Below, in pieces: positions 1-64,000 of a stretch of DNA of 64,000 nt; positions within the stretch are counted from its first letter, which is position 1, and each line of letters opens with the position of its first letter. The stretch is from positions 1-64,000 of the IMG/VR virus record IMGVR_UViG_3300037400_002787; one strand, written 5' to 3'. The position numbers and the translations under genes are program-made. The notes under the pieces are model-generated. The model ran no database searches. It saw only the letters and a list, made by a program, of their open reading frames with translations, and was not told the DNA's origin. The DNA is from a virus. Taxonomy: Duplodnaviria; Heunggongvirae; Uroviricota; Caudoviricetes.

Positions 1-120
1 TGTCAAAGCCGAACCAAAAAGAGTGATACAACGAAATAGGGTGGCATAGGCGGAAGCCTAGGCGGATAGATGATGGGGCATCGTTTTGGACGATGCCCTT
101 AATTTTTGGATTTCTCCCCC

Positions 121-150
121 TTTACATCTGACCGCAATTTATGATATAAT
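121..150 (+). promoter_or_regulatory. sigma70-type phage promoter (TTTACA-N17-TGATATAAT)
   Basis: TTTACAtctgacc at 121, extended -10 TGATATAAT at 142-150. Member of a 12-copy conserved promoter family in this window. Confidence 0.7.
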
Positions 151-176
151 ATCTCCACATCGACAAGGAGAGTAAA

Positions 177-497
177 ATGGCACAAGGTAGAAAACGGCTA
201 TGCAATCAAGACTGCAACAACTGCGATGCGATATTCAACGAGCAGTTGGCTGTGCTGCTCAATGTGCTAGCATTGAAGTTTGGGGACGAAGTGTGGCACA
301 TAACTAATCGTGTGTGTGCTAATATGACCTGCTGCCCGATATGCGGGATTGACGATTTCTGTCACGATGTCATATATGATTCTGGCGATGGGGGCATTCT
401 AGCAATCGACCGCATCAGGGAATCTGATTCGTGCGAAGTCGCAGAGATGGCGAAGGAGATTTTCAAAGAGTTCAACAAGAAAGGACAAGCAAAATGA
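177..497 (+). CDS. hypothetical Cys-rich protein (CxxC pairs, possible Zn-binding)
   Basis: ORF downstream of the promoter, SD aaggagagtaaaATG. Has CNQDCNNC and CCPICG motifs. Confidence 0.55.
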   Translation: MAQGRKRLCNQDCNNCDAIFNEQLAVLLNVLALKFGDEVWHITNRVCANMTCCPICGIDDFCHDVIYDSGDGGILAIDRIRESDSCEVAEMAKEIFKEFNKKGQAK

Positions 498-676
498 CCG
501 ATTCCACATCACAATTCTTAACTCTGAGCCCAACAACAAGCACATCGGATTCTGAAGATAAGTCACTCTATGCTCTGGCGGAAGCGAAACTCCGTGAAAA
601 AGTGCAGAATGGTGATCTTGAAGCCATTGCATTGGTACTAAAATTGCAACCAAATAAGTTAGAGGTAACTTGCTAA
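494..676 (+). CDS. hypothetical small protein
   Basis: ATGA overlap with the upstream stop. 60 aa, in operon context. Confidence 0.4.
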   Translation: MTDSTSQFLTLSPTTSTSDSEDKSLYALAEAKLREKVQNGDLEAIALVLKLQPNKLEVTC

Positions 677-696
677 GAAAATAAGGAGAAAAAACA

Positions 697-1926
697 ATGG
701 CACGGAAACTAGCAAGTGTAGTAGAGATTAGCGAAATACTCCCCATAGAGGGAGCGGACAAACTTGAACTTGCCAAGATGAAGGGCAAGGGATGGCAGGT
801 TGTTGTTCAGAAGGGGGAGTTTAATATTGGAGATTTAGCCGTATATGCGGAGATAGATAGTTTTCTCCCGTCTGATGATGACCGCTATGCATTTCTCCGC
901 GAGAGGTGTCTTCGTCGTTTCGTCTCCAAGTCTGGCAATGTCCTCCGTGAGGGCATCAAGATCAAGACCATCAAGTTGCGGGGGCAGATTTCGCAGGGGC
1001 TGCTGATGCCACTCGCCAAGTTCCCGGAGATAACATCGCGCATAATAGAAGGGAAATTCCTAACCTGCACAAAAGATGAATGGCAGAATGAGTTGGACAA
1101 AATCTGTGCGGAAAGCAACGAGCCGTTAGATGTTGTGCCATATGCAAAAGAAGACTACATAGTAGAACTCATCGGTGCGGATGTCACGAAACTCCTCAAG
1201 GTCGAACACTACGACGAGGTGAAGGAGCAGTTGCAGCCAGCGATGGGGAATCCCATCTGTGCTGATGCCCTTGGCAAGTTTCCTTCCGACTATATACCCA
1301 AGACTGACGAAGAGAGAATCCAGAACCTCGGGGACTGGTTCGAGAAGATGAAGGGGAGGGTATGGCAGGTGTCCTGCAAGCATGACGGCACTTCCTGCAC
1401 GATTGCATACTCGAAGATGATTGACGAGGGTAATCCCGAAATAGTGTGCTCTCGCAATCTTAGGCTAAAGCCCGAATCGGCGGATGGCAAGATTCCAGTA
1501 TACTGGCAGATGGCAAAGCAGTACGACATGCTCAATAAACTCAAGGGGCTTTCCGAGAGTATGGGAATAGAGTATGCTGTGCAGGGCGAGATAGTCGGAC
1601 CCGGCATCAACAAATGCAGAAATAAGGAGCAGACATACAAGTTCCTTGTGTTCCGAATCTACGACATCACAAACCAGAAGTTGGTGAATCCTACGGATAC
1701 TGTGCAGATGTGCAAGTCACTTGGTCTTGAGCATGTCCAGATTGTGAAGGACAACTTTGCTTTCTTCGACGAAATCAAGACGATGGACGAGGCATTGAAG
1801 TTCGCTGAGGGCAAGACCGCCGAGGGCAATGAGAGAGAGGGAGTAGTTTTGAAGACGATTGATACGCTTCCGTATGCAAGTTTCAAGATTGTAAGCAACA
1901 AGTACCTGATGAAGCAGGAGGACTGA
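697..1926 (+). CDS. ATP-dependent RNA ligase-like nucleotidyltransferase with N-terminal tRNA-binding (Trbp111/CsaA-like) OB domain
   Basis: N-terminus VVEISEILPIEGADKLELAKMKGKGWQVVVQKGEFNIGDLAVYAEIDSFLP matches the tRNA-binding OB-fold pattern. KxDG adenylation motif CKHDGTSCTIAY follows. SD aaggagaaaaaacaATG. Confidence 0.5.
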   Translation: MARKLASVVEISEILPIEGADKLELAKMKGKGWQVVVQKGEFNIGDLAVYAEIDSFLPSDDDRYAFLRERCLRRFVSKSGNVLREGIKIKTIKLRGQISQGLLMPLAKFPEITSRIIEGKFLTCTKDEWQNELDKICAESNEPLDVVPYAKEDYIVELIGADVTKLLKVEHYDEVKEQLQPAMGNPICADALGKFPSDYIPKTDEERIQNLGDWFEKMKGRVWQVSCKHDGTSCTIAYSKMIDEGNPEIVCSRNLRLKPESADGKIPVYWQMAKQYDMLNKLKGLSESMGIEYAVQGEIVGPGINKCRNKEQTYKFLVFRIYDITNQKLVNPTDTVQMCKSLGLEHVQIVKDNFAFFDEIKTMDEALKFAEGKTAEGNEREGVVLKTIDTLPYASFKIVSNKYLMKQED

Positions 1927-1928
1927 CC

Positions 1929-2225
1929 GTGGGGCAAATGGATTTTGGAGACGCGCTTCGCTGCCTGAAGAAGGGGCTAAAGGTTTGTCGTCAAGGGTGG
2001 CATCATGGGGACAAGTTCCTCTGGCTCAAGCCAGCGGCTACAATCAAAGCCGAGTGGTGCAAGGACGAGAAATTACGGTCCATAGCGGAAGCGAACGGAG
2101 GCGAGATAGATGGTAGACCAGTAATCTGCCTCTACCTGACCATGGATGGTCGTCCGACGATTCTCACAGGGTGGAATCCTCTACCCTGTGATATTCTTGC
2201 AGAGGACTGGATGGTTGTAGACTGA
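1929..2225 (+). CDS. DUF2829-family protein (Tad2-like, candidate anti-Thoeris/anti-signalling sponge)
   Basis: 98 aa. Has FGDALRCLKKGLKVCRQGW and a C-terminal DILAEDWMVVD, as remembered for the DUF2829 profile. Paralog of 3070-3381. Confidence 0.5.
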   Translation: MGQMDFGDALRCLKKGLKVCRQGWHHGDKFLWLKPAATIKAEWCKDEKLRSIAEANGGEIDGRPVICLYLTMDGRPTILTGWNPLPCDILAEDWMVVD

Positions 2226-2278
2226 TTTAGCCGCGACGGGTTTCAATGCCGTTGGGCGAGAACAAAAAAAGGAAAACT

Positions 2279-3052
2279 ATGAAAAGCAAAAAAACAAGCA
2301 ATGGACACCTCCTTCTCACGGAGAAGCAGACGGAGAAACTGGGAAAGATTCTGGCAAAGGCTCTTTCCAAATACGGCCTACGCCAGAAGGACTTTAAGAC
2401 CTTCGATGTCAAGCGGGGGATAGAGATTCTAGAAGAAATCGCCCGAATGCGCAAGGAACTCGAGTCCAAGCATAAAGCAGTTGCTCAGAAGTGCCGCAAG
2501 GACTTCGAGTATTGGAAGAAGTGGCATCTCAATCATGCGAAGAAGGGCAAGAAGGCATTGGGGGAGATGCTCAAGATTCTCTCCAAGTTCGACTCGTATC
2601 AGGTTCAGGGCTTGTGTGATTTCGTTAAGTCTCTCCGTCCCCGCGTGGACTACGGACATCTCTACAAAAGGATGAAAGCCGAGGGCAATGCGTCCTGGGG
2701 AAGCCCGAGCTACATCGTCACCAACGTCCTCAACGGCACAAAGCAGGAACTCGTCTCGAAAAATTCAAAGGCATACAAGGTGATGTCTGCGGCCGTCAAC
2801 AATGCGAAGAAGGCGGTTGCCGACCAAAAACCCGGCAACAGGCTTCTTGGACTGGACGGTGTGGTGAGCGTCAAGGATGGAGACCACTATATCGCATTTG
2901 TCACAGGGGGCAACAATGGTTGCAGCGATTGGGCTACATACTTCAAGAGTCTCATAACCATTGTGAACTCCGTGAAGAAGGGTTGGCTCATCGAAATTGA
3001 AAACGACTGTTGCGACGATGTACACTATGCCTTGATTGGGTTTCGGATTTAA
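2279..3052 (+). CDS. hypothetical protein, basic N-terminus (alternative start 2246)
   Basis: Long ORF between the two DUF2829 paralogs. SD aaaggaaaactATG at 2279. Confidence 0.5.
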   Translation: MKSKKTSNGHLLLTEKQTEKLGKILAKALSKYGLRQKDFKTFDVKRGIEILEEIARMRKELESKHKAVAQKCRKDFEYWKKWHLNHAKKGKKALGEMLKILSKFDSYQVQGLCDFVKSLRPRVDYGHLYKRMKAEGNASWGSPSYIVTNVLNGTKQELVSKNSKAYKVMSAAVNNAKKAVADQKPGNRLLGLDGVVSVKDGDHYIAFVTGGNNGCSDWATYFKSLITIVNSVKKGWLIEIENDCCDDVHYALIGFRI

Positions 3053-3069
3053 TAACAAAGGAGAAAATT

Positions 3070-3381
3070 ATGTTTGGTGATAAAGAAAAAGACTTCTCGG
3101 AAGCACTTAGGCTTCTTAAGGATGGCAAGCGGATTTACCGCAAGGGTTGGAATGGAAACCAGATTTCCTTCGACCCTGCAATGTACATATGGCTAGACAA
3201 GGGCTACACCCTAAAGCGAGGGGATGTAAATACCGAAAATATGGTCAAGGCATTAGGGCGCAACAATCAGATTGAAGTTAGGGCCGCCATTGTGATGAGG
3301 ACTGCAGACGGGAAACTAATTTTGAGCTGGCACCCGACAGCGGATGATGTCCTTGCCAACGACTGGATGGTTGTAGACTAA
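3070..3381 (+). CDS. DUF2829-family protein (Tad2-like), second paralog
   Basis: MFGDKEKDFSEALRLLKDGKRIYRKGWNG ... DVLANDWMVVD. Same N- and C-terminal signature as 1929-2225. SD aaaggagaaaattATG. Confidence 0.5.
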   Translation: MFGDKEKDFSEALRLLKDGKRIYRKGWNGNQISFDPAMYIWLDKGYTLKRGDVNTENMVKALGRNNQIEVRAAIVMRTADGKLILSWHPTADDVLANDWMVVD

Positions 3382-3419
3382 TTTGGTAAAACCAAAAACA
3401 AAACAAAAGGAAAAAAACA

Positions 3420-5030
3420 ATGCACACACTAATGCTCGCCGCAGCAGAAGCGGCATCTAACGGAACGGGATTCACCATTGTGGGTCTTGTTGCTCTCGGA
3501 GTGGCCACTTTGGCCGTAATTGCAGTATTCGCACTTGGATACTGTAAGGCTCCGCCGGACAAGGCATACATCATATCCGGCCTTCGCAAGAGGATTCTTA
3601 TTGGAAAGGCGGGATTCCGCATTCCGTTCTTCGAGCGGCTCGATATTGTCACCCTCGAACTCATTCAGGTTGATGTCAAGACCAAGCAGAAGGTTCCGAA
3701 CAAGGATTTCATTAACGTTAATGTTGATGCGGTCGTAAACATTAAGGTTAGCCGCGAGGAAAGCATGCTCAATCTGGCTGCCATGAACTTCCTCAATGCA
3801 TCGCCCGAATACATTAGCGAAAATGCCAAGGAAGTTCTCGAGGGCAACATGCGCGAGATTGTCGGGGAAATGACCACAAAGGAAATGGTGTTGAACCGGC
3901 AGCAGTTTGCAGAGGCCGTCAAGAAAAATGCGGCCCCCGACTTGGAGAGGATGGGTCTTGAGATTGTATCGTTCAATGTGCAGAACTTCACAGACGACGA
4001 CCATGCAATCGAGAACCTCGGTATCGACAACATCGCCACAATCAGCAAGGATGCGGCCATCGCCCGCGCAAATGCAGAGGCTCAGGTTGAAAAGGCAAGG
4101 GCCAATGCCGCAAAGGAAGCCAATGATGCAAAGGTTGCCGCCGAAACGGAGATTGCTATCCGCAACAACGAACTTGAAATCAAGAAGGCAGACCTGAAGA
4201 AGCAGGCCGACATTCAGATTGCGATTGCTGAAGCAGCAAAGGGTATTCAGGCAGAAGAGCAGAGGAAGATACTTGAAGCAACCTCTGGCGATGCAAGCAT
4301 TATATCGTTGGAGAAGCAGACAGAACTCTCGCAGAGGGAAGTGGCAATCACAGAGAAGAAGCTCGATGCGGAAATTCGCAAGAGGGCGGAAGCGGAGAAA
4401 TTCGCTGCACAGCAGGAAGCGGATGCTAAGCTCTATACTACACAGAAGCAGGCCGAGGCGGAACTTGCAGAGCGAACCCGCAAGGCGGAAGCAACACAGG
4501 TGGAAGCGGAGCGCGAGGCGGATGCTACCAAGGCGGCGGCGGATGCGGCACTCTTCCAGCAGTCAAAGGAGGCGGAAGCCAAGCAGATAGCCGCAGAGAG
4601 GGAGGCTGCTGCAATCAAGGCAATTGCCGATGCCGAGAAGGTGAAGGGTGAGAATGAGGCATTCGTCATCAAAGCCAAGGGCGATGCAGAAGCCGATGCG
4701 ATAAAAGCAAAGGCCCTTGCGGAGGCAGAAGGTCTTGAGAAGAAAGCGGATGCAATGGCGAAGTACGGCGAGGCGGCAAAGATGGACCTCCAGTTGCAGG
4801 TCGCAAAGGAGTTCGTGAAGGTGCTGCCGGCAATCGCAACGGGTGTTGCTTCGGCCTACACTAAGGTAGGCAACATCACGATGTATGGCGACCAGAGCGG
4901 AAAGATTGCATCTGGAGTCATAGACCATACAACACAATTGTTCGACGGTCTCTCAAAGTCTCTTGGATTCGATGTGAAGTCCGCAATCGGCGGAGCCTTG
5001 GCAACAAAGTTGCTTGGCGACAACAAGTAA
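3420..5030 (+). CDS. flotillin-like SPFH/band-7 domain membrane protein
   Basis: N-terminal TM helix, then an SPFH domain (RIPFFERLDIVTLELIQVDVKTKQ...). A long Ala/Glu-rich coiled-coil follows (EA-repeat flotillin region), then a C-terminal conserved tail. Confidence 0.7.
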   Translation: MHTLMLAAAEAASNGTGFTIVGLVALGVATLAVIAVFALGYCKAPPDKAYIISGLRKRILIGKAGFRIPFFERLDIVTLELIQVDVKTKQKVPNKDFINVNVDAVVNIKVSREESMLNLAAMNFLNASPEYISENAKEVLEGNMREIVGEMTTKEMVLNRQQFAEAVKKNAAPDLERMGLEIVSFNVQNFTDDDHAIENLGIDNIATISKDAAIARANAEAQVEKARANAAKEANDAKVAAETEIAIRNNELEIKKADLKKQADIQIAIAEAAKGIQAEEQRKILEATSGDASIISLEKQTELSQREVAITEKKLDAEIRKRAEAEKFAAQQEADAKLYTTQKQAEAELAERTRKAEATQVEAEREADATKAAADAALFQQSKEAEAKQIAAEREAAAIKAIADAEKVKGENEAFVIKAKGDAEADAIKAKALAEAEGLEKKADAMAKYGEAAKMDLQLQVAKEFVKVLPAIATGVASAYTKVGNITMYGDQSGKIASGVIDHTTQLFDGLSKSLGFDVKSAIGGALATKLLGDNK

Positions 5031-5042
5031 TATACCCCCGCA

Positions 5043-5090
5043 CCCTCTCTCTCGTCCAGAGTTGGCGAGGGAGAGGGGCATTTAATTTCT
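5043..5090 (+). terminator. rho-independent terminator
   Basis: Inverted repeat ccctctctctcg...cgagggagaggg, followed by a T-rich tract. Confidence 0.5.
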
Positions 5091-5100
5091 ACCCGAACAA

Positions 5101-5703
5101 ATGGCAACCATACCGGCATCGTTCTTTCAAACCGCCCATGTTCCCACGTACTGCGATTTTGCAAAGAAGGGAACGGTTGTAATATTCGACACGGAGACAA
5201 CGGGTTTCCACGATTCTGATGAGGTAGTGCAATTGGCGGTTGTTGCTGTGAAGGACGGGGAAGAGAAATTCGCTAAAGCCGTATATCTAAAGAATAGGAA
5301 TCCAATAGACGGCACGGAAGCACAGCAGGTCAATGGCATTACGGATGCGATTCTTGCAGAGAAGGGTCTGGAGCCGACTGTGGTATTAAACGATTTCCTC
5401 GCTCTCCTCAAATCAACAATAGAGGAAGAGGGTAGGGTTCTTCTAGTGGCGCATAATCTGGCTTTCGATTGGCGGATGTTGGCGAATATGCTAGAAAGAT
5501 ATGGATGCCAGAACATTCCAACGGGCGTTGTGCCTTGCTGCACTTTGGAATTCGTGAAGTCACTCTGCCTGCCAAAGACCATTCTACCGAGAAACAAACT
5601 TAGCACCTGCATAGAGGTCTTCGGACTTTCCGCACGAAATTCGCATGATGCTCTAGACGATGCAAGGGCTTGTCTTGAACTTTTTAGATTTCTAACCGCC
5701 TAA
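5101..5703 (+). CDS. DEDDh 3'-5' exonuclease (DnaQ/epsilon-like)
   Basis: Exo I VIFDTETTG, Exo II HNLAFDWRML, Exo III HDALDDARACLEL. Confidence 0.75.
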   Translation: MATIPASFFQTAHVPTYCDFAKKGTVVIFDTETTGFHDSDEVVQLAVVAVKDGEEKFAKAVYLKNRNPIDGTEAQQVNGITDAILAEKGLEPTVVLNDFLALLKSTIEEEGRVLLVAHNLAFDWRMLANMLERYGCQNIPTGVVPCCTLEFVKSLCLPKTILPRNKLSTCIEVFGLSARNSHDALDDARACLELFRFLTA

Positions 5704-5708
5704 CCCCC

Positions 5709-5738
5709 TTGCAAACTGACACCCGTTTATGATATAAT
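5709..5738 (+). promoter_or_regulatory. sigma70-type phage promoter
   Basis: ccccTTGCAAactgac, N18, TGATATAAT. Confidence 0.65.
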
Positions 5739-5798
5739 ATATTCGTCAAAAGGAGAATATCAAAGACAAAGACAACAATCCAAGAAAGAGAAGTACTT

Positions 5799-5987
5799 AT
5801 GACGAGGAATAAGATATTTTCGACAATAGCTCAGGTGTTGCTAATAGTTGTGGGGATGGTTCCAATCGCTCTATGTTTCGGTTTCCTAGCGGAAGACCCG
5901 CAGAGGTATGTGCACAACCTTTTTGTAGTTGGAATCTACGGACTTCTCTTCGGTCTTGTATCTCTTGTATTGTCCTTGGTGGATTAA
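5799..5987 (+). CDS. small membrane protein (2 TM)
   Basis: Hydrophobic 62-aa ORF downstream of the promoter. Confidence 0.45.
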   Translation: MTRNKIFSTIAQVLLIVVGMVPIALCFGFLAEDPQRYVHNLFVVGIYGLLFGLVSLVLSLVD

Positions 5988-6002
5988 AAGGTGAGCGGTA
6001 CA

Positions 6003-6527
6003 ATGGCAGACGATATGGACATAGAACTTCCTCTTGTAAAGGTAAGCAAAGAGGATGTGTATGGCGCATTGTTTGTCCATACGAACAATATGGGAGAACT
6101 ATACCACGATTCCCTAATGAAGCTCCAGACATGGATAATGACCTATGCAGAGGATGTGGTAAAGCCACTTAGGGAATCCGGTAAATTCACTGACGAATAC
6201 ATAGATTCCCTAAAGAGGAAGACTTGTGTAATATCTCCTTTGACACTTACGCTCTATCTGCACTGGCTACAGATGGAGCAGTTCTCCAAGATGCCCGACT
6301 CGCAGAAGGAGAAGATTCTGCTGGAGAAGTTGCCGGATAGGTTTAGGGCAAGATACAAAGGAAATGCAGCCTGTAGAAATGCAAGAGAGGTTTCGCCGGA
6401 CGAAGAGACAATTGGAGAAGATGGGCAGAGTGAAACGGAGGTTGTAGCCCACAAGAGGCGGATGACGTTTGTGGAGTTTCTAAAAGAGTTTGGCGAGGAA
6501 GTAAAACAAAACAAAACAAGAGGATAG
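6003..6527 (+). CDS. hypothetical protein
   Basis: ATG 6003 in-frame within ORF 5991-6527. Acidic protein. Confidence 0.5.
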   Translation: MADDMDIELPLVKVSKEDVYGALFVHTNNMGELYHDSLMKLQTWIMTYAEDVVKPLRESGKFTDEYIDSLKRKTCVISPLTLTLYLHWLQMEQFSKMPDSQKEKILLEKLPDRFRARYKGNAACRNAREVSPDEETIGEDGQSETEVVAHKRRMTFVEFLKEFGEEVKQNKTRG

Positions 6528-6533
6528 GTGAGT

Positions 6534-6839
6534 ATGGGCGAGAACGACAATGTAAATAGAAAGTTCCTTCTCAAAAACGGACGGCAGACCATCGACTACA
6601 TCGACGATGCCGGCCTACTACTTGGATTCTGCATTGGAAGGGCGGTCCAATGTCGGTACAAGGCGGGAGTTGAGTCTGACAGAACCAAGCAGGAGAAGTT
6701 GATGAAAGACTGCAACTGGTACATCGACTGCCTTGCGCGAAGGAAGAATATGGTACGGGAGGAAATCGTTGCCATAGTCAAGTCCATAGTGGGCAAGATG
6801 GAGAAGGATAGGATAGTCACGGAGGTGGCGAATGGGTAA
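6534..6839 (+). CDS. DUF3310-like phage protein
   Basis: AVQCRYKAGVESDRTKQEKLMKDCNWYIDCL resembles the A.KY..R.G.......dL.KA.WY motif of the DUF3310 phage family. Confidence 0.4.
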   Translation: MGENDNVNRKFLLKNGRQTIDYIDDAGLLLGFCIGRAVQCRYKAGVESDRTKQEKLMKDCNWYIDCLARRKNMVREEIVAIVKSIVGKMEKDRIVTEVANG

Positions 6840-7611
6840 AGAGATTGACAATTTTGGAATAGTCCGCACTGATGTACTGCAGTTTGGAGTAGAGGGCGAG
6901 TTCTATATGATACTCGTACTTCGCCGCCGTAAGGATGTTAAGGGCAAGGTCGTCGAAGGAGTGAATGAGGATAACCGTCTAATTAAGCACTTCTTTGTAT
7001 ACGACAAGGAATACTTATATCGCAAGAAGGATGCTATAATTGCCCTATGCAAGCAGAACAATGCGAGGGCATACATACTCCCGCAAAGGAGAAGCCACGA
7101 TATAATAATGTGGGCTCTCCACAACAAGACGGGTGAGGTGTTGAAGAGCGGTGCCAAGAACACACATTTCGACCATTTGATTAGGAGTTGCGTTGCGGGC
7201 ATACACGAAGTACCGCCGAATGCGAAGTGGCACAAGAGGTGGGTAATAGACATAGATAGCGATGACGATGAGACAATGTATATTGCCAGTGGATGGGGGC
7301 GAGTTGAGAGTGGCGATGGAGTAATTGAAAAACTAAGCACCTACTTGGCGGACAAGATTCGCAAAGCATTAGTCTTGGCATATAGAAATCGGAGCGAAGA
7401 AGCGAAAGAGTTTATGCCTGAAATTAGCGGCAACTACAAGGAAGAAGATATAACACTGCTTCCTACACCTCATGGGTTTCATATAGTAACACCACCTTTC
7501 AATAGAGAGGAAAAGGCTATGAAGAAATACTTTGGATTTGCGATACCCAGTAGTTGGATTAAGCCCGATACAATGGCATTGCTATATGCACCCGAAACAA
7601 TAGGAGAATAA
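6832..7611 (+). CDS. hypothetical protein
   Basis: 259-aa ORF. Start overlaps the upstream stop (ATGGGTAAAG). Confidence 0.5.
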   Translation: MGKEIDNFGIVRTDVLQFGVEGEFYMILVLRRRKDVKGKVVEGVNEDNRLIKHFFVYDKEYLYRKKDAIIALCKQNNARAYILPQRRSHDIIMWALHNKTGEVLKSGAKNTHFDHLIRSCVAGIHEVPPNAKWHKRWVIDIDSDDDETMYIASGWGRVESGDGVIEKLSTYLADKIRKALVLAYRNRSEEAKEFMPEISGNYKEEDITLLPTPHGFHIVTPPFNREEKAMKKYFGFAIPSSWIKPDTMALLYAPETIGE

Positions 7612-7615
7612 AATC

Positions 7616-8119
7616 GTGAAGAAAGCATACATCGTTACTTATATAAACGACAAGGAAGGAATCAACCGCCAATTGATGCAAGAGCAGTTGCAGACGATTG
7701 GCGCATACAAGGAACTATCCCATGCCGCACGAACGGCATCGTGGATGATTATACCAGATGACGAGGCGGCGAATGCTTCCGCGATAAAAAATAAACTGTT
7801 CTCCGCTCTTAAGCCATTTGAGGATAGCATTAGTGTTGTTCGGATTGATGCTAATGATGCAGCGGGTGTAAATTGTCTTGATACAAAAGAGTTTCTAGAG
7901 AAATGCAAAGTAGAAAGTAGCGATGAGCCACGGAACTTCGAGCGGTTTAGGACTAAACACGAAGCATTCCTGCAGTATGAACTAGAAAAGCCTAGGTGGG
8001 TCTATGAGGATGGTATAGGGGCGGCGATTTTAGTAGAGTTTGACGAATGGTGCTGGCTTCCCATAAGGAAGGACGGCATATATGACAAGCGGAAATATCA
8101 ATCGTACATATATAGTTAA
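7616..8119 (+). CDS. hypothetical protein (GTG start)
   Basis: ggagaataaaatcGTG. 167-aa ORF. Confidence 0.45.
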   Translation: MKKAYIVTYINDKEGINRQLMQEQLQTIGAYKELSHAARTASWMIIPDDEAANASAIKNKLFSALKPFEDSISVVRIDANDAAGVNCLDTKEFLEKCKVESSDEPRNFERFRTKHEAFLQYELEKPRWVYEDGIGAAILVEFDEWCWLPIRKDGIYDKRKYQSYIYS

Positions 8120-8130
8120 GGAGATAGAAA

Positions 8131-8331
8131 ATGCCACACAAAGTTGAGGGCGGATGGAAATGGGGCAACATAGAGCGGGACACCAAGGGCGAACTCGTAA
8201 AGGTTGTCTACGGCATCTGGCAGAAGAACGGAGCCAAGGGGAAGTTCGAGGACTTCTGGGAGACCGGAAAGACAACTGGCACGGCAACAAAGGATTCCGC
8301 GGCGGAACTTAAAGCATATCTAGAACAGTAA
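8131..8331 (+). CDS. hypothetical small protein
   Basis: SD aaggagatagaaaATG. Confidence 0.5.
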   Translation: MPHKVEGGWKWGNIERDTKGELVKVVYGIWQKNGAKGKFEDFWETGKTTGTATKDSAAELKAYLEQ

Positions 8332-8342
8332 GGAGAAAAATC

Positions 8343-8831
8343 ATGAAAATAGGATTCAAGAGAGTACACCCCGATGCAAAGTTGCCCACATATGCCCACG
8401 AGGGCGATGCTGGAATGGATGTCTATGCCGTTGAGGACACGACACTGTACCCCAATGCCCCCACTCTTGTCAAGACGGGACTAATAGCGGAGATTCCCAT
8501 GGGATACGAGATTCAGGTTCGTCCGAGGAGCGGTCTCGCCCTTAAGCAGGGCATCACCGTATGGAACAGCCCCGGTACTGTCGATGCTGGCTATCGCAAC
8601 GAGATTGGCATCATTCTCCTGTGGGCACCACGCCTCGCTATCTCGAACAGCATTTTGAGTTATGGGGATGTGTTCGCAGTCGATGAGGAAAAGGTTTCAG
8701 TGACAATCCACAAGGGCGACCGCATAGCGCAGTTGGTGGTTGCACCCGTGACTAAGTGTACTCCTGTAGAGGTAGCGGAAGTCGGCGATACTGACCGTGG
8801 CACAGGCGGATTTGGCAGCACGGGAGTTTGA
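8343..8831 (+). CDS. dut: dUTP diphosphatase
   Basis: dUTPase motifs RSGLALK, GTVDAGYRNEIG, GDRIAQLV, RGTGGFGSTG. Confidence 0.85.
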   Translation: MKIGFKRVHPDAKLPTYAHEGDAGMDVYAVEDTTLYPNAPTLVKTGLIAEIPMGYEIQVRPRSGLALKQGITVWNSPGTVDAGYRNEIGIILLWAPRLAISNSILSYGDVFAVDEEKVSVTIHKGDRIAQLVVAPVTKCTPVEVAEVGDTDRGTGGFGSTGV

Positions 8832-8834
8832 ACG

Positions 8835-9275
8835 ATGCCTATTTCCAAGAAATATCTCGGAAAGTATTTCATTCTTCTCGATGGCAGAGATTTCTATGGA
8901 CAATGGATAGGTTCAGAACAATCTCTTCCCGCTAAGGATAGTCATGAAGATGGTGCAGGTGTCTACTATTATGGTCCAGACGATGCAACTGCATTTGAAT
9001 CTCTGAGAGATGCTTTGGACAAAGCAATGTCCCTAATGGGAAATTATCGGATAGATATTCTAAAATGTGTTGATGAGAATCATCGTGGGAAAGTCTGTGT
9101 GCTTGTACCAAGTCTTTATTCGTTTTGGAGTCCTTGGGGCGTTGACTATGACAATATGTATGATATCGGCGAATCTAAATGGTTTGAAGAAGGATATAGA
9201 GCAGAAAAATTAACCAAGGAATGTGAATACGAACGAATGTTGTTTGCTAGAACAGCACACATCATGGATGCTTAA
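8835..9275 (+). CDS. hypothetical protein
   Basis: 146-aa ORF immediately after dut. Confidence 0.45.
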   Translation: MPISKKYLGKYFILLDGRDFYGQWIGSEQSLPAKDSHEDGAGVYYYGPDDATAFESLRDALDKAMSLMGNYRIDILKCVDENHRGKVCVLVPSLYSFWSPWGVDYDNMYDIGESKWFEEGYRAEKLTKECEYERMLFARTAHIMDA

Positions 9276-9295
9276 AAACACAAGGAGAAAGAGCG

Positions 9296-9745
9296 ATGAG
9301 CGAGACATATGACAAGATTCAGGCGGAAATCAAGACCGCTATGCGGAATGGCTTTACACTTGTCCGTGACACCCTGCGGATGGTTGTTGCCGAAATCAAG
9401 AACAAGACTGTAAATGAGGGCAAGGAGATAACCGAGGATGTGGTTGTCTCTTGCCTGAAGAAATTCGCGAAGCAGTGCGAGGATTCCATTGCATCGGCTG
9501 AGGCTGCGAATCGTAATGACCTCGTATGCAAGGCTCAGGCGGAACTGTCGGTTGTGGCAGACTTCCTACCAAAGATGTTGTCAGAGACGGAGCAGGAAGC
9601 ACTATGCAAAGACCTTGTAGAAAAGGCTATGCCTGCCTACGGCGTGGAACCAACAAAGAAAAACTTTGGGATGTTGATGAAGCATATTCCATCGAACTGT
9701 GACAAGAGATTCTGCGCAAAGATTCTTCAAGGACTATTGAAGTGA
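9296..9745 (+). CDS. GatB/YqeY-domain protein
   Basis: N-terminus MSETYDKIQAEIKTAMRNG...RMVVAEIKNK matches the YqeY pattern (Q.D.K.AMK....L..LR.L.SEIKN). Confidence 0.55.
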   Translation: MSETYDKIQAEIKTAMRNGFTLVRDTLRMVVAEIKNKTVNEGKEITEDVVVSCLKKFAKQCEDSIASAEAANRNDLVCKAQAELSVVADFLPKMLSETEQEALCKDLVEKAMPAYGVEPTKKNFGMLMKHIPSNCDKRFCAKILQGLLK

Positions 9746-9760
9746 AAAGGAGATTGACAC

Positions 9761-10366
9761 ATGGCTGACTTTCAGAACAAAAGAGATTGCGACACGCTCG
9801 TAGTCAATCTGTACGGCGGACCAGGTACGGGCAAGTCTACAGGCGCAGGCATAATAACAGGACTACTCAAGGCAAACGGAATTGACGCAGAGTATGTCTC
9901 GGAGGTTGCTAAGGACAAGGTTTGGGAGGAGAATCGAGCAGCCCTTTCCAATCAAGCATACATGTTCGGAAGCCAATACTACAGAATTTCCCGTGTGATG
10001 GGCAAGGTGGATGTCATTGTCACCGACAGTCCTTTGTTGCTTACCTTCATCTACAACCATGATGATTGTCTCGGCAATGCTTTTAATGCCGTTGCCCTCA
10101 ATGTTGCGACCTCTTACAATACATTGGAAGTGTTGCTGGAGCGGACAAAGAAATACAACCCGAACGGACGCATGCAGACAGAAGCGGAATCAGATTCGAT
10201 AACCAAGACCATCAAGGGAATACTCGATAGGTTTCGCGGCAACTACATGAAGGCGACGGGTGACATCTCTGGATATTGGGAGGTGTTCAAGGAAATCGCA
10301 AGGCGTCTGAACCGATTCGACATAATTGCGCAGACGAACGAGAAACTAAAGACGCTCTCGATGTAG
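9761..10366 (+). CDS. P-loop kinase (AAA_33/zeta-toxin-like), possible polynucleotide kinase
   Basis: Walker A GGPGTGKST, Walker B-like VIVTDSP. Sits beside the metallophosphoesterase. Confidence 0.5.
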   Translation: MADFQNKRDCDTLVVNLYGGPGTGKSTGAGIITGLLKANGIDAEYVSEVAKDKVWEENRAALSNQAYMFGSQYYRISRVMGKVDVIVTDSPLLLTFIYNHDDCLGNAFNAVALNVATSYNTLEVLLERTKKYNPNGRMQTEAESDSITKTIKGILDRFRGNYMKATGDISGYWEVFKEIARRLNRFDIIAQTNEKLKTLSM

Positions 10367-10432
10367 AGACGATTATAGAAAGTGAGCGAGAAAACCCAAT
10401 CCCTTAAGTGTAAAGGCAAGCAAAAAAAATAT

Positions 10433-11224
10433 ATGAAGATAGCCATAATATCCGACATTCACGGCAACCCGACCGCTCTACAGAAAGTCCTGAAGGACGC
10501 AGAGGAGCGCAAGTGTGAACGCATAGTCTGCCTTGGCGACATAGTTGGCTATGGCTATGACCCTAATGCATGCATTGACATAGTTAGAAATCGCAACATA
10601 GAGTGCTTCCTTGGAAACCATGACGCAGGGCTGATAGGAAAACTCTCTCTCAACTGGTTCAACGGGTTCGCTAAGAACGCGATACTGCGCCAGCGTCCGC
10701 TGGTGACGGAAGACAACAAGAAGTGGCTGGAATCGCTGCCGTATACAAAGGTCGAAGGTGCAGAAGACGAATTCGCATACGCCTTCACACATGGCGAATT
10801 GATGAATCCAGAAAACTTCGACTATATCCAAGGCTACAGCGACGCGGTGTATGAAACCCATTACATGAAGGAGAAGAAGATTGAAGTCCTGTTCATCGGG
10901 CACACGCATTGCGCTAATATCTTCTTCCTCGGCGACGACTACCGAATCAGCGAGACATTCATAGACTTGGAAGACGAAGCGGGGTACGACCTTTCGCGGT
11001 ACGAGAAATCTATCGTTAATGTCGGCAGCTGCGGATACCCACGGAATCAGCCGTACATCATCTATGGCATCTACGAAACAACCACCCACGAATTCTACCA
11101 TCGCATCATGCCTTTTGACTTTGATGACTATTTGGAAAACATGAAGAAAAAAGGTGCTGCGATCCCCTTGTGGATAGAGGACAGAATATCCGAAGCGCAT
11201 ATGCACCCTGTTATGTTCAAGTAG
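10433..11224 (+). CDS. calcineurin-like metallophosphoesterase
   Basis: Motifs DIHGN, GDIVGYG, GNHD, GHTH. Confidence 0.7.
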   Translation: MKIAIISDIHGNPTALQKVLKDAEERKCERIVCLGDIVGYGYDPNACIDIVRNRNIECFLGNHDAGLIGKLSLNWFNGFAKNAILRQRPLVTEDNKKWLESLPYTKVEGAEDEFAYAFTHGELMNPENFDYIQGYSDAVYETHYMKEKKIEVLFIGHTHCANIFFLGDDYRISETFIDLEDEAGYDLSRYEKSIVNVGSCGYPRNQPYIIYGIYETTTHEFYHRIMPFDFDDYLENMKKKGAAIPLWIEDRISEAHMHPVMFK

Positions 11225-11238
11225 TAGAGGAGGCGGTT

Positions 11239-11661
11239 ATGACGATAGGAACTGGTTACTTCTCCAAGGCGAAGTCATACGCAAAGGATGGATGGACGCT
11301 AATAAGCATAGCCCTCAAGGACGCTTGGTTCCTGCCTAGCGATTTAAAGATAACCTCACTAAAGGAACTTGCGCCAACCCCTGAAATACTCAAACTCAAG
11401 GATAATCCAGAAGAGTATGAGAAGAGGTTCCGTGCCGAGGTGTTGTCGAAGATTGACTGGTATGCATTGTACTCAAAACTCTGCATGATAGCAAGAGCGG
11501 AAAACAAGGAGAAAGTAGTGTTCCTCTGCTATGAATCTCCCGAGAAGTTCTGCCACCGGCACATAGTAGCTAAATGGATAGAGGATGGATTGGGGAAGGT
11601 GGTGTCGGAGGTATCACCAAAGCAGCAGCAAAATCAATCTCTTTTCAACTCTGATGTTTGA
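11239..11661 (+). CDS. DUF488-family protein
   Basis: GTGYFSKAK ... VVFLCYESPEKFCHRHIVAKW. DUF488 conserved C-E...CHR signature. Confidence 0.45.
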   Translation: MTIGTGYFSKAKSYAKDGWTLISIALKDAWFLPSDLKITSLKELAPTPEILKLKDNPEEYEKRFRAEVLSKIDWYALYSKLCMIARAENKEKVVFLCYESPEKFCHRHIVAKWIEDGLGKVVSEVSPKQQQNQSLFNSDV

Positions 11662-11835
11662 CCCGATTATAAAATGGAGCGGGAGCAAGCGGTCTCAGGC
11701 AGATGCAATAGTGTCTAGGATGCCAAACTGCGAACAGGGACGGCTCTTTTAGTCTACCTTAGTCTTCCACTATTTCCACATTGGCATTGTTTGAAGAAAT
11801 GCCCCCGATGTGGAGAATGAAAAGCGGAGAGACTA

Positions 11836-12276
11836 ATGGCAGATTCAAATTTCTACTCGTACCTATATTCGCAGGCCGGCACGGTTGCCTTTGACGAACT
11901 ATCAGAGGTTGTGGAATTGTCAAACCCTGAAAGTGTTCAGCGTGCATTTGAATCCTATCTTGAAGACTATTCCCCGCCATACGACATAAAAGAGGCACTT
12001 CTAGAAGAGAAATTCTATATGAGTCCGGGAGAGGGGCCGGATGGCGGCGACACATATCTACGCTATGATATGGCGATACCAGGAGTGGCCGAGCCGATAG
12101 ATGCGGAAAGCCTAAAGACCTACTTTGAGGATTTTATAGAGAAAATAGGTGGAGTGAACAACTCCGAGAGTTCTAGCAGTGTCGAGGTAGAGTTGCTTGA
12201 CAACGAACGAGGCGGAGTGGACATAGACATCTATATCGCACTAGGCGGCAAGCAAATCCGAAAACAGAAAGACTAA
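11836..12276 (+). CDS. hypothetical acidic protein
   Basis: 146-aa ORF, followed by a terminator. Confidence 0.5.
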   Translation: MADSNFYSYLYSQAGTVAFDELSEVVELSNPESVQRAFESYLEDYSPPYDIKEALLEEKFYMSPGEGPDGGDTYLRYDMAIPGVAEPIDAESLKTYFEDFIEKIGGVNNSESSSSVEVELLDNERGGVDIDIYIALGGKQIRKQKD

Positions 12277-12283
12277 ATGTAAT

Positions 12284-12316
12284 GGCGGACTCTTTCGTCC
12301 GCCGTTTTCTTTTTCC
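12284..12316 (+). terminator. rho-independent terminator
   Basis: ggcggactctttcgtccgcc hairpin plus gttttctttttcc. Confidence 0.8.
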
Positions 12317-12362
12317 GAATTGGCAAAAATTGAGGGAATTACCCTCGTTCTAGGAGGTAGTT

Positions 12363-13151
12363 ATGAAAAAGTTTGTAGTGTACATGTCGGTTCTGGTTGC
12401 AATGTCATTCATTATGTCTGGATGCAAACATATAGACGGCGAAGGAACTCCAACGGCGAAGACCACAAACACCTATGTTGTAGTTGTTGGTATGGAGAAC
12501 TCTCGGTTTGCAGGAGAGTGTCCAGGGGCGGGATATGATGCGGATAGGATGTACAAACTCCTATCGCAGTACACACCAAATGCCGTTCTTTTGAGAGATA
12601 GCAATGCTACAAAGGCTAATGTTGTAAATGCCCTTCGCAATGCAATCTCTAAGGCGGGGGACGGTCTGGTGATATTCAGTTATTCGGGACATGGAGGAAG
12701 CGAACCTTTCCCGGATACCGGCATTGAAGAGACGGATGGTCATGATGAGTTTCTCTGCCTATGGGACACCTATATGAGAGATAATGAAATATGGAATATC
12801 ATCAACAAGAGTAGCGGACGCATCTTTCTGCTGTTTGACTGTTGCCATTCGGAGACGATGATGAGAAATCCTATGTTCAAGATTGTCCCGCCTCTGTCAT
12901 TCGACCATACAATAACTGAAAATTGCAAGTTCTCTATGCTGTGCTGGTCTGGCTGTCCTGACAACACCTATTCTTATGGGGCTTCTAATGGCGGACAGTT
13001 TACGAATGCTCTTCTAAGGCATTTCAATGCGAGCAAGACCTATGAGTATCTCTGGAATGAAATCAAGAACGACAAAACCCTCCGTGCTTACGAGAATCCA
13101 CAAAGTACGGTCTTGGGAAATGGATTTGCCGCAAAGCCGATATTTAGATGA
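12363..13151 (+). CDS. caspase-like (peptidase C14/CHAT-like) lipoprotein
   Basis: Lipobox ...FIMSGC. Catalytic His in YSGHGG and Cys in LLFDCCHSE (caspase HC dyad arrangement). Confidence 0.55.
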   Translation: MKKFVVYMSVLVAMSFIMSGCKHIDGEGTPTAKTTNTYVVVVGMENSRFAGECPGAGYDADRMYKLLSQYTPNAVLLRDSNATKANVVNALRNAISKAGDGLVIFSYSGHGGSEPFPDTGIEETDGHDEFLCLWDTYMRDNEIWNIINKSSGRIFLLFDCCHSETMMRNPMFKIVPPLSFDHTITENCKFSMLCWSGCPDNTYSYGASNGGQFTNALLRHFNASKTYEYLWNEIKNDKTLRAYENPQSTVLGNGFAAKPIFR

Positions 13152-13171
13152 TATAGGGGAAGGGAAAGCCA

Positions 13172-13366
13172 ATGACTAAGCGGGGCGATATTCCGTGGGG
13201 CAAGGTTCTGGTAAGATGTAATGCCTGCGGAGAGGAATACTTTATAGGCAGGAAGGAACTAAGGAACGAGTGTGGGAAACACAACGGCTGGTTTCCGTGC
13301 AAGAAGTGCGGGTCGCATGCTACGACTTGGAATATAGATGCTGGATTAGAAAGGGATGAAAGATGA
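13172..13366 (+). CDS. small zinc-ribbon protein
   Basis: CNACGEE...CKKCGSH pairs. Confidence 0.45.
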   Translation: MTKRGDIPWGKVLVRCNACGEEYFIGRKELRNECGKHNGWFPCKKCGSHATTWNIDAGLERDER

Positions 13367-14178
13367 ATTTTTTCAAGTTCTGCGAGGATGAGGCGGTCAA
13401 GATAAAGGTTGAAGGCCTTCCGGTGCATAGGTTCTTTGCCCCGGAAGGATTCCTGCAGTGGGGTCTCGAACCAAAGCTGGGCAACTACAATGGGTATGCC
13501 CAGATTGTTGATATGCCAATAGAAGAGTTTATAGGACTTGCAGAGCCGATACCCGAAGACGACGAGAAGAGACATGCTCCTATGGAGAAGTTCAAGTCGG
13601 ATGTTGCCAATGGAGCGGTCACGAACTGGGATGTGCCGTATCTTGTGATACAGGAGAACGAGGACGGGATATGGAAGGTGGTTGGACACGACGGAAGGCA
13701 TAGGGCTATGCTTCTAGACTCATTGGGCTATAAGACGATGCCCGTCCTTCTACGGCTGCCAGATGCCGAATTGAACGAAGAACTCCTGCCCGAGATACTT
13801 TGGAGCCAGAACGACAAGGCGGTTCAAAGGGACAAGGATTTCTATGATTTCCCGATTACGGAAGACAACTTCCAAAAGCCCTATGTCAGTGTAAGCAATG
13901 GAGTCATGGTGTCAGGAGACGGAGAGAAGACCACCACAATAGCGATGGATGGCATTGACTACGGCAAGGGATGCGATGCCCCAAACCTAAAGCGGTATCT
14001 CGGTGAGGTGAAGGCAGAGGACAAGAGTTCGGAGTCGGGATTTAAGGGGATAGCCCCCGAATCCTGCACATCGGCAAAGAAGAACTTCGCCAAGAATTTC
14101 GTGGCAAATGTAGCATATCGCAAAGACAACACAATGCCTGCCAGAAACCTTAAAGAATATCTTTCCAGAAAAGGATAG
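13363..14178 (+). CDS. ParB/Srx-like nuclease-domain protein
   Basis: VVGHDGRHRAML resembles the ParB N-domain G(E/D)xRxRA box. Confidence 0.45.
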   Translation: MNFFKFCEDEAVKIKVEGLPVHRFFAPEGFLQWGLEPKLGNYNGYAQIVDMPIEEFIGLAEPIPEDDEKRHAPMEKFKSDVANGAVTNWDVPYLVIQENEDGIWKVVGHDGRHRAMLLDSLGYKTMPVLLRLPDAELNEELLPEILWSQNDKAVQRDKDFYDFPITEDNFQKPYVSVSNGVMVSGDGEKTTTIAMDGIDYGKGCDAPNLKRYLGEVKAEDKSSESGFKGIAPESCTSAKKNFAKNFVANVAYRKDNTMPARNLKEYLSRKG

Positions 14179-14229
14179 GCGCGAGTTCCCTGATTGGCAA
14201 TAATTAAGAGGATATAGATGGAGCAAGCC

Positions 14230-14510
14230 TGTCAGTGACCCAACCCTGAAGGGTTGGGCTTGCGGGTGAAAGAGACCGCGAGCCTGCGCTGACTAGGGGA
14301 CTAGAAAGGAAACGAAGAAACAGAAATGACAGTAGTAGTTCGAGAGGAATGCATAGGCACCCGTGGATGGTTGTCCAAGTCTGCGGCTCTGCGGTGTGCG
14401 GTTAAACAGCCCTGCGAGGTAGGGGCAGTGCCGCATACAAGAAACCCTCTGGAACGCCCCGATGGGCACCTAACCCGCCTTCGGGCGGTGACTTACCCCG
14501 CAAGGGGTCA
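14230..14510 (+). ncRNA. omega-RNA-like structured scaffold (orphan)
   Basis: Homologous to the 41664-41956 scaffold. Differences are largely paired substitutions in GC-rich stems. Confidence 0.55.
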
Positions 14511-14641
14511 TGCCGCGCGGGAGTGTACCCCCTCCCGCCGTGGCTCTTTTTCGGAACCGAAAACAAACAACAAAAGAGAAAGGAGGATGCGCAATTCCTC
14601 CCAACCCTAAAGGGATTGGGTTCCCTTGCGCATTTTCTATG
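14230..14641 (+). mobile_element. ORF-less IscB-type IS200/605 (HEARO/omega-RNA) element, copy A
   Basis: About 88% identical to the omega-RNA region upstream of iscB at 41664. LE hairpin cccaaccctgaagggttggg (14239-14258), RE hairpin gcgcaattcctcccaaccctaaagggattgggttcccttgcgc (14589-14631). The iscB ORF is replaced by about 80 nt. Ends in tttctATG. Confidence 0.7.
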
Positions 14642-15310
14642 GTAATGTTAAGAGAGAACCAGACAAATACCGTTAAAATCTGTGTAGATGCGTCCATAGA
14701 TGTAGCGGGCTTTTCTCTTGTGCTGGCTGCCTGTGGGGTCATTAGGACGATAGCCGACATCTCGGCGGCAACGCTAAGCGTATCCTATTCTGCGGAAGAG
14801 GTGGCGAGGATAAGCAGTTCCGTTACGTATGGGACCTTGATAGTTTATGATGCCGAGGGAGCGGAGTACATGGAGGTACTCCCACGTTTCCGAAGAACTG
14901 CGGCGGACTGCGTTGGCGAACAGACAATCTACCTGACAATAGCTAGCACGAAAGAAATAGATGGAGGATCGGGGGGTGACACCCCCTCTGGGGATTACGT
15001 TACGCCGCAGCAACTCAATCAGGCGATAAACAGAGCATCACAGGCCGCAAATAGATACACCGATGAAGCCGTTGAGGGCATAGAGACCACGATTATCCAG
15101 GAGCAGCCGGTGCATGTTGTGGATGGGGAGGGACAGCCGATAAGTATGACGGTGCAGGAAGCAGTGCAGCAGATTGTCAATAATAGCGAGGCCATTGAAG
15201 ATGCATCGGAGTCCCATCTGCATGGAAAGGTCAAGGATGAGGACGGCGACGGACAGCCGGACGACGAGACGCTCTATCTGAATTCCGGAAAAGATAGCAT
15301 AGTAATTTAA
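14639..15310 (+). CDS. hypothetical protein; start codon lies in the terminal nucleotides of element copy A
   Basis: ATG 14639 is in frame with ORF 14510-15310. The upstream part of that ORF lies in the non-coding element. Confidence 0.45.
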   Translation: MVMLRENQTNTVKICVDASIDVAGFSLVLAACGVIRTIADISAATLSVSYSAEEVARISSSVTYGTLIVYDAEGAEYMEVLPRFRRTAADCVGEQTIYLTIASTKEIDGGSGGDTPSGDYVTPQQLNQAINRASQAANRYTDEAVEGIETTIIQEQPVHVVDGEGQPISMTVQEAVQQIVNNSEAIEDASESHLHGKVKDEDGDGQPDDETLYLNSGKDSIVI

Positions 15311-15374
15311 CTACTTCAGAAAATTAGGCGGGTGCCTAAAAATTGAAGAAAAACAAGAAAAAGGAGTAATGACT

Positions 15375-16400
15375 ATGGCGAATCCCATAGATGAAACTGG
15401 AGCTAAGTATCTAAGCAAACTTAGCATGAACGGCACTGCCTACACCATTAAGGATGCGTGGGCTCGTGCAGAAATTGATGAGGTGAAGGCGGCCATCTCT
15501 GGTGGAACTCACTTCCTCGGTGTCACGACGACAACTCTGTCCGACGGCGCTACTACCAATCCGATTACCATAGGGGGTGAAAGCGTCACCGCCAAGAACG
15601 GAGACATCGCGCTCTGCTCGGTGACGGAGGGTGGGGCTTCGGTCACGGCGGAGTTCATCTTCGACGGGACGAAATGGCAGCAGTTCGGTACGCAGGGCGT
15701 GCTCAAGGCTCTTGCCTACAAGGACTCCGCGTCCGGCACAGTGGAAATCCCTCTCTCGTCGAACATCTCGGCGGCGGCGTATACTCCGCAGGTGGGCAAG
15801 GGCACTCTGTCCGTAACCACGGTTAGTGGGTCTGTTGGAGCGACAGCAACGGATGCAACCTTTGATTTCACTGCTGCAAATGCAACGCTGTCAACCACTA
15901 CGGCAACGGCTACTGTTGCAACGGAGGATGCTGCGGCTGATGTTACGACAACGGCCACTGCCGCATCGCTGACCTACACGGCTACAACTGTAACGGCTGC
16001 CGGCCCGTCGGTCTCGCTGACCTATACCACGGGTACGTTTACCGCCCTGCAGGACGTGACTTATAACGAGACGACAGCAACGCTGTCCATTAGTTCCGTC
16101 ACCTCGGATGCCTTTACAAAGGTGCCAGGAGTTGAGTCGGTTGGTAATGTCACCGTAACATACGACAAGACCTCTGCCGTTACTTACGACAAGACGACGG
16201 CGGTCACATATTCGGTGGCAACAGGTGCGTCCTATATCAAGGCAACGGGTGTGACCTATGATAAGGTCAGCGCCGTTACCTACGATAAGGCAAGCGGAAC
16301 GTTCCTTTCGCAGGCAAGTCTCGATGGCGACCTTGCGGTCACGGCGGCGGCTCCGACGCTCACCATCACGAACCCGACTGTCACGGTCACGGTTTCGTAA
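15375..16400 (+). CDS. Thr/Ala-rich repeat protein (putative structural or fibre protein)
   Basis: SD aaggagtaatgactATG. Tandem (A/S)VTYDK peptide repeats, T/A/V-rich beta-like composition. Confidence 0.55.
   Translation: MANPIDETGAKYLSKLSMNGTAYTIKDAWARAEIDEVKAAISGGTHFLGVTTTTLSDGATTNPITIGGESVTAKNGDIALCSVTEGGASVTAEFIFDGTKWQQFGTQGVLKALAYKDSASGTVEIPLSSNISAAAYTPQVGKGTLSVTTVSGSVGATATDATFDFTAANATLSTTTATATVATEDAAADVTTTATAASLTYTATTVTAAGPSVSLTYTTGTFTALQDVTYNETTATLSISSVTSDAFTKVPGVESVGNVTVTYDKTSAVTYDKTTAVTYSVATGASYIKATGVTYDKVSAVTYDKASGTFLSQASLDGDLAVTAAAPTLTITNPTVTVTVS
16148..16300 (+). repeat. imperfect 24-nt tandem repeats encoding xAVTYDKx units
   Basis: gccgttacttacgacaagac... recurs about 5 times. 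Confidence 0.5.
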
Positions 16401-16432
16401 GGCAATGGTGGCTATGGCCACGATTGGAAACA

Positions 16433-16476
16433 GGAGGGGAGGGGATTCGAACTCCCCACCCTCCTTTCCTTTTTTA
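16433..16476 (+). terminator. rho-independent terminator
   Basis: GC-rich hairpin ggaggggagggg/ctccccaccctcc followed by tttccttttttat. Confidence 0.75.
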
Positions 16477-16530
16477 TGCGGAAACAATTTTCCTTTGCAC
16501 GGTGTGGCATATAGTAAAGGGAACTAAACT

Positions 16531-16809
16531 TGTCAGCGACCCAACCCTGAAGGGTTGGGCTTGTGGGTGAAAGAGACCGCGAGCCCGCGCTGACTAGGGG
16601 ACTGAAACGAAAGGTAAAACTAAAGTGACAGTAGCAGTTACAGAGGAATGCATAGGCACCTGCGGATGTGAGTCCAAGTCCGCAGCACTGTGGTGTGCGG
16701 TTAAACAGCCCTGCGAGGCAGGGGCAGTGCCGCATGCAAGAAACCCTCTGCAACGCCCCGATGGGCACCTAACCCGCCTTCGGGCGGTGACTTACCCCGC
16801 AAGGGGTCA
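16531..16809 (+). ncRNA. omega-RNA-like structured scaffold (orphan)
   Basis: Homologous to 14230-14510 and 41664-41956. Confidence 0.55.
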
Positions 16810-16940
16810 TGCCACGCGGGAGTGTACCTCCTCCCGCCGTGGCTCTTTTACGAAACCGAGAACAAACAACAAAAGAGAAAGGAGGATGCGCAATTCCTCC
16901 CAACCCTAAAGGGATTGGGTTCCCTTGCGCATTTTCTATG
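16531..16940 (+). mobile_element. ORF-less IscB-type IS200/605 (HEARO/omega-RNA) element, copy B
   Basis: About 93% identical to copy A. Same LE/RE hairpins. Ends tttctATG at 16938-16940. Confidence 0.7.
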
Positions 16941-17156
16941 GCTATCAAGACTACTAAGCGTAAAGTGTCATCGAGGGATAATCCTAAAGTGATGAATTTT
17001 CTTAACATAAACGGAATGACGCTTTCTCTTGGCGACTTGAGGAAGTCTGATTTTTCGGCAGTAGAAGACCCGAAATGTAGTGTAAAGAGTCTTCAGACAT
17101 GGGCGATACAGTTGAATAACATACTCCGCGGTTTTTCGCAGGCGCAGGAGGATTGA
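16938..17156 (+). CDS. hypothetical protein; start codon at the terminus of element copy B
   Basis: ATG 16938 is in frame with ORF 16809-17156. Alternative start 17000. Confidence 0.4.
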   Translation: MAIKTTKRKVSSRDNPKVMNFLNINGMTLSLGDLRKSDFSAVEDPKCSVKSLQTWAIQLNNILRGFSQAQED

Positions 17157-17282
17157 GTATGTTTTCTTTTACCATCTCTTCCATTGCGCTCGTGTGTACA
17201 ACCGCGTCTTTACCGATGAGGAGATGGCACACAACTATGCGGTTGATGTGATGAGGTTCTATTCGGAGGAGGAGTAATAGCG

Positions 17283-17933
17283 ATGAAGAAGAGAACACTA
17301 CTATTTAGTCTTACCTTTGCCGCCGTAGTAGCGGCTATGACTGTCATAGGGAGACCGATATGCTCTGCCGTAGCCTCGAATGGGATAGAGTACACCGAGG
17401 AAGAGGAACTGGTCATAGTACCCGTGGAGTACATAGAGTCCACGGGGACACAGTGGATAGACTTGGGGATAGTCCTTAACACGGACATTGACTTCTACAT
17501 AGATTTTCAGGCGACAGCAAAGCAATCCTGGGGATATTATCTTTTTGGGGGACAAAAAATTAACTATCAATATTACTACGGATATAACATGTATGTAGTT
17601 CCATCAGGACCTCCAAAAGGAATGCCCTCGCCTCAATTAGGTAGAAATATATTCCAGAAGATAGGTGATGTCTTTACCTTGGCAAGCAGTACATTTACAT
17701 ACACAGGAGATTATGTAGAAGATACAGTTCCTTGCTATTTGTTCGCAAGATACGGACTGACTAAATCTTTGATGGCAAGGATATATTCCGCCCAGATAGG
17801 CGACCTCGACCTCATACCCGTCCGTTTCACAAACTCACATGGAGAGGACGAGGGAGCAATGTACGATATCGTCACTGGCAAGTTGTTCCGCAACCAAGGC
17901 TCAGGAGCCTTCCTAATCGGTCTAGACCTCTAA
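17283..17933 (+). CDS. secreted protein, paralog family type A
   Basis: Sec signal, post-signal PICSAVAS. C-terminus DLIPVRFTNSHGEDEGAMYDIVTGKLFRNQGSGAFLIGLDL is shared with 20469-21227. Confidence 0.55.
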   Translation: MKKRTLLFSLTFAAVVAAMTVIGRPICSAVASNGIEYTEEEELVIVPVEYIESTGTQWIDLGIVLNTDIDFYIDFQATAKQSWGYYLFGGQKINYQYYYGYNMYVVPSGPPKGMPSPQLGRNIFQKIGDVFTLASSTFTYTGDYVEDTVPCYLFARYGLTKSLMARIYSAQIGDLDLIPVRFTNSHGEDEGAMYDIVTGKLFRNQGSGAFLIGLDL

Positions 17934-17987
17934 CGACTAGCGACTAACTCATTTTAACCCCGTTGCAAATTAAGGGACGAACATCTT

Positions 17988-18818
17988 ATGAAAAATACGA
18001 AACTGAAGACGATGATGCTGGCGGTAGTGGCACTGTCGGCAAGCCTGTTTTTATGGGGGCAACCGATACGGTCTATTGTTTCTGCTCGTAGCACCAACAT
18101 CATAGCCGATGAGATACCCTTCGACTGTCCCTATGTGACGGATGGACTGATAGCGATATGGGATGGTTTGACGGCAGATGGGCGCATTAGGGAATGGACT
18201 GGGCATTTCTCTGACATGTCAGTGGAAGGTGAGTTGTACGAAGAAGATGGGATGTGTGTGGCGGCGGTAGATTCCGTTCTCACGGTAGACAATTCTGGGA
18301 TGCAGGGTCTGTTCGACGAAGTATTCAGGACGAAGAGCGGCGGGTATACGGTGGAGTGGACGATAGACTTCTCCAAGTACCCATATACAGAGAATACCTA
18401 CCCAGAGCCTTTCGTATTCGGGTATAGATATTTCCTTCGCGGCTATATATTTCTGCGGGGCGGTGCTCATAGGGATTACGGATGTGCTGGGATACTTGAA
18501 GTTCCACCTAATGTCCCATGGAAAGCAATTCCTCCGATAGCCTACCACTGTGTTTCATATAGCGGTGAGGACAATCTAGCCGATGTCATATGGGCAGGTG
18601 GCAACATTTCCCAAAGCAAGGAGCAAGGGGTTCAATCGGGATGGATAGACCGTCTTGCCCCAGGCAAAGACTTGCATTGGAGAATTGTCCAAAGTGCCAT
18701 TACTGTAGACCTGACTGCGGGGTGCAGGTTCGGGAGCATAAGGGTATACAACCGTCCGCTTACACGGGAAGAAATCGAGTTCAATTACCAGATAGACAAG
18801 GAGCGTTTTGGGATATGA
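17988..18818 (+). CDS. secreted LamG/concanavalin-like domain protein, type B
   Basis: Signal peptide, post-signal PIRSIVSARS. C-terminus IRVYNRPLTREEIEFNYQIDKERFG resembles the Laminin_G_3 end (vRiYNRaLs.eEi). Confidence 0.55.
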   Translation: MKNTKLKTMMLAVVALSASLFLWGQPIRSIVSARSTNIIADEIPFDCPYVTDGLIAIWDGLTADGRIREWTGHFSDMSVEGELYEEDGMCVAAVDSVLTVDNSGMQGLFDEVFRTKSGGYTVEWTIDFSKYPYTENTYPEPFVFGYRYFLRGYIFLRGGAHRDYGCAGILEVPPNVPWKAIPPIAYHCVSYSGEDNLADVIWAGGNISQSKEQGVQSGWIDRLAPGKDLHWRIVQSAITVDLTAGCRFGSIRVYNRPLTREEIEFNYQIDKERFGI

Positions 18819-19609
18819 AATCAATTATAACCCGTCGAGAAATGATAATGGGAGCGGGGGCGCTCCTTGGTAGCGGAGCGTTTGCATCGCCCGTGCGGAG
18901 CCTTGTTGGAGCGCATGGCATAGGGATGGTGGAGTCAGAGGGGTCTGTTATCCCCTCCGCCAGCAACTACATACAGGACGGTCTCGTCGCCATGTGGGAC
19001 GGGGTAGAGAATGCGGGGTTAGGGGAACATAATAGTCGGTTGAACACTTGGGTTGACCTTACTGGGAATCACGAAGTGACGACGACGGGTACACCTACAT
19101 GGACGAAGAATGCACTTAGACTCAAATCTTCAAACTATTTCTCTTTTCAGAATACCGACATAAGGAATGCGATACTGGCGCATACAATTACCGTTGAGAT
19201 GGTTTATTCGGATTTGGTTTATTCTGGATATCAACCAGCTCTTATTGGATTATATGAGCACGGTGTGATATATTTCTATTATAACCAAAATGGTTCATTT
19301 TGTCATCAGTTTAATTGGGCTGGATCTGCATTCCACAATATAAAAACTTGCACAGATACAATCGTTTATACTACATCGTCTCATTGTGGAAATTTCATAA
19401 ATGGGGAAAAGATTAGTTCATGGCAAGCACCACAAAAGAATGCTGGATCTAATACTTCTTTATGCTATATCAATAAAAGTATATTAGGTAATAGTTTCAA
19501 TAGCGGCAACCTACATTGTGTGCGAATCTACACCAGAAATCTCAGCGATTTGGAAATCGCCTACAACTACGACCTCGATGTAATGCGCTTCGGGCTCCCC
19601 AAAGCATAA
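18815..19609 (+). CDS. secreted LamG-like protein with twin-arginine signal, type B
   Basis: MKSIITRREMIMGAGALLGSGAFASP (TRRxxI/M Tat motif). C-terminus VRIYTRNLSDLEIAYNYDLDVMRFG. ATGA overlap with upstream gene. Confidence 0.55.
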   Translation: MKSIITRREMIMGAGALLGSGAFASPVRSLVGAHGIGMVESEGSVIPSASNYIQDGLVAMWDGVENAGLGEHNSRLNTWVDLTGNHEVTTTGTPTWTKNALRLKSSNYFSFQNTDIRNAILAHTITVEMVYSDLVYSGYQPALIGLYEHGVIYFYYNQNGSFCHQFNWAGSAFHNIKTCTDTIVYTTSSHCGNFINGEKISSWQAPQKNAGSNTSLCYINKSILGNSFNSGNLHCVRIYTRNLSDLEIAYNYDLDVMRFGLPKA

Positions 19610-19619
19610 GGAGAAATCT

Positions 19620-20456
19620 ATGACAACACGAAGAGAGATTATCAAGTCTGGCATCGGTCTGGCAGGCATCATTGCGGCAGGCAAAGCCCCTGCTGCCATA
19701 GTCAGGTCGCTCGTGGGTGCGGCAGGCACTAAGTATCTCGAAGACGGCAGCGGAATCCCCGAGAACCCTACTGCCGCCGACTATATTCGGGAAAACATCT
19801 TGGCGATGTGGGACGGCATTGAAAATGTTGGTTGGGGAGAACATGACAACGACTCAGCCATCTGGAAGGACTTGGCAGGCAATTATGATTTAGGACTTTA
19901 TGGCGATTGTGTTTGGTCGGAAGATAAGATAACCTTCTCTTCGTCTGTGAATTCATACTGCAAGCGGCAGGGGCAATTTAGCCCTTATTCAATAAAAACT
20001 GTCGAGGTCGTGCTGTTGCCTGTCCAACTGGCTTCTAACAATAATAGTTATATTGTCTTGGCTTATAATGGCTGGAATGGTTCTTTTGGATTGGCACGAC
20101 AAGGGGAAACTTTTATCACTGGAGCACAAACCAACTATTCGTTTTCTGCCGCAGGCTACGACCTTACAATACCGCATACCATCTCATATACGGGAGATAA
20201 CCATGGTGGAACCCGCAGTTTCTATATAGATGGATTGCCGGCACCACAAGCCTCAAGACCTAACTTTAGTATTGACTGGGAAGGAAGAAGGACAACCCCT
20301 CCCGATGGATCTGGAATCCTGTTCAATTCTAATTGGGTACATCAACAGGGGTATGACTTGTATGCCGTCAGGGTTCACTCACAAAAATTGACCGACAAGG
20401 AAATCCGCTACAACTACCTCATAGACCAGATGAGGTTTGGACTGCCCACAACTTAA
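19620..20456 (+). CDS. secreted LamG-like protein with twin-arginine signal, type B
   Basis: MTTRREIIKSGIGLAGIIAAG Tat motif. C-terminus VRVHSQKLTDKEIRYNYLIDQMRFG. Confidence 0.55.
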   Translation: MTTRREIIKSGIGLAGIIAAGKAPAAIVRSLVGAAGTKYLEDGSGIPENPTAADYIRENILAMWDGIENVGWGEHDNDSAIWKDLAGNYDLGLYGDCVWSEDKITFSSSVNSYCKRQGQFSPYSIKTVEVVLLPVQLASNNNSYIVLAYNGWNGSFGLARQGETFITGAQTNYSFSAAGYDLTIPHTISYTGDNHGGTRSFYIDGLPAPQASRPNFSIDWEGRRTTPPDGSGILFNSNWVHQQGYDLYAVRVHSQKLTDKEIRYNYLIDQMRFGLPTT

Positions 20457-20468
20457 GGAATGATACTT

Positions 20469-21227
20469 ATGAAGAAGATACTTGCCATAGTCTTCGCCCT
20501 CTGTGTCGGGATTGCATTTGCTGCTCCGATTAGGTCTATGCTTGCCTCTAGGGGCGAGGAATTTGTGGAGTCCGAGAAAGATCCGCCATATCCGCTTCCC
20601 GACGGTGTTGTTGCCGTGGAATATCTTCAAGGTGATGGAGCAAGCGGCATTCTCGTACCCTATAATATCAGAAATCAATATGGTACTATTTCTCTTGCAT
20701 ACTACAACACTGATTACACAAAATCTAGTTATGTTTTTGGACAAAGGTTGATTGGTGGAGCAAATAATTTTGCTTTTACACTGCAACATAACCGCAATCA
20801 AAATAGACTTTTTAGACAATATTCTCAATTCTTTGTGAATCCTTATAATGGTGGTAGTCAATGGTATTCCTCCTTAGAAAATGGACAGTTGACCAAACTG
20901 TTCACCTACAGCCTGGACATTAGCACGAAGACCGCTACATGGTACAACGGTTCCGAGACGGTATTGACCAGTAGCGACTTCCCTGAATCCTCAAATCTGG
21001 GAGTCTTTGGGGTGGCAAATGCTGCAGGAAACGGATTCTATTCATACGGTGTGATTAAGTTGCTGTATTTCAAGATAGAACAAGATGGAGTTATGGTTTA
21101 TGACCTAATTCCTGTCCGCTTCCTCAACGAAGACGGTATTTGGGAGGGGGCGATGTACGACCTCGTTTCCGAAGAACTTTTCCTCAACCAAGGCACGGGC
21201 TCTTTCATCATCGGACCAGACCTCTAG
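20469..21227 (+). CDS. secreted protein, paralog family type A
   Basis: Signal peptide, post-signal PIRSMLAS. C-terminus DLIPVRFLNEDGIWEGAMYDLVSEELFLNQGTGSFIIGPDL. Confidence 0.55.
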   Translation: MKKILAIVFALCVGIAFAAPIRSMLASRGEEFVESEKDPPYPLPDGVVAVEYLQGDGASGILVPYNIRNQYGTISLAYYNTDYTKSSYVFGQRLIGGANNFAFTLQHNRNQNRLFRQYSQFFVNPYNGGSQWYSSLENGQLTKLFTYSLDISTKTATWYNGSETVLTSSDFPESSNLGVFGVANAAGNGFYSYGVIKLLYFKIEQDGVMVYDLIPVRFLNEDGIWEGAMYDLVSEELFLNQGTGSFIIGPDL

Positions 21228-21233
21228 CCCCTA

Positions 21234-21665
21234 ATGCCCCGCCCCCGCTCCATCTCCCCTCTAACCCAGACGGTCAAACTGTGTTTATCCGTCCTTCTCT
21301 CCCTCTCCACTGGCTGCATGAACCTCTATACCCGCTGCCCAGGCACTAAGCCCAAAATCTCCCGCTGCTACCAGTCCACTAAAGCTATGGCTTCCATCTC
21401 CTACTCCCTCGCCTTCCCTCAAACACTCGACGGACACGACCCCTCCTTCTCACTCGATAACCTCGGCACTATACCTTTCGCTCTAATCTGCTGTCTCGAT
21501 ACCGCCTGCGAAGCCGTACTTGATACCGTTTTCCTCCCGTTCGACTATTTCGTCGCCCGCTACCGCAACAAAACCTTCGCCGCCCCCGTCCACTGCCCAC
21601 CCTATTCCCCGCTCCCCATCTCCCCAACCCCAACCTCCCAAGCAGCATCGTCATGTTTGATGTAA
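21234..21665 (+). CDS. hypothetical Pro/Ser-rich protein with atypical C-ending codon usage
   Basis: Strong third-position C periodicity (ccC cgC tcC atC ...) supports this frame as coding, despite odd composition. Confidence 0.4.
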   Translation: MPRPRSISPLTQTVKLCLSVLLSLSTGCMNLYTRCPGTKPKISRCYQSTKAMASISYSLAFPQTLDGHDPSFSLDNLGTIPFALICCLDTACEAVLDTVFLPFDYFVARYRNKTFAAPVHCPPYSPLPISPTPTSQAASSCLM

Positions 21666-21847
21666 TCAAATTTCTTCTAGGCAGAAGCACTTGCCGCAAA
21701 TGCATATATCGCAGGCTCTGGGGTCTATACTGCGGATTCCCCTGTGCAAAGGAAGCCATCTTCCCTGCTAGTGCTTGGCAAAAGTGGGGCTGCTAGCACT
21801 ACACTAAACGACCCTATGCGCCCCTAACCGACCCTAATTGTCAAAAA

Positions 21848-22330
21848 ATGTCCCCCATGCCCCGCGAAAACAAAGAGCAAACAGTTCTCCGCCTCATCGA
21901 CGAATGCCGCAGATACGACCTCCACGGTCTCGACTTCATTCTCTCCATTCCACTCAAAGACCTCGTTGCCTCCTATAACGGAATCGGCCCCGACTCCTTC
22001 CCCAAGCCCATCTGCAAAGCCCTCGACCGCCTCTCACCAGAACTCCGCTGCTGCGCCCTCATACACGATGCCCGCTTCTCCTTCGGCGACGGCTCCCTCG
22101 AATGGTTCATGATGGCAAACGACGAGTTCGAATACAACGGACTTCTCATCGCCAATACCGTCTGCCGCTGGTACAATCCCCGTCGCTACATACTTCGCCA
22201 CCGCGTCCGGGTCTATGCCGCCGCCTGCCGCATCTTCGGCTGGGATTCCTTTGTCGCCTGCTATTCAACGAAAGCTAGGTCAACAAATCCCGATTTGGCG
22301 GACTTTTGTTTTTTTCCAAAAAAAAATTAA
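21848..22330 (+). CDS. hypothetical protein with atypical C-ending codon usage; CCxxxHD motif (possible PLA2-like)
   Basis: Codon third positions strongly C. Motif CCALIHDARF. Confidence 0.45.
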   Translation: MSPMPRENKEQTVLRLIDECRRYDLHGLDFILSIPLKDLVASYNGIGPDSFPKPICKALDRLSPELRCCALIHDARFSFGDGSLEWFMMANDEFEYNGLLIANTVCRWYNPRRYILRHRVRVYAAACRIFGWDSFVACYSTKARSTNPDLADFCFFPKKN

Positions 22331-22338
22331 AAACCCCC

Positions 22339-22368
22339 TTGCAATAATCCACAATATTTTGATATAAT
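22339..22368 (+). promoter_or_regulatory. sigma70-type phage promoter
   Basis: cccccTTGCAAtaatcc, N, TGATATAAT. Confidence 0.65.
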
Positions 22369-22408
22369 ATCTTTCGTGCGGGGGCATATATAGTGTAAGA
22401 GGGAAAAT

Positions 22409-22948
22409 ATGCAGGTAAAATTAACCCGCCTAACAGACTGGCAGTTGGTTGTGGACGAGGCAAGGCGAACCGCTTGGAAGGATTCGCTTGGTAGAGAGCC
22501 GTCTCATGAGTTCAAGATGAGGGCATTGATGAGCCGCCACTCACCTATTCAGGCTCTTCTCTTTAGGATTGAATTCTCTGAACTCCCCTATTGGGTCTCC
22601 GTGCATCTCGTAAGGCATCATTCTGTAGACGGACATTGGGTGTCTTCTCAGAGGCCCGATAGGTCTCCTAGTGGTGCTAGCCGTCATTCGATTCCGCAGG
22701 ATGCTCCTGTGTTTCACGATATAATACTCAATGCACAAGAGATTCTCTACATCTCGAAAAAGCGATTGTGTATGCAGGCTTCGCCAGAAACTAGAGTGGC
22801 ATGGCAGATGGTAGTGGAAGAACTAAAGAGAATAGGAGAGACAGAACTCGCGGCATTTTGCCAGCCAGAGTGCTGGTGGTGCGGAAATGAATGTCCAGAG
22901 TCGAAGCCGTGTGGGATGTGTCCACCCAAGAAATTTCCGATACCATAA
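22409..22948 (+). CDS. ThyX-like (flavin-dependent thymidylate synthase-related) protein, divergent
   Basis: FRIEFSELPYWVSVHLVRHHSVDGHWVSSQRP resembles the ThyX block F.F.v.ap.fv.rQlvRHR...S..SQRY. N-terminus resembles a ThyX start. Shorter than canonical ThyX. Confidence 0.35.
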   Translation: MQVKLTRLTDWQLVVDEARRTAWKDSLGREPSHEFKMRALMSRHSPIQALLFRIEFSELPYWVSVHLVRHHSVDGHWVSSQRPDRSPSGASRHSIPQDAPVFHDIILNAQEILYISKKRLCMQASPETRVAWQMVVEELKRIGETELAAFCQPECWWCGNECPESKPCGMCPPKKFPIP

Positions 22949-22971
22949 AGCAAAAAAAGGAGAAACAAAAA

Positions 22972-23340
22972 ATGCAAGACAAAACCAAGAAGGTGGTGCA
23001 GAAATCTTCTCTTGCCCCAAAGACAGAGACCCACAAGTTCAAGAAGGGCTGCACCCCTTGGAACAAGGGAAAGAAAATGCCAAAGAAGGATTCGCCAAAG
23101 ACCGAGGCTAAATCCAAGAAGAAGCCTATTGACGAGAACACCGTTGAGATTAAAATCGTAAAAGAGAGCAAACCGCTTCCGTCTAAGGAATTCGAAGGGA
23201 AGTTCGAAGACATTAAGGAGCATACTGCAATAAGTTTTATTAGGGCGGTGTTGGCAAACGAGCCAGATTGCATAAACATCGACGGACGGAAGTACTATCG
23301 CAACAATATTCTGAAAAATATTTATGACGAAAGGAACTAG
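22972..23340 (+). CDS. hypothetical basic protein
   Basis: SD aaaggagaaacaaaaaATG. Lys-rich. Confidence 0.5.
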   Translation: MQDKTKKVVQKSSLAPKTETHKFKKGCTPWNKGKKMPKKDSPKTEAKSKKKPIDENTVEIKIVKESKPLPSKEFEGKFEDIKEHTAISFIRAVLANEPDCINIDGRKYYRNNILKNIYDERN

Positions 23341-23537
23341 TACAGAAAGCTCTTTAAGATAGCAGTGGACTCGCTGCTAGATGTTGTTTCCATTGGCGAT
23401 GAGATGTCCGCCGAGATAATTAGACTTAGGAAGAAACTTAGAATTAAGAGTATTATGCTCCACATAGCCTATATTGCAACGATGACATTCTGTGGAATTG
23501 CTATAGGGAAAGGCATTGCGGCCTTTGCTAGATAAAT

Positions 23538-24314
23538 ATGTCGCTTCCAAGACTTAACCCCAAACTTATGTCTGCAGCCGCAAGAGCGAATCTTGAACGG
23601 CTGCAGACGAATCTTGGATTGAGCCGCCAAGATGAAGCCGCAACATCAAGAGTTGACGGAACTTCTCGAAGGGGACACCATAAGAAGACCTTAACCCCAG
23701 ATATGGCGGACAATCTAGTAAAATCCGTTAATGTCTTTGACAATGGGAATAGAATTCAGATTCTTCTAGCAGTCAATCCGGCTCAACTCCCAACAGCCCA
23801 ACAGAAAGGGGCATTTGTCGGCAAAGACGGAAAGGTTCATTTCTTTACAAAGGGTAAGGTGGCGAAGGCCGGGAAAGCCCTTGCAAAGGCTTTAGCCCCC
23901 TATGCAAGGATGACGGAAAGTTGGGGAAAAGTTCCGATACAGTTCACATTCGACACATATTTCCAATACCCAACGGGAACTCCAAAGAAAAACCTTCATA
24001 AAATCGGTCCGCACTTAGAGAGGCCGGATGGAGACAACCTACTGAAACTTCCGGCTGACATTTTGACAGAAGTCGGTTTCTGGAAGGACGATTGTGTGAT
24101 AGACAACTATATAATTCGGAAGCGGCGAACCACCGGACCCGCCTGCATCAAGATGACGATAGAGAATCTGCAGCCTAAATTCGAGGCATTATACCGCGAA
24201 ACGGAAGAATGCAACCACCCAACCCTATTTCAAAGTCAAGAAACGTTAGCCAAGCCCGCCGAGACAAATCCCCTGTTGGATGCGCTTAACGAAAAAACAG
24301 AGCAAACCAATTAA
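23538..24314 (+). CDS. rusA: RusA-like Holliday-junction resolvase domain protein (start uncertain, possibly 23704)
   Basis: C-terminal half ERPDGDNLLKLPADILTEVGFWKDDCVIDNYIIRKRRT...PACIKMTI matches the RusA PD.DN..K...D.L....DD..I signature. Confidence 0.5.
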   Translation: MSLPRLNPKLMSAAARANLERLQTNLGLSRQDEAATSRVDGTSRRGHHKKTLTPDMADNLVKSVNVFDNGNRIQILLAVNPAQLPTAQQKGAFVGKDGKVHFFTKGKVAKAGKALAKALAPYARMTESWGKVPIQFTFDTYFQYPTGTPKKNLHKIGPHLERPDGDNLLKLPADILTEVGFWKDDCVIDNYIIRKRRTTGPACIKMTIENLQPKFEALYRETEECNHPTLFQSQETLAKPAETNPLLDALNEKTEQTN

Positions 24315-24409
24315 AGTAAAGGAACATCGAATTGGAATGTAATCGTTGCTGTCTGCAGCCCATAATACATGCCTTCACTCAGGCAAATCTAGAGAATTCG
24401 CTTGGTCGT

Positions 24410-25444
24410 ATGAAGACAAAGCAGATTATTGCGGCTGTCAATAATCTCAAGGTTGTTTTTAAGGGCATGTGCAAGAAATGTCAGTCACTGCCTTCAGAAA
24501 CTAATCACCTCATAGAAGACCTAAAAGAAGTATGGAATACCAAATTTGAGGCGATAGCCAAGTCTGTCATACAAGATTCTGAGAATATGAAGCCTCTTGT
24601 AGAAGAACTACGGCAGGCATTTCAGGTAGTATGTCTGACCTGTGCAAAAGTCTCCAACGATGACAATCCATCAAACCATGGACAGACATTTGTTTCACTA
24701 GACAGTGGGAATTGTCAAGCGGACTCTGGAAGGGCGAAGACTACCCATACAGACGACAACATAGTACAGTCACGTGCAGACTGGATAGGTCTGCACAAGT
24801 CTCCGGATGTAGACGATCATACCTTTGGGGTATCGCCTTACGATACTATGGTAATGAAGGAAGAGCCGGAACGTGGCGAGGCTTTGATGAATGAAACCGC
24901 TTCTCTGCTTCCGCCAGAAGTAGAAGATAAGCTCAGGATGGAGTTTTCTAATTTCGTAGAACTCGACATTCTAGACAAACTTCTACTATCCTGTATGATG
25001 TCTGGGATGAACATAGCGGAATTCGCAAAGATGCTATGGTTTCCTTACTCTATTGTAGACCCCAAGACTAGAACTGTCAAGGCCATAACTAAACAGGCCG
25101 CACATGCGAGATGGATAAATATATGCAAAAGATTTCCAGTCTTTATGTCTGTTGCGGTCTCTAACGTTAAAGACAACAAAAAAGCCCTAGCGAAACTCCG
25201 CGCATTCATCAACGACCCGAACGGAGACGAGCCAACGGATAAATTCCAGAACGGCAAGATGTCGGCTGTCTATGCCAAAGCCGCCAGAAAAGCCAAAGAA
25301 GAGGCGGAGCGGAAGAGAATGCTAAAGGAGAGCAGGAACGGAAAAAATCTCAAGAAGAACAATGCCGTTCCGAAGAAGGAGCCTAAACCCAAAAAGGGCA
25401 TATTCCCGACAAAAAAAGAAGAATGTCTGCCGGGACTTTTCTAG
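24410..25444 (+). CDS. hypothetical protein (start uncertain)
   Basis: Long ORF 24332-25445. First in-frame ATG at 24410. Lys-rich C-terminus. Confidence 0.45.
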   Translation: MKTKQIIAAVNNLKVVFKGMCKKCQSLPSETNHLIEDLKEVWNTKFEAIAKSVIQDSENMKPLVEELRQAFQVVCLTCAKVSNDDNPSNHGQTFVSLDSGNCQADSGRAKTTHTDDNIVQSRADWIGLHKSPDVDDHTFGVSPYDTMVMKEEPERGEALMNETASLLPPEVEDKLRMEFSNFVELDILDKLLLSCMMSGMNIAEFAKMLWFPYSIVDPKTRTVKAITKQAAHARWINICKRFPVFMSVAVSNVKDNKKALAKLRAFINDPNGDEPTDKFQNGKMSAVYAKAARKAKEEAERKRMLKESRNGKNLKKNNAVPKKEPKPKKGIFPTKKEECLPGLF

Positions 25445-25455
25445 GAGAATAGACT

Positions 25456-25617
25456 ATGCAAGACTTCATATACCGACTCTTGAATAGCAAGGCTTTCCTT
25501 TTCGGATTCGTTTTCCTTCTCTTGGTTGTATATCTTGTAATCCCGGAAATCCAAGCCGAAAGAGAAAGACAAAAAAGAAGGAGAGAACATGGAGAAAGTA
25601 GAGATAGACCTGTTTGA
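25456..25617 (+). CDS. possible small membrane protein (53 aa)
   Basis: SD ctaggagaatagactATG. Hydrophobic core FLFGFVFLLLVVYLVI. Confidence 0.35.
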   Translation: MQDFIYRLLNSKAFLFGFVFLLLVVYLVIPEIQAERERQKRRREHGESRDRPV

Positions 25618-25709
25618 CGGCGAAGAGTCCGACCTTTTCGGAGAAGAGGAAGAAGACCTCTTTCCAACCTTTAACCCACCCACCAAAAACCAAAAACAAG
25701 GAGAAATCA

Positions 25710-26180
25710 ATGAGCAGCAAGAAGAAGAGCAGCAAGAAAGATAAGGTTAAGATAGCCATTCGGTATGGAGTTGCCATACCTGAGAGAGCGCTGATGGATT
25801 TGCTTAGGCTAGATTGCGCAGGAGCATTGGTAAAGTTCAGCAAGGAATTTGCGAGGTGGAGTCCCAAGGAGATTCTTGCAAGAATGAAGGGACTTGGAGA
25901 GGTGTTTAATGTCACCTCCGCCGTGCTGGACTTGATTCAGTCTTCGTGGAAAGATGCTCTACGCGAATATGCCGAAAACACGAAACTGCCGAAGAATTTC
26001 TGTCCGGCAGGATGCAAGCCGGCAAAGACCGCAAAAGTCAAGAAAGGACTTACGGAACAGGAACAGCACAAGATTCGCGCCCTTAGGAAGCAGGGGTTGT
26101 CGATTAAGGCAATCGGCAAGGAACTCCATCGGGCGGAGAAAGTTGTGGCTGATTTCGTGAGAACCCTGCCGAAGAAGTGA
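25710..26180 (+). CDS. HTH DNA-binding protein
   Basis: SD aaggagaaatcaATG. C-terminal HTH LTEQEQHKIRALRKQGLSIKAIGKELHRAEKVVADFV. Confidence 0.55.
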   Translation: MSSKKKSSKKDKVKIAIRYGVAIPERALMDLLRLDCAGALVKFSKEFARWSPKEILARMKGLGEVFNVTSAVLDLIQSSWKDALREYAENTKLPKNFCPAGCKPAKTAKVKKGLTEQEQHKIRALRKQGLSIKAIGKELHRAEKVVADFVRTLPKK

Positions 26181-26203
26181 AAGAAGCAAAAGGCAAGCAG
26201 AGA

Positions 26204-26235
26204 GCCGCCCGAATTTGGGCGGCTTTCTTTTTTGG
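26204..26235 (+). terminator. rho-independent terminator
   Basis: gccgcccgaatttgggcggc plus tttcttttttgg. Confidence 0.8.
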
Positions 26236-26246
26236 CATAAAGTAAG

Positions 26247-26864
26247 ATGAGTTTTGCCAATCACAACATTCTAGACATAGCCTTGAGCCTTATACCGCCC
26301 ACGGTGGTTCAGATTCGCAAGAATCAAGGAACCGTGGTGAACAAGTATGGGCAGACGGAGGCTTCATATTCTGAATGGATTGATGTATATGGCATAGTCC
26401 AGCCTGGCGGAGAGCAGAACGAACATACAAACGGGGTGGATTTTTCAAAGAAACACGTCACTATCTGGCTAAGAGGAATTGCACTCGACGGTACTCATAT
26501 ACAGTGGGCACCAGACCAAATAAGATATGTGGGAGCAATATACAATGTAGTTGGTGTGAAAGATTGGTTTCCGTATGACAACTACAAGGAATGCGACTGT
26601 GTAGAGGCTATGAATTTGGCAGATAGTCAGAGGGGTGCGGCTATACAGATATCCTCCACGAAGAAGACGGGGACAAGAAGGAGACCGAGAGCAGATAAGC
26701 AGGAAAGTCCAATGCAGCAAATGCTTGTGCTGGAATCTAAAGAGATTGTGCCCACCACAACTCCCGCGCCACCCGAAAAGCCATCGATCTTCACGACAGA
26801 AACAAATACCGATGAATTAAAGAAGGAAAATTCCCTCGTCGGAAAGGCAAGGATTAAATTCTAA
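26247..26864 (+). CDS. hypothetical protein
   Basis: 205-aa ORF. Confidence 0.5.
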   Translation: MSFANHNILDIALSLIPPTVVQIRKNQGTVVNKYGQTEASYSEWIDVYGIVQPGGEQNEHTNGVDFSKKHVTIWLRGIALDGTHIQWAPDQIRYVGAIYNVVGVKDWFPYDNYKECDCVEAMNLADSQRGAAIQISSTKKTGTRRRPRADKQESPMQQMLVLESKEIVPTTTPAPPEKPSIFTTETNTDELKKENSLVGKARIKF

Positions 26865-26891
26865 AAAAAAAAGGAAGTCCGAGGGCAAAAG

Positions 26892-27050
26892 ATGTCCGCA
26901 GAGAAAATGAAATGTAGAGAGTGCGACCTATGCAGCATTGAGGACGAGACCTGCAAACTAACAGGCAGGAAGATAACCTTGGATAGCCTTAGGAACTGTA
27001 AAAAGGGCATAAAAAAAACGGTTTTAGAAAATGCCGAAAGGCACAATTGA
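26892..27050 (+). CDS. possible small zinc-ribbon protein (52 aa)
   Basis: CRECDLC...CKLTG, preceded by a purine-rich SD. Confidence 0.35.
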   Translation: MSAEKMKCRECDLCSIEDETCKLTGRKITLDSLRNCKKGIKKTVLENAERHN

Positions 27051-27065
27051 AAGGAAGCAAAGAAA

Positions 27066-27638
27066 ATGGCAGAAGAAAACATAACGCTGGCTGACTATCT
27101 GGTATCTGCGGCAACTCCTGTTCCTGCAGAAGTGGTGGCTACGGAGGTTATACCCAATGCGACCCCGGCCGAAGTTGTTCAGGAAATCATAGAGAACAAC
27201 ACACCGACCATACTGGATGAGATGATGAAAGACCTTATGGGCAAGGTCAAGAGGATTGGAATGTGCGCCAAAGACCTTCATTATCGTGCTAAGGGCAAGC
27301 CATTCTACGGGCTACATCTTCTTTCTGACCTTGTGTTTCAGGTAGAAGATGACACCGACCATATCGCAGAAATCTATTTCATGGGGGATAGAGGAATTGA
27401 ACCGCCAAGAATGGACGAGGTTTACAAGAGAGCCATAGACCAGATTGTACTCTATCCTAGAGACGACAGATACTTCATTGGTGGTCTTATGGACATATGC
27501 CGCGTCACGATGCACTTCATTGAGGAAATCAAGAAGAGCGGAGACATAAAGTCGGGAGTCGCAGCAGTCCTTGACAAGATTTCAGAGCATTGCCTACTTG
27601 CAATCGGACTCCTCGACCAGACCATAAAGGGGGCTTGA
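27066..27638 (+). CDS. Dps/ferritin-like protein
   Basis: DLHYRAKGKPFYGLHLLSDL....DHIAE...GDRGIEPP follows the Dps pattern HW.vkG..F..LH......D.iAERi..lGg.P. Confidence 0.45.
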   Translation: MAEENITLADYLVSAATPVPAEVVATEVIPNATPAEVVQEIIENNTPTILDEMMKDLMGKVKRIGMCAKDLHYRAKGKPFYGLHLLSDLVFQVEDDTDHIAEIYFMGDRGIEPPRMDEVYKRAIDQIVLYPRDDRYFIGGLMDICRVTMHFIEEIKKSGDIKSGVAAVLDKISEHCLLAIGLLDQTIKGA

Positions 27639-27639
27639 T

Positions 27640-27957
27640 ATGTTTACTACTTTTTGGACTTGGTTTATAGGACTTTTTCCAAGGGAGAAGATAGGAGTCC
27701 TTTTTCTAGTTCTCTTCAAGAGCGGAATGTCTACTGTTGCAGCCCAGATAGCTGACTTAGACCTTCAGAGGAAAGCATTGGAATATGTTAGGGAACTCGC
27801 AAAGAGAGAAGACCTCGATAACTTTCAGAAGGCTAAGGAGTTTAACAAAAAGATGGCTGAGTACGGTCTAATGTTGGGCAAGGCCCTATGTGAATCCGTA
27901 ATCAACTGTCTTAGAGAACTCGCAGTCAATGCACTAAAGGCCGAACGAGGAAGATGA
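27640..27957 (+). CDS. membrane-anchored hypothetical protein
   Basis: N-terminal TM FWTWFIGLF. ATGA overlap with the upstream gene. Confidence 0.5.
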   Translation: MFTTFWTWFIGLFPREKIGVLFLVLFKSGMSTVAAQIADLDLQRKALEYVRELAKREDLDNFQKAKEFNKKMAEYGLMLGKALCESVINCLRELAVNALKAERGR

Positions 27958-27968
27958 AGCGGCTATAT

Positions 27969-28009
27969 AGCGACAAGAGAAGCGGCATTCTGACGGATGT
28001 CGCTTTTTT
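27969..28009 (+). terminator. probable terminator
   Basis: gcgaca...tgtcgc stem followed by tttttt. Confidence 0.45.
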
Positions 28010-28021
28010 CTTTCTGCCCCC

Positions 28022-28051
28022 TTGAAATCCGCAACCTAAATATGATATAAT
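28022..28051 (+). promoter_or_regulatory. sigma70-type phage promoter driving a leaderless mRNA
   Basis: ccccTTGAAAtccgc, N, TGATATAAT ends 28051. ATG at 28058, 6 nt downstream. Confidence 0.65.
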
Positions 28052-28057
28052 TTCCAT

Positions 28058-28720
28058 ATGAGCGAAGACAATAAAGAATACTGGAAGCCGTCAGTGACGG
28101 CAGACGTCGTGGTTGTAGACATTCACCAGGCGAAGTTCCGCAAAGACGGGGCATACATCAACATACTCCTCATCAAGAGGTCTGACAGGAGCGATGCATT
28201 CCCGAACTGCTGGGCTCTCCCCGGAGGATTCCTCGACAAGGGCGAATCCATAGATCAGTGTGCCGCAAGGGAACTCAAAGAGGAAACCGGCCTTGAAGCC
28301 GAGAACCTTATGCCTGTCGGCGTCTATTCCAATCCTAGCCGAGACCCAAGGGGGCAGGTAATTTCCCATGCTTTCATGTCGGTTTTCCCCTCTACCGACG
28401 AGAACCCCCTTCCCGTCAAGGCGGGAGACGATGCCAAGGATTTCGGGCTATTCAATCTAAAGGGTAAGTTCTCCCGTGAAGATGGAACCCTCAATGTTCG
28501 GCTTCGCTGTCCCGAGAACAATAAAGTCATTGAGTTCAAGGCAACCTTCTCACAGGGAGCCCTTGGCCTCCTACAGACTAAGATAGAATACAAGAGCGAC
28601 GACAAGTTGGCATTCGACCATGCGGAAATCATCGCAAGGGCGATTCTTCGGACACCTGACCTGGTAATGCCGACCTCAACAAAGCCGATGCAATCTGAAG
28701 AGAAGTCTAAAGAGAAATAA
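28058..28720 (+). CDS. NUDIX hydrolase
   Basis: Nudix box GGFLDKGESIDQCAARELKEETGL (Gx5Ex7REUxEExGU). Confidence 0.8.
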   Translation: MSEDNKEYWKPSVTADVVVVDIHQAKFRKDGAYINILLIKRSDRSDAFPNCWALPGGFLDKGESIDQCAARELKEETGLEAENLMPVGVYSNPSRDPRGQVISHAFMSVFPSTDENPLPVKAGDDAKDFGLFNLKGKFSREDGTLNVRLRCPENNKVIEFKATFSQGALGLLQTKIEYKSDDKLAFDHAEIIARAILRTPDLVMPTSTKPMQSEEKSKEK

Positions 28721-28736
28721 ACTTCTCTATACCCCC

Positions 28737-28766
28737 TTTACAACTGACCGCAAGATATGCTATAAT
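28737..28766 (+). promoter_or_regulatory. sigma70-type phage promoter
   Basis: cccccTTTACAactgaccg, N, TGCTATAAT. Confidence 0.65.
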
Positions 28767-28798
28767 TTCTTGCGGTCACGGGAAAAAGGAGAAACAAT

Positions 28799-29038
28799 AT
28801 GGAGTTGTTAGTTATATATGTTATTGGCATTCCGATAATGTTTGCATTTCTTGCAAAGAGGCTTGGAGAAGACACCTCCGAGGAGCACGATATGTCACGA
28901 GGAAGGATTATGATGAGCCTCCTGTGGCCTCTATTCCTTCCTATAATTATTTTTATGTGGCTGCAGACCGAATCCGAGGAGAGAAAGGAAAGAGAGCGGT
29001 CGGCAGAATGGAAGCGGCGAGCGAGAGGAGAAAATTGA
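28799..29038 (+). CDS. small membrane protein
   Basis: Two TM segments. SD aaaggagaaacaatATG. Confidence 0.45.
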   Translation: MELLVIYVIGIPIMFAFLAKRLGEDTSEEHDMSRGRIMMSLLWPLFLPIIIFMWLQTESEERKERERSAEWKRRARGEN

Positions 29039-29039
29039 T

Positions 29040-29255
29040 ATGTGGCAGAAACTATTATATGGATATGCTGTTGTAGCGATAACACTATTCGTATGTATAG
29101 TATTTCAGGGGAAGATTCTCAAGAAGGACTTGGGTAATGGAGTGAAGTTGGGATTTCTCAATTCGTTCATTCTATCATTCCTCTGGCCGATTTCAGTGAC
29201 AGTGACTTTCTTGGGTGTGGGCTATGAGGTAGTTCGTACCTGGAAGCGGCTTTAA
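29040..29255 (+). CDS. small membrane protein
   Basis: Hydrophobic 71-aa ORF, ATG overlapping the upstream stop. Confidence 0.45.
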   Translation: MWQKLLYGYAVVAITLFVCIVFQGKILKKDLGNGVKLGFLNSFILSFLWPISVTVTFLGVGYEVVRTWKRL

Positions 29256-29296
29256 TTTCAATACCAAAAAAACAACAAGGAAAGAAAGAAGAAAAA

Positions 29297-30400
29297 ATGA
29301 CTAACTGTTCGGAGTATGTTTCTACAGCTCATAGCGACAAAACGGCTGATGCCATTGCATCTCACCTGCTTGATGAGTACATCAAGCATGACCCCAAGGT
29401 GAGGTTCGCACTTGAGGTTCAGTTGAAAGACCACATCTGCAACCTTGCGGGCGAGGTCACTTCAACTTGGAAGCCATCTGACGATATTATTGCCGAACTT
29501 GTAAGGGGGGCAATCCGCAAGGTGGGCTACACGGCTGAGTATGCCGCCAAGTGGCCTGAAGGTGCAACCCTTAATGCAGACAAGGTTGTTGTAAACAACT
29601 TCATAGGGCAGCAGTCTCCAGACATTGCACAGGGTGTTGATGTTGACGGATGGGGTGATCAAGGTTGCTTCGCGGGAATGGCCACAAACGAAGAGCGGTA
29701 TAATTACCTTCCTCGCGATGTTTACTTCGCCCGTGAGATTGGCAAGCGGCTTTATCGTGCGGCAAAGGCCGGAACCGCTCCCATCGGACTCGACATCAAG
29801 ACCTTGGTTTCTACTACTAATGCACTCAATGTGGAGCAGGTCATAGTAGCGGCCCCGATGTTGCCCGAGAATGAACAGGAAGCAAGGTCTTTCATTGAGA
29901 AGACCGTGAAGGAAGTCCTTGACGAACGGCATCATATCTGCGACGAAATCATCATCAACGGCACAGGGGCTTATGTAGTCCACTCTTCCGTAGGAGATGC
30001 GGGGGTGGTAGGTAGGAAGTTGGCGGTAGACTTCTACGGGCTGAATTGTCCGATAGGTGGAGGCGCAACTTTTGGCAAGGACGGCACAAAGGCAGATGTG
30101 ACATTGAACCTATATGCTAGATATCGGTCACTCAAGACCATTCTCGCTAGGGGAGGAGTGTTCGACAAGGTGTATACGAAGATTGGGTGCTGCATAGGAA
30201 AGAGCAAGTGCCTTCTGTCACAGGAAGATCAAGACCACAAGATGTTTAACCAAGAGGCTGTTGACATCAAGCCGTCAGAGACGGCAAAGTTGTTCGGTCT
30301 TGATGGAAGTGGTCGTGATGATATGTTCTTCCACCTCTGCGAGGACGGACTGTTTTCGTTTGTGGACGAACTTGCCAAGACGGAAGTGGAGAATAACTAA
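29297..30400 (+). CDS. metK: S-adenosylmethionine synthetase (methionine adenosyltransferase)
   Basis: AHSDKTADAIAS (GHPDKxCDQISD), GQQSPDIAQGVD (GKQSPDINQGVD), GWGDQG (GAGDQG), GDAGVVGRKLAVDFYG, GGGATFGKDGTKADV (GGGAFSGKDPSKVDRS). Confidence 0.8.
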   Translation: MTNCSEYVSTAHSDKTADAIASHLLDEYIKHDPKVRFALEVQLKDHICNLAGEVTSTWKPSDDIIAELVRGAIRKVGYTAEYAAKWPEGATLNADKVVVNNFIGQQSPDIAQGVDVDGWGDQGCFAGMATNEERYNYLPRDVYFAREIGKRLYRAAKAGTAPIGLDIKTLVSTTNALNVEQVIVAAPMLPENEQEARSFIEKTVKEVLDERHHICDEIIINGTGAYVVHSSVGDAGVVGRKLAVDFYGLNCPIGGGATFGKDGTKADVTLNLYARYRSLKTILARGGVFDKVYTKIGCCIGKSKCLLSQEDQDHKMFNQEAVDIKPSETAKLFGLDGSGRDDMFFHLCEDGLFSFVDELAKTEVENN

Positions 30401-30415
30401 AAGGAGCATCAAACA

Positions 30416-30709
30416 ATGGCTACAAAAACAAAAGCAACAAAAGCGGTAAAGAAGACAACTTCTACAAAGACCGTCAAAAAGCGCGAAACAACCGCAGACC
30501 TCAAGAAAAAGATTGCCGAACTCGAGAACCGATTGAACAAGACTCTGGAAGAACACGGGAATCTTCTGTCTGCTACTGCCAACATTACCCAGAAACTGGA
30601 TGTAATGCTCGGACAGATGCTCAAGGCTCTTTTCATAGTTGGAATTGGGCCTGACGAACTTATGGCTAAGTGCCAGCAGATGTTCCGAAAGAATGTGGTT
30701 GCTGACTAA
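30416..30709 (+). CDS. hypothetical protein (Lys/Thr-rich N-terminus, coiled coil)
   Basis: SD aaaaggagcatcaaacaATG. Confidence 0.5.
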   Translation: MATKTKATKAVKKTTSTKTVKKRETTADLKKKIAELENRLNKTLEEHGNLLSATANITQKLDVMLGQMLKALFIVGIGPDELMAKCQQMFRKNVVAD

Positions 30710-30725
30710 TAGGATGTAAAGTTCT

Positions 30726-30953
30726 ATGTATTTAGTGATGGCCGGCAACATAGCGGATTCTCTTGTGCGGACAATAACACAAGCACTTCCGTATGTAGAC
30801 AAGGAAGTCCTCTTGGGTTGCATTAAAGAGGTTCTTCCTGAGCGAGGAATAATAATCGAAGCCACAAAAGAGGAACTTAGCAGCAACCCTAATTTGTGCA
30901 ATATGTTCTATAGGGAAGTTGAGGTGGTTCCTAAGGAGACTTTCAATGGCTAA
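30726..30953 (+). CDS. hypothetical small protein
   Basis: 75-aa ORF. Confidence 0.4.
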   Translation: MYLVMAGNIADSLVRTITQALPYVDKEVLLGCIKEVLPERGIIIEATKEELSSNPNLCNMFYREVEVVPKETFNG

Positions 30954-31329
30954 GTTCCTCAATCTTCCGATGAAGAAGAAGTGGTATGATATGATACTCT
31001 CCGGCGAGAAGAGACAGGAGTATCGTCTTGTCAAGCCATATTGGGAAACGAGAATCAAGAACTGGATAAAGCAGAATATCCCTGACCGTGCGAGGGACAC
31101 AACGATTATCTTGTGTGGGGATAAGGAAAGAGACACAGAGAGAAGGCTGCCAATCTGCTTTGTCAATGGATATGGGAAAGATGCGCCTCGTTTCATAGGC
31201 TACTGCTACTTCGTTGAGATAAGGAGAATTGGGCTGCAAAAAAAATGGGGCGAAGGGGAATACCATGGGATTCCACACTTTGTCTTGCATCTAGGGCATA
31301 TAGAAAAGGAAATCATCAATGGAAACTAA
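30946..31329 (+). CDS. ASCH/PUA-like domain protein
   Basis: LNLPMKKKWYDMILSGEKRQEYRLVKPYW resembles an ASCH-domain N-terminus. Confidence 0.4.
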   Translation: MAKFLNLPMKKKWYDMILSGEKRQEYRLVKPYWETRIKNWIKQNIPDRARDTTIILCGDKERDTERRLPICFVNGYGKDAPRFIGYCYFVEIRRIGLQKKWGEGEYHGIPHFVLHLGHIEKEIINGN

Positions 31330-31522
31330 TGAAGAGTGTTGTGCAAAATGCATCTACTGGAAAGAGAACCAGTATCGCGGAATGGCATCATTGAGCGAAG
31401 AACTGATAATGGGGAAGTGCCATAGGAATCCGCCCTCTACTGACGGGCATCTTTCATTCTTCCCCGAAACCAAGTCTTCTGAATGGTGTGGGGAGTGCAA
31501 GCTGTCAAAGAAAGGAAAGTAA
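31319..31522 (+). CDS. small Cys-rich protein
   Basis: CCAKC...CGEC. Confidence 0.45.
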   Translation: METNEECCAKCIYWKENQYRGMASLSEELIMGKCHRNPPSTDGHLSFFPETKSSEWCGECKLSKKGK

Positions 31523-31799
31523 TTATGGTAGCGAAAAAAAGGGTGAATACGATAAAGAAGGTGTTAGAAAAGATGCGCCAGACTGGTTCAAAAGGCTAGT
31601 TAACGAATATAGAGAACTAGTCGAAAAAAGAACCAAATTAGGGAAGTTTCTCCTAACAAAGCCTTTCCCGAAAGAGGTGAGTGATATACAAAGAACCCGC
31701 AAGATAGATGCCGAATCTTCAGTTCGGCATGTGAATTGCGGAGCGATATACAGAAAGAGCGGCAAAGGCACAATCAAGTATACAAGGCTTGAACAATAG
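31488..31799 (+). CDS. hypothetical protein (GTG start, overlaps upstream gene; start uncertain)
   Basis: 104-codon ORF with no in-frame ATG near the 5' end. Confidence 0.3.
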   Translation: MGSASCQRKESNYGSEKKGEYDKEGVRKDAPDWFKRLVNEYRELVEKRTKLGKFLLTKPFPKEVSDIQRTRKIDAESSVRHVNCGAIYRKSGKGTIKYTRLEQ

Positions 31800-33280
31800 G
31801 CAATAAGTAGATGAAGTCAGACGAGACCAGGAAGTGCGGATGTTCCGCAGAGAGGCGGCAGAAGGTAAAGGAAAGCCGCAAAGCCACCGCCATCAGGAGG
31901 CGGGGGCAGATGGGTTTCGTCTACGAGTGCAAGATAGTGGAGAGTCGGCTCAACAAGAGGCAGATGGAGGAACTTGAGCGGCTTTTCGTGGAGGGGAAGT
32001 GGTTCTACAACCATGTCTTGTCGCTCCATAGGGAAGGTGTGGGGTTGGGGGAGATTAATGCCACTGCCGTCAAGGAGGTGGGAAGGTTTGACAGGAACCA
32101 CGAGAAGAAGACAGAAAAACTTCAAGTGCTGACCGCTCAGGAGCGGCAGGGGATAATCGCCAGAATGGCCGCCAACGAGAAGACGATATCTGCCCTGGCG
32201 AAGAAGGGGTTGCAGGGAGGCGGGGAGTTGCATTTCCTGTCGGAGATGACGTGCATACCGCTGAAGCAGTACGGTGTGACATACAAGTTCAAGACGCCGA
32301 ACAAGGTGCGGATAGGGGGAATTAGCGGGAGTGTGCTGGTGCGGACTGGCGGACAGTTGGAAGGGGTGGACGAACTGGCGAATGCCAACCTCGTGCATAG
32401 GGCGGACGGCTACTTCCTCAAGGTCACGGGCTTCACAAACATAGAGAATCTAAAACAAACGGAAACGAACGGAAAGGAGATAGGGCTTGATTTTGGAATC
32501 AAGACCAGTGTGACGACATCGGAAGGCGAGAAGATTGACGTGCTAGTTGGAGAAAGCGAACGGCTCAAGCGGCTGCAGAAGGAACTATTCCGCAGGGCAA
32601 AGGGTTCGAACAACAGGTACAGGACAATCAAGAGGATTCGCCGCGAATACCAGAGACTGACGAACAGAAAAACCGACATGGCCAACAAAATTGTCTCGAA
32701 ACTGAAGAAATACAACACGATAGTGATGCAGGACGAGATGATTGTCGGGTGGCACAGGGGACTCTTCGGGAAGCAAGTCCAGCACAGTTGTCTAGGAATC
32801 CTGAAAGAAAAACTCATAAGGCTTCCGCAGACGATAGTGCTCGCCCGTGGAATCCCCACGACCAAGATGTGCCCCGTGTGCAAGACCGTGAACAGGTACG
32901 TCACCCTTGCGGACAGGACGTACAGGTGCGGTTGCGGCTACACCCAAGACCGCGACCTCCATGCCGCAAGGAACATGCTCGTCGTCAAGAATATGGTCTT
33001 TGGAAACAATTTGGAAAAACTACCGCTGGGACGGCGGAAAGTCACGCTCACAGAGTTCCGCACCTCTATCGGAGATGTAACAGTCTCCGACAAGCCGGAA
33101 CGCAGAAGTGGGAAGATGCCATGTCTTTAGCATGGCATAGAGTTCACAGCGGATTCTTCTAGAGAAGCAACTTATTGCAATGGATAAATATGCAACTATT
33201 CTTTTCGCTCGCATAAACCTTGCGGTTGGCGAATATTCTAAAAATAGAGACAAGAATCCATTAATGAGGAGTTCACTATG
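31800..33280 (+). mobile_element. IS200/605-family TnpB-only element 1 (boundaries approximate)
   Basis: Contains the tnpB gene. The 3' flank 33131-33277 is non-coding and would carry the omega/reRNA and RE. Confidence 0.5.
31910..33130 (+). CDS. tnpB: TnpB (OMEGA RNA-guided RuvC-like nuclease)
   Basis: RuvC-I IGLDFGIKT, RuvC-II region VMQDEMIV. C-terminal Zn finger plus RuvC-III CPVCKTVNRY...CGCGYTQDRDLHAARNM. Confidence 0.8.
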   Translation: MGFVYECKIVESRLNKRQMEELERLFVEGKWFYNHVLSLHREGVGLGEINATAVKEVGRFDRNHEKKTEKLQVLTAQERQGIIARMAANEKTISALAKKGLQGGGELHFLSEMTCIPLKQYGVTYKFKTPNKVRIGGISGSVLVRTGGQLEGVDELANANLVHRADGYFLKVTGFTNIENLKQTETNGKEIGLDFGIKTSVTTSEGEKIDVLVGESERLKRLQKELFRRAKGSNNRYRTIKRIRREYQRLTNRKTDMANKIVSKLKKYNTIVMQDEMIVGWHRGLFGKQVQHSCLGILKEKLIRLPQTIVLARGIPTTKMCPVCKTVNRYVTLADRTYRCGCGYTQDRDLHAARNMLVVKNMVFGNNLEKLPLGRRKVTLTEFRTSIGDVTVSDKPERRSGKMPCL

Positions 33281-33784
33281 ACAACATCAGAACTTATCAA
33301 ACGTGTAGAGCAAAGACTTAACAAGACGGGCAACCCTTCGCTCCCGCCAGAAGAAACTCTAAGGGCTATACTTGAACTCGGCAAAGAGCGAGATGCTGCC
33401 CTCAACGAGAAGCTCTCTATTCAGGACGAGATAGCCCAGCAGACCACAAAGATAGATGCTCTTGTCTCGCAGAAGGAGGAAGCGGAATTCCAGGCTAGAC
33501 AGGCTAAGGATGAAGCCAAGGAGCAGATGTGGATAGCCCACGAACTCGGCAACTTCATAAGGGATGTAGCCAATAGCATCTATGTTGGAAAAGAGGTTTC
33601 GGCAGCCAATAGGGTTTATGACCTCAACAAGGGGTCGCTTAGGAAGAAGCGGCTCAATGCCTACAACTTCAATTCTCTTCAGGAGGCGAAAGATGCCTTT
33701 GCGGAGTATTGTAGAGAAACGGGTGTCCCCATCAACGAGATAAATATGCTTTCGTGGCTATTCAGCTATGCCACAAGGCCGTAG
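33278..33784 (+). CDS. hypothetical coiled-coil protein
   Basis: SD aatgaggagttcactATG. Confidence 0.5.
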   Translation: MTTSELIKRVEQRLNKTGNPSLPPEETLRAILELGKERDAALNEKLSIQDEIAQQTTKIDALVSQKEEAEFQARQAKDEAKEQMWIAHELGNFIRDVANSIYVGKEVSAANRVYDLNKGSLRKKRLNAYNFNSLQEAKDAFAEYCRETGVPINEINMLSWLFSYATRP

Positions 33785-33887
33785 GTAGTGGTTAAAGGGT
33801 AGAGAAAGACCGCCGATTATATGCTAAGGCACATGTAAGGAGACGATACTGTGCTTCCAAAGGAAGAGACCATCATATTGGGCGGCA

Positions 33888-34463
33888 ATGCCAAAAAGCA
33901 GGCATAAAATAATAAGTAGAGCGGTAGCGGAAGCTGCCGCAAAGAAGAGGGCGGATGTAGTTGTTACACCGTCCTCTCCTACTCCATACATACCAAAACC
34001 GAAGACAAGAGTAGATGAGATTTACGACCTTATAGAGGAAGCAAGCAATCTGTGGTTTACGGACAAGGACGGAAGACCTTGGATTAACAGAGAGGATATA
34101 GAGGACAAAGGCGGAGGAATTTATGTAGTAAGGTTTAGATGTCCATTGGCTGTCCTTTACACTAGGGTGTCTCTAAATAGAGTTGTAGACAAGGTGTGTG
34201 AAACTCTAAAATCTGAAAAGCGGTATTTCTGCAAAGAAAGCGAGGTTGTCTATTTCAACTCAATCCATCAAAGGTTCTATGAGTGTGTATGGGTGATATG
34301 CGAAGGAGAAGTATCAGAAAAAGATGAAGAAGTAGACTGGGAGGACAATAACTGTGAGTCCTGCATAGACACTCAGGAGGAGATAGATGGCGAACTCACG
34401 GACGAGTCAACAGCCGAAGAGGTCGACTGCCGAATAGATGAAAGTTTGGAAAATTTCGTCTAG
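33888..34463 (+). CDS. hypothetical protein with acidic C-terminus
   Basis: 191-aa ORF. Confidence 0.5.
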   Translation: MPKSRHKIISRAVAEAAAKKRADVVVTPSSPTPYIPKPKTRVDEIYDLIEEASNLWFTDKDGRPWINREDIEDKGGGIYVVRFRCPLAVLYTRVSLNRVVDKVCETLKSEKRYFCKESEVVYFNSIHQRFYECVWVICEGEVSEKDEEVDWEDNNCESCIDTQEEIDGELTDESTAEEVDCRIDESLENFV

Positions 34464-34468
34464 CCCCC

Positions 34469-34498
34469 TTTACAACTGACCATAAGAAATGATATAAT
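34469..34498 (+). promoter_or_regulatory. sigma70-type phage promoter
   Basis: cccccTTTACAactgacca, N, TGATATAAT. Confidence 0.7.
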
Positions 34499-34535
34499 AT
34501 CAACAACTTCAAAGAACAAAAAGGACAAGACGAAA

Positions 34536-35771
34536 ATGAAACTCAATCCGATAATCAATAGCCTACTTGAAACCGACCAGTACAAGTTTTCGATGGGGCA
34601 GACTATCTACCACCAGTTCAACAAGGATGTGACTACCTGGGCTTTCAAGTGTCGTAACAAGAATGTTGTATTCACACCCGAGATGGTGCAGGAGATTCGG
34701 GAGCAGATTGCTCATTTCTGCACCCTTAGGTTCAAGGAGGAAGAACTGGAATGGATGAAGAATACAATTCCTTGGCTTAGCGGTGACTACATTTCGCATC
34801 TCCGTAGGTGGTATCCTAGGCGGGAGCAGATTTTTGTAGACGATGGAGAGATTACACGGAATTGTGAGCCGTGCGGTATGAGAATTACCGCTACAGGAGA
34901 ATGGCTCGACACTTCCATGTACGAGATACCTATTCTCGCTATTGTAAATGAGGTGTATTTCGCTTTCAAGTATGGTGCAGGAGCCCTAAATCGTGCTGCA
35001 CAGGATAGGTTTGAGAAGAAACTGTCCATGATGAAGAATGGATACTATGCCATTGGATGCTTCTCGGAGTTTGGTATGAGGAGAAGGTATTCCGCCCAGA
35101 TGCAGGATTGGATTGTGGGTAGCCTAGCACACTTCGGTACATCTTTCAACACCTTTGTCGGTACTTCCAATGTCTACCTTGCGAAAAAGCACGGAGTCAA
35201 GCCTGTGGGGACGATGGCACATGAGTTTATCCAAGTTGTGGGACAGGCTCACCACGAGCACAATCCCGCCTACTCCAATCACTATATGATGAAGGCTTGG
35301 GTCAAGGAATACGAGACTGATAATGGCATTGCACTCACGGACACCATTACGACAGACTGCTTCCTTCGGGACTTCAACAAGACCTATGCCACACTTTTTA
35401 GCGGTGTGAGGCACGATTCCAACGACCCGTTTGTGTGGGGCGAGAAAATGATTGCTCACTACAAGAAACTTGGCATCGACCCAATGACCAAGACACTCTT
35501 GTTCTCGGATAGCCTTGACTTTAACAAGGCAACACAGATTCGTAATTATTTTAGCGGCAAGGCAAGAGTTGCATTCGGCATCGGGACATACATTGCGAAC
35601 GACACAGGCAAGGAGCCGCTTAATATAGTGATGAAGGTGATAGAAGCGAATGGCTCACCGGTTGCAAAACTTTCCGATATTGATGGCAAGGGTATGTGCC
35701 GTGATATTGCTTATGTAGACTACCTCCGCCGCACAATCGACTGGCGTCTCGCACACGAGAAGGAGGTGTAA
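34536..35771 (+). CDS. pncB: nicotinate phosphoribosyltransferase
   Basis: LLETDQYKFSMGQ (LLDTDAYKLHMQQ), VGTMAHEFIQ, GIALTDTITTDCFLRDF, GVRHDSNDPFVWGEKMIAHYKKLGIDP, NIVMKVIEANGSPVAKLSD. Near colinear with E. coli PncB. Confidence 0.9.
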   Translation: MKLNPIINSLLETDQYKFSMGQTIYHQFNKDVTTWAFKCRNKNVVFTPEMVQEIREQIAHFCTLRFKEEELEWMKNTIPWLSGDYISHLRRWYPRREQIFVDDGEITRNCEPCGMRITATGEWLDTSMYEIPILAIVNEVYFAFKYGAGALNRAAQDRFEKKLSMMKNGYYAIGCFSEFGMRRRYSAQMQDWIVGSLAHFGTSFNTFVGTSNVYLAKKHGVKPVGTMAHEFIQVVGQAHHEHNPAYSNHYMMKAWVKEYETDNGIALTDTITTDCFLRDFNKTYATLFSGVRHDSNDPFVWGEKMIAHYKKLGIDPMTKTLLFSDSLDFNKATQIRNYFSGKARVAFGIGTYIANDTGKEPLNIVMKVIEANGSPVAKLSDIDGKGMCRDIAYVDYLRRTIDWRLAHEKEV

Positions 35772-35825
35772 TAATCTGTTACATAAGTCATAGTCATGGA
35801 TAGTAAATAATCCACAAATTGCCTA

Positions 35826-35853
35826 TTGCATCTTCCACAAAGATATGATACAA
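35826..35853 (+). promoter_or_regulatory. possible promoter for tnpB-2
   Basis: TTGCAT, N16, TGATACAAT. ATG 8 nt downstream. Confidence 0.35.
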
Positions 35854-35861
35854 TACAACCA

Positions 35862-37115
35862 ATGTTGAGAGGAATCCCGATACGTGTGTACCCGAACGAT
35901 GAGCAGAGAGCCTACATAAGTAGGCTCTTGGGCTGTTGTCGTTATGTGTACAACCATCTGCTTGCATTCCAGGAGAAGTTGTTCCTTGAAGAGAAGAGGG
36001 GTGCGAAGCAGTCGGAGATTACAGAATTCTACAATGAAGAGAAAACTCAGAACCAGTTTCTTCGCGAAGTCCACAGCAAAGTGCTTCAACAGTCCCGAAT
36101 AGACTTGCAGACGGCATGGGGAAACTACTTCAAGAGCCTAAAGAAGTCTAGCGGCAAGAAAGCGAACAAACCGATCTACCATAAGAAGGGCATCAAGGAA
36201 TCTTGTAGATTTCCCGTAGATGCTTTCATCGGCATCAGGGGCAACCGAATATCCATCATCAAGCCGTTGCGGGACATGCATTTCAAGTGCAGCAGACGGG
36301 ACGAGCGGTACTTGAACAAACACCAAGACGAAGTGAAGAGCATAACCCTGCGGAAGACGGGCGGTGGTAGGTATTACTGCTCCGTGCTAATAGATGACCG
36401 CCGCATACGGCCGTTGCCAAAGGAAGAGAAAGATGTAGGCATAGACCTAGGTGTGAAGGATTCTGCAATAACATCAGATGGGGACAAGTTCGAGAATCCC
36501 AAGGCATTGGCAAAGGTGGAGAAGCAGATAAAGAGGTGGGAGAGAATCAAGTCCCGTCGAGAGAGGGGAAGCAATAGGCGGAGAATGGCGGTAGCGAGAG
36601 TGTCCCGTCTGCACGAAAGGGCTTCCAACATACGAAAGGATTTCCAGCACAAGGCGACGACCCGAATAGTCCGCGAAAACCAAGCGGTCTATGTCGAAGA
36701 CCTCAATGTGGCTGGTATGATGAAGAACCACAAACTGGCAAAGGCGGTGGCAGATTCCTCTATGAGTGGATTAGTCCGAATGCTGGAGTACAAGTGCAAG
36801 TGGTACGGACGGGAACTGGTGAAGGTTGACAGATGGTATGCCAGCAGCCAGACCTGTTCGTGCTGCGGGTACAAGAACTCCGAGGTGAAGAACCTCAAAG
36901 TCAGGGAGTGGGTATGTCCCAAGTGCGGTAAGCATCACGACCGCGATGTGAATGCGGCTGTGAATGTGCTACATGAGGGGCGGAGAATCAGAGAGAATAA
37001 GGTAGGGCTGAGTTCGCCCGAACCTAACGCTCGTGGACAGGGCAACGGGGGAGTTTCCATGCCGCAAGGTGCGGAGACAGCCGTTCTGGACGAAGCGAGA
37101 AAGGAATGTGCCTAA
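35862..37115 (+). CDS. tnpB: TnpB (OMEGA RNA-guided RuvC-like nuclease)
   Basis: N-terminus [15 protein letters not shown], Ruv[12 protein letters not shown], Ruv[17 protein letters not shown]. Zn finger CSCCGY...CPKCG, Ruv[15 protein letters not shown]. Confidence 0.85.
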
Positions 37116-37289
37116 TGTCTATCAATGACTATAGAACACGGAACTATCAGTTTCTACTGCAAGAAGACAAAGATGGAAAAGTACGAAGATGTGGAACTGA
37201 GGATACTTGGCAAAGGCGAGAAGGACGGACAACCCTTCTACTTCGAAACGGCGCAGACCAGCCTCTGAACCACAAGAAGGAGGTCTAAC

Positions 37290-37844
37290 ATGGGAGAGTG
37301 TACTGATTTCTTTGCACAGAAGAGAAGCCTTCTTGCGAAGCCTGGTGAGGAAGGACAACATGCTTTTTGGGAACATGATATTGGGTTCCTTAATAAGGCA
37401 TTCTGGTTTGATAGATTAATGTGGGATATGCCATCTTCATTGGAAGCCTCTGGAAAGGATAGAAAACTTATCAGGAGCGGCTTACATTCTGATTGTGAAT
37501 CACCACTGACAGTAGATTTCTTGAAGTATGTTATCACGAAACTCCAAGAGATGGACAAGAAGGTTCTCGGGATGCCCTGCGACCCGAAGACCGACCATGC
37601 AAGTTATGAGTTTAATCATAATTGCGATATGGTTTTCAACGGAACTACGAATGGAATAGCCATGATGTCCGCAGTGGCAGAGGTGCTTGGTACCCGATGC
37701 GACATAGATTTCACATACCCTTGGGAAGAAAATCAAGATGAAATAGGGTCGGTTGGAATTCAGCGTATGTTGCAGAGCGTTATTGATAGATACAATGAAT
37801 TGAACAAGGATGGGGATTGGATTTTGTATAAGACTACTGGTTGA
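37290..37844 (+). CDS. hypothetical protein
   Basis: SD aagaaggaggtctaacATG. AT-richer codon usage than neighbours. Confidence 0.5.
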   Translation: MGECTDFFAQKRSLLAKPGEEGQHAFWEHDIGFLNKAFWFDRLMWDMPSSLEASGKDRKLIRSGLHSDCESPLTVDFLKYVITKLQEMDKKVLGMPCDPKTDHASYEFNHNCDMVFNGTTNGIAMMSAVAEVLGTRCDIDFTYPWEENQDEIGSVGIQRMLQSVIDRYNELNKDGDWILYKTTG

Positions 37845-37877
37845 TTGTAAAAATGAGAAAACCGAAGGAAGTCTGAG

Positions 37878-38033
37878 ATGTTAGTGTCAGAACTAATTAG
37901 AAAGTTGGTGAACATTAATCGCCCCGATTCAGAAGTCATTATCGACTCTCGTTCTTGCGGCTATGATTTCGACGAAGTAACGGATGTCAAATCTATGGAT
38001 GTTGTGACCATTTATGGGGAGAAGGAGAATTGA
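37878..38033 (+). CDS. possible small protein (51 aa)
   Basis: SD gaaggaagtctgagATG. Stop couples to the next start (TGATATG). Confidence 0.3.
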   Translation: MLVSELIRKLVNINRPDSEVIIDSRSCGYDFDEVTDVKSMDVVTIYGEKEN

Positions 38034-38034
38034 T

Positions 38035-38571
38035 ATGTTTGTTGGGGGAATTACCAGAGAGTCTCTTGCAAAAGAGGCAAGACGGAAAAAAATGCTAGAG
38101 GAAATAGCACCGGCAAAAGACACACGCCCTTCTTGGAATACCTATTTTCTAAAGCTCGCAAAGGATGTCTCCGAGCGTAGCAACTGCTGCCGCCGCAAGG
38201 TTGGAGCGGTTATCGTCAAGGACAACCACATCATTGCTACGGGTTACAATGGTACACCCGCAGGAACCACCAACTGTTTCGACGGCGGCTGTCCTAGGTG
38301 CAACCACACCCACACAACAGGAGAGAAACTTGATGAGTGTCTTTGTGTTCATGCCGAGCAGAATGCGATATGCCAGGCGGCAAAGCACGGCAATGCCGTT
38401 GACGGAGGGCATATCTACATAACCTGCTCTCCTTGTCTTACCTGCTTGAAGTTGATAATCAATGCTGGCATCAAGAGAGTTGTTTTCAGCGAGTGGTACA
38501 AGCCTTTTAATGAGCAGGAACTAAACCTCATACAAGAAGCGAAACTTGAATATATGGAGTGCGTGAGATGA
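38035..38571 (+). CDS. dCMP deaminase (CDA-fold zinc deaminase)
   Basis: CVHAEQNAI (HAE) and PCLTCLKLIINAGIKRV (PCxxC) zinc-binding motifs. Confidence 0.8.
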   Translation: MFVGGITRESLAKEARRKKMLEEIAPAKDTRPSWNTYFLKLAKDVSERSNCCRRKVGAVIVKDNHIIATGYNGTPAGTTNCFDGGCPRCNHTHTTGEKLDECLCVHAEQNAICQAAKHGNAVDGGHIYITCSPCLTCLKLIINAGIKRVVFSEWYKPFNEQELNLIQEAKLEYMECVR

Positions 38572-39263
38572 CCAATAGACCTGGAATTATGGGGAGTATA
38601 ACTCCCCGCATGGGGATATTCGGAGGAACTTTTTCTCCTTTCACTGTTGCCCATAGAGCGATTGTCAAAGCATTTATAGGCACCTATCGTCTGGATGAAC
38701 TATATATAATTCCTACAATTGTTAATTATCATCGTGAGGGAAAAAACGACTTGCTTCTAGAAACGGACAAGGTGGAAATCATAGAGAGGATGTTAGACAC
38801 ACTCTCGCCGTTCTATCAGAGACGCATTTTTATAGACAAGAGCGAGTTTGCCTATAGAGACCTGTGCCTTGGTATGTCAGACGAGGCTTGGACCACACTT
38901 GTGGACGGACGAAGGTTTATTCATACTCTTCTAGACTTCAATGTGAGACATGGGATAGATAAAGATGTTTCCCGTCCTTATGTCTGTATTGGGACGGACT
39001 CCTTTGAGCATCTTGACCAATGGTATATGAACACGGAGATTGTGAAAATATGCAATCTTGTTGTTGTTCAGGGAAGGAACGATGTGTTTGTTTCCAGACC
39101 CAAAATCCCGCATACCGAATTTAGAATAGCCTATGACTACGAGAAGGTGTCGGCAAGCAAGATACGGGATAAGATGCGATGCCGCAACTGGAGTCACTAC
39201 ATAGCGGATGTCAAGAGACTAGACGAGGGGAAGACAACCCTTGCGGAATTAGGATGGATTTAA
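38568..39263 (+). CDS. nadD: nicotinate/nicotinamide mononucleotide adenylyltransferase (NadD/NMNAT family)
   Basis: GIFGGTFSPFTVAH (FGGTFDPVHYGH), CIGTDSFEHLDQW (IIGqDSL..F..W), VSASKIRDKM (ISAT.IRe.l). ATGA overlap with the upstream gene. Confidence 0.7.
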   Translation: MTNRPGIMGSITPRMGIFGGTFSPFTVAHRAIVKAFIGTYRLDELYIIPTIVNYHREGKNDLLLETDKVEIIERMLDTLSPFYQRRIFIDKSEFAYRDLCLGMSDEAWTTLVDGRRFIHTLLDFNVRHGIDKDVSRPYVCIGTDSFEHLDQWYMNTEIVKICNLVVVQGRNDVFVSRPKIPHTEFRIAYDYEKVSASKIRDKMRCRNWSHYIADVKRLDEGKTTLAELGWI

Positions 39264-39283
39264 CTCACCAAAAAAAACACAAT

Positions 39284-39751
39284 ATGAAATACATAAACCT
39301 CCGAATCAGCCCCAACAACAATAATGTTGAAGTTACCCGCGCCTGTTCGCACGGCGACTGCGACCAGATATTGAAGGGCGACGAGAACTACTGCCCGAAG
39401 TGCGGAAGCCCGTTGAAGAAACTCCCAGACCATCTCGACAAGGAGGCGATTATCGCCCTCGTCAACGAGAACATCGACAAACTGCCGAAGCCGCCAACGG
39501 CGGAATCTAAGGCAAACCTCGACGACCATTGTTCAACCACGGGCGGTATAGACGGACACGATGGGTGGACTGTGACCAACAAAGGAAAAGAGACTACGGA
39601 ATGTCCCTACGGCAAGGGTACTCCCGAAATATGCGGGTTCTGCACAAGCAAAGGCGCTTGCACCATAGGGGTTCTAACCTCGATGCCCCCGCAGTACGAT
39701 ATGTGTCCGTTTCGCGGGTCGGGATTCATTCGCTGCTCGGAAGCCGATTGA
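39284..39751 (+). CDS. Cys-rich zinc-ribbon protein
   Basis: Multiple CxxC pairs (CPKCG, CGFC). Confidence 0.45.
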   Translation: MKYINLRISPNNNNVEVTRACSHGDCDQILKGDENYCPKCGSPLKKLPDHLDKEAIIALVNENIDKLPKPPTAESKANLDDHCSTTGGIDGHDGWTVTNKGKETTECPYGKGTPEICGFCTSKGACTIGVLTSMPPQYDMCPFRGSGFIRCSEAD

Positions 39752-39777
39752 CAAAAACTCCAAAAAGGAACTTAGAA

Positions 39778-41016
39778 ATGGAATCCTACAAATTTAACCC
39801 TGAGCAAGCATTCAACACAATCTCCGACCACTGGAAGAAGTGGGCTACGGCACACGGCATGGAGCAGTGGGTGGTCGGCATCTCCGGCGGAGTTGACAGT
39901 TCCGTGACGGCAGCTCTCGCCGCCAAGATATTTGGCTACGACAATGTACTCGGAGTCCTTATGCCGAATGGAGAGCAGAAAGACATTGAGGACGCCAAGG
40001 ACATTTGCCGACACCTCAAAATAGAGTGGTGTACCGTCAACATCGGGAGGACTTATGAGGAACTTCTTGATGAGGTTGTGTTTGGTGCATTGAGGGCATA
40101 TGGCATCGAGAGGGCTTCTACCGACACCATCACGAATATGCCGGCGAGGTTGAGGATGACTGCCCTGTATGCTATCGCACAATCCACTGCCAGGATGGTT
40201 CTCAACACCTGCAACCTATCTGAGTCCACGGTGGGCTACGATACGCTTTGGGGCGACGATGCCGGTTCCTATGCCCCTATTCAGGGTCTTACAAAGACCG
40301 AGGTGATTGCCCTCGGCGACTGGCTCGGTCTCCCGCACAACTTCACCCACAAGACTCCGATAGATGGCTTGCAGCCCAAGACAGATGAGGAGAAACTCGG
40401 CTTCACCTATGCCGACCTCGACCGCTATATCCGAGAGGACATCGGCACTCCAGAACTCAAGGCGAAGGTCGATGACCTCTATCGCCGCAACAAGTTCAAG
40501 ACCGATATGATTCATATCGACGGACCGAACTTCTATGCACTCGCCAACTTCGTCCGATACAACAACCTGCCCGATGCAGAGAAAACAGTCAAGCAAGCAT
40601 TTGCGGATAATCTCGACATTGTAAGGCTTGAGCCAGAACCACGATACCCGGAGGATGCATGGATCAACGGGGAGAGAGACGACAACGACAATCCGAAGAT
40701 GCCGTTCATGGTTGCCGATGAAAAGGCACAGAACGGCTGGGTGTGGAAACTAGATGTCAACATCAAGACGGGCGAAGTCATCGGATGGCCGAAGGATGTC
40801 AAGGCAGAGGTTCATTACAAGGTTTGCGACTGCTGCCGCATCAAGTATAATGGAGAAGAATACTACGAATATGTACCCGACTTTCTTGAAATAGATGACG
40901 AGGGATATGGAGACTACATTATACTAACAATTGATGATGGCAAAATAGTCAACTGGAGCGAGTCCGACTGCCGTAAGTTCATCAATGATGTTCTCTTCAA
41001 AGACGAGGGAAAGTAA
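39778..41016 (+). CDS. nadE: NH3-dependent NAD+ synthetase with about 140-aa C-terminal extension
   Basis: PP-loop VVGISGGVDSS. GNxxARLRM-like block (PARLRMTALY), ESTVGYDTLWGDDAGSYAPI ([26 protein letters not shown]). Confidence 0.85.
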   Translation: MESYKFNPEQAFNTISDHWKKWATAHGMEQWVVGISGGVDSSVTAALAAKIFGYDNVLGVLMPNGEQKDIEDAKDICRHLKIEWCTVNIGRTYEELLDEVVFGALRAYGIERASTDTITNMPARLRMTALYAIAQSTARMVLNTCNLSESTVGYDTLWGDDAGSYAPIQGLTKTEVIALGDWLGLPHNFTHKTPIDGLQPKTDEEKLGFTYADLDRYIREDIGTPELKAKVDDLYRRNKFKTDMIHIDGPNFYALANFVRYNNLPDAEKTVKQAFADNLDIVRLEPEPRYPEDAWINGERDDNDNPKMPFMVADEKAQNGWVWKLDVNIKTGEVIGWPKDVKAEVHYKVCDCCRIKYNGEEYYEYVPDFLEIDDEGYGDYIILTIDDGKIVNWSESDCRKFINDVLFKDEGK

Positions 41017-41019
41017 GAT

Positions 41020-41388
41020 ATGAGCAATATGCTAGAACAGGTAAAAAGTAGGATAGCAGAGCATCGTTTGGCGGCTGACGACCTAAAGAAGATGTCATTG
41101 CAAAGTGACACTGCTAAAATGTTTAGGGATGCTTTTGTTGAAGAAGAGATGGCAATGGCAGATAAGTTGCAGTCTAAGTTGGAAAAGATTGAGGAAAGTG
41201 AAAGTCCGCAGGGGGTAATCTCTGGCGATAGGAACTGCGATAGATTCAATAGTGGGGATTTGAAAGCTGATTTCAATGCGGCGATTAAGTTTTATATGGA
41301 AGAGACAGGGAAGGTTGTGTACAATGCTTCACCCGGATATAATTCGTCTGGGGATTTCATAATTTGGCTTCTGTCTAGGCAACGTTAG
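41020..41388 (+). CDS. hypothetical protein
   Basis: 122-aa ORF. Confidence 0.5.
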   Translation: MSNMLEQVKSRIAEHRLAADDLKKMSLQSDTAKMFRDAFVEEEMAMADKLQSKLEKIEESESPQGVISGDRNCDRFNSGDLKADFNAAIKFYMEETGKVVYNASPGYNSSGDFIIWLLSRQR

Positions 41389-41392
41389 TAAA

Positions 41393-41683
41393 ATGAGATT
41401 AACAGAACTTACCCCCATATTCGTAGACCAAATCCCCGAAGAACTCGAGGATGGGAAAATATATGTCTGCCGTAAATACAAGACGGCAACACATCTCTGC
41501 GCCTGTGGATGTGGTAAAAAAGTTGTCACACCTTTCAAGGAAGGTTTTTGGACATTGACTACTAATGACATAGATAGCAAGGTGACGATGAGACCGTCTA
41601 TCGGGAACTTTGATATTCCGTGCAAGTCGCACTATTTCCTCACAGACAACAAGGTGGAATGGGTGTCAGTGGTCCGACCCTGA
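41393..41683 (+). CDS. hypothetical zinc-ribbon protein; 3' end and stop lie inside the IscB element left end
   Basis: CACGCGKK motif. Stop codon TGA falls within the LE hairpin ccgaccctgaagggttggg. Confidence 0.45.
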   Translation: MRLTELTPIFVDQIPEELEDGKIYVCRKYKTATHLCACGCGKKVVTPFKEGFWTLTTNDIDSKVTMRPSIGNFDIPCKSHYFLTDNKVEWVSVVRP

Positions 41684-41956
41684 AGGGTTGGGCTTGTAAG
41701 GGGAACCGAACAAGCCTGCGCTGACTAGGGGACTAGAAAGGAAACAGAGAAACAGAAATGATAGTAGCAGTTCAAGAGGAATGCATAGGCACCCGTGGAT
41801 GTTTGTCCAAGTCTGCGGCACTGCGGTGTGTGGTTAAACAAGCCTGCGAGGTAGGGCTAGTGCCACACACGATAAACCCTCTTGAACGCCCCGATGGGCA
41901 CCTAACCTCCCCGCAAGGGGAGTGACTTACCCTGAACAAGGGTCAAACCAAAAGCG
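41664..41956 (+). ncRNA. omega-RNA (HEARO-type) scaffold of IscB
   Basis: Non-coding GC-rich paired region directly upstream of iscB. Conserved in two orphan copies. Confidence 0.6.
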
Positions 41957-43222
41957 ATGACATACATAATAGACAGAGACGGGAAGCCATTGATGCCGAC
42001 GAAGCGCGGCAATATGGTTCGTCATCTGCTGAAGAGCGGTGTCGCCAAGGTGGTTCGTTACGAGCCATTCACGGTGATGATACTGCGCGATGTAGGTCAT
42101 TGCGTCCAAGCGGTGACGCTTGGTGTTGATGTGGGGAGCAGGCACATCGGGCTTTCCGCAACGACTGAAAAGAAGGAACTGTATTCCGCACAGGTGGAAC
42201 TAAGGGACGATGTGTCTAAACTTCTGACGGCTCGCAGGGAGTTTAGGAGGGCAAGGCGAGGACGCAAGCACAACTGGTATCGTCCAGCAAAATGGTCTAA
42301 CAGGGCGAATGAGGAGGGCAATGCCGCTCTTCCGCCGAGCATCAAGCACAAGGCTGAATCGCACATTCGGGCGATACGATTTATATGCAGGATGCTACCT
42401 ATTGGCAAGATAGTGGTGGAGATAGGGAAGTTTGATGTACAGAAATTGAAGAACCCCGAAATCCACAACGAGCAGTACCAACAGGGAACATTGGCAGGCT
42501 GGGAGAACCTGAAAGCCTACGCGAAGTATCGTGATGGCTACAAGTGTCGCGCATGTGGGAAGAGCAAACACAAGGATGGCGCGAGGCTTGAAGTCCACCA
42601 CATCATTCGCAAGGCAGATGGCGGTACGGATGTGCCAGAGAATGTAGTAACCTTGTGCGAGGATTGCCATGCGGCTCACCACAAGGGCGAAAGGAAGTTG
42701 AAGTTCCGCCAAGCGCCACAGCACAAGGCGGAAGCCCACATGAATGCGATGCGGAAGTATCTGATAGATGCTCTTTTCTGGTCTGGCAGGAGAATAGATG
42801 TGACCTACGGCTACAAGACGGCAATGGCACGGAGTGAGCATGGCATAGCGAAGTCTCATGCATCTGATGCATACTGCATAGCAGGGAACTTCAGTGCGGA
42901 GCGGAATGACTATAATATGTATCTTCACAAGTTCGTTCGCCGCCATAACCGTTGTCTACATAAGTTCACTATCTTAAAAGGTGGAATCCGCAAGGCGAAC
43001 CAAGCCCCAAAGTATGTGTTCGGTTTTCGGTTATTTGATTGCGCCCGATACAACGGGCAGGATTGCTTTGTGTTCGGGCGTCGGTCGAGCGGTTCTTTCG
43101 ACATACGGACGCTGGGGGGCAAGAAGATTTCGGCTGGGGTCTCGTACAAGAAGCTCAAGCCACTAACTAAGTCAACAACAATTCTAACAGAAAGGGGGAT
43201 GCGCGATTCCTCCCAACCCTGA
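41957..43222 (+). CDS. iscB: IscB (OMEGA RNA-guided HNH/RuvC nuclease)
   Basis: PLMP domain DGKPLMPT, RuvC-I LGVDVGSRHIGLS, Arg-rich bridge helix RREFRRARRGRKHNWYRPAKW. RuvC-II EIGKFD, HNH CRACGKS...HHIIRKADGGTDVPENVVTLCEDCHAAHH, RuvC-III SHASDAYCIAG. Confidence 0.85.
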   Translation: MTYIIDRDGKPLMPTKRGNMVRHLLKSGVAKVVRYEPFTVMILRDVGHCVQAVTLGVDVGSRHIGLSATTEKKELYSAQVELRDDVSKLLTARREFRRARRGRKHNWYRPAKWSNRANEEGNAALPPSIKHKAESHIRAIRFICRMLPIGKIVVEIGKFDVQKLKNPEIHNEQYQQGTLAGWENLKAYAKYRDGYKCRACGKSKHKDGARLEVHHIIRKADGGTDVPENVVTLCEDCHAAHHKGERKLKFRQAPQHKAEAHMNAMRKYLIDALFWSGRRIDVTYGYKTAMARSEHGIAKSHASDAYCIAGNFSAERNDYNMYLHKFVRRHNRCLHKFTILKGGIRKANQAPKYVFGFRLFDCARYNGQDCFVFGRRSSGSFDIRTLGGKKISAGVSYKKLKPLTKSTTILTERGMRDSSQP

Positions 43223-43250
43223 AGGGATTGGGTTTCCTCGCGCAGTTTCT

Positions 43251-43559
43251 ATGAAGGCGAAGAATCACAAGTCAGCATCTAAGGTCATAGCGGAACTTTG
43301 CGGCGACCCTTCGATAGAGAAGGAAGTCAAGTCAAGACTAAGGGCAAAGAGAAGTAAGCCTAAGAAAACCCGCATCATCATAGAACACGGCGACGAGCGG
43401 TACGAAGTAAAGTTCAACCGTGACTGTATGCGGACATGTTCTTTTGTTAAGCACACGCCATATGGTCCGTGCGAAAACTGTTGTTCTCTGCCAAGATGGT
43501 TTGAGAAAATCGTCCAGAAGTTTCCTGAATCACATCTGAAAAGGATAGACAAGGAATAA
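43251..43559 (+). CDS. hypothetical protein; start codon at the terminus of the IscB element
   Basis: ATG 43251 lies within the terminal tttctATG shared by all three elements. Confidence 0.45.
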   Translation: MKAKNHKSASKVIAELCGDPSIEKEVKSRLRAKRSKPKKTRIIIEHGDERYEVKFNRDCMRTCSFVKHTPYGPCENCCSLPRWFEKIVQKFPESHLKRIDKE

Positions 43560-43563
43560 AGAT

Positions 43564-44310
43564 ATGAGAAAACTACAGACATTCGACTTTGCCACTGTGG
43601 TATGTGACGGGTGTGCTTGTCGCCTAGACAGCAACTTCGATGGAGAATGGCTATATGACTATGCCGAACTTGTCGAAGATAAACTCGAAGATATGGACTG
43701 GCAGAAGGTTGACGAGAAGGACGACGATAGGTGGTTGTGTCCTAATTGTGCCAAGGACGAATCGCACCGCAAGCGCCCAGGCGAAGGGCGAATTATTATA
43801 GACAAGACCCCTATGTTTAGTTTGGCTTGTGATTTGTGCGGAAAGACCTTTGAGGATAGCGAGGGGTATTCCTTCTGGCAAGATGAGAGTTATATGCATG
43901 ACAATGCGGGTAATAATGAATGGATGGAAATCGGTGGGAAGTGGTACTGCCCGGATTGCTATTGTACCTGCCCTGCTATGCAGGACGAGGATGAGGTTAA
44001 CTGGAAAGAGAAGTATTGCAAGAAGTGTCCCTATGAGAAGGACTGTGGTGAAGTAGTGCCATTAGATAAACCAAACCCATCGTCCGAATGCAAGTATGCC
44101 TTTAGGGGCGAGGATGGGAACTGGAAGAGGTGTCCGCACTATAAGACATGCGACGGTAAGACATACCACCCAGATGAGTGTTGCCTTATCGCCAACGGCG
44201 GTGATGAGTGCCCTCGTGTAGCCTATTGGCGAGACAAGGGGATAGCAGAGCAGAAGGCAAAGAATGCCAAAGTGAGGGAAGAGTGCCACCTTGACCCAGA
44301 GGAGGATTGA
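43564..44310 (+). CDS. Cys-rich hypothetical protein (multiple zinc-ribbon-like CxxC pairs)
   Basis: 248-aa ORF with at least 10 CxxC/CPxC motifs. Confidence 0.5.
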   Translation: MRKLQTFDFATVVCDGCACRLDSNFDGEWLYDYAELVEDKLEDMDWQKVDEKDDDRWLCPNCAKDESHRKRPGEGRIIIDKTPMFSLACDLCGKTFEDSEGYSFWQDESYMHDNAGNNEWMEIGGKWYCPDCYCTCPAMQDEDEVNWKEKYCKKCPYEKDCGEVVPLDKPNPSSECKYAFRGEDGNWKRCPHYKTCDGKTYHPDECCLIANGGDECPRVAYWRDKGIAEQKAKNAKVREECHLDPEED

Positions 44311-44313
44311 GGA

Positions 44314-44565
44314 ATGTCTAATCCGTTTAAGATTCTACATGAAAGACACCCACGCATCTGGTGCGTCACCATTTTCGTGCCGATGGTCGTGATTACCATC
44401 GTCGCAGTGCCTATGGTATTCCTGTTTGAGATTATCGTGGACATACCAAGGATATTGAGCAATTTCTGGAGCGACATTCAAGGATTGTGGTATCGCCCAA
44501 TGAGATACTGCAAGGATGTAGTCGGTGGTGCTTGGAAGGTTTGGATGGAAGGATGGAAGAGATAG
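44314..44565 (+). CDS. small membrane protein
   Basis: TM VTIFVPMVVITIVAVPMVFLF. Confidence 0.45.
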   Translation: MSNPFKILHERHPRIWCVTIFVPMVVITIVAVPMVFLFEIIVDIPRILSNFWSDIQGLWYRPMRYCKDVVGGAWKVWMEGWKR

Positions 44566-44572
44566 AGCCGAT

Positions 44573-44602
44573 TTGACAACTGCAAGCCATAAATGCTATA
44601 AT
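44573..44602 (+). promoter_or_regulatory. sigma70-type phage promoter
   Basis: TTGACAactgcaagcc, N, TGCTATAAT. Confidence 0.65.
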
Positions 44603-44636
44603 ACGCATTGAAAAAACCTAAACAGGAGAAACAAAA

Positions 44637-45137
44637 ATGAAAAAGAAGGTCACACGGGAAGAGGTTCTTTCCTCAATCATCAAACTCATCAACGAGCATC
44701 GTGAAGATGTCGTGGAGGAAGATGCATCGCTTGGGCGTTTGCACATTGGTGTCCAGACGCTGATGTGGATGTATGACTGGCTCTGTGAAGAGTATTCCAA
44801 GGTCAATATGGAGCGACCTCTCGAGGAAGAACTGAGGACTCTTGTGCAGGGAGACACGCTTGGAAAACTGGCTGACATTGCCATGGCGCATATCAAGGGC
44901 GATGGTGAATACGAGGTGGAGGAGAAGTCCGATTCGCCCGATGAAAAAGTTTGGAGTGTCTGGATTCAGAAAATAGAAAAGGCAAATTCCTCGGAAGGCG
45001 TGAATGCATTGCGGGGACCAGAGGAGATGACAAAGGCAGAGTTCATGAAACAGTGCGAGGAGTTTTGGGATAACAGGGGGTCGCACTGTGATGACTTTGA
45101 GATTATGTCTATTAGGCTGACTGAGGTGACGGCATGA
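44637..45137 (+). CDS. hypothetical acidic protein
   Basis: SD aacaggagaaacaaaaATG. Confidence 0.5.
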   Translation: MKKKVTREEVLSSIIKLINEHREDVVEEDASLGRLHIGVQTLMWMYDWLCEEYSKVNMERPLEEELRTLVQGDTLGKLADIAMAHIKGDGEYEVEEKSDSPDEKVWSVWIQKIEKANSSEGVNALRGPEEMTKAEFMKQCEEFWDNRGSHCDDFEIMSIRLTEVTA

Positions 45138-45763
45138 GACGAATCTTCATTATCCGCAAAGACCTGCACCTCTCCCCCGGCAAACTCGCCGCTCAAGTGG
45201 GGCATGCGGCTGAACTCTACTGGATCAACATTCTCAAAAATGGCGGCTCTTACACCAACTATAGCAGAGACAATAATCCGACGGCCCAGTCTTTCGAGTT
45301 CTTTGTACCGTATGAAGTCTGGACAGACTACATTAACGGCATATTCACGAAGACCATCTGCGAGTCCCGCAACCTCAACCACCTTCTGAAAGCAAAGGCG
45401 ATAGCCGACGAGTTGGGGTTGAAAGAGAACGAGGACTACGGCTTCATAAACGACAAGTGCCTCACAGAGTTGAAGCCAGAGAACGAGGATGGCACGACTA
45501 CGGTAGGAATGTGGTTTGCACCTCTTGCGGACGAAATCGCCCATAAGATTAGCAAGAAGTTCCCGTTGTTGAAAGACCATGCCGATTTCAGAATCCCTCT
45601 CCGCGACCGAGAATGGACTATCAACTGGCACAAGTGCGGGGATGGGAAGGAATACACTTTTAAGACTCGCTGCCCCACAGAGATTGATGCGTTCAATGCT
45701 TTGCTCCAATCGGAGCCAGGAATGTGTGCTGGAGACATAATAGTTAACAGTCTCTATTCTTAA
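45134..45763 (+). CDS. PTH2-like peptidyl-tRNA hydrolase domain protein
   Basis: RRIFIIRKDLHLSPGKLAAQVGHAA resembles the PTH2 core V.VVR.DL.M..GKiAAQ..HA. Confidence 0.5.
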   Translation: MRRIFIIRKDLHLSPGKLAAQVGHAAELYWINILKNGGSYTNYSRDNNPTAQSFEFFVPYEVWTDYINGIFTKTICESRNLNHLLKAKAIADELGLKENEDYGFINDKCLTELKPENEDGTTTVGMWFAPLADEIAHKISKKFPLLKDHADFRIPLRDREWTINWHKCGDGKEYTFKTRCPTEIDAFNALLQSEPGMCAGDIIVNSLYS

Positions 45764-46200
45764 TGGAAAAAGCGAGAAAGGAAATGAACATGAAAAAAGC
45801 GAAAAAAGGAAAAGCGAAGCCAGATTCTACTAACAATCTTGGAAAGGTGGCTTTCGGGATGATGTCTTGCGCTGCTTCGGCGGCACTGGAAGACATTGAA
45901 GCGGGAGAGGGCAAAATGAAGAACACGCTCGCCAATCATTTCACGCGAGATTTCTTCTGCTCAGAGAAATATCACCGTGCTTGGTTGAAAGCCCTTCGCA
46001 AGGCAGTCAAGGAGTTTGCCAAAAACGACAAATCCGAAGGTGGGTCGCGAACGCGAAACCAGTTAAATGCAATTTACGATAGACGCGAGAAAGAGTTAAT
46101 CAACTTGAGTTGTAAAGACATCATGCGATTCGGGACGGTCAGGCGGTGGCTAAAAGAATTGCGCGACCTCTTCAGGGAACTCAATATTGAATTGACATGA
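45763..46200 (+). CDS. hypothetical protein
   Basis: TAATG overlap with the upstream gene. Confidence 0.45.
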   Translation: MEKARKEMNMKKAKKGKAKPDSTNNLGKVAFGMMSCAASAALEDIEAGEGKMKNTLANHFTRDFFCSEKYHRAWLKALRKAVKEFAKNDKSEGGSRTRNQLNAIYDRREKELINLSCKDIMRFGTVRRWLKELRDLFRELNIELT

Positions 46201-46856
46201 AGAAAATCCCCACCCTCTTTAAGCGTGTCTTCACTGAAGACCACCAGAAGACTATCACCCGCGAAGTCACGCCCGGATGCGAGTGTGTTCTTCGTGGTGA
46301 GTGTACTGCAACGGTAAAGTGGGATGGTGCCTGCTGTGCTATAATCAACGGAGAGATATGGAAGCGGTACGATGCCAAGCATGGTAAGAAGCCCCCCGAG
46401 GGTGCGATACCATGTCAGCCTGAGCCAGACCCTATTACGACACATTGGCCGCATTGGGTGAAGTGCGACCCCGCCAACCCCGCAGACAAATACTTCTTGG
46501 AGGCATATCGCCACTTCCAGCAGTTCCCATTGTTGTCGATTAATAATGCCCAGCCATATAATCTTGGGGCTTTTGACGGCACCTACGAGGCCGTAGGACC
46601 TGCATGGCAATCTAACCCATACGGACTTGCTCGGAATACCCTACATCGCCACGGCGATGACTTCATAGGCGACCTCTGGCTCCGTGATGACGGGAAGCCA
46701 GACACCTTCGCCTACAACAAGATTCGCGGATATTTGGAGACCCACGAAATCGAGGGGATAGTGTTTTGGCTCGACGGACAGCCCCTCTGCAAAATCAAGC
46801 GCAGCGACTTCGGGTTTGAGTGGCCTGTTAAATCAAATAAATCAAAGGAGGCTTAA
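46197..46856 (+). CDS. small nucleotidyltransferase-like protein with KxDG motif (putative RNA ligase family)
   Basis: TATVKWDGACCAI (motif I KxDG). About 220 aa, consistent with the minimal RNA_ligase (DRB0094-like) family. Confidence 0.4.
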   Translation: MKKIPTLFKRVFTEDHQKTITREVTPGCECVLRGECTATVKWDGACCAIINGEIWKRYDAKHGKKPPEGAIPCQPEPDPITTHWPHWVKCDPANPADKYFLEAYRHFQQFPLLSINNAQPYNLGAFDGTYEAVGPAWQSNPYGLARNTLHRHGDDFIGDLWLRDDGKPDTFAYNKIRGYLETHEIEGIVFWLDGQPLCKIKRSDFGFEWPVKSNKSKEA

Positions 46857-46859
46857 AAT

Positions 46860-47216
46860 ATGGACAATGAAATAACCATCAATGGCGTCACCTATGTGAG
46901 GAAGGACACCATAGCCAAGGACACGGTGAAATATGAGTTCAAGAAGGGATGTGAATACTTCACATTCGCTTCAGGTAATCCAGACGCAAAAATGAACGAA
47001 CTGCAGAAAAATTTTCCAGAAAAGAATGTCTTTTTTGTTGGAAAGGCGGGCTATTGTGGAAAGGTGTGCCTTGAAGTTGACATCGAGGACATAACCGTAG
47101 ACTTCCTCAAGAAACTTCTGTATGTGAGTAGGGACTTTTTCGAAATCATAGACAATGAAATTGCTTTCGCAGCTATGGTTACAGTGGAAATGTGTAAACC
47201 AACTCTACACAGATAA
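46860..47216 (+). CDS. hypothetical protein
   Basis: 118-aa ORF. Confidence 0.45.
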   Translation: MDNEITINGVTYVRKDTIAKDTVKYEFKKGCEYFTFASGNPDAKMNELQKNFPEKNVFFVGKAGYCGKVCLEVDIEDITVDFLKKLLYVSRDFFEIIDNEIAFAAMVTVEMCKPTLHR

Positions 47217-47232
47217 CGAAAGGAGAAGTCTA

Positions 47233-47646
47233 ATGGATAGATGGGTATATTGCGATGTCCCAAGAGAGGTACAAGGCGATGCGGATGCTTTAGTCTGTGT
47301 AGTTGATAGGTCTGCATATTTTATAAGAGATGCGATTAGTTGTAGTCAAATTAAGCATTTGAAAGAAGTGTTCGAATATGCAAAACAAAGAGAAGATGCA
47401 TTTTCTCGCGGAGATAAGCCGCCGACAAGTCCTTGTTCGGTAGATGATGAAAATTTTATAGGCATAATAGCGTCCCTTCGACCACAAATGTGGGAGAAGA
47501 TTGGAAAAGGAAATAACGACTACCAATGTACACTAAAGGAAGGTATTACAAAGGAGAACTTTGCCGAGTGTTGTAAGGCATACAATAGGAGCAAAGGATT
47601 ACATTGTGAGTTTGACGGTGAAAAGCCAAATGCCAAAGGAGAATAG
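47233..47646 (+). CDS. hypothetical protein
   Basis: SD aaaggagaagtctaATG. Confidence 0.45.
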   Translation: MDRWVYCDVPREVQGDADALVCVVDRSAYFIRDAISCSQIKHLKEVFEYAKQREDAFSRGDKPPTSPCSVDDENFIGIIASLRPQMWEKIGKGNNDYQCTLKEGITKENFAECCKAYNRSKGLHCEFDGEKPNAKGE

Positions 47647-47651
47647 AAAAA

Positions 47652-47942
47652 ATGCAATCACCAGGAGAAAAACCTTTTAGCATGGAAGAATCTCTACAAG
47701 AAATTGAGAGACAAGTTGAGATAGCAATTACCTCTGTCAAAAAGATGGAAAAGTATGATGGAATCTGGCACCCTAATGCAAAAAAAGGTGTTAGCCTTCC
47801 GTTTACTGATGCTGTCGTTATTGCTCTGCATGCAATTCTTGGTACTGCAAGGCAGATTCGTAGCAACATTGAAGAAACTCGAAAGGAGAAGGATGCTGAA
47901 TGCCGCGCTCTACGGCATCTAACGAAAGGAGATGACAAGTGA
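47652..47942 (+). CDS. hypothetical protein
   Basis: 96-aa ORF. Confidence 0.45.
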   Translation: MQSPGEKPFSMEESLQEIERQVEIAITSVKKMEKYDGIWHPNAKKGVSLPFTDAVVIALHAILGTARQIRSNIEETRKEKDAECRALRHLTKGDDK

Positions 47943-48169
47943 CCTACGAATACCTACTCCCCAAAGACAAACTCCGCAAGGTCATCGACGACAACGAGAT
48001 GCAACAGCCCGACCTCGGTTCATGTGAAGCCGGGTTCCCGTCCCTGCGGCAATACTGGGAACTTCTCTCCCCTGAAGACCAGAAACTCGATGTCGATTCC
48101 CTCGTATACCATTTCGACGAAGACCTAAAGCACCTCGGAGCAGAGATTTTTGGAACACCAAAGGATTAA
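47939..48169 (+). CDS. hypothetical protein (GTG start overlapping upstream stop)
   Basis: 76-aa ORF. Confidence 0.4.
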   Translation: MTYEYLLPKDKLRKVIDDNEMQQPDLGSCEAGFPSLRQYWELLSPEDQKLDVDSLVYHFDEDLKHLGAEIFGTPKD

Positions 48170-48183
48170 AAAACGGAGACCTA

Positions 48184-48993
48184 ATGGCTAATCAACAAGA
48201 AAAGATAACCGCCAAGGACATTCTGTCTCTCCTTCGCCAGAAGTACCTCGACTCCCGCGAGTGGGTAGTTGCCTCGGAAGTCCAGCGCACGACAGGGTGG
48301 AGCGACCGCCGATACGACTTTGTGGCGATGAACTGCTGGAACTCAAACTTCTACAAGATAGAGGTTGTTGAAATCAAGGTCAGCAAGTCCGACCTTCGCC
48401 ACGAACTAGAGGAAGCGGAGAAACACACTGTCATCTTCGACGAGATAGACTACTATTCCCTTGCCGCTCCCGCCGAGATAATCGACATGCGGATTATCCC
48501 GCCCAAGTGGGGAGTGTATGCTTATACGGATGGCAAACTGGTTACTAAACGGAAGCCCCTGCATCTCCACGATGAATTCAAGTCCACTGTGAGTCGCACC
48601 TTTGCGGCATCGTTTATGAGGGCGGCAATCGCCCAGAATATGGAGAAGACGCTTTTGTACGACGAAAAGCAGAAGGCGTTCGAGAAAGGGTTTAAGGAGG
48701 GCAGGGAGTCCTGCGGATTCGCCGCCAACGAGCGAGAAGAGTTTGAGCGGCTAAGGGACGAGAATCGTAGAGTTCAAGAAATTCTCTATTCTTTAGGTTT
48801 GTATTCAATTCTTGGGAAAAGCGAAGCAGCGAAGAGCAAGGTTGAATGGCTAAAGAAAGCGAAGAACATAGTGGAAACACTAGATGTCGGAAATCTTAAC
48901 TATTCTCTTAACAATATGAAGAGGGCTTTGGGGGAAATGGAGAACACGATGCAGGAGTTTAAGAAACTTCAGGATTCCGCTTCGGCCCCTTGA
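48184..48993 (+). CDS. MmcB-like PD-(D/E)XK nuclease-fold protein
   Basis: RRYDFVAMNCWNSNFYKIEVVEIKVSKSDL fits D...E.K with a flanking MmcB-like pattern. Confidence 0.4.
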   Translation: MANQQEKITAKDILSLLRQKYLDSREWVVASEVQRTTGWSDRRYDFVAMNCWNSNFYKIEVVEIKVSKSDLRHELEEAEKHTVIFDEIDYYSLAAPAEIIDMRIIPPKWGVYAYTDGKLVTKRKPLHLHDEFKSTVSRTFAASFMRAAIAQNMEKTLLYDEKQKAFEKGFKEGRESCGFAANEREEFERLRDENRRVQEILYSLGLYSILGKSEAAKSKVEWLKKAKNIVETLDVGNLNYSLNNMKRALGEMENTMQEFKKLQDSASAP

Positions 48994-49019
48994 AAACCGA
49001 AAGCTGAAAATGATATAAT
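48990..49019 (+). promoter_or_regulatory. sigma70-type phage promoter
   Basis: ccccTTGAAAaccgaaag, N, TGATATAAT. Confidence 0.65.
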
Positions 49020-49054
49020 ATAGGCAAACCTAAAACAAACATAGGAGATAAATA

Positions 49055-49600
49055 ATGAGCAAGAAGGTAATAGTTGTAGTTGATGTACAGAATGATTTTG
49101 TGAAGGGTGGAGTGCTCCCTTACGGCTACCCACAGAAGGATATTGTTGGGGATGTCTGCGATTATGTCCGTAAGGCAAGCTCTGAGGGGCATCGCATTAT
49201 TGCCACACGTGATACTCATCACGACAACTATTTAGAGACATTGGAGGGCAAGAACCTTCCGGTCAAGCACTGCATTCACGATACTCACGGATGGTCACTT
49301 GTTCCCGACCTTAACGAAATGTATGCGGCGGGGAAGTTGACCGTGTTCGATAAGCCAACCTTTGGCACTCCTCTGGTTGGGGAGTATGTCCGTGGCATTA
49401 TAGAGAGTGAGACGATAGATGAGATTGAACTCATTGGATTCGACCTCTCTATCTGTGTGCTTGCAAATGCCGTGCTTCTTCGTTCAAGATTCCCAAATAT
49501 GCCCATCACCGTTCGTATGGACCTCTGTGGAGATGTTGACAAGAAGAGTTTCAAGGCAGCCTGCGAGGTGCTCCATAACCAGCAGATTCGGGTCTGCTAA
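49055..49600 (+). CDS. pncA: nicotinamidase (isochorismatase-family cysteine hydrolase)
   Basis: VVVDVQNDF (VDLQNDF), THHDNY (WHPANH metal site), VKHCIHDTHG (WPDHCVQ), FDK (catalytic Lys), IGFDLSICV (MGLATDYCV, catalytic Cys). Confidence 0.7.
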   Translation: MSKKVIVVVDVQNDFVKGGVLPYGYPQKDIVGDVCDYVRKASSEGHRIIATRDTHHDNYLETLEGKNLPVKHCIHDTHGWSLVPDLNEMYAAGKLTVFDKPTFGTPLVGEYVRGIIESETIDEIELIGFDLSICVLANAVLLRSRFPNMPITVRMDLCGDVDKKSFKAACEVLHNQQIRVC

Positions 49601-49911
49601 TGGGATTTGCATTCCATAGGAAAAGAAAAAAGACTGGTGCCGATGTGATCAACCACTTCAATCTTCGGTGCATGGAAAGAATTGGAATGGTTCTTTCTCA
49701 GGACGAATTGAAGCATAGAATGTTGAGTCACAGGTTGAGGTCTTTGGGTAGAGAAAGCAATGCGAGGACACACTTTCTTGTTCCAAATGATATGCTTCCG
49801 TTCTGGCATAAAGAGGAGATGGTGGCGGTGTACGACAAGAAGCGCCACAACTTCGTCACCGTACTTTTCAATAATGGAGGAGAGTTCTTTGAGACATCTA
49901 GTTTTGATTAG
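49600..49911 (+). CDS. hypothetical protein
   Basis: TAATG overlap with pncA. Confidence 0.45.
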   Translation: MGFAFHRKRKKTGADVINHFNLRCMERIGMVLSQDELKHRMLSHRLRSLGRESNARTHFLVPNDMLPFWHKEEMVAVYDKKRHNFVTVLFNNGGEFFETSSFD

Positions 49912-50077
49912 TATCATCTCGCTTCTAATGGCGGGAGGATGTATCACCAAGAGCGGAGACAATGGCAATAGACCCATCGTATCTCCGACAAACATTTCTA
50001 CCGAAGTCCACTCCGACTCGGACAAGGTTCTGCCGCAGTATGTGCCTTGGTGGGTCAGGGGGGAGGATAGTCTATGA
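49874..50077 (+). CDS. small lipoprotein (lipobox LMAGGC)
   Basis: MEESSLRHLVLISIISLLMAGGC. Stop overlaps the start of the protease gene (ATGA). Confidence 0.4.
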   Translation: MEESSLRHLVLISIISLLMAGGCITKSGDNGNRPIVSPTNISTEVHSDSDKVLPQYVPWWVRGEDSL

Positions 50078-51084
50078 CGATACAGGAAGCGAAGCACATT
50101 AACCGAATCGACTATGTTTCGGGTTTCTTCATTTCCCTTCGGCAGGCGTATGCGGCTATGCGCGAAACCCTTGGTGAACAGGAAGCAAGAAAAGAATACG
50201 ACAGATGCATATTCCGTCTAATAGATGATTATATTTCCGCCGCAGTCGAGGGGTACATATCTAATACGGACTTCATTTCGCTGATGAATGCGGTCAATGA
50301 CTGGAAAGTGGCTAACGACCGATATTTTGCAAGGAAGGAAGTTCCTAATGCACTAGAGGAGAAGTTGGTCAACCGTGATGTGGGGATGGTCGGCCGGGAA
50401 GCCAAGGTGTATCAGGACGAGTATCGGCTAGGATGCATACTGACCCCCGACAATCTAGACGAACTCCCGCTCCTCGCGCCTAGGCGAGACTTTGTGGCTC
50501 CGGTAACGGTGCCGCTTATGGACTACTGCCTTCCGACCAAAGACCAGGGCAGACTCCCTTGGTGTGCCGCTTTCTCCGCAGTAGATTTCGCATCGAATAT
50601 CCTATGGAGGAAGAACGACTACCCTACGGAATTCTCCCCCGAGCCTATCTATCGTAAGGCCAAGGAGATAGATGGAATGCCGAATGCTGACGGCACTTCT
50701 CTTGTTGCCGTTCTTCAAAGTCTTCTAGATTCGCGCATATTCGACCCCACAAAGAGCGAGGTAAAGGTACTGCGAACCGTCGATCAGGTCAAGTATGCCG
50801 TCCACAAGTTCGGGTGCTGCCTTGCTGGGCTAAACATATCGAAAGAATGGTACGATTGCAACAAGCATAAGAACACGATAAGCGGTACGGGCAATCCCAA
50901 ATTGATAGGCGGACATGCAGTGCTGGTTTGTGGCTACCTTGATAAGTATGTGGTTATACACAACTCGTGGGGAGTAGACTGGGGTTCGTATGGTTTCGCA
51001 TACATCACGTGGCAGGAATTCGAGCGAGAGTTCATATATGGGGCCGTGCTTGACAACTGTCTCTATGAAATGCGAATGAACTAA
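50074..51084 (+). CDS. papain-like cysteine peptidase (C1 family)
   Basis: QGRLPWCAAFSAV (Q...C-W oxyanion/catalytic Cys), GGHAVLVCGY (catalytic His), NSWGVDWG (Asn-Ser-Trp). Confidence 0.65.
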   Translation: MTIQEAKHINRIDYVSGFFISLRQAYAAMRETLGEQEARKEYDRCIFRLIDDYISAAVEGYISNTDFISLMNAVNDWKVANDRYFARKEVPNALEEKLVNRDVGMVGREAKVYQDEYRLGCILTPDNLDELPLLAPRRDFVAPVTVPLMDYCLPTKDQGRLPWCAAFSAVDFASNILWRKNDYPTEFSPEPIYRKAKEIDGMPNADGTSLVAVLQSLLDSRIFDPTKSEVKVLRTVDQVKYAVHKFGCCLAGLNISKEWYDCNKHKNTISGTGNPKLIGGHAVLVCGYLDKYVVIHNSWGVDWGSYGFAYITWQEFEREFIYGAVLDNCLYEMRMN

Positions 51085-51094
51085 ATCACCCCCC

Positions 51095-51124
51095 TTTACA
51101 TCTGACCGCTATTTGTGATATAAT
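51095..51124 (+). promoter_or_regulatory. sigma70-type phage promoter
   Basis: cccccTTTACAtctgaccgc, N, TGATATAAT. Nearly identical to the promoter at 121. Confidence 0.7.
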
Positions 51125-51262
51125 ATACATCACGGCTTTAAGAAGGGATTTTACAATGCAATATACAATCGGGTATAAGAATAATAAAATAGAGATATGG
51201 TTAAGACAGGTGACACAAGATTGTAGTTGTGTACACTAACATACTTTGCGAGAAGCTAGAAA

Positions 51263-52216
51263 ATGTGCGGAGTAGCAAAGCCAGACCGTTCCGTAACCCT
51301 CTATGAGGGGCATATACGATGCATTATGGAACTAGACACACCTAGTGAGAAGTTAGCCGCCCTAGAGACAGTGTTTGCCATTGCATTTCCACCCGATGAA
51401 GATAGGGCATATGTTCCGCCGGAACTACCATCGGACGGAAGCAAATTGTCAAAGGAAGACAAAGCAAGGCGACTGGCTTACAATATTTTCAATGGGCTCA
51501 TAAGGTATCAAGGCAAGAAGGGAGATATACGGACTAAAGACAAGAGGAAGGTAGAAGCGGGACGACTTGGTGCTTATACGAGATGGGGGGATTCTAGTGC
51601 TTCAACGGTGGATGATTTTTCAAGGGAGAGGTTTCAGCAGACGAGAGATGATGCCGAGGTTTCCAATGAGGCCGAGATAGAGAAAAAGGAGATAATCAAG
51701 TTTGCTAAAGATTCTCCGCCCCAGGCTATAGCGGGAGATGACTTCAGCAGCGTATATGAGGCTGGAGCATATAAGTACAAGAAAGAACTTACCAAAGCAG
51801 AAGAGGAAGCCATAGCGGAATGGGATAGGAAGATTCCGAATGCACAGGCATTACATGGATTTATAGAGAAGAATTTTCTTTATGCAACAAGACCCACGGC
51901 TATCAAGCCTGATTTCTGCGAGTTTGCCTATAATAAACTTGCAAAGATTGACAGATGGATAAGTTCAAGAAGCAATAGACCTTTCAAGGACATAAGGGCG
52001 GCAATACACTATATAGCCCTAGATTACAAGAAGCAGTTGGGAGAAGCGGAAAGAGCCGAAAAGGAAGAGCGGCGAAAGAACATGGAAGCAGAGTTTCAGA
52101 TGAAGAACTCCGAACTCTCCCAGATGTCGGCAACCGACTTGGCAGACTTGGAACGCCGTAGAAGGAGACAGGCAGAGAAAGAGGCGGCGGCAAAGATAAT
52201 GAAGGGAGAATTGTAA
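51263..52216 (+). CDS. hypothetical protein upstream of helicase (possible replication initiation or helicase-loading factor; start uncertain)
   Basis: 317-aa ORF. Long AT-rich leader between promoter and gene. Confidence 0.45.
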   Translation: MCGVAKPDRSVTLYEGHIRCIMELDTPSEKLAALETVFAIAFPPDEDRAYVPPELPSDGSKLSKEDKARRLAYNIFNGLIRYQGKKGDIRTKDKRKVEAGRLGAYTRWGDSSASTVDDFSRERFQQTRDDAEVSNEAEIEKKEIIKFAKDSPPQAIAGDDFSSVYEAGAYKYKKELTKAEEEAIAEWDRKIPNAQALHGFIEKNFLYATRPTAIKPDFCEFAYNKLAKIDRWISSRSNRPFKDIRAAIHYIALDYKKQLGEAERAEKEERRKNMEAEFQMKNSELSQMSATDLADLERRRRRQAEKEAAAKIMKGEL

Positions 52217-52218
52217 CA

Positions 52219-54126
52219 GTGCGTCAGCCGAAGGAGATAGAGTTTGCATTTCTCGGTTGCATCTTCGATAATCCCCCTACGCGGATTCCAGATGCCCTCA
52301 AGGTCAAGGCAAACGTGGACTGGTTTTCCGACCAGTCGTGTAGACTTGTCTGGGCAGCCATAGACTCCGTTCGTCGCAAGACGGCCATAGAAAAGATTCG
52401 ACCTCTCGTGATAATCGACGAGGCAATACGGCTGTCCAACCGAAAAAAGTCGCCGTTCTACGGTTTCAAGATTTCAACGGATTTCATAGATGAGGCAAAG
52501 AAGTTCCGCGATGCCGCTGAAGACGACGAGACAACTACCATAGCGGCATATGCTCCGATTCTGCAGGAGGCGGCAATTGGCCGAAAGCTCAACGAGGCGA
52601 TGGAGTCCGCCAGTGTTGAGGGGAAGTATAGTTCCAACTCCGTGAGGATGATGGAACTAGCCAAGCAGATTCAGCAGATACAGAAGGACGAAAGCCCCGA
52701 GTCCGGTATAGATGTAGGCACCCTGCTTGACAATATGCAGGAATCCTATGACAAGGGATACGAGGAATATGCCGTCAACCACAACTATAGTTATGTTCCC
52801 GGCATTCCGTTTCCCTGGGATTGTATGTCCCATCTTACGGAGGGGCTCAATCCCGGTCTACATATTATAGCGGCAAGACCGTCCGTAGGCAAGACATCTT
52901 TTATCCTTCAATGCATGAACTACTGGTGTGAACTCGGTTACAAGGTGGCTTTTGATTGCCTTGACATGTCCGTGACCGAGATGATAAAGCGCCCAGTATC
53001 CAATCTGTCTTGGGTGTCTCCTAGAAGAATGAAGTTCGGATGGGCAACTCCTGACGAGCAGTTTAGGGTTAGAGAGGTTAGTAAGCAGGTAAGGGCATGG
53101 GGAGACAATGGATTGCTTACAGTGACCCTAGAGCCCGATGTAGATAAACTAAAGGCATGGGCAGAAATCCGTCATAGGGCGGGTAAACTCGATATTCTTG
53201 TCATAGACTTTGCACAGAGATTTCGTCTCAAGGGTACTTCTTCCGAGTATGAGATTGTGACTTATGCATCGGGGGTTTTGAAACAGTTGGCTAACGAATG
53301 CCTTATGCCGATTGTCTTGCTTTCGCAATTGTCAAGAGACAATGTAAAAGACCCCAACGGCAAGAGACCGCCGGAACTATCCGATTTGAGAGGTTCTGGA
53401 GCTTTGGAGCAAGATGCAACGTCGGTAGTGCTGCTTCACAAGGAAGCGGAAATAATAACACAGTGGCGTACAGACCCTCCTCTTTACTATGTAGAACAAT
53501 CTAACGACCCTAGGCTCAATAGCGAGAGAAGCGGCAGCATAGCGGCGGTGACTTGGAATCTTGCGAAGAACCAGAACGGAGCAACAGGGCAGTTGCCTTT
53601 CGTCGTGTTCCAGAACTGCTTTAGATGGTATGTCGGTGACGAGGACGGCGAGAAAGCGGCCAAGTTCCAGAAGATACAGGCAGATTGGAGATTCCTAGAG
53701 CAACCTTTCATTACTGCAGAACAAAACGGTGCGGTAGTCTATCCCGACTTCTGGACGAAGAAGTGTGCGGAGTTCTGCGGCAAACTCGGCTTGGAGATTC
53801 CATCTCACATAAGAGACCAGTTGGAAAAGTGGGATGTGGAGCGGTATAACAAGCTTTTAGCAGAGCACAATGCGAGAGTAAAACAGGCGAAGGAGGCAGT
53901 GGTGTCGCCAATGCAGGCAGAGGAAGCCCCTCCATCTATAGTCAAGATGACGGCAGAAGCCGTAGTCAAGGATGAAAGCAACAATGATGCCTCTGTTGGC
54001 ATTGCAATTCCCACCTCACAGGAGATTGATAAGCATTTCGACAATCATATTCCAAGCAACACAGAGTCGGATGCGGGAGTCGAACCAATGTCCGATGATA
54101 ATTTTTTCCCAGATGAGAAAATTTAA
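52219..54126 (+). CDS. dnaB: DnaB-like replicative DNA helicase
   Basis: Walker A IIAARPSVGKTSF, Walker B ILVIDFAQ, LLSQLSRD, SDLRGSGALEQDA. Confidence 0.75.
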   Translation: MRQPKEIEFAFLGCIFDNPPTRIPDALKVKANVDWFSDQSCRLVWAAIDSVRRKTAIEKIRPLVIIDEAIRLSNRKKSPFYGFKISTDFIDEAKKFRDAAEDDETTTIAAYAPILQEAAIGRKLNEAMESASVEGKYSSNSVRMMELAKQIQQIQKDESPESGIDVGTLLDNMQESYDKGYEEYAVNHNYSYVPGIPFPWDCMSHLTEGLNPGLHIIAARPSVGKTSFILQCMNYWCELGYKVAFDCLDMSVTEMIKRPVSNLSWVSPRRMKFGWATPDEQFRVREVSKQVRAWGDNGLLTVTLEPDVDKLKAWAEIRHRAGKLDILVIDFAQRFRLKGTSSEYEIVTYASGVLKQLANECLMPIVLLSQLSRDNVKDPNGKRPPELSDLRGSGALEQDATSVVLLHKEAEIITQWRTDPPLYYVEQSNDPRLNSERSGSIAAVTWNLAKNQNGATGQLPFVVFQNCFRWYVGDEDGEKAAKFQKIQADWRFLEQPFITAEQNGAVVYPDFWTKKCAEFCGKLGLEIPSHIRDQLEKWDVERYNKLLAEHNARVKQAKEAVVSPMQAEEAPPSIVKMTAEAVVKDESNNDASVGIAIPTSQEIDKHFDNHIPSNTESDAGVEPMSDDNFFPDEKI

Positions 54127-54149
54127 CACATAAAGGAGACACAAAAAAA

Positions 54150-54533
54150 ATGAGTCAGAAATACGAGATGGAAGGTACTGTGACGGAGGTTTTCCCTACA
54201 CAGACCATAGGAAGCAAGGGATTCCAGAAGCGGGAATTCCGTATTAAGGAGAAGTCTGATAGCCAGTGGCCAAACTTTGTTCCTTTTTATTTGACTAAGG
54301 ACAAGTGTTCGCTTGCCGACTCCTTGACAGAGGGGGCGGAGGTGAAAGTTCACTTCAATCTTTCCGGGAGAATCTGGGACAAGGGTGATGGAAGTCCTAC
54401 TAGGTGCTTCTGCGAGAACCAGGCTTGGAAGATAGACATCTTGAAGAAGGGGAAGCCCAATGTCCCAGCCCCGGCAGAGCCGGAAGACGACCTTGAAGTG
54501 GCCGATGTAGGCGATGAAGATATTCCATTTTAA
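54150..54533 (+). CDS. ssb: single-stranded DNA-binding protein-like OB-fold protein with acidic DIPF tail
   Basis: C-terminal DDLEVADVGDEDIPF mirrors the SSB tail DDDIPF. N-terminal OB-like region. Confidence 0.55.
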   Translation: MSQKYEMEGTVTEVFPTQTIGSKGFQKREFRIKEKSDSQWPNFVPFYLTKDKCSLADSLTEGAEVKVHFNLSGRIWDKGDGSPTRCFCENQAWKIDILKKGKPNVPAPAEPEDDLEVADVGDEDIPF

Positions 54534-54568
54534 ATTAACCCACAAAAAAAACAGACAAGGAGAAGGAA

Positions 54569-54871
54569 ATGGCAACGACAAAGAAGCCAGTCCAGAAGAA
54601 AGCGGCAGTCAAGGCGGCGAAGAAGACCGTCAAGGCTGTCAAGAAGCCAGTAACGAAGACGAAGACCGTCAAGCCGACGGCGAAGAAGGCGGCAGCCCCC
54701 GCAAAGAAGACTGCCTCAAAGAAGCCGACGAAGACCAAGGCCACCCCGATGACCAAGGTCGTGGTTGACCGTATGCCTCTTCCGAAGGGCGGAAAGGTGT
54801 TTGTCAAGGCGGTCAAGCGCCCAGCCGCAAAGAAGGCGGCGAAGAAAGCCGTAGCACAGAAGCGCAAGTAA
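54569..54871 (+). CDS. histone H1-like Lys/Ala-rich DNA-binding protein
   Basis: AKKxxK repeats throughout. SD aaggagaaggaaATG. Confidence 0.5.
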   Translation: MATTKKPVQKKAAVKAAKKTVKAVKKPVTKTKTVKPTAKKAAAPAKKTASKKPTKTKATPMTKVVVDRMPLPKGGKVFVKAVKRPAAKKAAKKAVAQKRK

Positions 54872-54892
54872 GCATTCTTGCAGTTTTCCTAA

Positions 54893-54934
54893 AAAGACCG
54901 ATTTCCATTTGTGGAATTCGGTCTTTTCTTTTTC
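54893..54934 (+). terminator. rho-independent terminator
   Basis: aaagaccgatttcc / ggaattcggtcttt stem plus tctttttcc. Confidence 0.8.
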
Positions 54935-54963
54935 CACCTTGGCATTTTGCAGGAGAAAGGTTT

Positions 54964-55707
54964 ATGATTGCTATCTATCGAGGAGAAGACACCGACTTTG
55001 CGGGACAGGAGCCAATACAGGTCAAGATAAACACACCTTATGACCTCACAGGCTACACTGCGGATATTCTATTCGGAAGCGTGGTAAAACACTTTGAGGC
55101 GGATGAAGTAGGAACAAAGACACTTGGACTATCTTTTACAGCAGCAGAGACTTCCGGGTTCTTCCCTGGCAGAGGCTATGCTTCAATCAAGGTCTATGAC
55201 ACAGAAGGTAGGGTCGCTATACTTAAAAGGTTTGTTATAGATGTGAGGTTTAGGGACTATGAGAAATCGCCGCTGAACATAGTCGATGTTGCCGAAGTTG
55301 TCCAGTCCTATGAGAATGTCAAAGAGGTGGTGTCCAAGATGGACAAACTAACTATCAACGACGACGTTGGCACCATTAAAGAAGTCATAAACGAGATACT
55401 TGGAGCGGCAAAGAAACGGACGGAGTTCACTCCGCTAACACAGAAGGACTTGGCAAAGGTGCCGGCATCGACAGTTGTTGCTTTCACCGAGTGCATGCGG
55501 AAACTGGAGAGCCTTGCAAAGGATGCCGCCTGGCTTGACCTCGACTCCGACATAGAGGATGTCAAAAACCTTCTCAATGACATTCTTGGGGCATTTGGAG
55601 GAGCTAGAACCGCCAAAATAAACATTGAAGACCCGATGGCCAGCGTCAACAGTCTTCTGGAATGGGCCAAAGAGGTGAGCCGTATTCTAAGAACCCAGAA
55701 GGTTTAA
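54964..55707 (+). CDS. hypothetical protein (possibly virion-associated)
   Basis: 247-aa ORF upstream of the Hep_Hag repeat protein. Confidence 0.5.
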   Translation: MIAIYRGEDTDFAGQEPIQVKINTPYDLTGYTADILFGSVVKHFEADEVGTKTLGLSFTAAETSGFFPGRGYASIKVYDTEGRVAILKRFVIDVRFRDYEKSPLNIVDVAEVVQSYENVKEVVSKMDKLTINDDVGTIKEVINEILGAAKKRTEFTPLTQKDLAKVPASTVVAFTECMRKLESLAKDAAWLDLDSDIEDVKNLLNDILGAFGGARTAKINIEDPMASVNSLLEWAKEVSRILRTQKV

Positions 55708-55723
55708 TTTCTAAGGAGGTTGC

Positions 55724-57130
55724 ATGAAGACCAGCATATTCTTTGTAGTCCTATTCTGTACTATCTGTAGTTGGGCGGAAGTCTCTCCGCAGTATCAACT
55801 TCACGACAAGATAAAGGGCTCTGCCCAGATACTAGTCAACACGGAAGAGTATGTAGAGGGGCGCATCTCCGAAGAAAGGGCAGAAATAGAAGAGACTATT
55901 GGGGGGATTGTAACCAACATTACATTCAATGTAGACGAGAAGATTCAGACGGTAGCCGAATGTGCAACAAACCACACCGAAGAAGCTGTGGGAGTCTTGA
56001 AAGAGGCACTAGAAGTAGATGTAGCCAATGTAGCACTATGTGCCACGAACTACACGGACAAAGCATCGAAAGAGTTAGGAGAGAAAGTCGCAAGTCTCAA
56101 TCTAGGCACGGAGGAAGTCGAACTACCACAGACCGCTGCGGACAGGGGAGTGACATTCATCGACATCTATGGGGAGAAGGCCAATGCCGGCATAGAAGTT
56201 GGGGAGAATGCCAAAGCTAGAGTTACGGCAGGAGCTCTTGAAAATGCCCCGAGCAACACGGTTGTAAGGTCAGTGTCTATTGCAATAGGAGCAGAAGCAG
56301 ATGCCACGACAGACGAGGATTCCATCAAGAATCAGGCAATAGCCATAGGGTGGCATGCACAGGCGAAAGGAAGCAATGCTATAGCAATAGGAGGAGGGGC
56401 ACAGCACCCCGACGAAACGATTGAAACTGGAAATGCCACTGTTGCTAAGGGAAACACCGCAATTGCTTTTGGATACGATGCCAAGGCAATGTCGACTTCC
56501 TCTATTTCTATAGGGCGCTCTGCAAAGACATTTGAAGAAGGAGCGGTCCAGATTGGCTCCGGCATCAACACAAACAAGAATTCGTTGCAGTTCATGGACT
56601 ACACCGTTGTGGACTCCACCGGGCAGATACCAACGAATATACTGACAAAGGCAGCGGATGCCTTTGTTGGTAAGGTTATGGAGACAGCCGAGAGACTATA
56701 CAAGAATGGGAATATGACCATTCATGGAAATGGCTCGGATGAACAGGAAATAGAGCCGATGGTCAATGGGCTTTCAGAGGCTGTATTCGAATATCCCGAG
56801 GATGGGATATGGAAGGCAGGAGGAGAATGTGGGGTTATACCTCCTATGGACTCTCGTAACTACAACGTCTTGATAACTGAGATTCCTAAGGCACAGGGTA
56901 TGACAAACGGAGTGCCGTATTCGCTACCTCCTTCGGAGAATTTTCTCATAACCTTCGGAGAGAATCTGCACAACAAGAAACTAATGCTAGATGTCAGCCC
57001 GTCCATAGGTTTCAAGACAGGAGAGTATATGGCGGCTCTTACCAATGCTCCCTGTATCATCAAGGTAAGAGAACCTTCAACCAACAGGGTGATTATGGTG
57101 GTGCGACCGTTCAACATTGAAGACCTCTAA
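55724..57130 (+). CDS. secreted protein with YadA-like head (Hep_Hag) repeats, putative fibre/adhesin
   Basis: Signal peptide. Repeats SIAIGAEA, AIAIGWHAQAKGSNAIAIGGGAQ, TAIAFGYDAKA, SISIGRSAKT. Confidence 0.55.
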   Translation: MKTSIFFVVLFCTICSWAEVSPQYQLHDKIKGSAQILVNTEEYVEGRISEERAEIEETIGGIVTNITFNVDEKIQTVAECATNHTEEAVGVLKEALEVDVANVALCATNYTDKASKELGEKVASLNLGTEEVELPQTAADRGVTFIDIYGEKANAGIEVGENAKARVTAGALENAPSNTVVRSVSIAIGAEADATTDEDSIKNQAIAIGWHAQAKGSNAIAIGGGAQHPDETIETGNATVAKGNTAIAFGYDAKAMSTSSISIGRSAKTFEEGAVQIGSGINTNKNSLQFMDYTVVDSTGQIPTNILTKAADAFVGKVMETAERLYKNGNMTIHGNGSDEQEIEPMVNGLSEAVFEYPEDGIWKAGGECGVIPPMDSRNYNVLITEIPKAQGMTNGVPYSLPPSENFLITFGENLHNKKLMLDVSPSIGFKTGEYMAALTNAPCIIKVREPSTNRVIMVVRPFNIEDL

Positions 57131-57149
57131 CGACAAGGAAAACACGGAA

Positions 57150-57320
57150 ATGGGAAAAAGAAAAAGAGAGACAATAGAGGACATTGCCGCCGAACTTCGG
57201 TTGGGATTCGCTAGAGGAAATGTAGCATTGTACTTTATGGAGTTGGCCAATCGCATAGAAGCAGCCCATAATGAAGGTGTACTCGAAGCCATCGAAGACC
57301 TAATGGGCAGAAAAGACTAG
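57150..57320 (+). CDS. hypothetical small protein
   Basis: SD aaggaaaacacggaaATG. Confidence 0.4.
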   Translation: MGKRKRETIEDIAAELRLGFARGNVALYFMELANRIEAAHNEGVLEAIEDLMGRKD

Positions 57321-57397
57321 ACTAGGATTAACGCATAGGCAATATGCAGGGAGTGAAGAAAATGGGGAAACCAATGTTCCAGACGGAAACAAAAGGA

Positions 57398-57440
57398 GAG
57401 AAGCCTGAGATTTTGGGCTTCTGCCAGACAGGTTTTTCCG
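57398..57440 (+). terminator. possible terminator/regulatory hairpin
   Basis: agaagcctgagattttgggcttct hairpin, then gccagacaggttttt. Confidence 0.35.
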
Positions 57441-57509
57441 TAGACCTTCAATATAGGCCGTGTAGGGCGGAATTTTCCGTCTTGTAATTCAAAAGAAAGA
57501 GCCGCTATC

Positions 57510-57914
57510 ATGACTGAGGAAAGAAGACTAGAGCTAGAGGAAAAACTGAATATGGCGGAGGCCAGCGGCGATGCGGCGGCCATTGCTGCGGTCAAGAAGA
57601 CGATGGAGCACGAGTACAGGGAGTGCACCTCGCATACGGCAGATCGGCTAAAGAGAGTTGAGAAGACTGTCAATGAAATCAAGGACGGCCTCATTCCGGC
57701 GGAACTGTTTGGAGAACTTAAAGAGGGACTAAAGACGCTTGCGGACACAGTTCACGGCATGAAGTCAGATATAGAGGCCTGGAAGAACAAGGCAAAGGGG
57801 ATGAAGTTGCTCTGGCACATACTGGCGATAGCTACGGCGGCAGGGGGCGGCGGAATTCTAATGAAACTTCTAACGGCATCTGCAAAAGCAACCTCCACTG
57901 GAGTGACACCGTAA
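57510..57914 (+). CDS. C-terminally membrane-anchored coiled-coil protein (possible lysis/membrane protein)
   Basis: TM LLWHILAIATAAGGGGILMKLL near the C-terminus. Confidence 0.45.
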   Translation: MTEERRLELEEKLNMAEASGDAAAIAAVKKTMEHEYRECTSHTADRLKRVEKTVNEIKDGLIPAELFGELKEGLKTLADTVHGMKSDIEAWKNKAKGMKLLWHILAIATAAGGGGILMKLLTASAKATSTGVTP

Positions 57915-57935
57915 AAATCGTCAAGGAGAAGAAAA

Positions 57936-58289
57936 ATGAAAATAAGTAAACTAAAAAGCATATTCGTCCTACTGACAGGAGGACTGACCGGCCTAATCAA
58001 GTATGTTCTCGACCTGTTCAATACTCAGATTCTAGCAAGAATCCCGGACAAAGAGACAGGCTTAAAGTACATCAAGGATGTTCAGGCTTTTTCGGTATTC
58101 CTTAGGACAGTAGTTGAGATTCATTCGGACGACCTCTCCGATAGCCGCAAAGCCGCTCTCAATAGCATACTTGCCGCAGTTGATGAACTCGCAAAGGCAC
58201 TCGAGGACTTTGAGATAAATCAGGATGAACTTGATGCTATCATAGAGAAGGTGAAGGATGCTATCGACGCCTGGAAAAAGGCAGAGTAA
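57936..58289 (+). CDS. N-terminally membrane-anchored protein (possible holin/spanin-like)
   Basis: TM IFVLLTGGLTGLIKYVL. SD aaggagaagaaaaATG. Confidence 0.45.
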   Translation: MKISKLKSIFVLLTGGLTGLIKYVLDLFNTQILARIPDKETGLKYIKDVQAFSVFLRTVVEIHSDDLSDSRKAALNSILAAVDELAKALEDFEINQDELDAIIEKVKDAIDAWKKAE

Positions 58290-58315
58290 GAAACCAAGAA
58301 CTAATATGTAGGAGA

Positions 58316-58344
58316 AGCCCCCTTCCGTAAGGAGGGGGGTTTTG
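58316..58344 (+). terminator. probable terminator
   Basis: cccccttcc / ggaggggggg hairpin, then tttt. Confidence 0.45.
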
Positions 58345-58356
58345 CATTATACCCCC

Positions 58357-58386
58357 TTTACAACTAACGGCAATATATGATATACT
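58357..58386 (+). promoter_or_regulatory. sigma70-type phage promoter driving a leaderless mRNA
   Basis: cccccTTTACAactaacgg, N, TGATATACT ends 58386. In-frame ATG at 58394. Confidence 0.6.
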
Positions 58387-58393
58387 ATGGTTG

Positions 58394-59593
58394 ATGAAAA
58401 ACAACACCAAGAAATTCCGTATTTCAGTATATACTATAGCCAAGAACGAAGAGAAGGTTGCCGAAAGATGGTTCAACTGCTTCAAGGAAGCCGATGAAGT
58501 ATGTGTTCTTGTAAACAACTCCACGGACAAGACTGCGGAAATACTTAGGTCGCTTGGGGCTAAGGTAGTAGAGAAGAACTACGAGCATTTTAGATTCGAC
58601 ATAGCAAGAAACGATGCTATGAAGATATGTTCTCCTAAATCTACTTTGCTTTTCTGCTGTGATATGGATGACACCGTGGAGTCTGGGTGGCGGGAAAAGG
58701 TTGAACGAGCTTGGGAGTTGGGTGTCCAGACGGGAAGAAACCCAAATTCGATTATCTTCACCTACTCCGTAGAGTACAACACTTTCAACAAGGTGGCGAA
58801 CCATAGCCGCAAGCAGAAACAAAGTTTCGCCCGCCATAGCATACACACTCCTAATGGATGGTACTGGAAAAGTAGAATTCACGAATATCTAGAACACAGA
58901 GAGCGGAAGGTCTTTGTCTATTACCCGAAGTTTGAAGTGGTGAGTAGACCGACAAAATGTGAGCATGGCTCGTATCTTCCACTTCTTATAGAGGAGTGCC
59001 AAGACCCTAACTGCGAGGCGAGAAACATACATCTTCTTGGTAGAGAGTATATGCTTAACGGCAAGTACGACGAGGCGGTTGACTGGTTTAACAAGTATCT
59101 TTCGCACGTTGGGGCTACATGGGATTCCGAACGGGCAGCAAGTATGAAATTCCTCTCTGACTGCTATAGGGTTCTTGGATTCCCAAATGCACAGGAACTT
59201 TGGCTTTGGAAAGCAATGTCAGAGAACCCGAGAGATAGGGATGCACCATTTGCCCTTGGACAGTTGCTGATGAACAAGAAGGAGTACAAGACGGCAATTC
59301 GAGTTCTAGAGAAATGTCTCTCAATAGAGAAGCCAGAGTTCGACTATCCCTTCTTCTCTCTTTCCGCATGGACGGAGATGCCAATAGTATGTCTTGGCGA
59401 GTCCAGATACTATGTAGGCGACTGGGATGGAGCCATACGAGAACTTGACAAAGCCCTGTCTATGAACCCCAAAAACGAAACGGCAAGGAAGATGCGGGAC
59501 GAGATAGCCTCTATAATTGCGAAGGGAGGGAGACCCAATCTTCCGCCGCCTGAGATACCTAGAGAGAGGATAGAGATTCCAGAACTAATGTAG
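58394..59593 (+). CDS. family 2 glycosyltransferase with C-terminal TPR repeats
   Basis: ISVYTIAKNEEKVAERWFNCFKEADEVCVLVNNSTDKTAEIL (GT-A fold N-terminus), DxD-like CDMDD. TPR-like C-terminal half. Confidence 0.65.
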   Translation: MKNNTKKFRISVYTIAKNEEKVAERWFNCFKEADEVCVLVNNSTDKTAEILRSLGAKVVEKNYEHFRFDIARNDAMKICSPKSTLLFCCDMDDTVESGWREKVERAWELGVQTGRNPNSIIFTYSVEYNTFNKVANHSRKQKQSFARHSIHTPNGWYWKSRIHEYLEHRERKVFVYYPKFEVVSRPTKCEHGSYLPLLIEECQDPNCEARNIHLLGREYMLNGKYDEAVDWFNKYLSHVGATWDSERAASMKFLSDCYRVLGFPNAQELWLWKAMSENPRDRDAPFALGQLLMNKKEYKTAIRVLEKCLSIEKPEFDYPFFSLSAWTEMPIVCLGESRYYVGDWDGAIRELDKALSMNPKNETARKMRDEIASIIAKGGRPNLPPPEIPRERIEIPELM

Positions 59594-59609
59594 ACAAGTC
59601 TGCACCTGC

Positions 59610-59639
59610 TTGACAGTTATAACCGAATTGTGCTATAAT
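59610..59639 (+). promoter_or_regulatory. sigma70-type phage promoter driving a leaderless mRNA
   Basis: TTGACA, N18, TGCTATAAT ends 59639. ATG at 59646. Confidence 0.6.
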
Positions 59640-59645
59640 ATCTCT

Positions 59646-60194
59646 ATGCTTTACACAATAAAAGATGTCAAAGACCGTATCGACGAACTAGACTCCGAAG
59701 AATATGTTTCGGTTTCCATCGACGGGATACCAAGGGGTATTGCGATAGTTTCCGATTTGAAGGAGCAGCTTTATGGATATGGCGACCGTGCAAACAAGCG
59801 ACGGATAAAGCAGATGTTTCTTTCTGGCGTAACCTTCGATGTAAAGAGGGGAATTAACCTATACCCCGTTCCAAAAGAGGATTTCTGGCGAGAATTAGGT
59901 GGTGAGAACCTAGGGGAATTGAAAAACACTCCTATTATAGACATTGCGGATAAGCGGCCGTGCGACATATTCGGCAGGTCGCACGATGGTATGGTGTGTA
60001 TAGATTCCAATAACCAAGAATCCGAGGCCGAGACGGAGCCATTAGTCAAATGGGATGCAGACAAGGAAGTAATCCATTTTAGAGATGATGGAGATGTGGC
60101 CAAGAATAAATCACCGAACAAGAAGCCTCTCAAACAGGGTTTATTCGAAAAATTCAAGGGGTGGCTCAAGGGAGACAAGGGGTACAAGAGATAA
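59646..60194 (+). CDS. hypothetical protein
   Basis: In-frame ATG 6 nt after the -10 element. Confidence 0.45.
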   Translation: MLYTIKDVKDRIDELDSEEYVSVSIDGIPRGIAIVSDLKEQLYGYGDRANKRRIKQMFLSGVTFDVKRGINLYPVPKEDFWRELGGENLGELKNTPIIDIADKRPCDIFGRSHDGMVCIDSNNQESEAETEPLVKWDADKEVIHFRDDGDVAKNKSPNKKPLKQGLFEKFKGWLKGDKGYKR

Positions 60195-60213
60195 AGATTT
60201 TTGAAATTCCACC

Positions 60214-60243
60214 TTGAAATCGACGGCACGAATATGATATAAT
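60214..60243 (+). promoter_or_regulatory. sigma70-type phage promoter
   Basis: TTGAAAtcgacggc, N, TGATATAAT. Confidence 0.65.
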
Positions 60244-60306
60244 ATACAACCGAAGATTGAAGAGGTGTCCGAAGTTTTGGTTAACCAAAAAAAAGAAAGA
60301 ACAAAA

Positions 60307-61407
60307 ATGCACATAAAAATAAACAAGTCCGCTCTTGCGGAGGCACTGAACAACGTGGCATCGGTGGTGGCGTCCAAGACTTCGCTTCCGGTACTGCAGA
60401 ATGTCAAAATCACGGCACGGGACGGCAAGGCTCTTTTTGTCTGTTCCGATTTGGACACTACGCTCATAGCAAATGCTGAGTGCGAAGTGCTTGAGGACGG
60501 CGAGACAACCATTCCAGCCAAGATGGTTTCGACTGCCGTAAGCAAGGTCGTGGATGGAGTAATCGACCTTGATGTAGATGAGAGAGATAGGGCAAGGCTC
60601 ACGGCAGGCACTTCCAAGTTTAGTTTCAACGGTATTTCCGCCAAGGAGTTTCCTGTGCTAAAGGAAGAGGGCGGCGATCCCGTAACGCTCAAGACGGATG
60701 CCATTCGCGAACTTCTCCGAAAGACCTCTTTTGCAATGTGCATGGACGACACGAGGAAAGTTCTCAATTCTGTGCTTCTCGACTTCTCTCAGGGCGGAGG
60801 AAAGACTATAGCGGTTGCAACGGATGGACGTAGGCTCTCGATGCTCAACTGCACAGTAGAGGCTCCCGCAACCTTCAACAGCACGTTTGTCCTGCCACGG
60901 AAAGCGGTGGATGTCCTTTCCAAGAAACTCCCCAAGGATGGCGATTGCAAGATTATATCCACGGGCAGTCAATTGAGGTTTGTCACCCAGAAGTTCGAAC
61001 TCTACACCAAACTGTTCGACGATGCATTCCCCAACTACATGCAGGTTGTCCCGAAGACCAGTAACGAGATAGTTGTGGTGGATAGGGTTGAACTCATTGG
61101 AGCTCTGGACCGAGTTTCTGTTTTCACCAATTCGGATGCGCCCACTGTCCAGTTGACTTTCGACAACGGCCGCATGATTCTCACTTCCGACACGGAGTCG
61201 GGTTCTTCTAGGGACGAGGTTGCAATCAAGTACGAAGGCGATAAGATTGAGATGAAGTTCAATCCACAGTACATTCGCGATGCACTCAATGTCATCGACG
61301 AAGACGAGGTGGAAATCCGTCTTATAAATGAGACCTCGCCGGCCGTGATTCGCAAGTCGGGTTCTGACGACTACACCTATGTAGTTATGCCGCTGAGAAT
61401 CAACTAA
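60307..61407 (+). CDS. dnaN: DNA polymerase III beta subunit (sliding clamp)
   Basis: MHIKINKSALAEALNNVASVVASKTSLPVLQNVKITA is a classic DnaN N-terminus. About 366 aa, three-domain length. C-terminus VVMPLRIN. Confidence 0.85.
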   Translation: MHIKINKSALAEALNNVASVVASKTSLPVLQNVKITARDGKALFVCSDLDTTLIANAECEVLEDGETTIPAKMVSTAVSKVVDGVIDLDVDERDRARLTAGTSKFSFNGISAKEFPVLKEEGGDPVTLKTDAIRELLRKTSFAMCMDDTRKVLNSVLLDFSQGGGKTIAVATDGRRLSMLNCTVEAPATFNSTFVLPRKAVDVLSKKLPKDGDCKIISTGSQLRFVTQKFELYTKLFDDAFPNYMQVVPKTSNEIVVVDRVELIGALDRVSVFTNSDAPTVQLTFDNGRMILTSDTESGSSRDEVAIKYEGDKIEMKFNPQYIRDALNVIDEDEVEIRLINETSPAVIRKSGSDDYTYVVMPLRIN

Positions 61408-61433
61408 AGCTATAGCAGCACCAAACCATTCTT

Positions 61434-61470
61434 GCCCGTCTCCAACCCCCGCGAGACGGGCTTTTTTTTG
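61434..61470 (+). terminator. rho-independent terminator
   Basis: gcccgtctc...gagacgggc plus tttttttt. Confidence 0.85.
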
Positions 61471-61541
61471 TCTTTTTAAGGTTCCTGTTTTTACCGGTTC
61501 GGCAAACAGTAGGGAGATTGTAGTCTCTCCTGAAAGGAAAA

Positions 61542-63509
61542 ATGCCGATGATAGACCCGAATAAAGTTACCGAAGCCGTGATGGAGTTTATGAAGAACCC
61601 ATCTTGGAAGGAGATATTCACCAATGCTCCGGGCGGTGCGATGGAGAGGCTTGCGATTTCCTTCTACTTCTCAAAGTTTCACGACCAGTTCCAGCCAGAA
61701 GACTTTCAGGAGTATAGAGACCTGCGGGATGAATATGAGAAGTCCCTCACGGAAGAGGACTTGAACTATCTCATAGAGAACAGCGACAAGGAAAATGCCA
61801 AGAAGCATTATCAGGAACTACTTGCAAAACTCCAGCAGAGTGGGGGACAGCCGCAGGGTCAGATGAGGTTTGAAAAAGATGCACAGGGTGAGGAGTCTGG
61901 GCAGAAGACTACGGAAGAGACCACGGAGAAGGTAGAGGAGACCGTCCAGCAGGGCGAGGATGGTCAGGAGAAGTTTGAGGAGAAGTCAGCCGAGACCGTA
62001 GAAGAAAAGTCCGCCGATGGCAATCAATCACCAGCACAGGGCGATGAGGAAGCCGAGAAAGAGTCTCCCAAAGGGGATGGCGGGGATGGCGATTCTGATT
62101 CCGACGAGAATCAGGAGCAGGACGAGAAGTTGAACACCGCATTGTCGGTAGCCTTGAACTATCTGCAGAATGAAGAAAAGCAGATGGGGAATGCCGAAGA
62201 CAACAACGGAAAAAAAAAAGTAGTCGCTGAGAAGAGCGTAGGGGACGAACTAGTGTGTGCCTTGATAGGCAAGGCATATGCTAAGGATACTCTCTGTTCT
62301 GATAACACAGTACAGGACGAGTTGGTGGAAGCGTTGGTGATGGATGCGGACACCCTCAAAGACCAGACTCTTCAGGAACACGATAGGATTCACCACAAGG
62401 ATGGTTATCACGAAGGGGACACTTGCAAGTTTAGGGACAAGATTAAGGAGGAGACCCCCGAAGACAAGGCGGATGAATTGTATGTTGAAGGGAAGGGTGG
62501 CCCTGACGAAGGAACGAAAGAAGAGTACAATTCCGAACTAACTCCAGAAGACAAAGAGTTTAATAGGCTTGTAGCAGAGCGTGAAGCCCTAGTAAGGCGC
62601 AACAACGAAATTCCAGAAGAGAACAAGAAGGACTCTGAGAGGGCAATGAACAAAGAGATTACATGGGATGATTTTTTTGCCCTGCGAAAGGAAAGAGCAT
62701 CAGAAGCCGAGCAGAATCAGAAGAAGTTCAACAAACTCGACAAAAGCATAGAGAAGATGTTCCGTCAGGCGGCGGGAAAGGCGATGCCAAATACCAAGGT
62801 AGTTGGCAAGGACGGGCTTCCTATGATAGTGTATCACGGAACTGTTCGACCACGAAAGGATGGCTTCACGGAGTTTGCGGATCGTCCCATATTCTCTTTC
62901 AAGCAAGAAGGACTTGCATCTCAATATACTCATTCTCGGCGCGACATGTGGGTTAGCCCCGACAGGACGGGTTATGTTATTCCAATGGTGATGAACCTAG
63001 AGAACCCATATGTTGTAGATGCAGGAAAACGGCTTTGGTCAAACATAGCCGTTGACTGGAGCAACGAGCCGGTAGACACGGATGCCATATGCAAGTATGC
63101 AAAAGAGCATGGCCATGATGGCGTCATCATTCGTCAAGTAAGAGACAATATGTTCGACAACGAGCGCTCGGCGGGCGATGAGTACATAGCTTTCTCCTCG
63201 AATCAGGTAAAGGACTGCGGCGGCATATATGAAACCGAGGAAGGGAAGGGGTTGTCCCACGACTACGAGGTGTTGGTTTCAGATGTCGGGAACACAAAGG
63301 ACGACAATGGCAAAGTTATTCCTCTTTCTCGCCGTTTCGATGATGGGGCCGACATTCGAGGGGATGTGTCTGGGAAGACTGAATATATTGAGAAGATGAA
63401 GTCACTTCACCCAGATATCAACTCTGATGAACTAATAGATAGGCTTAAGAACTTGGGGAGCCGAGAGGAGATGGAGGCGGAGATAGCGAAGATTCTAGGC
63501 AAAAAGTAG
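61542..63509 (+). CDS. large acidic hypothetical protein with conserved C-terminal domain
   Basis: 655-aa ORF. Glu/Asp/Lys-rich middle. C-terminal globular region (IVYHGT...FSSNQ). Contains an A10 run at 62210-62219. Confidence 0.5.
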   Translation: MPMIDPNKVTEAVMEFMKNPSWKEIFTNAPGGAMERLAISFYFSKFHDQFQPEDFQEYRDLRDEYEKSLTEEDLNYLIENSDKENAKKHYQELLAKLQQSGGQPQGQMRFEKDAQGEESGQKTTEETTEKVEETVQQGEDGQEKFEEKSAETVEEKSADGNQSPAQGDEEAEKESPKGDGGDGDSDSDENQEQDEKLNTALSVALNYLQNEEKQMGNAEDNNGKKKVVAEKSVGDELVCALIGKAYAKDTLCSDNTVQDELVEALVMDADTLKDQTLQEHDRIHHKDGYHEGDTCKFRDKIKEETPEDKADELYVEGKGGPDEGTKEEYNSELTPEDKEFNRLVAEREALVRRNNEIPEENKKDSERAMNKEITWDDFFALRKERASEAEQNQKKFNKLDKSIEKMFRQAAGKAMPNTKVVGKDGLPMIVYHGTVRPRKDGFTEFADRPIFSFKQEGLASQYTHSRRDMWVSPDRTGYVIPMVMNLENPYVVDAGKRLWSNIAVDWSNEPVDTDAICKYAKEHGHDGVIIRQVRDNMFDNERSAGDEYIAFSSNQVKDCGGIYETEEGKGLSHDYEVLVSDVGNTKDDNGKVIPLSRRFDDGADIRGDVSGKTEYIEKMKSLHPDINSDELIDRLKNLGSREEMEAEIAKILGKK

Positions 63510-63542
63510 TTTGTTTTTTTGGCATTTGTAGAGGAAATTGAT

Positions 63543-64000
63543 ATGACAGCACAGGATGCATTTGCTATAGCTTTCGACGACGAGGCATGGGCGATGGATG
63601 CCATGCCCGGGAATGATATGCCAAGGAACAATCTTCCAAGCAAGCCGTCAGCACCAAGCGGGCTAAAGAAGAATGCTGCTGCTGCTCCGGGTGCTACGAC
63701 CTCTATGGGCGTTGGCGGACAGGATGATATGTCCATTTCGGAGCATATGATGAGGTATCACCCGGACGGATTCGATCCCTCCAAGAACAAGTGTAAACTG
63801 TTTGATTCCATGGTTTCTTCTCTGACGGCACAGGGGATGTCCAAGGAGGATGCCTGGAAGCGGGCAACCCAGATACACAACGGAACAGATTCTGGCAGTA
63901 TGCCTCAGCAGCCTCAGCAACCACAGCCGCCAGACCCTGCAATGCAGGAGCAGCAGGTTCAGCAGTTGGCACAGAATCCGCAGGCAATAGAATCCGCCCC
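63543..64000 (+). CDS. hypothetical protein (3' partial, runs off window)
   Basis: ATG 63543 after SD gaggaaattgatATG. Open to the end of the window. Gln/Pro-rich. Confidence 0.4.
   Translation, partial: MTAQDAFAIAFDDEAWAMDAMPGNDMPRNNLPSKPSAPSGLKKNAAAAPGATTSMGVGGQDDMSISEHMMRYHPDGFDPSKNKCKLFDSMVSSLTAQGMSKEDAWKRATQIHNGTDSGSMPQQPQQPQPPDPAMQEQQVQQLAQNPQAIESA

Follow-up and report, generated by a model that had tools for sequence, protein, structure and literature searches.

ORF-less IscB omega-RNA elements located between Shine-Dalgarno sequence and start codon in a phage genome

Two ORF-less repeats, A and B, in a phage sequence of 64,000 nucleotides (IMGVR_UViG_3300037400_002787:1-64000; this whole stretch is referred to as the window) are most likely non-autonomous, PATE-like elements of the IS200/IS605 type, each with a complete IscB omega RNA. 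Neither contains a protein-coding gene; of the three elements in the window, only C has iscB next to its omega RNA (Table 1). We consider it probable that A and B are PATE-like derivatives and that their orphan omega RNAs act in trans, directing the phage IscB to alleles without the element in co-infecting relatives. The identity of such elements is not new: omega-RNA-bearing, gene-less derivatives of IS200/IS605 elements and an ATG-containing motif (TTCAT) have already been described. What is undescribed in the literature searched is an omega-RNA mini-element that carries both a terminator and a Shine-Dalgarno (SD) sequence and is inserted between the SD and the start codon of a gene.

Omega-RNA elements of the window

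All three elements match the HEARO model (Rfam accession RF02033) on the + strand, with 115.4 bits for A (14231-14474), 117.8 bits for B (16532-16773), and 113.4 bits for C (41665-41906); the gathering score is 83 bits, and each match covers model positions 1-211 of 211. These matches confirm the proposal of the preliminary description that the repeats are IscB omega RNAs. The conserved RNA structure that it anticipated is also borne out: in an alignment of 11 copies, 19 of the 65 predicted pairs were changed on both sides with pairing kept. The two small 3' hairpins beyond the model (alignment columns 247-300) are likewise conserved across the 11 copies, again through compensatory changes.

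End to end, A and B are 92.5% identical (380 of 411 columns in a pairwise alignment), in line with the 93% first given, and they differ at 29 positions and by 2 gaps. Because they differ and because each has its own flanks matching related phages, the two copies are not assembly duplicates, an artefact that had been named as a possible objection. Identity to the region upstream of iscB, estimated earlier at about 88% for both, is 87% in the HEARO part of A but only 81% in that of B; over ~285 nt, the values are 84% and 78%, respectively. A and B resemble C at both ends as well (85% and 86%).

The ends are those of IS200/IS605-type elements, without terminal inverted repeats. The palindrome CCCAACCCTGAAGGGTTGGG lies 9 nt from one end, a different palindrome, CCCAACCCTAAAGGGATTGGG, lies ~20 nt inward from the other, nested within a longer stem, and both subterminal hairpins are retained in the ORF-less copies, as originally described. 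The right ends of A and B read AAAGGAGG, hairpin, TTTCT, ATG. This order had been reported as common to all three elements; C departs from it in its motif (AAAGGGGG) and its tail (GTTTCT).

The product of iscB in element C matches Pfam domains RRXRR (2.1e-51) and HNH (1.7e-12), aligns to IscB chains in PDB with an E value of 1e-45, and keeps the RuvC and HNH motifs (GVDVG, HH, SDAYC). Y1_Tnp (the Y1 HUH transposase, TnpA) was not among the 25 listed of 63 Pfam families in a scan of 119 window ORFs that left out short minus-strand ORFs.

Table 1. Positions of the elements, their parts, and adjoining phage features in the window
Feature	Position	Strand	Remarks
Predicted guide of omega RNA A	14215-14230	+	TAGATGGAGCAAGCCT; left-flank phage DNA with displaced native SD (GGAG)
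Element A, ORF-less	14231-14638	+	408 nt; bounds set by empty site in L036
Omega-RNA scaffold (HEARO) of A	14231-14474	+	First hairpin, CCCAACCCTGAAGGGTTGGG, doubles as subterminal palindrome of that transposon end
Two small 3' omega-RNA hairpins of A	14475-14507	+	Outside Rfam model
Terminator-like hairpin of A	14512-14551	+	GCCGCGCGGGAG...CTCCCGCCGTGGC, then TCTTTTT; particular to ORF-less copies
SD-like AAGGAGG of A	14580-14586	+	Element-borne; directly 5' of right-end hairpin
Right-end hairpin of A	14587-14633	+	Outer stem ATGCGCAA/TTGCGCAT; inner subterminal palindrome CCCAACCCTAAAGGGATTGGG
Phage gene, 223 aa	14639-15310	+	Native start ATG(G) is transposon-adjacent motif of A
Phage gene, 341 aa	15375-16400	+	Between A and B; native, not cargo
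Native phage intrinsic terminator	16432-16475	+	G+C-rich inverted repeat and T-run; downstream of 341-aa gene, upstream of B
Predicted guide of omega RNA B	16516-16531	+	AAAGGGAACTAAACTT; contains displaced native SD-like AGGGA
Element B, ORF-less	16532-16937	+	406 nt; architecture as in A
Terminator hairpin of B	16811-16850	+	
SD of B	16879-16885	+	
Right-end hairpin of B	16886-16932	+	
Tail of B	16933-16937	+	TTTCT
Phage gene, 72 aa	16938-17156	+	Native start is transposon-adjacent motif of B
DUF6527 gene	41393-41683	+	Insertion of C shifted stop codon into element, adding SVVRP
Predicted guide of omega RNA C	41649-41664	+	ACAAGGTGGAATGGGT; 3' end of DUF6527 gene including native SD
Element C, IscB-encoding	41665-43250	+	1586 nt; empty site in L039
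Omega RNA of C	41665-~41945	+	
iscB	41957-43222	+	
SD-like motif of C	43192-43198	+	AAGGGGG
Right-end hairpin of C	43199-43244	+	
Tail of C	43245-43250	+	
Phage gene, 102 aa	43251-43559	+	Start ATGAA is transposon-adjacent motif of C

Insertion sites and gene order

Related phages were reached via homologues of window proteins. Other searches gave little: GenBank phage searches with a 6.7-kb region and with element A returned no matches, exact-protein look-ups of three window proteins returned no record, and a search of viral contigs with the 102-aa protein returned no match. In IMG/VR, a 23-nt omega-RNA pattern had no match and a 19-nt pattern matched only a contig already part of the analysis.

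At each of the three sites, relatives have a left flank that runs straight into the ATG, as seen in L036 and L037 (A and B) and in L039 (C). At site A, the L036 allele reads ...gatggagcaagcct joined directly to ATGGTACTG; at site B, aaagggagcaagatt is joined to ATGGCAATC in L037 and ...aaaaact to ATGGCTAAC in L036. The empty alleles equal the left flank plus the right flank with zero repeated bases, that is, target duplication is absent. Since the left flank abuts the ATG, the elements have the bounds given in Table 1 and the ATG is phage sequence. The preliminary description gave the repeats as 14230-14641 and 16531-16940; the elements end at 14638 and 16937, with the ATG outside. It was right that the downstream gene truly starts at this ATG, whereas the empty alleles contradict its view that the element supplies the codon. 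Insertion of A, B, and C was exactly between the SD of the downstream gene and its ATG.

This ATG has two roles: it is the start codon native to the phage gene and, as ATGR (YCAT on the transposase strand), the transposon-adjacent motif. ATGR adjoins 8 of 8 right ends, and all elements are co-oriented with the flanking gene. The flanking ATG opens an ORF of at least 72 aa in seven of the eight elements (223, 72, and 102 aa for A, B, and C, respectively). The exception is L021, where it is not a gene start and the element lies 12 nt upstream of a gene with its own SD. In IscB/TnpB elements of Geobacillus (ISGst), the motif is TTCAT, which corresponds to ATGAA on the iscB strand (Meers et al. 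2023). The elements described here resemble them in that exactly ATGAA follows the right ends of C, L004, and L021 and ATGR all eight; they differ in that the motif is looser (ATGGT, ATGGC, ATGAG, and ATGAT also occur) and the start codon is in use in 7/8. We also considered T(C/T)TATG as the target sequence and rejected it: the empty sites show that only the ATG belongs to the flank, and the pyrimidine tail tracks element phylogeny, not site.

The left flanks tell a similar story: an SD 4-mer lies 4-11 nt from the junction in 11 of 13, compared with 16.5% of all ATGR sites that the window contains (binomial P = 1.4e-7). A left-flank SD was not seen in distant HEARO elements from sediment metagenomes or Chloroflexi MAGs and is not a general HEARO property.

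Homologues of the flanking genes are conserved. Those of the 223-aa gene in L036, L037, and L002 have the same Met start and their own SD 5-7 nt upstream and are element-free; those of the 72-aa gene in L002 (MARKIV...), L036, and L037 begin at the same Met without an element; and those of the 102-aa gene are 80-100% identical. The 341-aa gene has homologues with 91%, 83%, and 77% identity at the same position in element-free relatives, and the terminator that follows it is conserved in L036 and L037. At site C, we predicted solely from the window sequence and from the end of the Pfam domain (the match stops at residue 91 of 96), in advance of any comparison with L039, that the uninterrupted DUF6527 protein would end in ...EWV and that its stop codon would overlap the next start (GTATGA). 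L039 bears out both: its homologue ends in ...KVEWV, and the TGA overlaps the next ATG.

The two genes between A and B were initially seen as part of a composite transposon or a duplication scar, with the repeats and a 1.9-kb two-gene segment as one unit and the element supplying the ATG. Direct repeats of 92.5% identity around two genes, each ending beside an in-frame ATG, are what such a unit would look like. However, four relatives (L036, L037, L038, and L002) hold the two genes with order and neighbours unchanged and neither element present, and the left flank abuts the ATG at both sites in relatives. Furthermore, as is established for this family, IS200/IS605 elements move as single strands set by two differing ends, and to our knowledge no composite transposons of this kind are known. 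We regard this origin as highly improbable. Because gene order is conserved in element-free relatives, comparison with these phages identifies A and B as independent, separate insertions.

Short elements, their terminator hairpin, and their right end

The approximately 80 nt that take the place of iscB in A and B had been read as an iscB remnant. Alignment found no similarity between this stretch and iscB; the ORF-less copies carry instead a conserved terminator-like hairpin, a U-run, and an A-rich spacer. A simple terminator scan missed the + strand hairpin owing to a bulge, and it was found by folding (-22.8 kcal/mol predicted for A). It is kept with its U-run in five of five ORF-less copies (A, B, L012, L018, and L021), including L018, where the stem has another sequence and still folds (-30.3 kcal/mol). 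If efficient, a terminator within the orphan elements would lower transcription of the gene directly downstream. We also looked at the possibility of a hidden small protein, as all five copies have an open frame of ~94 codons that runs to the stop codon located in the loop of the right-end hairpin. It was dropped: the amino acid sequence is not conserved, with L012 shifting to another frame partway, and this G+C- and purine-rich sequence leaves other long frames open as well.

Could the ORF-less copies be inert relics that lost iscB by internal deletion, their conserved features reflecting slow decay? The lack of a transposase among the listed Pfam families fits this idea, as do the 7.5% divergence between A and B, which are hence not recent copies, and the missing target of guide B among the relatives found. 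Nevertheless, the ~410-nt architecture is common to L012, L018, and L021, which come from mutually unrelated metagenome contexts, and the deletion endpoints and the terminator hairpin recur with it; separate deletions would neither share endpoints nor gain one hairpin unlike iscB. Substitutions, moreover, preserve the omega-RNA stems (the 19 compensatory pairs) and the terminator stem. The recurrence in three unrelated contexts indicates that the short form itself has spread, and the pairing preserved through substitutions points to continued selection on the RNA. Relics are therefore an unlikely explanation, and the shared architecture marks the ORF-less mini-element as a separate lineage.

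Orphan omega RNAs have been described before: gene-less PATEs (palindrome-associated transposable elements) of Geobacillus stearothermophilus often encode them (Meers et al. 2023). Thus, the missing iscB does not bar A and B from the RNA family. Like other HEARO/IscB omega RNAs, those described here match the full model, stand immediately upstream of iscB in C, and begin at the transposon end with the guide in the flank; A and B differ in having no adjacent iscB and in ending in their own terminator-like hairpin rather than continuing into an iscB mRNA. Their likeness to PATEs consists of ends as in the full element of the same genome, the absence of a gene, and an omega RNA that would be used in trans. 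Unlike PATEs, they reside in a phage genome, have a dedicated terminator and an SD-like motif, and sit at an SD/ATG junction; we found no description of these further features in the literature searched.

At the right end, an SD-like motif (AAGGAGG, AAGGAGC, or AAGGGGG) followed by hairpin, pyrimidine tail, and ATG is kept in all eight elements. The hairpin has three pairs with compensatory changes (RNAalifold, 8 copies); read on the bottom strand, it forms the left-end palindrome in the transposase sense, ~20 nt away from where cleavage occurs. SDs are used by 43-54 of the 77 window ORFs. Since insertion parts the downstream gene from its own SD, we propose that the element-borne AAGGAGG would recruit ribosomes from the base of the right-end hairpin, at a distance of 5-6 nt and one helix from the ATG, and that such a replacement SD would allow a genome of high coding density to tolerate insertions at start codons. 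In genes 38 and 25 of phage T4, a hairpin draws a remote SD close to the start codon. The right ends are like these genes in having a stable hairpin between SD and start and a short spacing when folded; in contrast to them, the SD is predicted to lie within an extended stem, and the module is on a mobile element rather than a gene.

We infer that the element may act as a translation-initiation module for the downstream gene, although not in the manner first suggested, by which folding of the hairpin simply brings the SD near the ATG. In the consensus fold of all eight copies, AGGAG is base-paired to the pyrimidine tail that immediately precedes the ATG; GGAGG has an unpaired probability of ~0-0.1, and the predicted opening cost is 6.1 kcal/mol (A, B) or 3.4 kcal/mol (C). 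As a free SD, this almost fully paired motif may be nonfunctional. Conservation of the motif could also reflect constraints other than translation, because the region lies within the transposon end and encodes the IscB C-terminus in full elements; the iscB stop codon sits in the right-end hairpin loop of C, so this stretch is coding there. It is conceivable, if less credible to us, that the arrangement is no translation module but a by-product of the DNA structure of the transposon end and, in full elements, of IscB C-terminal coding, or else a means of repressing the downstream gene, with the SD sequestered and the AUG abutted. Start-codon insertions would then persist only because extragenic ATGR sites are nearly all start codons. 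Besides the pairing and the coding overlap, the position of L021 ahead of a gene having its own SD and the distant HEARO elements without left-flank SD agree with such an origin. On the other side, the downstream genes are intact and conserved even though their own SD is now 0.4-1.6 kb away, and therefore some initiation signal must exist. AAGGAG(G/C) is retained in the five ORF-less copies, which encode no protein; the five basal pairs are mostly G-U, which on the transposase (bottom) DNA strand would be C-A and would not form; the SD, the helix, the 5-6 nt, and the AUG always keep the same spacing; and the T4 genes offer a precedent.

Guides, element-free targets, and homing

The transposon end delimits the omega RNA, and the guide lies outside the element (Meers et al. 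2023). Following this placement, we took the 16 nt directly 5' of the scaffold start as the predicted guides. Predicted guide A matches the empty allele of L036 at 15 of 16 positions, followed by ATGGT, and that of L037 at 14 of 16. Predicted guide C matches L039 at 16 of 16, followed by ATGAAGGC, and both L041 and L042 at 15 of 16, followed by ATGAAC. For predicted guide B, there was no match within 4 mismatches at its site among the relatives examined, and no self-target for any guide was present in the window. Transcription of guide B is put in doubt by the strong native terminator upstream (16432-16475) together with the absence of a detectable sigma-70-like promoter near element B on the + strand. 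The suggestion that the orphan omega RNAs program the IscB encoded in trans is plausible. The HEARO-part identities of A and B given above are also those of their scaffolds to the iscB-linked scaffold, and their fit with this IscB is an assumption.

In the mechanism that we propose, transcription of the co-oriented upstream phage genes would continue across the 16-nt left flank and enter the scaffold. Three omega RNAs would result, with the SD-plus-spacer sequences of three phage genes as their guides. A single IscB would be loaded with all three, the two orphans in trans, and would cut element-free alleles that have a guide match and ATGR, either in related phages infecting the same cell or where a copy has lost the element. 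Recombinational repair would then copy the element back into the cut allele. ATGR is required twice, by this family for insertion and by IscB on the 3' side of its target; an occupied allele would be immune because the motif is displaced.

For OMEGA systems, "transposon non-restorative homing" has been proposed (review, PMC13565253). The parallel with OMEGA homing and with phage homing endonucleases, whether free-standing or intron-encoded, is that the nuclease would cut an element-free relative and repair would copy the element, and guide-matching alleles do exist in metagenomes. The difference from phage homing endonucleases is that the target would be specified by RNA, with one nuclease gene, three guides, and three loci, and that homing is proposed here. 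A further, more speculative step is to view the whole set as a natural multi-guide, RNA-programmed gene drive, in which one iscB and three dispersed omega-RNA genes, two of them self-contained mini-transposons with a terminator, would direct IscB against element-free rival phages; we hold this to be a tentative idea that may well prove wrong. If it is true, rivals lacking the elements would be cut at several start-codon junctions simultaneously, and they would be converted or their markers excluded; the replacement ribosome-binding site would spare the carrier, as self-splicing introns render their insertions harmless.

The combination of a terminator, an SD/start-codon position, and an SD on the element itself would account for the persistence of such elements in genomes that have hardly any non-coding DNA. 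A and B offer compact, naturally stand-alone omega-RNA expression units. Together, an element-carrying phage and its guide-matching, element-free relatives, a pairing undescribed in the literature searched, offer a natural system for the study of RNA-guided homing between co-infecting phages, which has so far been mainly theoretical.

Three HEARO elements and their boundaries

An Rfam search of the whole window returned exactly three matches, all to HEARO (RF02033) on the + strand, each covering the full model and scoring 113-118 bits (gathering score, 83). The repeats are thus IscB omega RNAs, as the preliminary description had proposed. The third match is followed by a 421-aa ORF with Pfam RRXRR and HNH domains, which matches solved IscB structures at E = 1e-45 and keeps the RuvC and HNH catalytic motifs; no iscB-type ORF is present in copies A and B. 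These two are 92.5% identical to each other, and the 88% identity to the iscB-linked copy claimed for both holds across the HEARO part for A (87%) but not for B (81%). The suggestion that substitutions preserve the RNA structure is supported by two-sided changes that maintain 19 of the 65 consensus pairs among 11 related omega RNAs. Elements A, B and C are members of the HEARO/omega-RNA family and also of the IS200/IS605 family, A and B in the gene-less form termed palindrome-associated transposable element (PATE). According to Meers et al., omega RNAs are often encoded by gene-less PATEs, and the transposon end marks the limit of the IscB omega RNA, whose guide is encoded beyond it.

Coordinates of the elements and of other features in the window
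Feature	Position	Strand	Remark
Right-end-like fragment	10375-10411	-	37 nt
Caspase-like gene	12363-13151	+	Peptidase_C14; counterparts L037 1395-2183, L038 1364-2146
Guide A	14215-14230		16 nt
Element A	14231-14638	+	HEARO match 14231-14474
Open frame in A	14326-14610	+	~94 codons
341-aa gene	15375-16400		between A and B
Guide B	16516-16531		16 nt
Element B	16532-16937	+	HEARO match 16532-16773
Open frame in B	16625-16909	+	~94 codons
S-adenosylmethionine-synthetase-like gene	29297-30400		Pfam
TnpB gene 1	31811-33130	+	Pfam OrfB_IS605, Cas12f1-like TNB
NAPRTase gene	34536-35771	+	Pfam
TnpB gene 2	35826-37115	+	Pfam OrfB_IS605, Cas12f1-like TNB, HTH_OrfB_IS605
DUF6527 gene	41393-41683	+	upstream of element C
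Guide C	41649-41664		16 nt
Element C	41665-43250	+	HEARO match 41665-41906
iscB	41957-43222		421 aa

Homologues of the 341-aa protein, whose gene lies between A and B, are 91%, 83% and 77% identical to it. The contigs that carry them (L036, L037 and L038), together with the more distant contigs L001 and L002, conserve the gene order with neither element present. For site C, the empty allele was predicted before L039, a related contig, had been seen: given the window sequence and where the Pfam DUF6527 domain stops, the DUF6527 protein should end in ...EWV-stop, its TGA overlapping the next ATG (GTATGA). L039 agrees exactly. Together, the empty sites define the element spans listed in the table.

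Occupied and element-free junctions
Site	Left flank, window	Right flank, window	Relative	Left flank, relative	Right flank, relative
A	...GATGGAGCAAGCCT	ATGGTAATG	L036	...GATGGAGCAAGCCT	ATGGTACTG
B	...AAAGGGAACTAAACTT	ATGGCTATC	L037	AAAGGGAGCAAGATT	ATGGCAATC
C	...ACAAGGTGGAATGGGT	ATGAAGGCG	L039	...ACAAGGTGGAATGGGT	ATGAAGGCG

The ATG had been read as the last part of the element. Relatives without the element join the left flank to this ATG at all three sites; thus, there is no target duplication, and the ATG is the native start codon of a phage gene. ATGR follows the right end in 8/8 lineage members examined (the three in the window and those on contigs L003, L004, L012, L018 and L021). In Geobacillus IscB/TnpB elements the transposon-adjacent motif is TTCAT (Meers et al.), which is ATGAA on the iscB strand, and element C is likewise followed by ATGAA. 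By this correspondence, the terminal ATG is the motif needed for insertion and IscB targeting, and it lies outside the element.

As a result of the IscB-element insertion, the DUF6527 reading frame now stops within the first hairpin of element C, and the window protein has five extra residues (SVVRP) relative to its L039 homologue. On the related contigs L043 and L044 (both at 1194-2504), a TnpB gene lies directly upstream of a homologue of window gene 43251-43559 that differs from it at the N-terminus; L039 and L041, another related contig, have other small genes in place of this TnpB. The gap that follows the DUF6527 gene appears to be a hotspot of gene exchange and of mobile elements.

The ORF-less form

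Elements A and B had been interpreted as a composite transposon or duplication scar, and the roughly 80 nt in place of iscB as its remnant. Neither interpretation survives. The same gene order is kept in four element-free relatives, and A and B are therefore two separate insertions. The ~80-nt stretch has no similarity to iscB and consists instead of a hairpin (about -23 kcal/mol in the predicted fold), TCTTTTT and an A-rich spacer; these U-runs occupy 14545-14551 in A and 16844-16850 in B. Scanning metagenomes with an omega-RNA pattern of 19 nt identified three further ORF-less elements of 408-424 nt (L012, L018 and L021) with the architecture of A and B and unrelated flanks; the L018 hairpin has a different stem sequence and a more stable fold (-30.3 kcal/mol). 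Recurrence of one architecture in unrelated flanks indicates that the short form is a lineage that spread as such. Simple deletion as the origin of A and B was rejected in view of the terminator-like hairpin and this recurrence. The short form resembles a self-contained omega-RNA gene that has a terminator of its own and is enclosed by transposon ends, and it fits what Meers et al. call a PATE.

Each of the five ORF-less elements contains an open frame of ~94 codons that runs from the A-rich omega-RNA loop to a stop in the right-end hairpin loop, the same stop that iscB uses in full elements. The encoded amino acids are not conserved (with a change of frame in L012), and the frame is probably non-coding. 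Elsewhere in the window, a short intergenic gap holds an inverted fragment of 37 nt that resembles the right-end hairpin (3' half) together with its tail (AAGGGATTGGGTTTTCTCGCTCACTTTCTAT) at 81-86% identity. AATC, not ATGR, follows this fragment, which is probably the remnant of an old insertion; L003 contains a similar inverted fragment (1704-1745).

The right end and the start-codon niche

All eight right ends share one layout: AAGGAGG (or AAGGAGC, AAGGGGG), a directly adjoining 45-47-nt hairpin, 5-6 pyrimidines (TTTCT in A and B) and the ATG. The hairpin comprises an outer stem, ATGCGCAA/TTGCGCAT, with compensatory variants, and an inner subterminal palindrome. The proposal that this hairpin brings the Shine-Dalgarno sequence (SD) close to the start codon holds in part: the SD would stand one helix plus 5-6 nt from the AUG if five weak pairs open. 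However, the predicted fold pairs GGAGG with the pyrimidine tail, mostly through G-U, so that the SD is not free (predicted unpaired probability ~0-0.1; opening cost 6.1 kcal/mol in A and B, 3.4 in C). On the one hand, this pairing speaks for a rival reading of the arrangement as a by-product, or as a repressor of the downstream gene. On the other hand, insertion displaced the native SD by 0.4-1.6 kb and yet the downstream genes are still intact and conserved; therefore, some substitute initiation signal is needed, for which the element-borne SD is the obvious candidate. The right-end hairpin loop of full elements contains the iscB stop codon, and terminating ribosomes could thus open the structure there. 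Separation of SD and AUG by a hairpin has precedents in phage T4 genes 38 and 25. The putative translation role of the element-borne SD is regarded as likely.

In 7/8 cases an ORF of 72 aa or more begins at the flanking ATG; in the exception, L021, the gene has its own SD and start 12 nt further downstream. An SD-like 4-mer occurs 4-11 nt before the junction in 11 of 13 left flanks, versus 16.5% of window ATGR sites (P = 1.4e-7), which identifies the junction as the SD/ATG boundary of a gene. SDs are in use in this phage, with 43-54 of the 77 long window ORFs carrying one. The flank signature is absent from more distant HEARO elements sharing the first hairpin, which ties it to this sublineage or to its phage habitat. 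The SD/ATG pattern must be partly survivorship, because in a near-all-coding genome the ATGR sites that tolerate insertion are mostly start codons.

Phage setting and proposed trans-guided homing

Nearly all long ORFs of the window are on the + strand, and its Pfam content is that of a typical large phage (DnaB-like helicase, DNA polymerase III beta clamp, dUTPase, RNA ligase, NAD-salvage enzymes and Tad2-like proteins); its relatives include one IMG/VR contig of 251 kb. The NAPRTase, NAD synthase, NUDIX-domain, S-adenosylmethionine-synthetase-like and two Tad2-like (anti-Thoeris) genes look like a candidate counter-defence and NAD-restoring set. The caspase-like gene, two genes upstream of element A, is conserved within the phage group. 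Strong SDs as frequent as in the window would be unusual with a Bacteroidota host; a distant homologue of the 341-aa protein (P0060, 35% identity) lies on a 275-kb contig labelled Prevotella sp. MAG by one source. With two TnpB genes, one IscB and two orphan omega RNAs, this phage segment carries at least five OMEGA-type units, and the Pfam families listed for the window include no Y1 transposase.

Read-through from co-oriented upstream genes may produce omega RNAs with the left flanks as 16-nt guides, and the one IscB could use all three, assuming that scaffolds A and B are compatible with it. IscB would cut element-free alleles, and repair would then copy the element in. This would match what a 2026 review (PMC13565253) discusses, for co-infecting phages, as 'transposon non-restorative homing'. 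Judged by sequence match, targets for guides A and C exist in nature: for guide C, L039 agrees at 16/16 positions, with ATGAAGGC next, and contigs L041 and L042 at 15/16, with ATGAAC next; for guide A, L036 agrees at 15/16 and continues with ATGGT. Self-targets are absent from the window, because GTCAG rather than ATGR comes after the guide in occupied alleles. No target of guide B was found among the relatives fetched; element B is preceded by a strong native terminator, and no promoter was recognised nearby on the + strand. The internal terminator of the orphan elements could lower transcription of the downstream gene.

The literature searched contained no description of a dedicated terminator in an omega-RNA element, of an SD-hairpin-pyrimidine right end, of precise SD/ATG insertion in phage genes, or of a single phage iscB with two orphan guides, alongside guide-matching empty alleles in relatives. 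The main value of these elements is that they offer a natural setting in which RNA-guided homing between phages can be tested.

What the first reader, a model, noticed from the sequence alone, without database searches (positions are those of the whole stretch)
28058..30400. NUDIX hydrolase and a phage SAM synthetase (MetK) in an anti-defence-flavoured neighbourhood
The NUDIX gene is expressed from a leaderless promoter. NUDIX enzymes in phages can hydrolyse ADP-ribose derivatives or NAD-derived immune signals. It is followed by small membrane proteins and a divergent but complete MetK, with all conserved substrate-binding blocks present. Phage control of SAM pools is known to affect methylation-dependent defences (BREX/R-M). 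An anabolic SAM synthetase on a phage is less common than SAM lyases and may boost methylation of phage DNA or polyamine synthesis.
Basis: partly seen in the sequence, partly recalled or inferred. Interest (0 to 1): 0.5.

Follow-up and report, generated by a model that had tools for sequence, protein, structure and literature searches.

The report
Phage ADP-ribose Nudix and SAM synthetase
A large gut phage carries a Nudix hydrolase of the ADP-ribose-binding type and a divergent but intact SAM synthetase beside its NAD+-rebuilding genes; both belong to known enzyme families and to a phage group already described, so the finding is real but modest.

Summary
28058-28720 encodes a canonical Nudix protein, 28799-29255 encodes two small two-TM proteins, and 29297-30400 encodes a three-domain methionine adenosyltransferase (MAT/MetK) homologue. 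All 13 catalytic and ligand residues I mapped from E. coli MetK are present, and 12 are invariant in 77 relatives. The model's top 50 structural matches are all MATs.

The Nudix belongs to the NrtR/NadM-Nudix (ADP-ribose-binding) clade but lacks the NrtR DNA-binding domain. It sits in a phage that also encodes pncB, a nadD-like gene, nadE, a possible nicotinamidase, and a 3'cADPR-sponge (Sequestin-like) gene split by a TnpB element. Such pncB-nadD-nadE clusters are already published for gut "NAD-jumbo phages".

More distant phage MetK relatives lie next to DNA methyltransferases (29 of 34 methyltransferase-bearing loci, 7.6 expected). No methyltransferase was found in this window.

NUDIX-MetK adjacency is synteny within one clade, not an obligate pair. 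The leaderless geometry is real (ATG 6 nt after the -10, no SD, terminator-like hairpin upstream) but specific to this lineage; relatives have 35-54 nt leaders.

Verdict: correct annotations, ordinary enzymes, new members of known kinds. All functions are inferred.

The parts
27977..28013 (+). Terminator-like hairpin (about 14 bp stem) followed by a U-tract, between the upstream gene and the NUDIX promoter
   Evidence: RNA fold of 27955-28030: MFE -21.9 kcal/mol, z = -2.0 against shuffles; sequence read
28022..28051 (+). Phage consensus promoter P1 (CCCCC-TTGAAA-N18 with TGa-TATAAT). The -10 ends 6 nt before the NUDIX ATG, which gives the leaderless geometry
   Evidence: 11 of 12 consensus matches with extended -10 TG. 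It is one of about 11 near-identical promoters on the + strand. Leader lengths are compared
28058..28720 (+). Stand-alone Nudix hydrolase (220 aa) of the NrtR/NadM-Nudix ADP-ribose-binding clade. It has no winged-helix domain. Relative to plain Nudix domains it has a 46-residue beta insertion (about residues 135-181)
   Evidence: Pfam and PHROG; NCBIfam best hits are NadM-Nudix and NrtR; PDB sequence hits 2fml, 3i9x, 2qjt, 2qjo, 3gz5, 5bs6; family alignment A3; model pLDDT 87.5 and Foldseek hits
28737..28766 (+). Second copy of the consensus promoter (P2), followed by a 32-nt leader with AAAGGAG ahead of the 79-aa ORF. It is absent from the closest relative, L088
28799..29038 (+). Small membrane protein, 79 aa, two predicted TM segments. 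It is found in this lineage and is absent from L088
   Evidence: Hydropathy; weak phrog_14512 'membrane protein' hit at 7.6e-4; absence in L088
29040..29255 (+). Small membrane protein, 71 aa, two predicted TM segments. A small ORF of 71-76 aa sits directly upstream of the MetK-like gene in relatives
   Evidence: Hydropathy; sequence-similar counterpart in L088 and in L006 cluster c145; small ORFs of 76 aa in L002 and 71 aa in L087 at the same position; no BLAST similarity to the 79-aa ORF
29297..30400 (+). Divergent methionine adenosyltransferase (SAM synthetase) homologue, 367 aa. It has three domains and an intact active site, plus family-specific GWGDQG, NGTG, HS[ST] and CCIG motifs, a gating loop about 4 residues shorter than in E. 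coli, and a divergent C-terminal ~65 aa
   Evidence: family alignments A1 and A2; model pTM 0.83; Foldseek top 50 are all MATs, TM 0.63-0.77
31530..31697 (+). 5' part of a Sequestin-like (PF21825, 3'cADPR sponge family) gene, interrupted after about residue 58
   Evidence: Precomputed Pfam hit; all 7 homologues carry PF21825; alignment A4 diverges after '...VSDIQR'; tblastn of a relative gives residues 3-58 at 31530-31697 and residues 56-99 at 33147-33278
31698..33146 (+). IS200/IS605-type insert that carries only TnpB (ORF 31811-33130), with similar subterminal hairpins at both ends (31706-31730 and 33114-33138). It splits the Sequestin-like gene
   Evidence: Pfam OrfB_IS605 plus Cas12f1-like_TNB; repeats D2 and I1; no Rfam intron or other RNA family in 31000-37600
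33147..33281 (+). 3' part of the split Sequestin-like gene (residues about 56-99 of relatives, 91% identity)
34536..35771 (+). Context: nicotinate phosphoribosyltransferase PncB, preceded by the same consensus promoter (34469-34498)
   Evidence: Pfam NAPRTase 3.8e-68; NCBIfam NF003704 467 bits against 379, TIGR01514 413 against 269.55; promoter
38559..39263 (+). Context: divergent NadD-like nicotinate-nucleotide adenylyltransferase
   Evidence: Pfam CTP_transf_like 4.1e-9, above its cutoff; TIGR00482 63.2 bits, below the 112.45 cutoff
39529..41016 (+). Context: NAD+ synthase NadE domain, with about 95 extra N-terminal and about 170 extra C-terminal residues
   Evidence: Pfam NAD_synthase 8.6e-49; TIGR00552 165.1 bits against 63.65
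49055..49600 (+). Context: isochorismatase-family protein and possible nicotinamidase (weak support), preceded by the consensus promoter 48990-49019
   Evidence: Pfam Isochorismatase 1.6e-18; nicotinamidase NF008623 only 25 bits against 174

Best explanation
These are two separate auxiliary metabolic enzymes of a large gut phage related to the published 'NAD-jumbo phages'.

(1) The Nudix protein is most likely an ADP-ribose pyrophosphatase (ADPR to AMP plus ribose-5-phosphate). It would work within the phage's NAD+ economy, alongside the phage-encoded Preiss-Handler enzymes PncB, a NadD-like protein and NadE. It would clear or recycle the ADPR released when NAD+ is cleaved, whether by host NADase defences or by the phage's own ADP-ribosyltransferase. 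The ribose-5-phosphate could feed PRPP for PncB.

(2) The MetK-like protein is most likely a working methionine adenosyltransferase that makes SAM from ATP and methionine during infection, supplying phage SAM-dependent enzymes. In relatives these are chiefly DNA methyltransferases that would protect phage DNA from restriction.

Shown here: family membership, intact catalytic residues, the folds, the genomic context, and methyltransferase adjacency in relatives.
Inferred: the substrates, the direction of benefit, and any counter-defence effect.

The two genes are neighbours through conserved synteny in one phage clade. They are driven by copies of the same phage promoter and need not act together.
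For: Nudix:
- The Nudix box is canonical. E63, R71, E72, E75 and E76, plus RDPR (95-98), DDA (124-126) and FDHA (186-189), are invariant in 25 sequences.
- The best NCBIfam hits are the Nudix half of NadM-Nudix enzymes and NrtR.
- PDB sequence hits are 2fml, 3i9x, 2qjt/2qjo (NMNAT/ADPR pyrophosphatase), 3gz5 (NrtR) and 5bs6.
- Foldseek hits of a pLDDT 87.5 model include the NrtR Nudix domain bound to ADP-ribose, the NadM ADPR pyrophosphatases and the TRPM2 ADPR domain.
- Bacterial relatives at about 40% identity are NUDIX plus NrtR_WHD proteins.

NAD context:
- pncB and nadE score above curated cutoffs. A nadD-like gene and an isochorismatase are present, as is an ART-PolyVal domain.
- The same order (NUDIX ... 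MetK ... NAPRTase ... CTP_transf_like) recurs in L002, L003 and L088.
- The pncB-nadD-nadE cluster is published for gut NAD-jumbo phages (PMC11662467).
- A Sequestin-family gene lies 1.1 kb downstream of the MetK-like gene.

MetK:
- Three Pfam domains are present.
- The residues matching E. coli H14, D16, K17, E42, E55, D118, D163, K165, D238, R244, K245, K265, K269 and D271 are H12, D14, K15, E40, E53, D121, D166, K168, D234, R240, K241, K261, K265 and D267 (alignment). All are invariant in 77 relatives except K15, which is K or R.
- The methionine-site positions Q106, I110 and aromatic Y226 are kept.
- The top 50 Foldseek matches are all MATs.
- A ParB/N6_N4 DNA methyltransferase lies within 2 genes of the MetK-like gene in 29 of 34 methyltransferase-bearing loci, against 7.6 expected. 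Two methyltransferase families are involved, on opposite sides, across 9 MetK clusters at 70% identity.
- Closer relatives carry a C5 methylase (L087) or an N6_N4 methyltransferase plus a radical-SAM enzyme (L085).
Against: - No substrate was tested for either enzyme.
- The NrtR-like regulators in the alignment also keep the Nudix box residues, so an intact box does not prove catalysis.
- The two closest solved structures (2fml, 3i9x) are uncharacterised.
- The Nudix gene is about 6 kb from pncB. In more distant relatives (L085, L086) it is not near NAD genes or MetK.
- No methyltransferase or other SAM-dependent domain was found among the roughly 50 larger ORFs of the window that I scanned. 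The rest of the contig (at least 96.6 kb) could not be retrieved.
- The MetK score is below the NCBIfam equivalog cutoff.
- The model is unconfident at residues 226-266, the conserved loop region that carries K261 and K265.
- The family-specific Trp in GWGDQG has unknown consequences.
- The methyltransferase-adjacency statistic uses related phages recovered through two sequence motifs, so the loci are not independent.
Confidence: 0.6

Rival explanations
1. The Nudix protein is not a metabolic recycler. It degrades or sequesters NAD-derived immune signals, such as the cADPR isomers or His-ADPR of Thoeris-type systems, and so blocks effector activation rather than rebuilding NAD+.
For: It belongs to an ADPR-binding clade. 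A Sequestin-family gene (3'cADPR sponge; bioRxiv 10.1101/2025.07.12.664507) lies 2.8 kb downstream of it. The phage invests heavily in NAD+ supply.
Against: No known anti-Thoeris enzyme is a Nudix of this clade. The PADLOC scan gave only a generic Nudix hit. Cyclic ADPR isomers are not shown to be substrates of NadM-type ADPRases. Adjacency to the Sequestin-like gene is not conserved, since L088 lacks that gene.
Confidence: 0.15
2. The Nudix protein is a housekeeping-type enzyme unrelated to NAD. Possibilities are nucleotide-pool sanitation (MutT-like), Ap(n)A hydrolysis, or RNA 5'-end decapping, including NAD-cap removal, to reshape host or phage mRNA stability.
For: Weak secondary NCBIfam hits to MutT, NudI, RppH and NudC-type families. 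The phage has other nucleotide-pool genes, namely dUTPase and dCMP deaminase, and RNA-repair genes.
Against: Those hits cover only the Nudix box (about 35-50 residues) at 20-30 bits. The full-length matches and the RDPRG and LAFDH motifs tie it to the NrtR/NadM clade.
Confidence: 0.15
3. The MetK-like protein does not act by raising SAM for methylation. Instead it either produces a different sulfonium or adenosyl product, or it binds and modulates the host MetK or a SAM-using defence (Type I R-M, BREX, SAM-AMP-signalling type III CRISPR).
For: It scores well below the equivalog cutoff. It has family-specific changes next to the active site: GWGDQG instead of GAGDQG, a gating loop about 4 residues shorter, and a divergent C-terminal 65 aa. 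PHROG 1569 is labelled 'unknown function'. No methyltransferase was found in the window. T3 SAM lyase shows that phages do target host MetK (bioRxiv 10.1101/2023.02.27.530186).
Against: Every catalytic, phosphate-, metal- and methionine-binding position checked is conserved and under strong purifying selection. A decoy or binder would not need that. The nearest solved relative, C. jejuni MetK, shares the HSS motif. Methyltransferase adjacency in relatives points to plain SAM supply.
Confidence: 0.1
4. NUDIX, the small membrane protein and MetK form one functional module, for example coupled uptake or conversion of a precursor, rather than independent genes.
For: The order NUDIX, small TM ORF, MetK recurs in WIN, L002-L004, L006 and L088. 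A small ORF stays directly upstream of MetK even when an AAA_15 gene is inserted after NUDIX in L087.
Against: All of these are related phages with conserved synteny. NUDIX occurs without MetK (L085, L086). MetK occurs without NUDIX in more than 60 loci. No chemistry links ADPR hydrolysis to SAM synthesis. In the window an independent promoter separates the genes.
Confidence: 0.1

Closest known systems
Nudix (ADP-ribose pyrophosphatase) domain of bifunctional NadM-Nudix enzymes (Synechocystis slr0787 2qjo, Francisella 2qjt/2r5w) and of Vibrio phage KVP40 NatV in NARP2
   Same: Same Nudix subclade by sequence and by model. It is also encoded by a phage that carries its own NAD+ synthesis genes.
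   Different: Here the Nudix is a stand-alone 220-aa protein with a 46-residue insertion, not fused to an NMN adenylyltransferase. The accompanying pathway is Preiss-Handler (PncB, NadD-like, NadE), not Nampt plus NMNAT. Activity is untested.
NrtR family of ADP-ribose-responsive transcriptional regulators (Shewanella NrtR 3gz5/3gz8; NUDIX plus NrtR_WHD, PF21906)
   Same: These are the closest non-phage relatives, at about 35-43% identity. They share the RDPRG, DDA and LAFDH motifs. The Nudix fold matches the ADPR-bound NrtR domain.
   Different: The phage protein ends about 30 residues after the LAFDH helix and has no winged-helix DNA-binding domain. It therefore cannot be an NrtR-type repressor.
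Bacterial MetK, especially the 'unusual' Campylobacter jejuni SAM synthetase (PDB 4le5)
   Same: Three-domain MAT fold (TM about 0.7). All catalytic residues are kept, and it shares the HSS motif in place of GGP.
   Different: About 28% identity in the structural alignment, below the TIGR01034 cutoff. GWGDQG, NGTG and CCIG variants, a shorter gating loop, and a divergent C-terminal 65 aa.
Prophage-encoded MetK of Streptococcus phages (Javan phages, phi1207.3, 12/111phiA; PMC8223999)
   Same: A phage-borne MAT homologue already annotated as SAM synthetase. In 12/111phiA it lies next to an endonuclease gene, in a prophage for which the abstract reports a restriction-modification system.
   Different: Only about 31% identical and about 135 aa shorter than E. 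coli MetK, according to PMC8223999. The phenotypes reported there concern host aggregation and biofilm, not phage defence evasion.
'NAD-jumbo phages' of animal guts with pncB-nadD-nadE clusters (Kuafu clade; Li et al. 2024, PMC11662467)
   Same: The same gene trio is present. Close relatives of the window's genes lie on contigs of 200-434 kb, one of them binned as Prevotella.
   Different: The main text of that paper mentions neither the Nudix nor the MetK. Only a contig of at least 96.6 kb is known for this phage. Its promoters are sigma-70-like and most leaders carry a purine-rich Shine-Dalgarno-like motif, which is unexpected for a Bacteroidota host.
Phage T3 SAM lyase (SAMase)
   Same: A phage enzyme that acts on the SAM pool and has consequences for Type I R-M and BREX.
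   Different: It has the opposite chemistry and logic. T3 destroys SAM and inhibits host MetK, while this gene would make SAM. The folds are unrelated.

Membership tests
Nudix hydrolase superfamily (PF00293) | Nudix box GX5EX7REUXEEXGU with the catalytic Glu residues | tested here: met
   GFLDKGESIDQCAARELKEETGL at residues 57-79. E63, R71, E72, E75 and E76 are invariant in 25 sequences.
Nudix hydrolase superfamily (PF00293) | Profile score above the curated cutoff, and an alpha/beta/alpha Nudix fold | tested here: met
   69.7 bits against 21.1. Model pLDDT 87.5, and all listed Foldseek hits are Nudix proteins.
ADP-ribose pyrophosphatase (NadM-Nudix/COG1051-type) | Closest sequence and structure relatives are ADPR-binding or ADPR-hydrolysing Nudix domains | tested here: met
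   NCBIfam top hits are NadM-Nudix. PDB hits 2qjt, 2qjo and 3gz8 (with ADPR).
ADP-ribose pyrophosphatase (NadM-Nudix/COG1051-type) | Hydrolysis of ADP-ribose to AMP plus ribose-5-phosphate | not testable with these tools
   This needs an enzyme assay. The two nearest solved homologues (2fml, 3i9x) are uncharacterised.
NrtR transcriptional regulators | C-terminal winged-helix DNA-binding domain (PF21906 NrtR_WHD) | tested here: not met
   The domain is present in bacterial relatives P0217 and P0230 and absent from the window protein and all phage-clade members.
NARP2 (Nampt plus bifunctional NMNAT/Nudix, KVP40-type) | Nicotinamide phosphoribosyltransferase plus an NMNAT fused to a Nudix domain | tested here: not met
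   The phosphoribosyltransferase is the nicotinate type (TIGR01514, 413 bits against 269.55). Nudix and the adenylyltransferase are separate genes about 10 kb apart.
Methionine adenosyltransferase / MetK | Three S-AdoMet_synt domains (PF00438, PF02772, PF02773) above their cutoffs | tested here: met
   61.7/33.1, 34.8/29 and 44.3/25 bits.
Methionine adenosyltransferase / MetK | NCBIfam equivalog TIGR01034 cutoff | tested here: not met
   151.7 bits against 309.4. It is a divergent subfamily (PHROG 1569).
Methionine adenosyltransferase / MetK | Catalytic and ligand residues (E. coli H14, D16, K17, E42, E55, D118, D163, K165, D238, R244, K245, K265, K269, D271) | tested here: met
   H12, D14, K15, E40, E53, D121, D166, K168, D234, R240, K241, K261, K265 and D267 (alignment). 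Invariant in A1 and A2 except K15, which is K or R. The residue roles come from established MetK literature, which is my own knowledge.
Methionine adenosyltransferase / MetK | MAT fold over the whole length | tested here: met
   pTM 0.83. The top 50 Foldseek PDB hits are all MATs, probability 1.0, TM 0.63-0.77. Residues 226-266 are low confidence in the monomer model.
Methionine adenosyltransferase / MetK | Formation of SAM from ATP and methionine | not testable with these tools
   This needs an assay or complementation.
NAD-jumbo phage Preiss-Handler cluster (Li et al. 2024) | Phage-encoded pncB, nadD and nadE | tested here: met
   pncB and nadE score above NCBIfam cutoffs. The nadD-like gene is above the Pfam cutoff but below the NCBIfam cutoff.
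NAD-jumbo phage Preiss-Handler cluster (Li et al. 2024) | Genome larger than 200 kb | not testable with these tools
   The window is 64 kb and the longest contig on record with the identical MetK is 96,646 bp. Relatives lie on contigs of 200-434 kb.
Leaderless mRNA | Transcription start at or within a few nt of the start codon, and no Shine-Dalgarno | tested here: inconclusive
   The geometry fits: the -10 ends 6 nt before the ATG, there is no SD, a terminator-like hairpin lies upstream, and a second gene has identical spacing. However, there is no transcript data, and relatives have 35-54 nt leaders.

The most novel reading that the evidence does not exclude
The stand-alone NrtR-clade Nudix may be a dedicated part of an undescribed Preiss-Handler-type phage NAD+ reconstitution route. 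In that route it would turn the ADP-ribose (or cADPR-type signals) left by NADase defences into AMP plus ribose-5-phosphate, feeding PRPP to PncB. The small-membrane-protein plus MetK pair would be a second 'rebuild the metabolite' counter-defence that keeps SAM high for phage DNA methylation. Together they would make a multi-metabolite counter-defence island, all driven by one phage promoter class.
Probability: 0.2. Interest if true: 0.6.

Novelty: new member of a known kind. Interest (0 to 1): 0.3.

Why it matters
If the inferred roles hold, this phage clade shows metabolite rebuilding as a counter-defence that extends beyond the characterised NARP1-3 systems. It would combine a full Preiss-Handler route with an ADPR-clearing Nudix, plus SAM supply for self-methylation.

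The phage MetK subfamily is large, with thousands of metagenomic members. It is still labelled 'unknown function' in PHROGs and, as far as the searched literature shows, has not been tested biochemically. Its frequent adjacency to DNA methyltransferases gives a simple hypothesis to test.

As it stands, both genes are correctly recognisable members of known families, in a phage group whose NAD+ genes are already published. The practical value is better annotation and a shortlist for experiments, not a new principle.

Tried and rejected
1. Near-identical phage genomes: megablast of 27000-31500 against 50,697 phage records found nothing.
2. Retrieving the rest of the source contig to look for methyltransferases:
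   - Exact-product look-ups of the window's first and last large genes were not on record.
   - A 41-nt exact pattern from the window's end matched nothing in viral or metagenome contigs.
3. NARP3 as an explanation: rejected. It is PnuC plus NadR.
4. NrtR-type regulator: rejected, because there is no winged-helix domain.
5. The two small membrane ORFs as paralogues: not supported, with no BLAST similarity.
6. Defence or anti-defence profile hits (PADLOC) for the ten local ORFs: only generic or low-complexity matches.
7. H. pylori 'phage metK': this is the host gene flanking a prophage insertion site, so it is irrelevant.
8. Neighbours of the MetK-like gene in the jumbo-phage relatives L007-L010 and L084: no recognisable methyltransferase motifs by eye. 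I did not scan them against Pfam.
9. A self-splicing intron (IStron) as an explanation for the TnpB insert in the Sequestin-like gene: no Rfam match in 31000-37600. The ends carry IS200/IS605-like hairpins instead.
10. Literature on SAM-depleting defences or tested phage SAM synthetases: none found in the library.

Full report
**What is at the coordinates**

The ORF list shows four co-directional genes on the + strand:
- 28058-28720 (220 aa)
- 28799-29038 (79 aa)
- 29040-29255 (71 aa)
- 29297-30400 (367 aa)

The first is a Nudix protein: Pfam NUDIX at 3.3e-19, 69.7 bits against a cutoff of 21.1, and phrog_1198 'MutT/NUDIX hydrolase' at 3e-25. Its motif GFLDKGESIDQCAARELKEETGL fits the Nudix box exactly. 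The two small ORFs each have two hydrophobic segments and show no detectable similarity to each other.

The last ORF matches all three S-adenosylmethionine-synthetase Pfam domains above their cutoffs. Its best solved relatives are true SAM synthetases: C. jejuni 4le5 at 6.4e-41 and E. coli 1fug at 2.1e-34. It is clearly divergent. TIGR01034 gives 151.7 bits against a cutoff of 309.4, PHROG 1569 is labelled 'unknown function', and the last ~65 residues do not align by sequence.

**The leaderless claim**

The window has its own promoter consensus, CCCCC-TTKMAA-N18(TGn)-TATAAT, in about 11 copies, all on the + strand. At the NUDIX gene the -10 hexamer ends at 28051 and the ATG is at 28058, so the 'leader' is ttccat, with no Shine-Dalgarno. 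At eight of the other ten copies the leader is 21-60 nt, mostly with a purine-rich Shine-Dalgarno-like motif. The exceptions are 59610, described next, and 51095, where my script found no long ORF.

Two things support a true leaderless transcript:
- A hairpin plus U-tract at 27977-28013 lies just upstream of the promoter (z = -2.0).
- A second gene has the same geometry: the -10 ends at 59639 and an in-frame ATG is at 59646.

Against reading much into it, relatives L002 and L006 have the same promoter with a ~35 nt leader containing gaaagga. The closest distinct relative, L088 (Nudix 86% identical), has a 54 nt leader, only one small membrane ORF, and no internal promoter. The leaderless arrangement, the 79-aa ORF and promoter P2 are therefore recent rearrangements in this lineage. 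Expression is untested.

**What the Nudix protein is**

- Its best NCBIfam matches are the Nudix halves of bifunctional NMN adenylyltransferase/Nudix enzymes and the ADPR-responsive repressor NrtR.
- Its PDB sequence matches are 2fml, 3i9x, 2qjt/2qjo (NadM-Nudix), 3gz5/3gz8 (NrtR) and 5bs6 (AraR).
- A confident model (pLDDT 87.5) is closest to 2fml, then to the NrtR Nudix domain co-crystallised with ADP-ribose, AraR and the NadM ADPR pyrophosphatases. The ADPR-binding domain of TRPM2 appears further down the list.
- Bacterial relatives at about 40% identity carry NUDIX plus the NrtR winged-helix domain PF21906.
- The phage protein and its roughly 100 metagenomic relatives end shortly after the LAFDH helix and lack that domain.

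In alignment A3 the catalytic Glu and Arg residues and the clade motifs RDPR, DDA and FDHA are invariant. The NrtR-like sequences keep them too, so an intact box alone does not prove hydrolase activity. My best reading is an ADP-ribose pyrophosphatase. This is an inference from clade membership.

**Context that changes the reading**

The same strand of the window encodes:
- PncB at 34536-35771 (467 bits against 379)
- a NadD-like adenylyltransferase at 38559-39263 (above the Pfam cutoff, below the NCBIfam cutoff)
- NadE at 39529-41016 (165 bits against 63.65)
- an isochorismatase-family protein at 49055-49600 that may be a nicotinamidase (weak support)
- an AAA_28 protein at 9761-10366
- an ART-PolyVal ADP-ribosyltransferase domain at 61542-63509

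The order head-completion, x, x, NUDIX, small TM, MetK..., NAPRTase..., CTP_transf_like recurs on a 274 kb contig binned as a Prevotella MAG (L002/L003) and in L088. IMG/VR locus L006, on a 223 kb contig, shares the NUDIX, small TM, MetK core.

A pncB-nadD-nadE cluster on gastrointestinal 'NAD-jumbo phages' has been published (Li et al. 2024, PMC11662467). Those authors propose that it counters NAD+-depleting defences, and their main text mentions neither Nudix nor MetK. The characterised phage NAD+ reconstitution pathways are NARP1, NARP2 (bioRxiv 10.1101/2024.02.11.579819) and NARP3 (PMC13464706). They use different enzymes, and this window meets the definition of none of them.

**A further counter-defence element**

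The ORF at 31488-31799 carries a weak precomputed PF21825 hit, and all seven of its homologues carry PF21825. PF21825, 'Sequestin', is an experimentally shown family of phage sponges for 3'cADPR, the type I Thoeris signal (bioRxiv 10.1101/2025.07.12.664507).

The window's copy is split. Residues 3-58 of a relative map to 31530-31697, and residues 56-99 map to 33147-33278. The 1.45 kb between them carries only a TnpB gene and has similar hairpins near both ends (31706-31730 and 33114-33138). No intron or other Rfam family was found there. So a candidate anti-Thoeris gene is present but interrupted by an IS200/IS605-type element.

**What the MetK-like protein is**

Using the HMMER alignment to E. 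coli MetK, the catalytic and ligand residues map as follows:

| E. coli MetK | Window protein |
|---|---|
| H14 | H12 |
| D16 | D14 |
| K17 | K15 |
| E42 | E40 |
| E55 | E53 |
| D118 | D121 |
| D163 | D166 |
| K165 | K168 |
| D238 | D234 |
| R244 | R240 |
| K245 | K241 |
| K265 | K261 |
| K269 | K265 |
| D271 | D267 |

The residue roles are from the MetK literature, which is my own knowledge. All of these positions are invariant in 16 and in 77 family members, except K15, which is K or R. Q106, I110 and aromatic Y226, at the methionine and adenine site, are also kept.

The AlphaFold model (pTM 0.83) is weak only in the gating loop and in residues 226-266. Its 50 best PDB matches are all methionine adenosyltransferases (TM 0.63-0.77). 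Family-specific features are GWGDQG for GAGDQG, NGTG, HS[ST] (shared with C. jejuni MetK), CCIG, and a gating loop about four residues shorter than in E. coli. Their effect is unknown.

**What relatives say about its role**

The family is large: 6,584 proteins at E <= 1e-10 among the candidates scored. In the phage collection, 126 of 50,697 records have a homologue. Most are Streptococcus prophages, where the gene is already annotated as SAM synthetase. One of these, from prophage 12/111phiA, has been studied genetically for host aggregation and biofilm phenotypes (PMC8223999).

I fetched 80 viral loci, called ORFs and clustered the neighbours. NUDIX is adjacent only in the window's own clade. 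In the 40-45%-identity group, the commonest direct neighbours include two DNA methyltransferase families. One is a ParB_N plus N6_N4_Mtase protein, usually immediately upstream. The other is an N6_N4_Mtase protein, usually immediately downstream (Pfam). A methyltransferase lies within two genes in 29 of the 34 loci that have one, against 7.6 expected from random placement. These loci span nine MetK clusters at 70% identity. The loci are related and were recovered through two sequence motifs, so the nominal p-value overstates independence.

Closer relatives also carry SAM users: a 1,272-aa intein-containing C5 methylase in L087, and an N6_N4 methyltransferase plus a radical-SAM enzyme in L085. 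In the window itself, none of the roughly 50 larger ORFs I scanned has a methyltransferase or other SAM-dependent domain. I could not obtain the rest of the contig, which is at least 96.6 kb.

**Are NUDIX and MetK a pair?**

Twelve NUDIX relatives and twelve MetK relatives share identical longest-contig lengths. Two of these cases were verified directly as the same contig. So the genes travel together within this clade.

Three things argue against an obligate pairing:
- In L087 an AAA_15 gene is inserted between them.
- In L085 and L086 the Nudix occurs without MetK or NAD genes nearby.
- More than 60 MetK loci lack the Nudix.

I therefore read the adjacency as conserved synteny of two independent auxiliary genes. 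A small ORF directly upstream of MetK is the tighter association.

**Comparison with what is known, and verdict**

Both proteins are members of well-known enzyme families. Phage-borne MetK genes and phage NAD+ synthesis clusters are both in the literature. No paper in the searched library reports a direct biochemical or counter-defence test of a phage SAM synthetase, or a SAM-depleting defence.

The new elements are modest:
- a stand-alone NrtR-clade Nudix accompanying a phage Preiss-Handler pathway
- the quantified methyltransferase adjacency of a phage MAT subfamily that PHROGs still labels 'unknown'
- the lineage-specific leaderless arrangement

I rate this a new member of a known kind, with interest 0.3. 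The most novel reading still open is a multi-metabolite (NAD+ plus SAM) counter-defence island in which the Nudix is a required step. I give that about 0.2 probability.

Noticed in passing
window 31530-31697 + 33147-33281, insert 31698-33146: A Sequestin-like gene (PF21825, the family of validated 3'cADPR/Thoeris sponges) is split by a 1.45 kb IS200/IS605-type element. The element carries only TnpB and has similar subterminal hairpins at both ends. Removing the insert would restore the reading frame as judged from relatives.
   Followed up: yes
window + strand: 121, 5709, 22339, 28022, 28737, 34469, 44573, 48990, 51095, 59610, 60214: A phage-specific promoter consensus, CCCCC-TTKMAA-N18(TGn)-TATAAT, is repeated about 11 times on one strand. 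Copies lie upstream of NUDIX, the TM/MetK block, pncB and the isochorismatase gene, which suggests one temporal class.
   Followed up: partly
window 59610-60194: A second candidate leaderless gene. The consensus -10 ends at 59639 and an in-frame ATG at 59646 lies 6 nt after it, the same spacing as NUDIX. It opens a 182-aa ORF of unknown function.
   Followed up: partly
window 34536-35771, 38559-39263, 39529-41016, 49055-49600, 9761-10366: Preiss-Handler NAD+ genes are present: pncB, a nadD-like gene, nadE and a possible nicotinamidase, plus an AAA_28 protein of the NadR-kinase family. Within the cluster lie a second TnpB (35826-37115) and a dCMP deaminase, and an HNH endonuclease (41957-43222) sits just downstream of nadE. 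NadE has unexplained extensions of about 95 aa (N-terminal) and about 170 aa (C-terminal).
   Followed up: partly
window 61542-63509: A 655-aa protein has an ART-PolyVal ADP-ribosyltransferase domain at residues 423-558. This is a phage-encoded consumer of NAD+. A related domain lies near the Nudix gene in L085.
   Followed up: no
window 697-1926, 45134-45763, 46197-46856: An RNA-repair-flavoured set: an RNA ligase (phrog_968, 3.6e-79), a PTH2-type peptidyl-tRNA hydrolase, and an RLIG1-like domain. These could counter tRNA- or RNA-cleaving defences.
   Followed up: no
window 12363-13151 and 50074-51084: A caspase-family (Peptidase_C14) protein and a protein with a papain-like C1 peptidase domain are encoded by the phage. 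The caspase-like gene is conserved in relative L085.
   Followed up: no
window-wide; L002/L003: The host signal is inconsistent. Relatives are binned as Prevotella, and the published Kuafu NAD-jumbo clade is predicted to infect Bacteroidota. Yet the promoters here are sigma-70-like (TTGACA/TATAAT with TG extension), and most leaders carry a purine-rich Shine-Dalgarno-like motif such as AAGGAG.
   Followed up: no
L087 1020-4838: A 1,272-aa C5 DNA methylase interrupted by a Hint (intein) domain lies 7 kb upstream of the NUDIX, AAA_15, MetK block in a relative (NCBI GCA_963623905.1).
   Followed up: no
window 30416-30709: A 97-aa ORF with a lysine-rich N-terminus lies immediately downstream of the MetK-like gene. 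It is conserved at that position in L002, L006 and L088 (cluster c42). It has only low-complexity-type PADLOC matches, and its function is unknown.
   Followed up: no
window 9761-11224; L085 13659-15804: An AAA_28 plus Metallophos phosphoesterase gene pair. Relative L085 has a similar run of genes (an unannotated 201-aa ORF, then Radical_SAM, then Metallophos), so a radical-SAM gene sits where the window has none.
   Followed up: no
window 8343-8831, 9296-9745, 38014-38571, 52219-54126, 60265-61407, 58391-59593: Other annotated genes: dUTPase, a YqeY-like protein, dCMP deaminase, a DnaB-like helicase, a DNA polymerase III beta clamp, and a GT2 glycosyltransferase fused to TPR repeats.
   Followed up: no

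Follow-up and report, generated by a model that had tools for sequence, protein, structure and literature searches.

The window analysed here, a 64-kb stretch of phage DNA, contains two tnpB genes, both on the plus strand. tnpB-1 (31811-33130) encodes 439 aa with matches to the Pfam families OrfB_IS605 and Cas12f1-like_TNB, and tnpB-2 (35862-37115) encodes 417 aa with matches to HTH_OrfB_IS605, OrfB_IS605 and TNB. The initial annotation had tnpB-2 at these coordinates and started tnpB-1 at 31910; the upstream ATG at 31811 is supported as the start by homologs that span residues 1-439. Its distinction between the two proteins holds: they share ~28% identity over 181 aa, and the zinc-finger spacing read from the sequences is CxxC-x15-CxC in TnpB-1 and CxxC-x16-CxxC in TnpB-2. 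It had also described both elements as lacking tnpA, and none lies inside either of them. Only ~120 nt (TnpB-1) and ~95 nt (TnpB-2) separate the left end from tnpB, and a tblastn search of the 64-kb window gave no match to either of two queries, an IS607-type serine-recombinase TnpA and a 61-aa Y1 TnpA fragment.

The neighbouring genes are as previously described: pncB (34536-35771, plus strand), which encodes nicotinate phosphoribosyltransferase (Pfam NAPRTase_N and NAPRTase), dCMP deaminase, nadD and nadE. An IscB element and two further guide-RNA elements had been reported as well; three HEARO RNAs and one IscB gene were detected in the window.

The TnpB-1 element and the gene it interrupts

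The TnpB-1 element (31690-33147, plus strand, 1458 bp) is a non-autonomous IS200/IS605 (IS608-like) transposon. Its ends were defined, as had been suggested, by comparison with phages without the insertion: homology to the sister phage L111 is lost at 31690 and picks up again at 33146. A 94.6% identical copy in an unrelated context (L110; covering 31684-33147) occupies another TATAC site and has the same ATATAC flank. The ATAC target/TAM (31686-31689, plus strand) lies directly 5' of the left end within the 5-mer TATAC, and the family consensus, TWTAC, fits 7 of 8 left-end flanks, the exception being ATTAC in L086. A subterminal hairpin (31707-31730, plus strand; GATGCCGAA-TCTTCAG-TTCGGCAT) stands in the left end at a distance of 17 nt from the cleavage site, and compensatory stem changes preserve it in L084, L086, L087, L113 and L132. 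The right end is at 33147, 17 nt past the stop codon. Conservation stops there in five homologous loci (L082-L086) and in L110, and the degraded L087 copy retains only the terminal AGTTCAC at this end.

These features resemble those of IS608 (ISHp608), an IS200/IS605 element with a TTAC-type target. Near-identical imperfect hairpins stand at both ends, cleavage on the left falls after (T/A)TAC, 17-18 nt upstream of the hairpin, and on the right the element ends 9 nt downstream of its hairpin. Insertion 3' of ATAC was precise and without target duplication (empty sites in L111, L112 and L136), tnpB is on the 3' side, and a Y1 TnpA remnant persists within the homologous element of L084. Unlike IS608, the window copy has no tnpA, its lineage is nearly restricted to viral contigs (22 IMG/VR stretches vs 1 match in a 185,579-species genome collection), and the RuvC-II motif of TnpB-1 reads Q-D-E, with the usual E absent from that position. 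TnpB-1 also has a 33-aa N-terminal extension and no match to HTH_OrfB_IS605 in the Pfam search.

The element is inserted into, and has split, a small conserved crAss001_48-like phage gene. The 5' part (31488-31689, plus strand) lies in orf103 and matches positions 1-39 of the 61-position profile PF21825; orf103 as called (31488-31799) extends into the left end of the element. The 3' part (33148-33281, plus strand) begins at the right end. Excision in silico gives a 111-aa ORF whose PF21825 match is full-length, at 61.1 bits (profile 1-60 of 61) compared to 30.6 bits (profile 1-39) before. The restored ORF terminates in an ATGA overlap with orf168, and uninterrupted homologs of 99 aa (P0241-P0246) are 79-87% identical. 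The initial annotation had placed reRNA and the element's right end in 150-nt non-coding 3' flanks of both tnpB genes. The right ends are instead much closer to the genes, at only 17 nt (TnpB-1) and 32 nt (TnpB-2) from the stop codons. The flanks are phage sequence, and the one after TnpB-1 is coding, as it belongs to the 3' part of the split phage gene.

Each element is predicted to encode a structured RNA scaffold that lies partly within the 3' end of tnpB and extends as far as the right end. For TnpB-1, the candidate omegaRNA (reRNA) scaffold (33023-33147, plus strand) terminates in AGAGTTCAC and includes the right-end hairpin (33115-33138), with the TAG stop in the hairpin loop. Compensatory changes are found in 16 of its 39 predicted pairs, compared to 5.9 +/- 1.9 in shuffles; 0 of 500 shuffles reached 16, and slid controls gave 1-4. 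The predicted guide (33148-33167, plus strand; AGCGGATTCTTCTAGAGAAG) is directly 3' of the right end and doubles as the first 20 nt of the split gene's 3' part. In the sister phages L111 and L112, the empty site consists of TATAC and, after it, a stretch of at least 26 nt that matches the predicted guide region exactly, including 20/20 nt of the guide, while the empty site of L136 has 2 mismatches in the 20-nt guide. A natural predicted homing target for TnpB-1 therefore exists in L111 and L112.

The TnpB-2 element and its junction with pncB

The TnpB-2 element (~35766-37147, plus strand) is a tnpA-less IS607-type transposon. Its right end, ...ACACGGAACTAT, is sharp at 37147, 32 nt past the stop codon, and common to 8 loci. 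The left end starts within 35766-35776 and belongs to a block common to L098, L099 and L103. The last codon and stop of pncB lie at or within this junction. The gene ends in GAGGCATAATATG in native L111, GAGGTGTGATATG in native L136 and GAGGTGTAATAATCTG in the window, and the left terminus of the element is similar to the native pncB stop region. Since the left boundary is ambiguous within ~10 nt, the TAM of TnpB-2 is ambiguous too, and no clean empty site was found in the relatives compared. The TTAC at 35778-35781 (plus strand), regarded in the initial annotation as the canonical IS605 target preceding TnpB-2, is present; it lies within the conserved left end but, as a target, is not conserved: the matching positions read TCAT (L098), TCAC (L103) and TTTC (L099).

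Attribution of TnpB-2 to IS605 had to be revised on account of its close relatives. In L100, L108 and L109, tnpB adjoins a tnpA of the resolvase family whose product has an HTH at its N terminus, and a remnant of this tnpA is found in L107. The copies adjoining a serine-recombinase tnpA are 82-88% identical to TnpB-2 at the protein level. The TnpB-2 element is derived, by loss of tnpA, from an IS607-type transposon (serine-recombinase tnpA plus tnpB) and is situated at the extreme end of pncB.

The protein aligns over its full length with ISDra2 TnpB, the reference RNA-guided TnpB (PDB 8bf8/8exa/8h1j; E 2.9e-70 for 8bf8/8exa), with 39% identity in the family alignment. Equivalents of D191, E278 and D361 are conserved as a canonical RuvC D-E-D triad, as is the CxxC...CxxC zinc finger. 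Also as in ISDra2, the predicted omegaRNA scaffold (37001-37147, plus strand) overlaps the 3' end of the ORF and stops at the right end. In contrast to ISDra2, the close relatives pair with a serine recombinase (IS607-type) rather than a Y1 enzyme, and TnpB-2 has neither hairpin ends nor TTGAT. IS607-family TnpB (ISFba1, PMC11061315) is similar in that relatives of TnpB-2 have serine-recombinase tnpA directly upstream of tnpB, and the left flank in the window, AGGAG(G), is the published TAM of most IS607 TnpBs. Several features differ from that family. The reRNA of ISFba1 is derived from RAGATH-18, whereas neither 3' region in the window matched any Rfam family, RAGATH-18 included, even at E<=1. 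The right end is ...AACTAT and not GG, other copies are flanked differently, without AGGAG, and the protein is nearer to ISDra2 (E 3e-70) than to PDB 8iaz (E 4e-39).

The nucleotides of the TnpB-2 scaffold are near-invariant across 8 loci, and 5 of its 40 predicted pairs show compensatory changes. The predicted guide (37148-37167, plus strand; CAGTTTCTACTGCAAGAAGA) is the first variable sequence past the right end in all copies and is unique in the window. Outside the transposon, a variable cassette (37173-38033, plus strand) extends toward dCMP deaminase and contains a possible 31-aa ORF (37173-37268), orf184 (37290-37844) and orf51 (37878-38033), with no match in Pfam or PHROG. It is missing in L001, L101, L111 and L136, which have either nothing there or orf81/orf145 and Tpt1-like genes.

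Catalytic residues and selection

Mutated RuvC residues had been named as a sign of inactivity. The TnpB-2 triad is canonical; in TnpB-1, an invariant Q-D-E stands at the place expected for the glutamate. D227, Q307-D308-E309, C354/C357/C373/C375 and D382 are the putative residues of the TnpB-1 active site and zinc finger. Column conservation in 121 members of the family shows no variation at D227, E309, D382 or any of the four cysteines. Q307 is invariant in TnpB-1 and aligns to the RuvC-II glutamate position in a profile-profile alignment to an ISDra2-like profile, so the putative nuclease activity would depend on E309, which is close by and likewise invariant. Domesticated TnpBs encoded by phages (TldR) are known (PMC10705468), and with this precedent, Q307 could be taken to mean that the proteins are nuclease-dead, TldR-like transcription factors that use guide RNA to regulate phage or host genes. 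This is very improbable given the full triad of TnpB-2, the full length and invariant residues of TnpB-1, the transposon ends and flank-derived guides kept in both elements, and the spread of copies over many unrelated loci.

Both TnpB proteins are under purifying selection. The dN/dS is 0.235 for TnpB-1 (vs the L110 copy) and 0.08-0.13 for TnpB-2, or 0.08-0.24 overall, and it is low even between two tnpA-less copies of TnpB-2 (window vs L099). These values, the two intact ORFs, the invariant catalytic Asp and cysteines and the RNA structure preserved by compensatory changes all speak against the elements being stranded, decaying insertion-sequence remnants, passive and functionless hitchhikers awaiting deletion. 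The tnpA-less TnpB-2 architecture is also seen in no fewer than four distinct phage contexts. Decay would fit the absence of tnpA, the broken phage gene, the Q at the canonical Glu position and the L087 homolog of TnpB-1, which is a pseudogene, but we consider it unlikely. Judged from their sequences, both nucleases look functional.

Turnover among relatives and proposed RNA-guided homing

Four relatives (L001, L101, L111 and L136) have neither element at the window sites, in contrast to the ancient fixed cargo that identical sites in all relatives would have suggested. Two other TnpBs are present in L111 at sites that are unoccupied in the window, a TnpB-2-like gene lies at another place in L101, and L136 and L001 have no TnpB. 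Because relatives have no such insertions, or other TnpBs elsewhere, rapid turnover of TnpB elements among them is indicated. One lineage has at least 7 copies within one 83-kb viral contig. Insertion sites that vary with every relative, a disrupted phage gene and a multi-copy lineage are hallmarks of selfish proliferation.

The initial annotation had favoured use of the nucleases by the phage, for example in homing or inter-phage competition. On such a reading they would be domesticated weapons, for inter-phage competition or host takeover, and selection would favour the phage's benefit and not the element's. The density of such elements in the 64 kb (2 TnpB, 1 IscB and 2 miniature HEARO elements), their shared orientation with the phage genes, the near restriction of the TnpB-1 lineage to viruses and the predicted cleavability of sister phages at the TnpB-1 site are consistent with this idea. 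We nevertheless regard it as improbable. The guides are native flanks and not retargeted to host or foreign sequence, no other guide matches occur within the window, and the transposon ends are intact. Neither a conserved position nor linkage to a phage function is seen among the relatives compared, and one insertion broke a conserved gene. An effect on inter-phage competition, if any, would be a by-product. The elements look like selfish homing elements rather than phage tools because the site predicted as the TnpB-1 guide-RNA target is present, exact and uninterrupted, in a sister phage.

The window probably holds two independent non-autonomous OMEGA transposons, further members of already known element kinds, that recently entered the phage lineage and are capable of RNA-guided homing. 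If they work as ISDra2, IS605 elements of Geobacillus stearothermophilus and ISFba1 do, transcription reading through the right end would copy a 16-20-nt guide from the right flank. TnpB-omegaRNA would then cut copies of the locus without the element, recognized by TAM and right flank: TATAC+AGCGGATTCTTCTAGA... for TnpB-1, and the reconstructed pncB-side joint for TnpB-2. Recombinational repair from occupied genomes would copy the element in, resulting in homing or retention among replicating or co-infecting phage genomes, with co-infection by L111-type phages assumed. Movement to new sites would require a Y1 or serine TnpA in trans, from another phage element or the host.

There is precedent for TnpB acting in RNA-guided homing and retention, also where spread among plasmids does not depend on TnpA (PMC10055086; PMC11870625; review PMC13565253). 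The plasmid IS605 gene drive, or 'transposon non-restorative homing' (PMC11870625; PMC13565253), likewise operates without its own transposase and with a nuclease programmed against the empty allele on a co-resident homologous replicon, a role that L111 or L112 would serve here; the plasmid version is demonstrated, whereas the phage version is proposed. T-even phage homing endonucleases (Seg, Mob and I-TevI, free-standing or intron-encoded) share the predicted outcome, in which the element-free allele of a co-infecting relative is cut and the element is copied with flanking markers. They differ in recognizing the target by protein instead of guide RNA and TAM, and the TnpB element, for its part, is a transposon bounded by ends of its own. 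As with the T-even enzymes, other selfish elements occur in the same genomic neighbourhood: the SAM synthetase of L101 and L136 contains an intein with a LAGLIDADG domain.

The two TnpB genes and their nucleases

The genes of the window are phage-like, and the array lies almost wholly on the plus strand. Within it, the region studied holds two non-autonomous transposons of different superfamilies, which have precise ends and conserved, predicted structured 3' RNAs and are polymorphic among sibling phages. Both belong to known kinds, one to the IS200/IS605 and the other to the IS607 OMEGA transposons. Phage TnpB transposons are mostly annotated as "transposase" and passed over. The first gene, tnpB-1 (31811-33130, plus strand, 439 aa), matches Pfam OrfB_IS605 (E 1.6e-11) and Cas12f1-like_TNB (E 3.6e-9), and the second, tnpB-2 (35862-37115, plus strand, 417 aa), matches HTH_OrfB_IS605, OrfB_IS605 and TNB (E 1e-13 to 1.9e-27). 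Their products are about 28% identical over 181 aa, and the zinc-finger spacing read from the sequences is CxxC-x15-CxC in TnpB-1 and CxxC-x16-CxxC in TnpB-2. Both elements have a GC content slightly above that of the neighbouring DNA. The initial annotation had called two distinct TnpB genes without tnpA, in the neighbourhood of pncB and a dCMP deaminase-nadD-nadE block. These observations held up, with pncB at 34536-35771, dCMP deaminase at 38014-38571, nadD at 38559-39263 and nadE at 39529-41016. Its account of the flanks and of a TTAC target did not, and its interpretation found support in part. Megablast of 29000-41500 against GenBank phages gave no match.

Mutated RuvC residues had been named there as the mark of an inactive TnpB. 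In a residue-by-residue alignment to ISDra2 TnpB (8bf8, E 2.9e-70), TnpB-2 keeps the equivalents of D191, E278 and D361, giving a full and canonical RuvC D-E-D triad, along with a CxxC...CxxC zinc finger. For TnpB-1, profile-profile alignment places Q307 in the canonical glutamate column, with E309 two residues further along. Among 121 TnpB-1 relatives, Q307, E309, D227, D382 and the four cysteines are invariant, and position 308 is D (117) or N (4). The catalytic acid of TnpB-1 is probably E309. The presence of Q307 had suggested a nuclease-dead TnpB-1; with E309 invariant and position 308 always D or N in these relatives, this was set aside as the main reading. Both nuclease genes are under purifying selection, with a dN/dS of 0.235 for TnpB-1 against the copy in contig L110 and of 0.08-0.13 for TnpB-2 against three copies, the tnpA-less one in L099 among them.

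The TnpB-1 insertion and its empty site in sister phages

TnpB-1 homologues (55-70% aa identity) from IMG/VR loci were aligned to the window. At the right end, nucleotide conservation stops at ...GATGCCATGTCTTTAGCATGGCATAGAGTTCAC, window position 33147, 17 nt past the stop codon. Hairpins lie at both ends (31707-31730 on the left and 33115-33138 on the right) without terminal inverted repeats, as in IS200/IS605 elements. The two loops are similar, and substitutions in the stems compensate each other, in L084, L087, L113 and L132 for the left hairpin and across loci for the right one, whose loop contains the TAG stop of tnpB-1. The motif (T/A)TAC stands 17-18 nt ahead of the left-end hairpin, which is the same geometry as in IS608. 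A TWTAC consensus matches 7 of 8 left-end flanks of the family; the flank in L086 is ATTAC. A 94.6% identical copy in L110 (matching window 31684-33147) has an unrelated context and is also found behind ATATAC.

In L084, a C-terminal Y1 TnpA fragment sits between the left end and tnpB of a homologous element. In the window only about 120 nt separate the left end from tnpB-1, and tblastn of the window with this 61-aa fragment gave no match. Judged from its sequence, the TnpB-1 copy is a non-autonomous IS200/IS605 member, because its own Y1 (HUH) TnpA is absent.

Two other loci of the family were noted. At L132:11127-11191, TTTAC and a spacer of 18 nt make up a 5' flank of the left-end type, and the hairpin that follows has the right-end-like tail GCATAGAGCTCAC; this may be a minimal or hybrid end. 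At L087:6109-7095, on a 418-kb viral contig, a TnpB-1 homologue is broken by stop codons and is a pseudogene, with its left-end hairpin still visible.

The left end of TnpB-1 falls within the called orf103 (31488-31799). When 31488-31689 is joined to 33148-33281, the result is a 111-aa ORF whose stop codon shares an ATGA with the start codon of the following gene. Against Pfam PF21825 (crAss001_48-related), the restored protein scores 61.1 bits with an E of 9.6e-17 and aligns to positions 1-60 of the 61-position profile; the interrupted ORF scores 30.6 bits and aligns to positions 1-39. Uninterrupted 99-aa homologues (79-87% identity) are present on contigs L111 and L112, sister phages that share 83-94% nucleotide identity with the window across common genes. 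In this comparison with relatives lacking the insertion, as had been advised, their homology to the window breaks exactly at 31690 and picks up again at 33146, around the element (31690-33147). The insertion is a clean 1458 bp after ATAC with no target-site duplication, as judged against the empty sites in L111, L112 and L136, a more distant relative. Since excision restores the ORF and the sisters have an empty site, the 3' flank is the 3' part of a phage gene, rather than the 150-nt non-coding flank that the initial annotation had described.

A natural target allele for TnpB-1 exists in the sister phages. Their empty site reads GTGAGTGATATAC/AGCGGATTCTTCTAGAGAAGCAACTT (the slash marks the insertion point), in which the TAM (transposon-adjacent motif) is followed by 26 nt identical to the sequence 3' of the window's right end. 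The first 16-20 nt past that end are the predicted guide, and the RNP would be expected to target TWTAC followed by AGCGGATTCTTCTAGA. At the same site L136 has CATAC and two mismatches within the first 20 nt of the guide region, at positions 12 and 20. An exact-pattern scan of IMG/VR for the TAM plus guide found nothing.

TnpB-2, the IS607 lineage and the guide-RNA scaffolds

Close homologues of TnpB-2 (77-89% aa identity) are many and lie on phage-like contigs. In L100 (82% aa identity), L108 and L109 (both 88%), tnpB is abutted, with a stop/start overlap, by a 190-aa gene whose product combines an HTH at the N-terminus with a Resolvase catalytic domain (PF00239, E 5.8e-14); in L107 only a C-terminal remnant of this resolvase-type tnpA is left. 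The window, L098, L099 and L103 share a tnpA-less form with a common left end of about 95 nt, and tblastn of the window with the serine-recombinase TnpA of L108 gave no match. Since tnpA abuts tnpB in L100, L108 and L109 and is absent here, the TnpB-2 element of the window is a tnpA-deleted derivative of an IS607-type lineage. A serine-recombinase tnpA set against tnpB is the IS607 arrangement, and the earlier assignment of TnpB-2 to IS605 was dropped.

The right end of TnpB-2 is sharp: 8 of 8 loci are near-invariant up to ...ACACGGAACTAT, which ends at window 37147, 32 nt beyond the stop codon, and they differ from there on. The ends carry an inverted motif, ATAGTCAT on the left and ATGACTAT on the right, and no hairpins. 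On the left, the boundary lies between 35766 and 35776. Conservation among independent copies begins at G-TATAATAAT, with GG or G ahead, and the crossover point cannot be fixed more closely because the native pncB ends of L111 (GAGGCATAATATG) and L136 (GAGGTGTGATATG) look like the left terminus. A left end after GAGG, with the stop codon supplied by the element, was considered and dropped, as L136 natively has GAGGTGTGA and the GTG is maybe native. Wherever the boundary falls, PncB is kept intact up to its last one or two codons. The TTAC at 35778-35781 is not the target that the initial annotation took it for, because it lies inside the left end and is TCAT, TCAC or TTTC in other copies.

IS607 elements have a terminal GG and insert within a GG dinucleotide or behind one (review PMC13565253). 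Of 7 TnpB-2 copies, all have G ahead of the left end and 4, that of the window among them, have GG; the right end finishes in ...AACTAT instead of GG. IS607 TnpBs are reported to have the TAM 5'-AGGAG, which serves most of them, or GAGGG, and a RAGATH-18-derived reRNA (PMC11061315). The flank of the window's element is AGGAG(G) if the left end is at 35766 or 35767, and the flanks of other copies differ. A RAGATH-18 reRNA was rejected, since the 3' region of neither TnpB element matched any Rfam family, RAGATH-18 included, at the gathering threshold or at E≤1.

No clean empty site for TnpB-2 was found among the relatives examined, and the DNA downstream of pncB differs in each. Between pncB and dCMP deaminase lies a variable cassette. 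It holds a possible 31-aa ORF, orf184 and orf51 in the window (37148-38013), and other ORFs with a Tpt1/KptA-like RNA 2'-phosphotransferase (PF01885) in L111 (14335-15200) and L136 (11957-13365). In two further relatives, pncB is joined straight to dCMP deaminase (L101) or to nadD (L001). The TnpB-2 right end was not found by an exact-pattern scan of IMG/VR or in a genome collection of 185,579 prokaryotic species. Among TnpB-2 relatives, the left ends that lack tnpA contain TTGACT-17-TATAAT; a promoter and terminator scan did not exceed shuffled background (10 vs 7.5 ± 3.2, and 3 vs 6.3).

For TnpB-1, RNAalifold on five diverged copies gave a predicted scaffold of 39 pairs (about 33023-33145), with 94.8% of cells paired and changes on both sides in 16 pairs. 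Shuffles gave 5.9 ± 1.9 (0 of 500 reached 16) and slid registers gave 1-4. The TnpB-2 scaffold has 40 predicted pairs (37001-37139), five with compensatory changes, in a stretch whose sequence is more conserved than the remaining ORF. Both elements show the OMEGA pattern of a conserved 3' structure with covariation and a sharp conservation break, at 33147 and 37147. A structured omegaRNA/reRNA with a flank-derived guide is therefore predicted at the 3' end of each tnpB.

This covariation and the purifying selection on the genes disfavour the view that the elements are dead remnants. A TldR-like role is also disfavoured. TldR-type TnpBs have lost their RuvC residues and transposon ends and aim their guide at a host promoter, whereas here the catalytic Asp/Glu are kept, the ends are intact and the guides are the local flank. 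An IStron carries a group I intron on the 5' side of an IS605/IS607 element, which permits splicing out of the host mRNA. This was excluded, as no group I intron was found in 31500-37500 (Rfam, E≤1) and the 5' regions span only about 95-120 nt.

Turnover of the elements among related phages

The window's TnpB-1 and TnpB-2 insertions occur in none of the relatives compared, which speaks against ancient cargo fixed at identical sites. L111 carries two other TnpBs (392 and 390 aa; L111:7631-8809 and L111:10917-12089) that are 23-35% identical to TnpB-1 and TnpB-2 and 42% to each other, at sites that are empty in the window (30727/30732 and 33818/33859). Two sibling phages thus have four different TnpBs at four sites within about 10 kb, a comparison that shows the speed of TnpB element turnover. 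In L101 a gene resembling that of TnpB-2 (77%) lies upstream of pncB, and L136 and L001 have no TnpB. The right-end pattern of the TnpB-1 family was found in 22 IMG/VR stretches, with 28 distinct combinations of right end and flank and every flank different, and in only one contig of the 185,579 prokaryotic species genomes. An 83-kb viral contig (IMGVR_UViG_3300013383_000027; L117, L121, L123, L132, L133) holds at least seven such right ends and a 185-kb one (IMGVR_UViG_3300045988_186425; L114, L115, L118, L131) at least four, all with different flanks. The TnpB-1 family is proliferating within phage genomes.

From the density of such loci, the initial annotation had proposed that the phage itself uses these nucleases. 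Domestication is not favoured: each guide is the native flank, both elements keep their ends, insertion sites are variable and a gene is disrupted by one of the insertions. We tentatively propose, as a reading somewhat short of probable, that largely phage-restricted, TnpA-less TnpB and miniature IscB/HEARO transposons spread among co-infecting siblings as RNA-guided gene drives, cutting the empty alleles of their relatives. By analogy with ISDra2, the Geobacillus stearothermophilus IS605 element, ISFba1 and a plasmid gene drive (PMC8612924, PMC10055086, PMC11061315, PMC11870625), the TnpB RNP would cut the empty allele. Recombination would then copy the element into the cut allele, so that it would be retained and would home, independently of TnpA, between phage genomes that replicate together. 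Insertion at new sites, as in L110 compared to the window, would require TnpA in trans. TnpA-independent homing has been shown for plasmids (PMC11870625); for phages it is so far a proposal.

Spread by gene drive would account for the reciprocal, non-overlapping insertions in the window, L111, L101 and L136, and would make the elements super-Mendelian parasites and de facto weapons between close phages. For RNA-guided homing between viruses, the locus supplies a fully specified pair of natural alleles to test, a transposase-less IS605 element inside a gene of one phage and, in a sister about 88-94% identical in the flanks, the intact gene with an exact TAM and guide match. The more distant relative has two guide mismatches, and the locus would render the phage-homing proposal directly testable. 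The corrected anatomy is also what guide or editor design from both compact nucleases needs.

Rfam finds three HEARO (IscB omegaRNA) copies in the window, the third of them followed by an ORF for an IscB that carries RRXRR and HNH domains. The other two HEARO RNAs, the "orphan" ones (14230-14641 and 16531-16940), are miniature versions of the IscB element (41664-43253) from which iscB has been deleted. They consist of about 277 nt of omegaRNA (with 85% and 79% identity to 41664-41942), a short spacer of about 60 nt and then about 76 nt like the 3' end of the IscB element (86% to 43174-43253). All three copies end in GCGCA(T/G)TTTCTATG, and the full-length IscB (41957-43222) could presumably serve the miniature ones in trans. 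A 3' end of about 78 bp from this element also occurs at L110:1021-1098, 91-93% identical to 14564-14641, 16863-16940 and 43189-43256. This contig, unrelated to the window, also holds the near-identical TnpB-1 copy, and both families of elements appear to circulate within one phage community.

The SAM synthetase of the window (29297-30400, 367 aa) is intein-free, and those of L101 (1409-3604) and L136 (3852-6044) are about 730 aa with a LAGLIDADG-domain intein, a further homing element in this neighbourhood whose presence is polymorphic. The NAD synthase (39529-41016, 495 aa) has counterparts at L001:13751-14587 and L001:14603-15241, where its C-terminal region is a separate 212-aa ORF, either by gene fusion or by a split.
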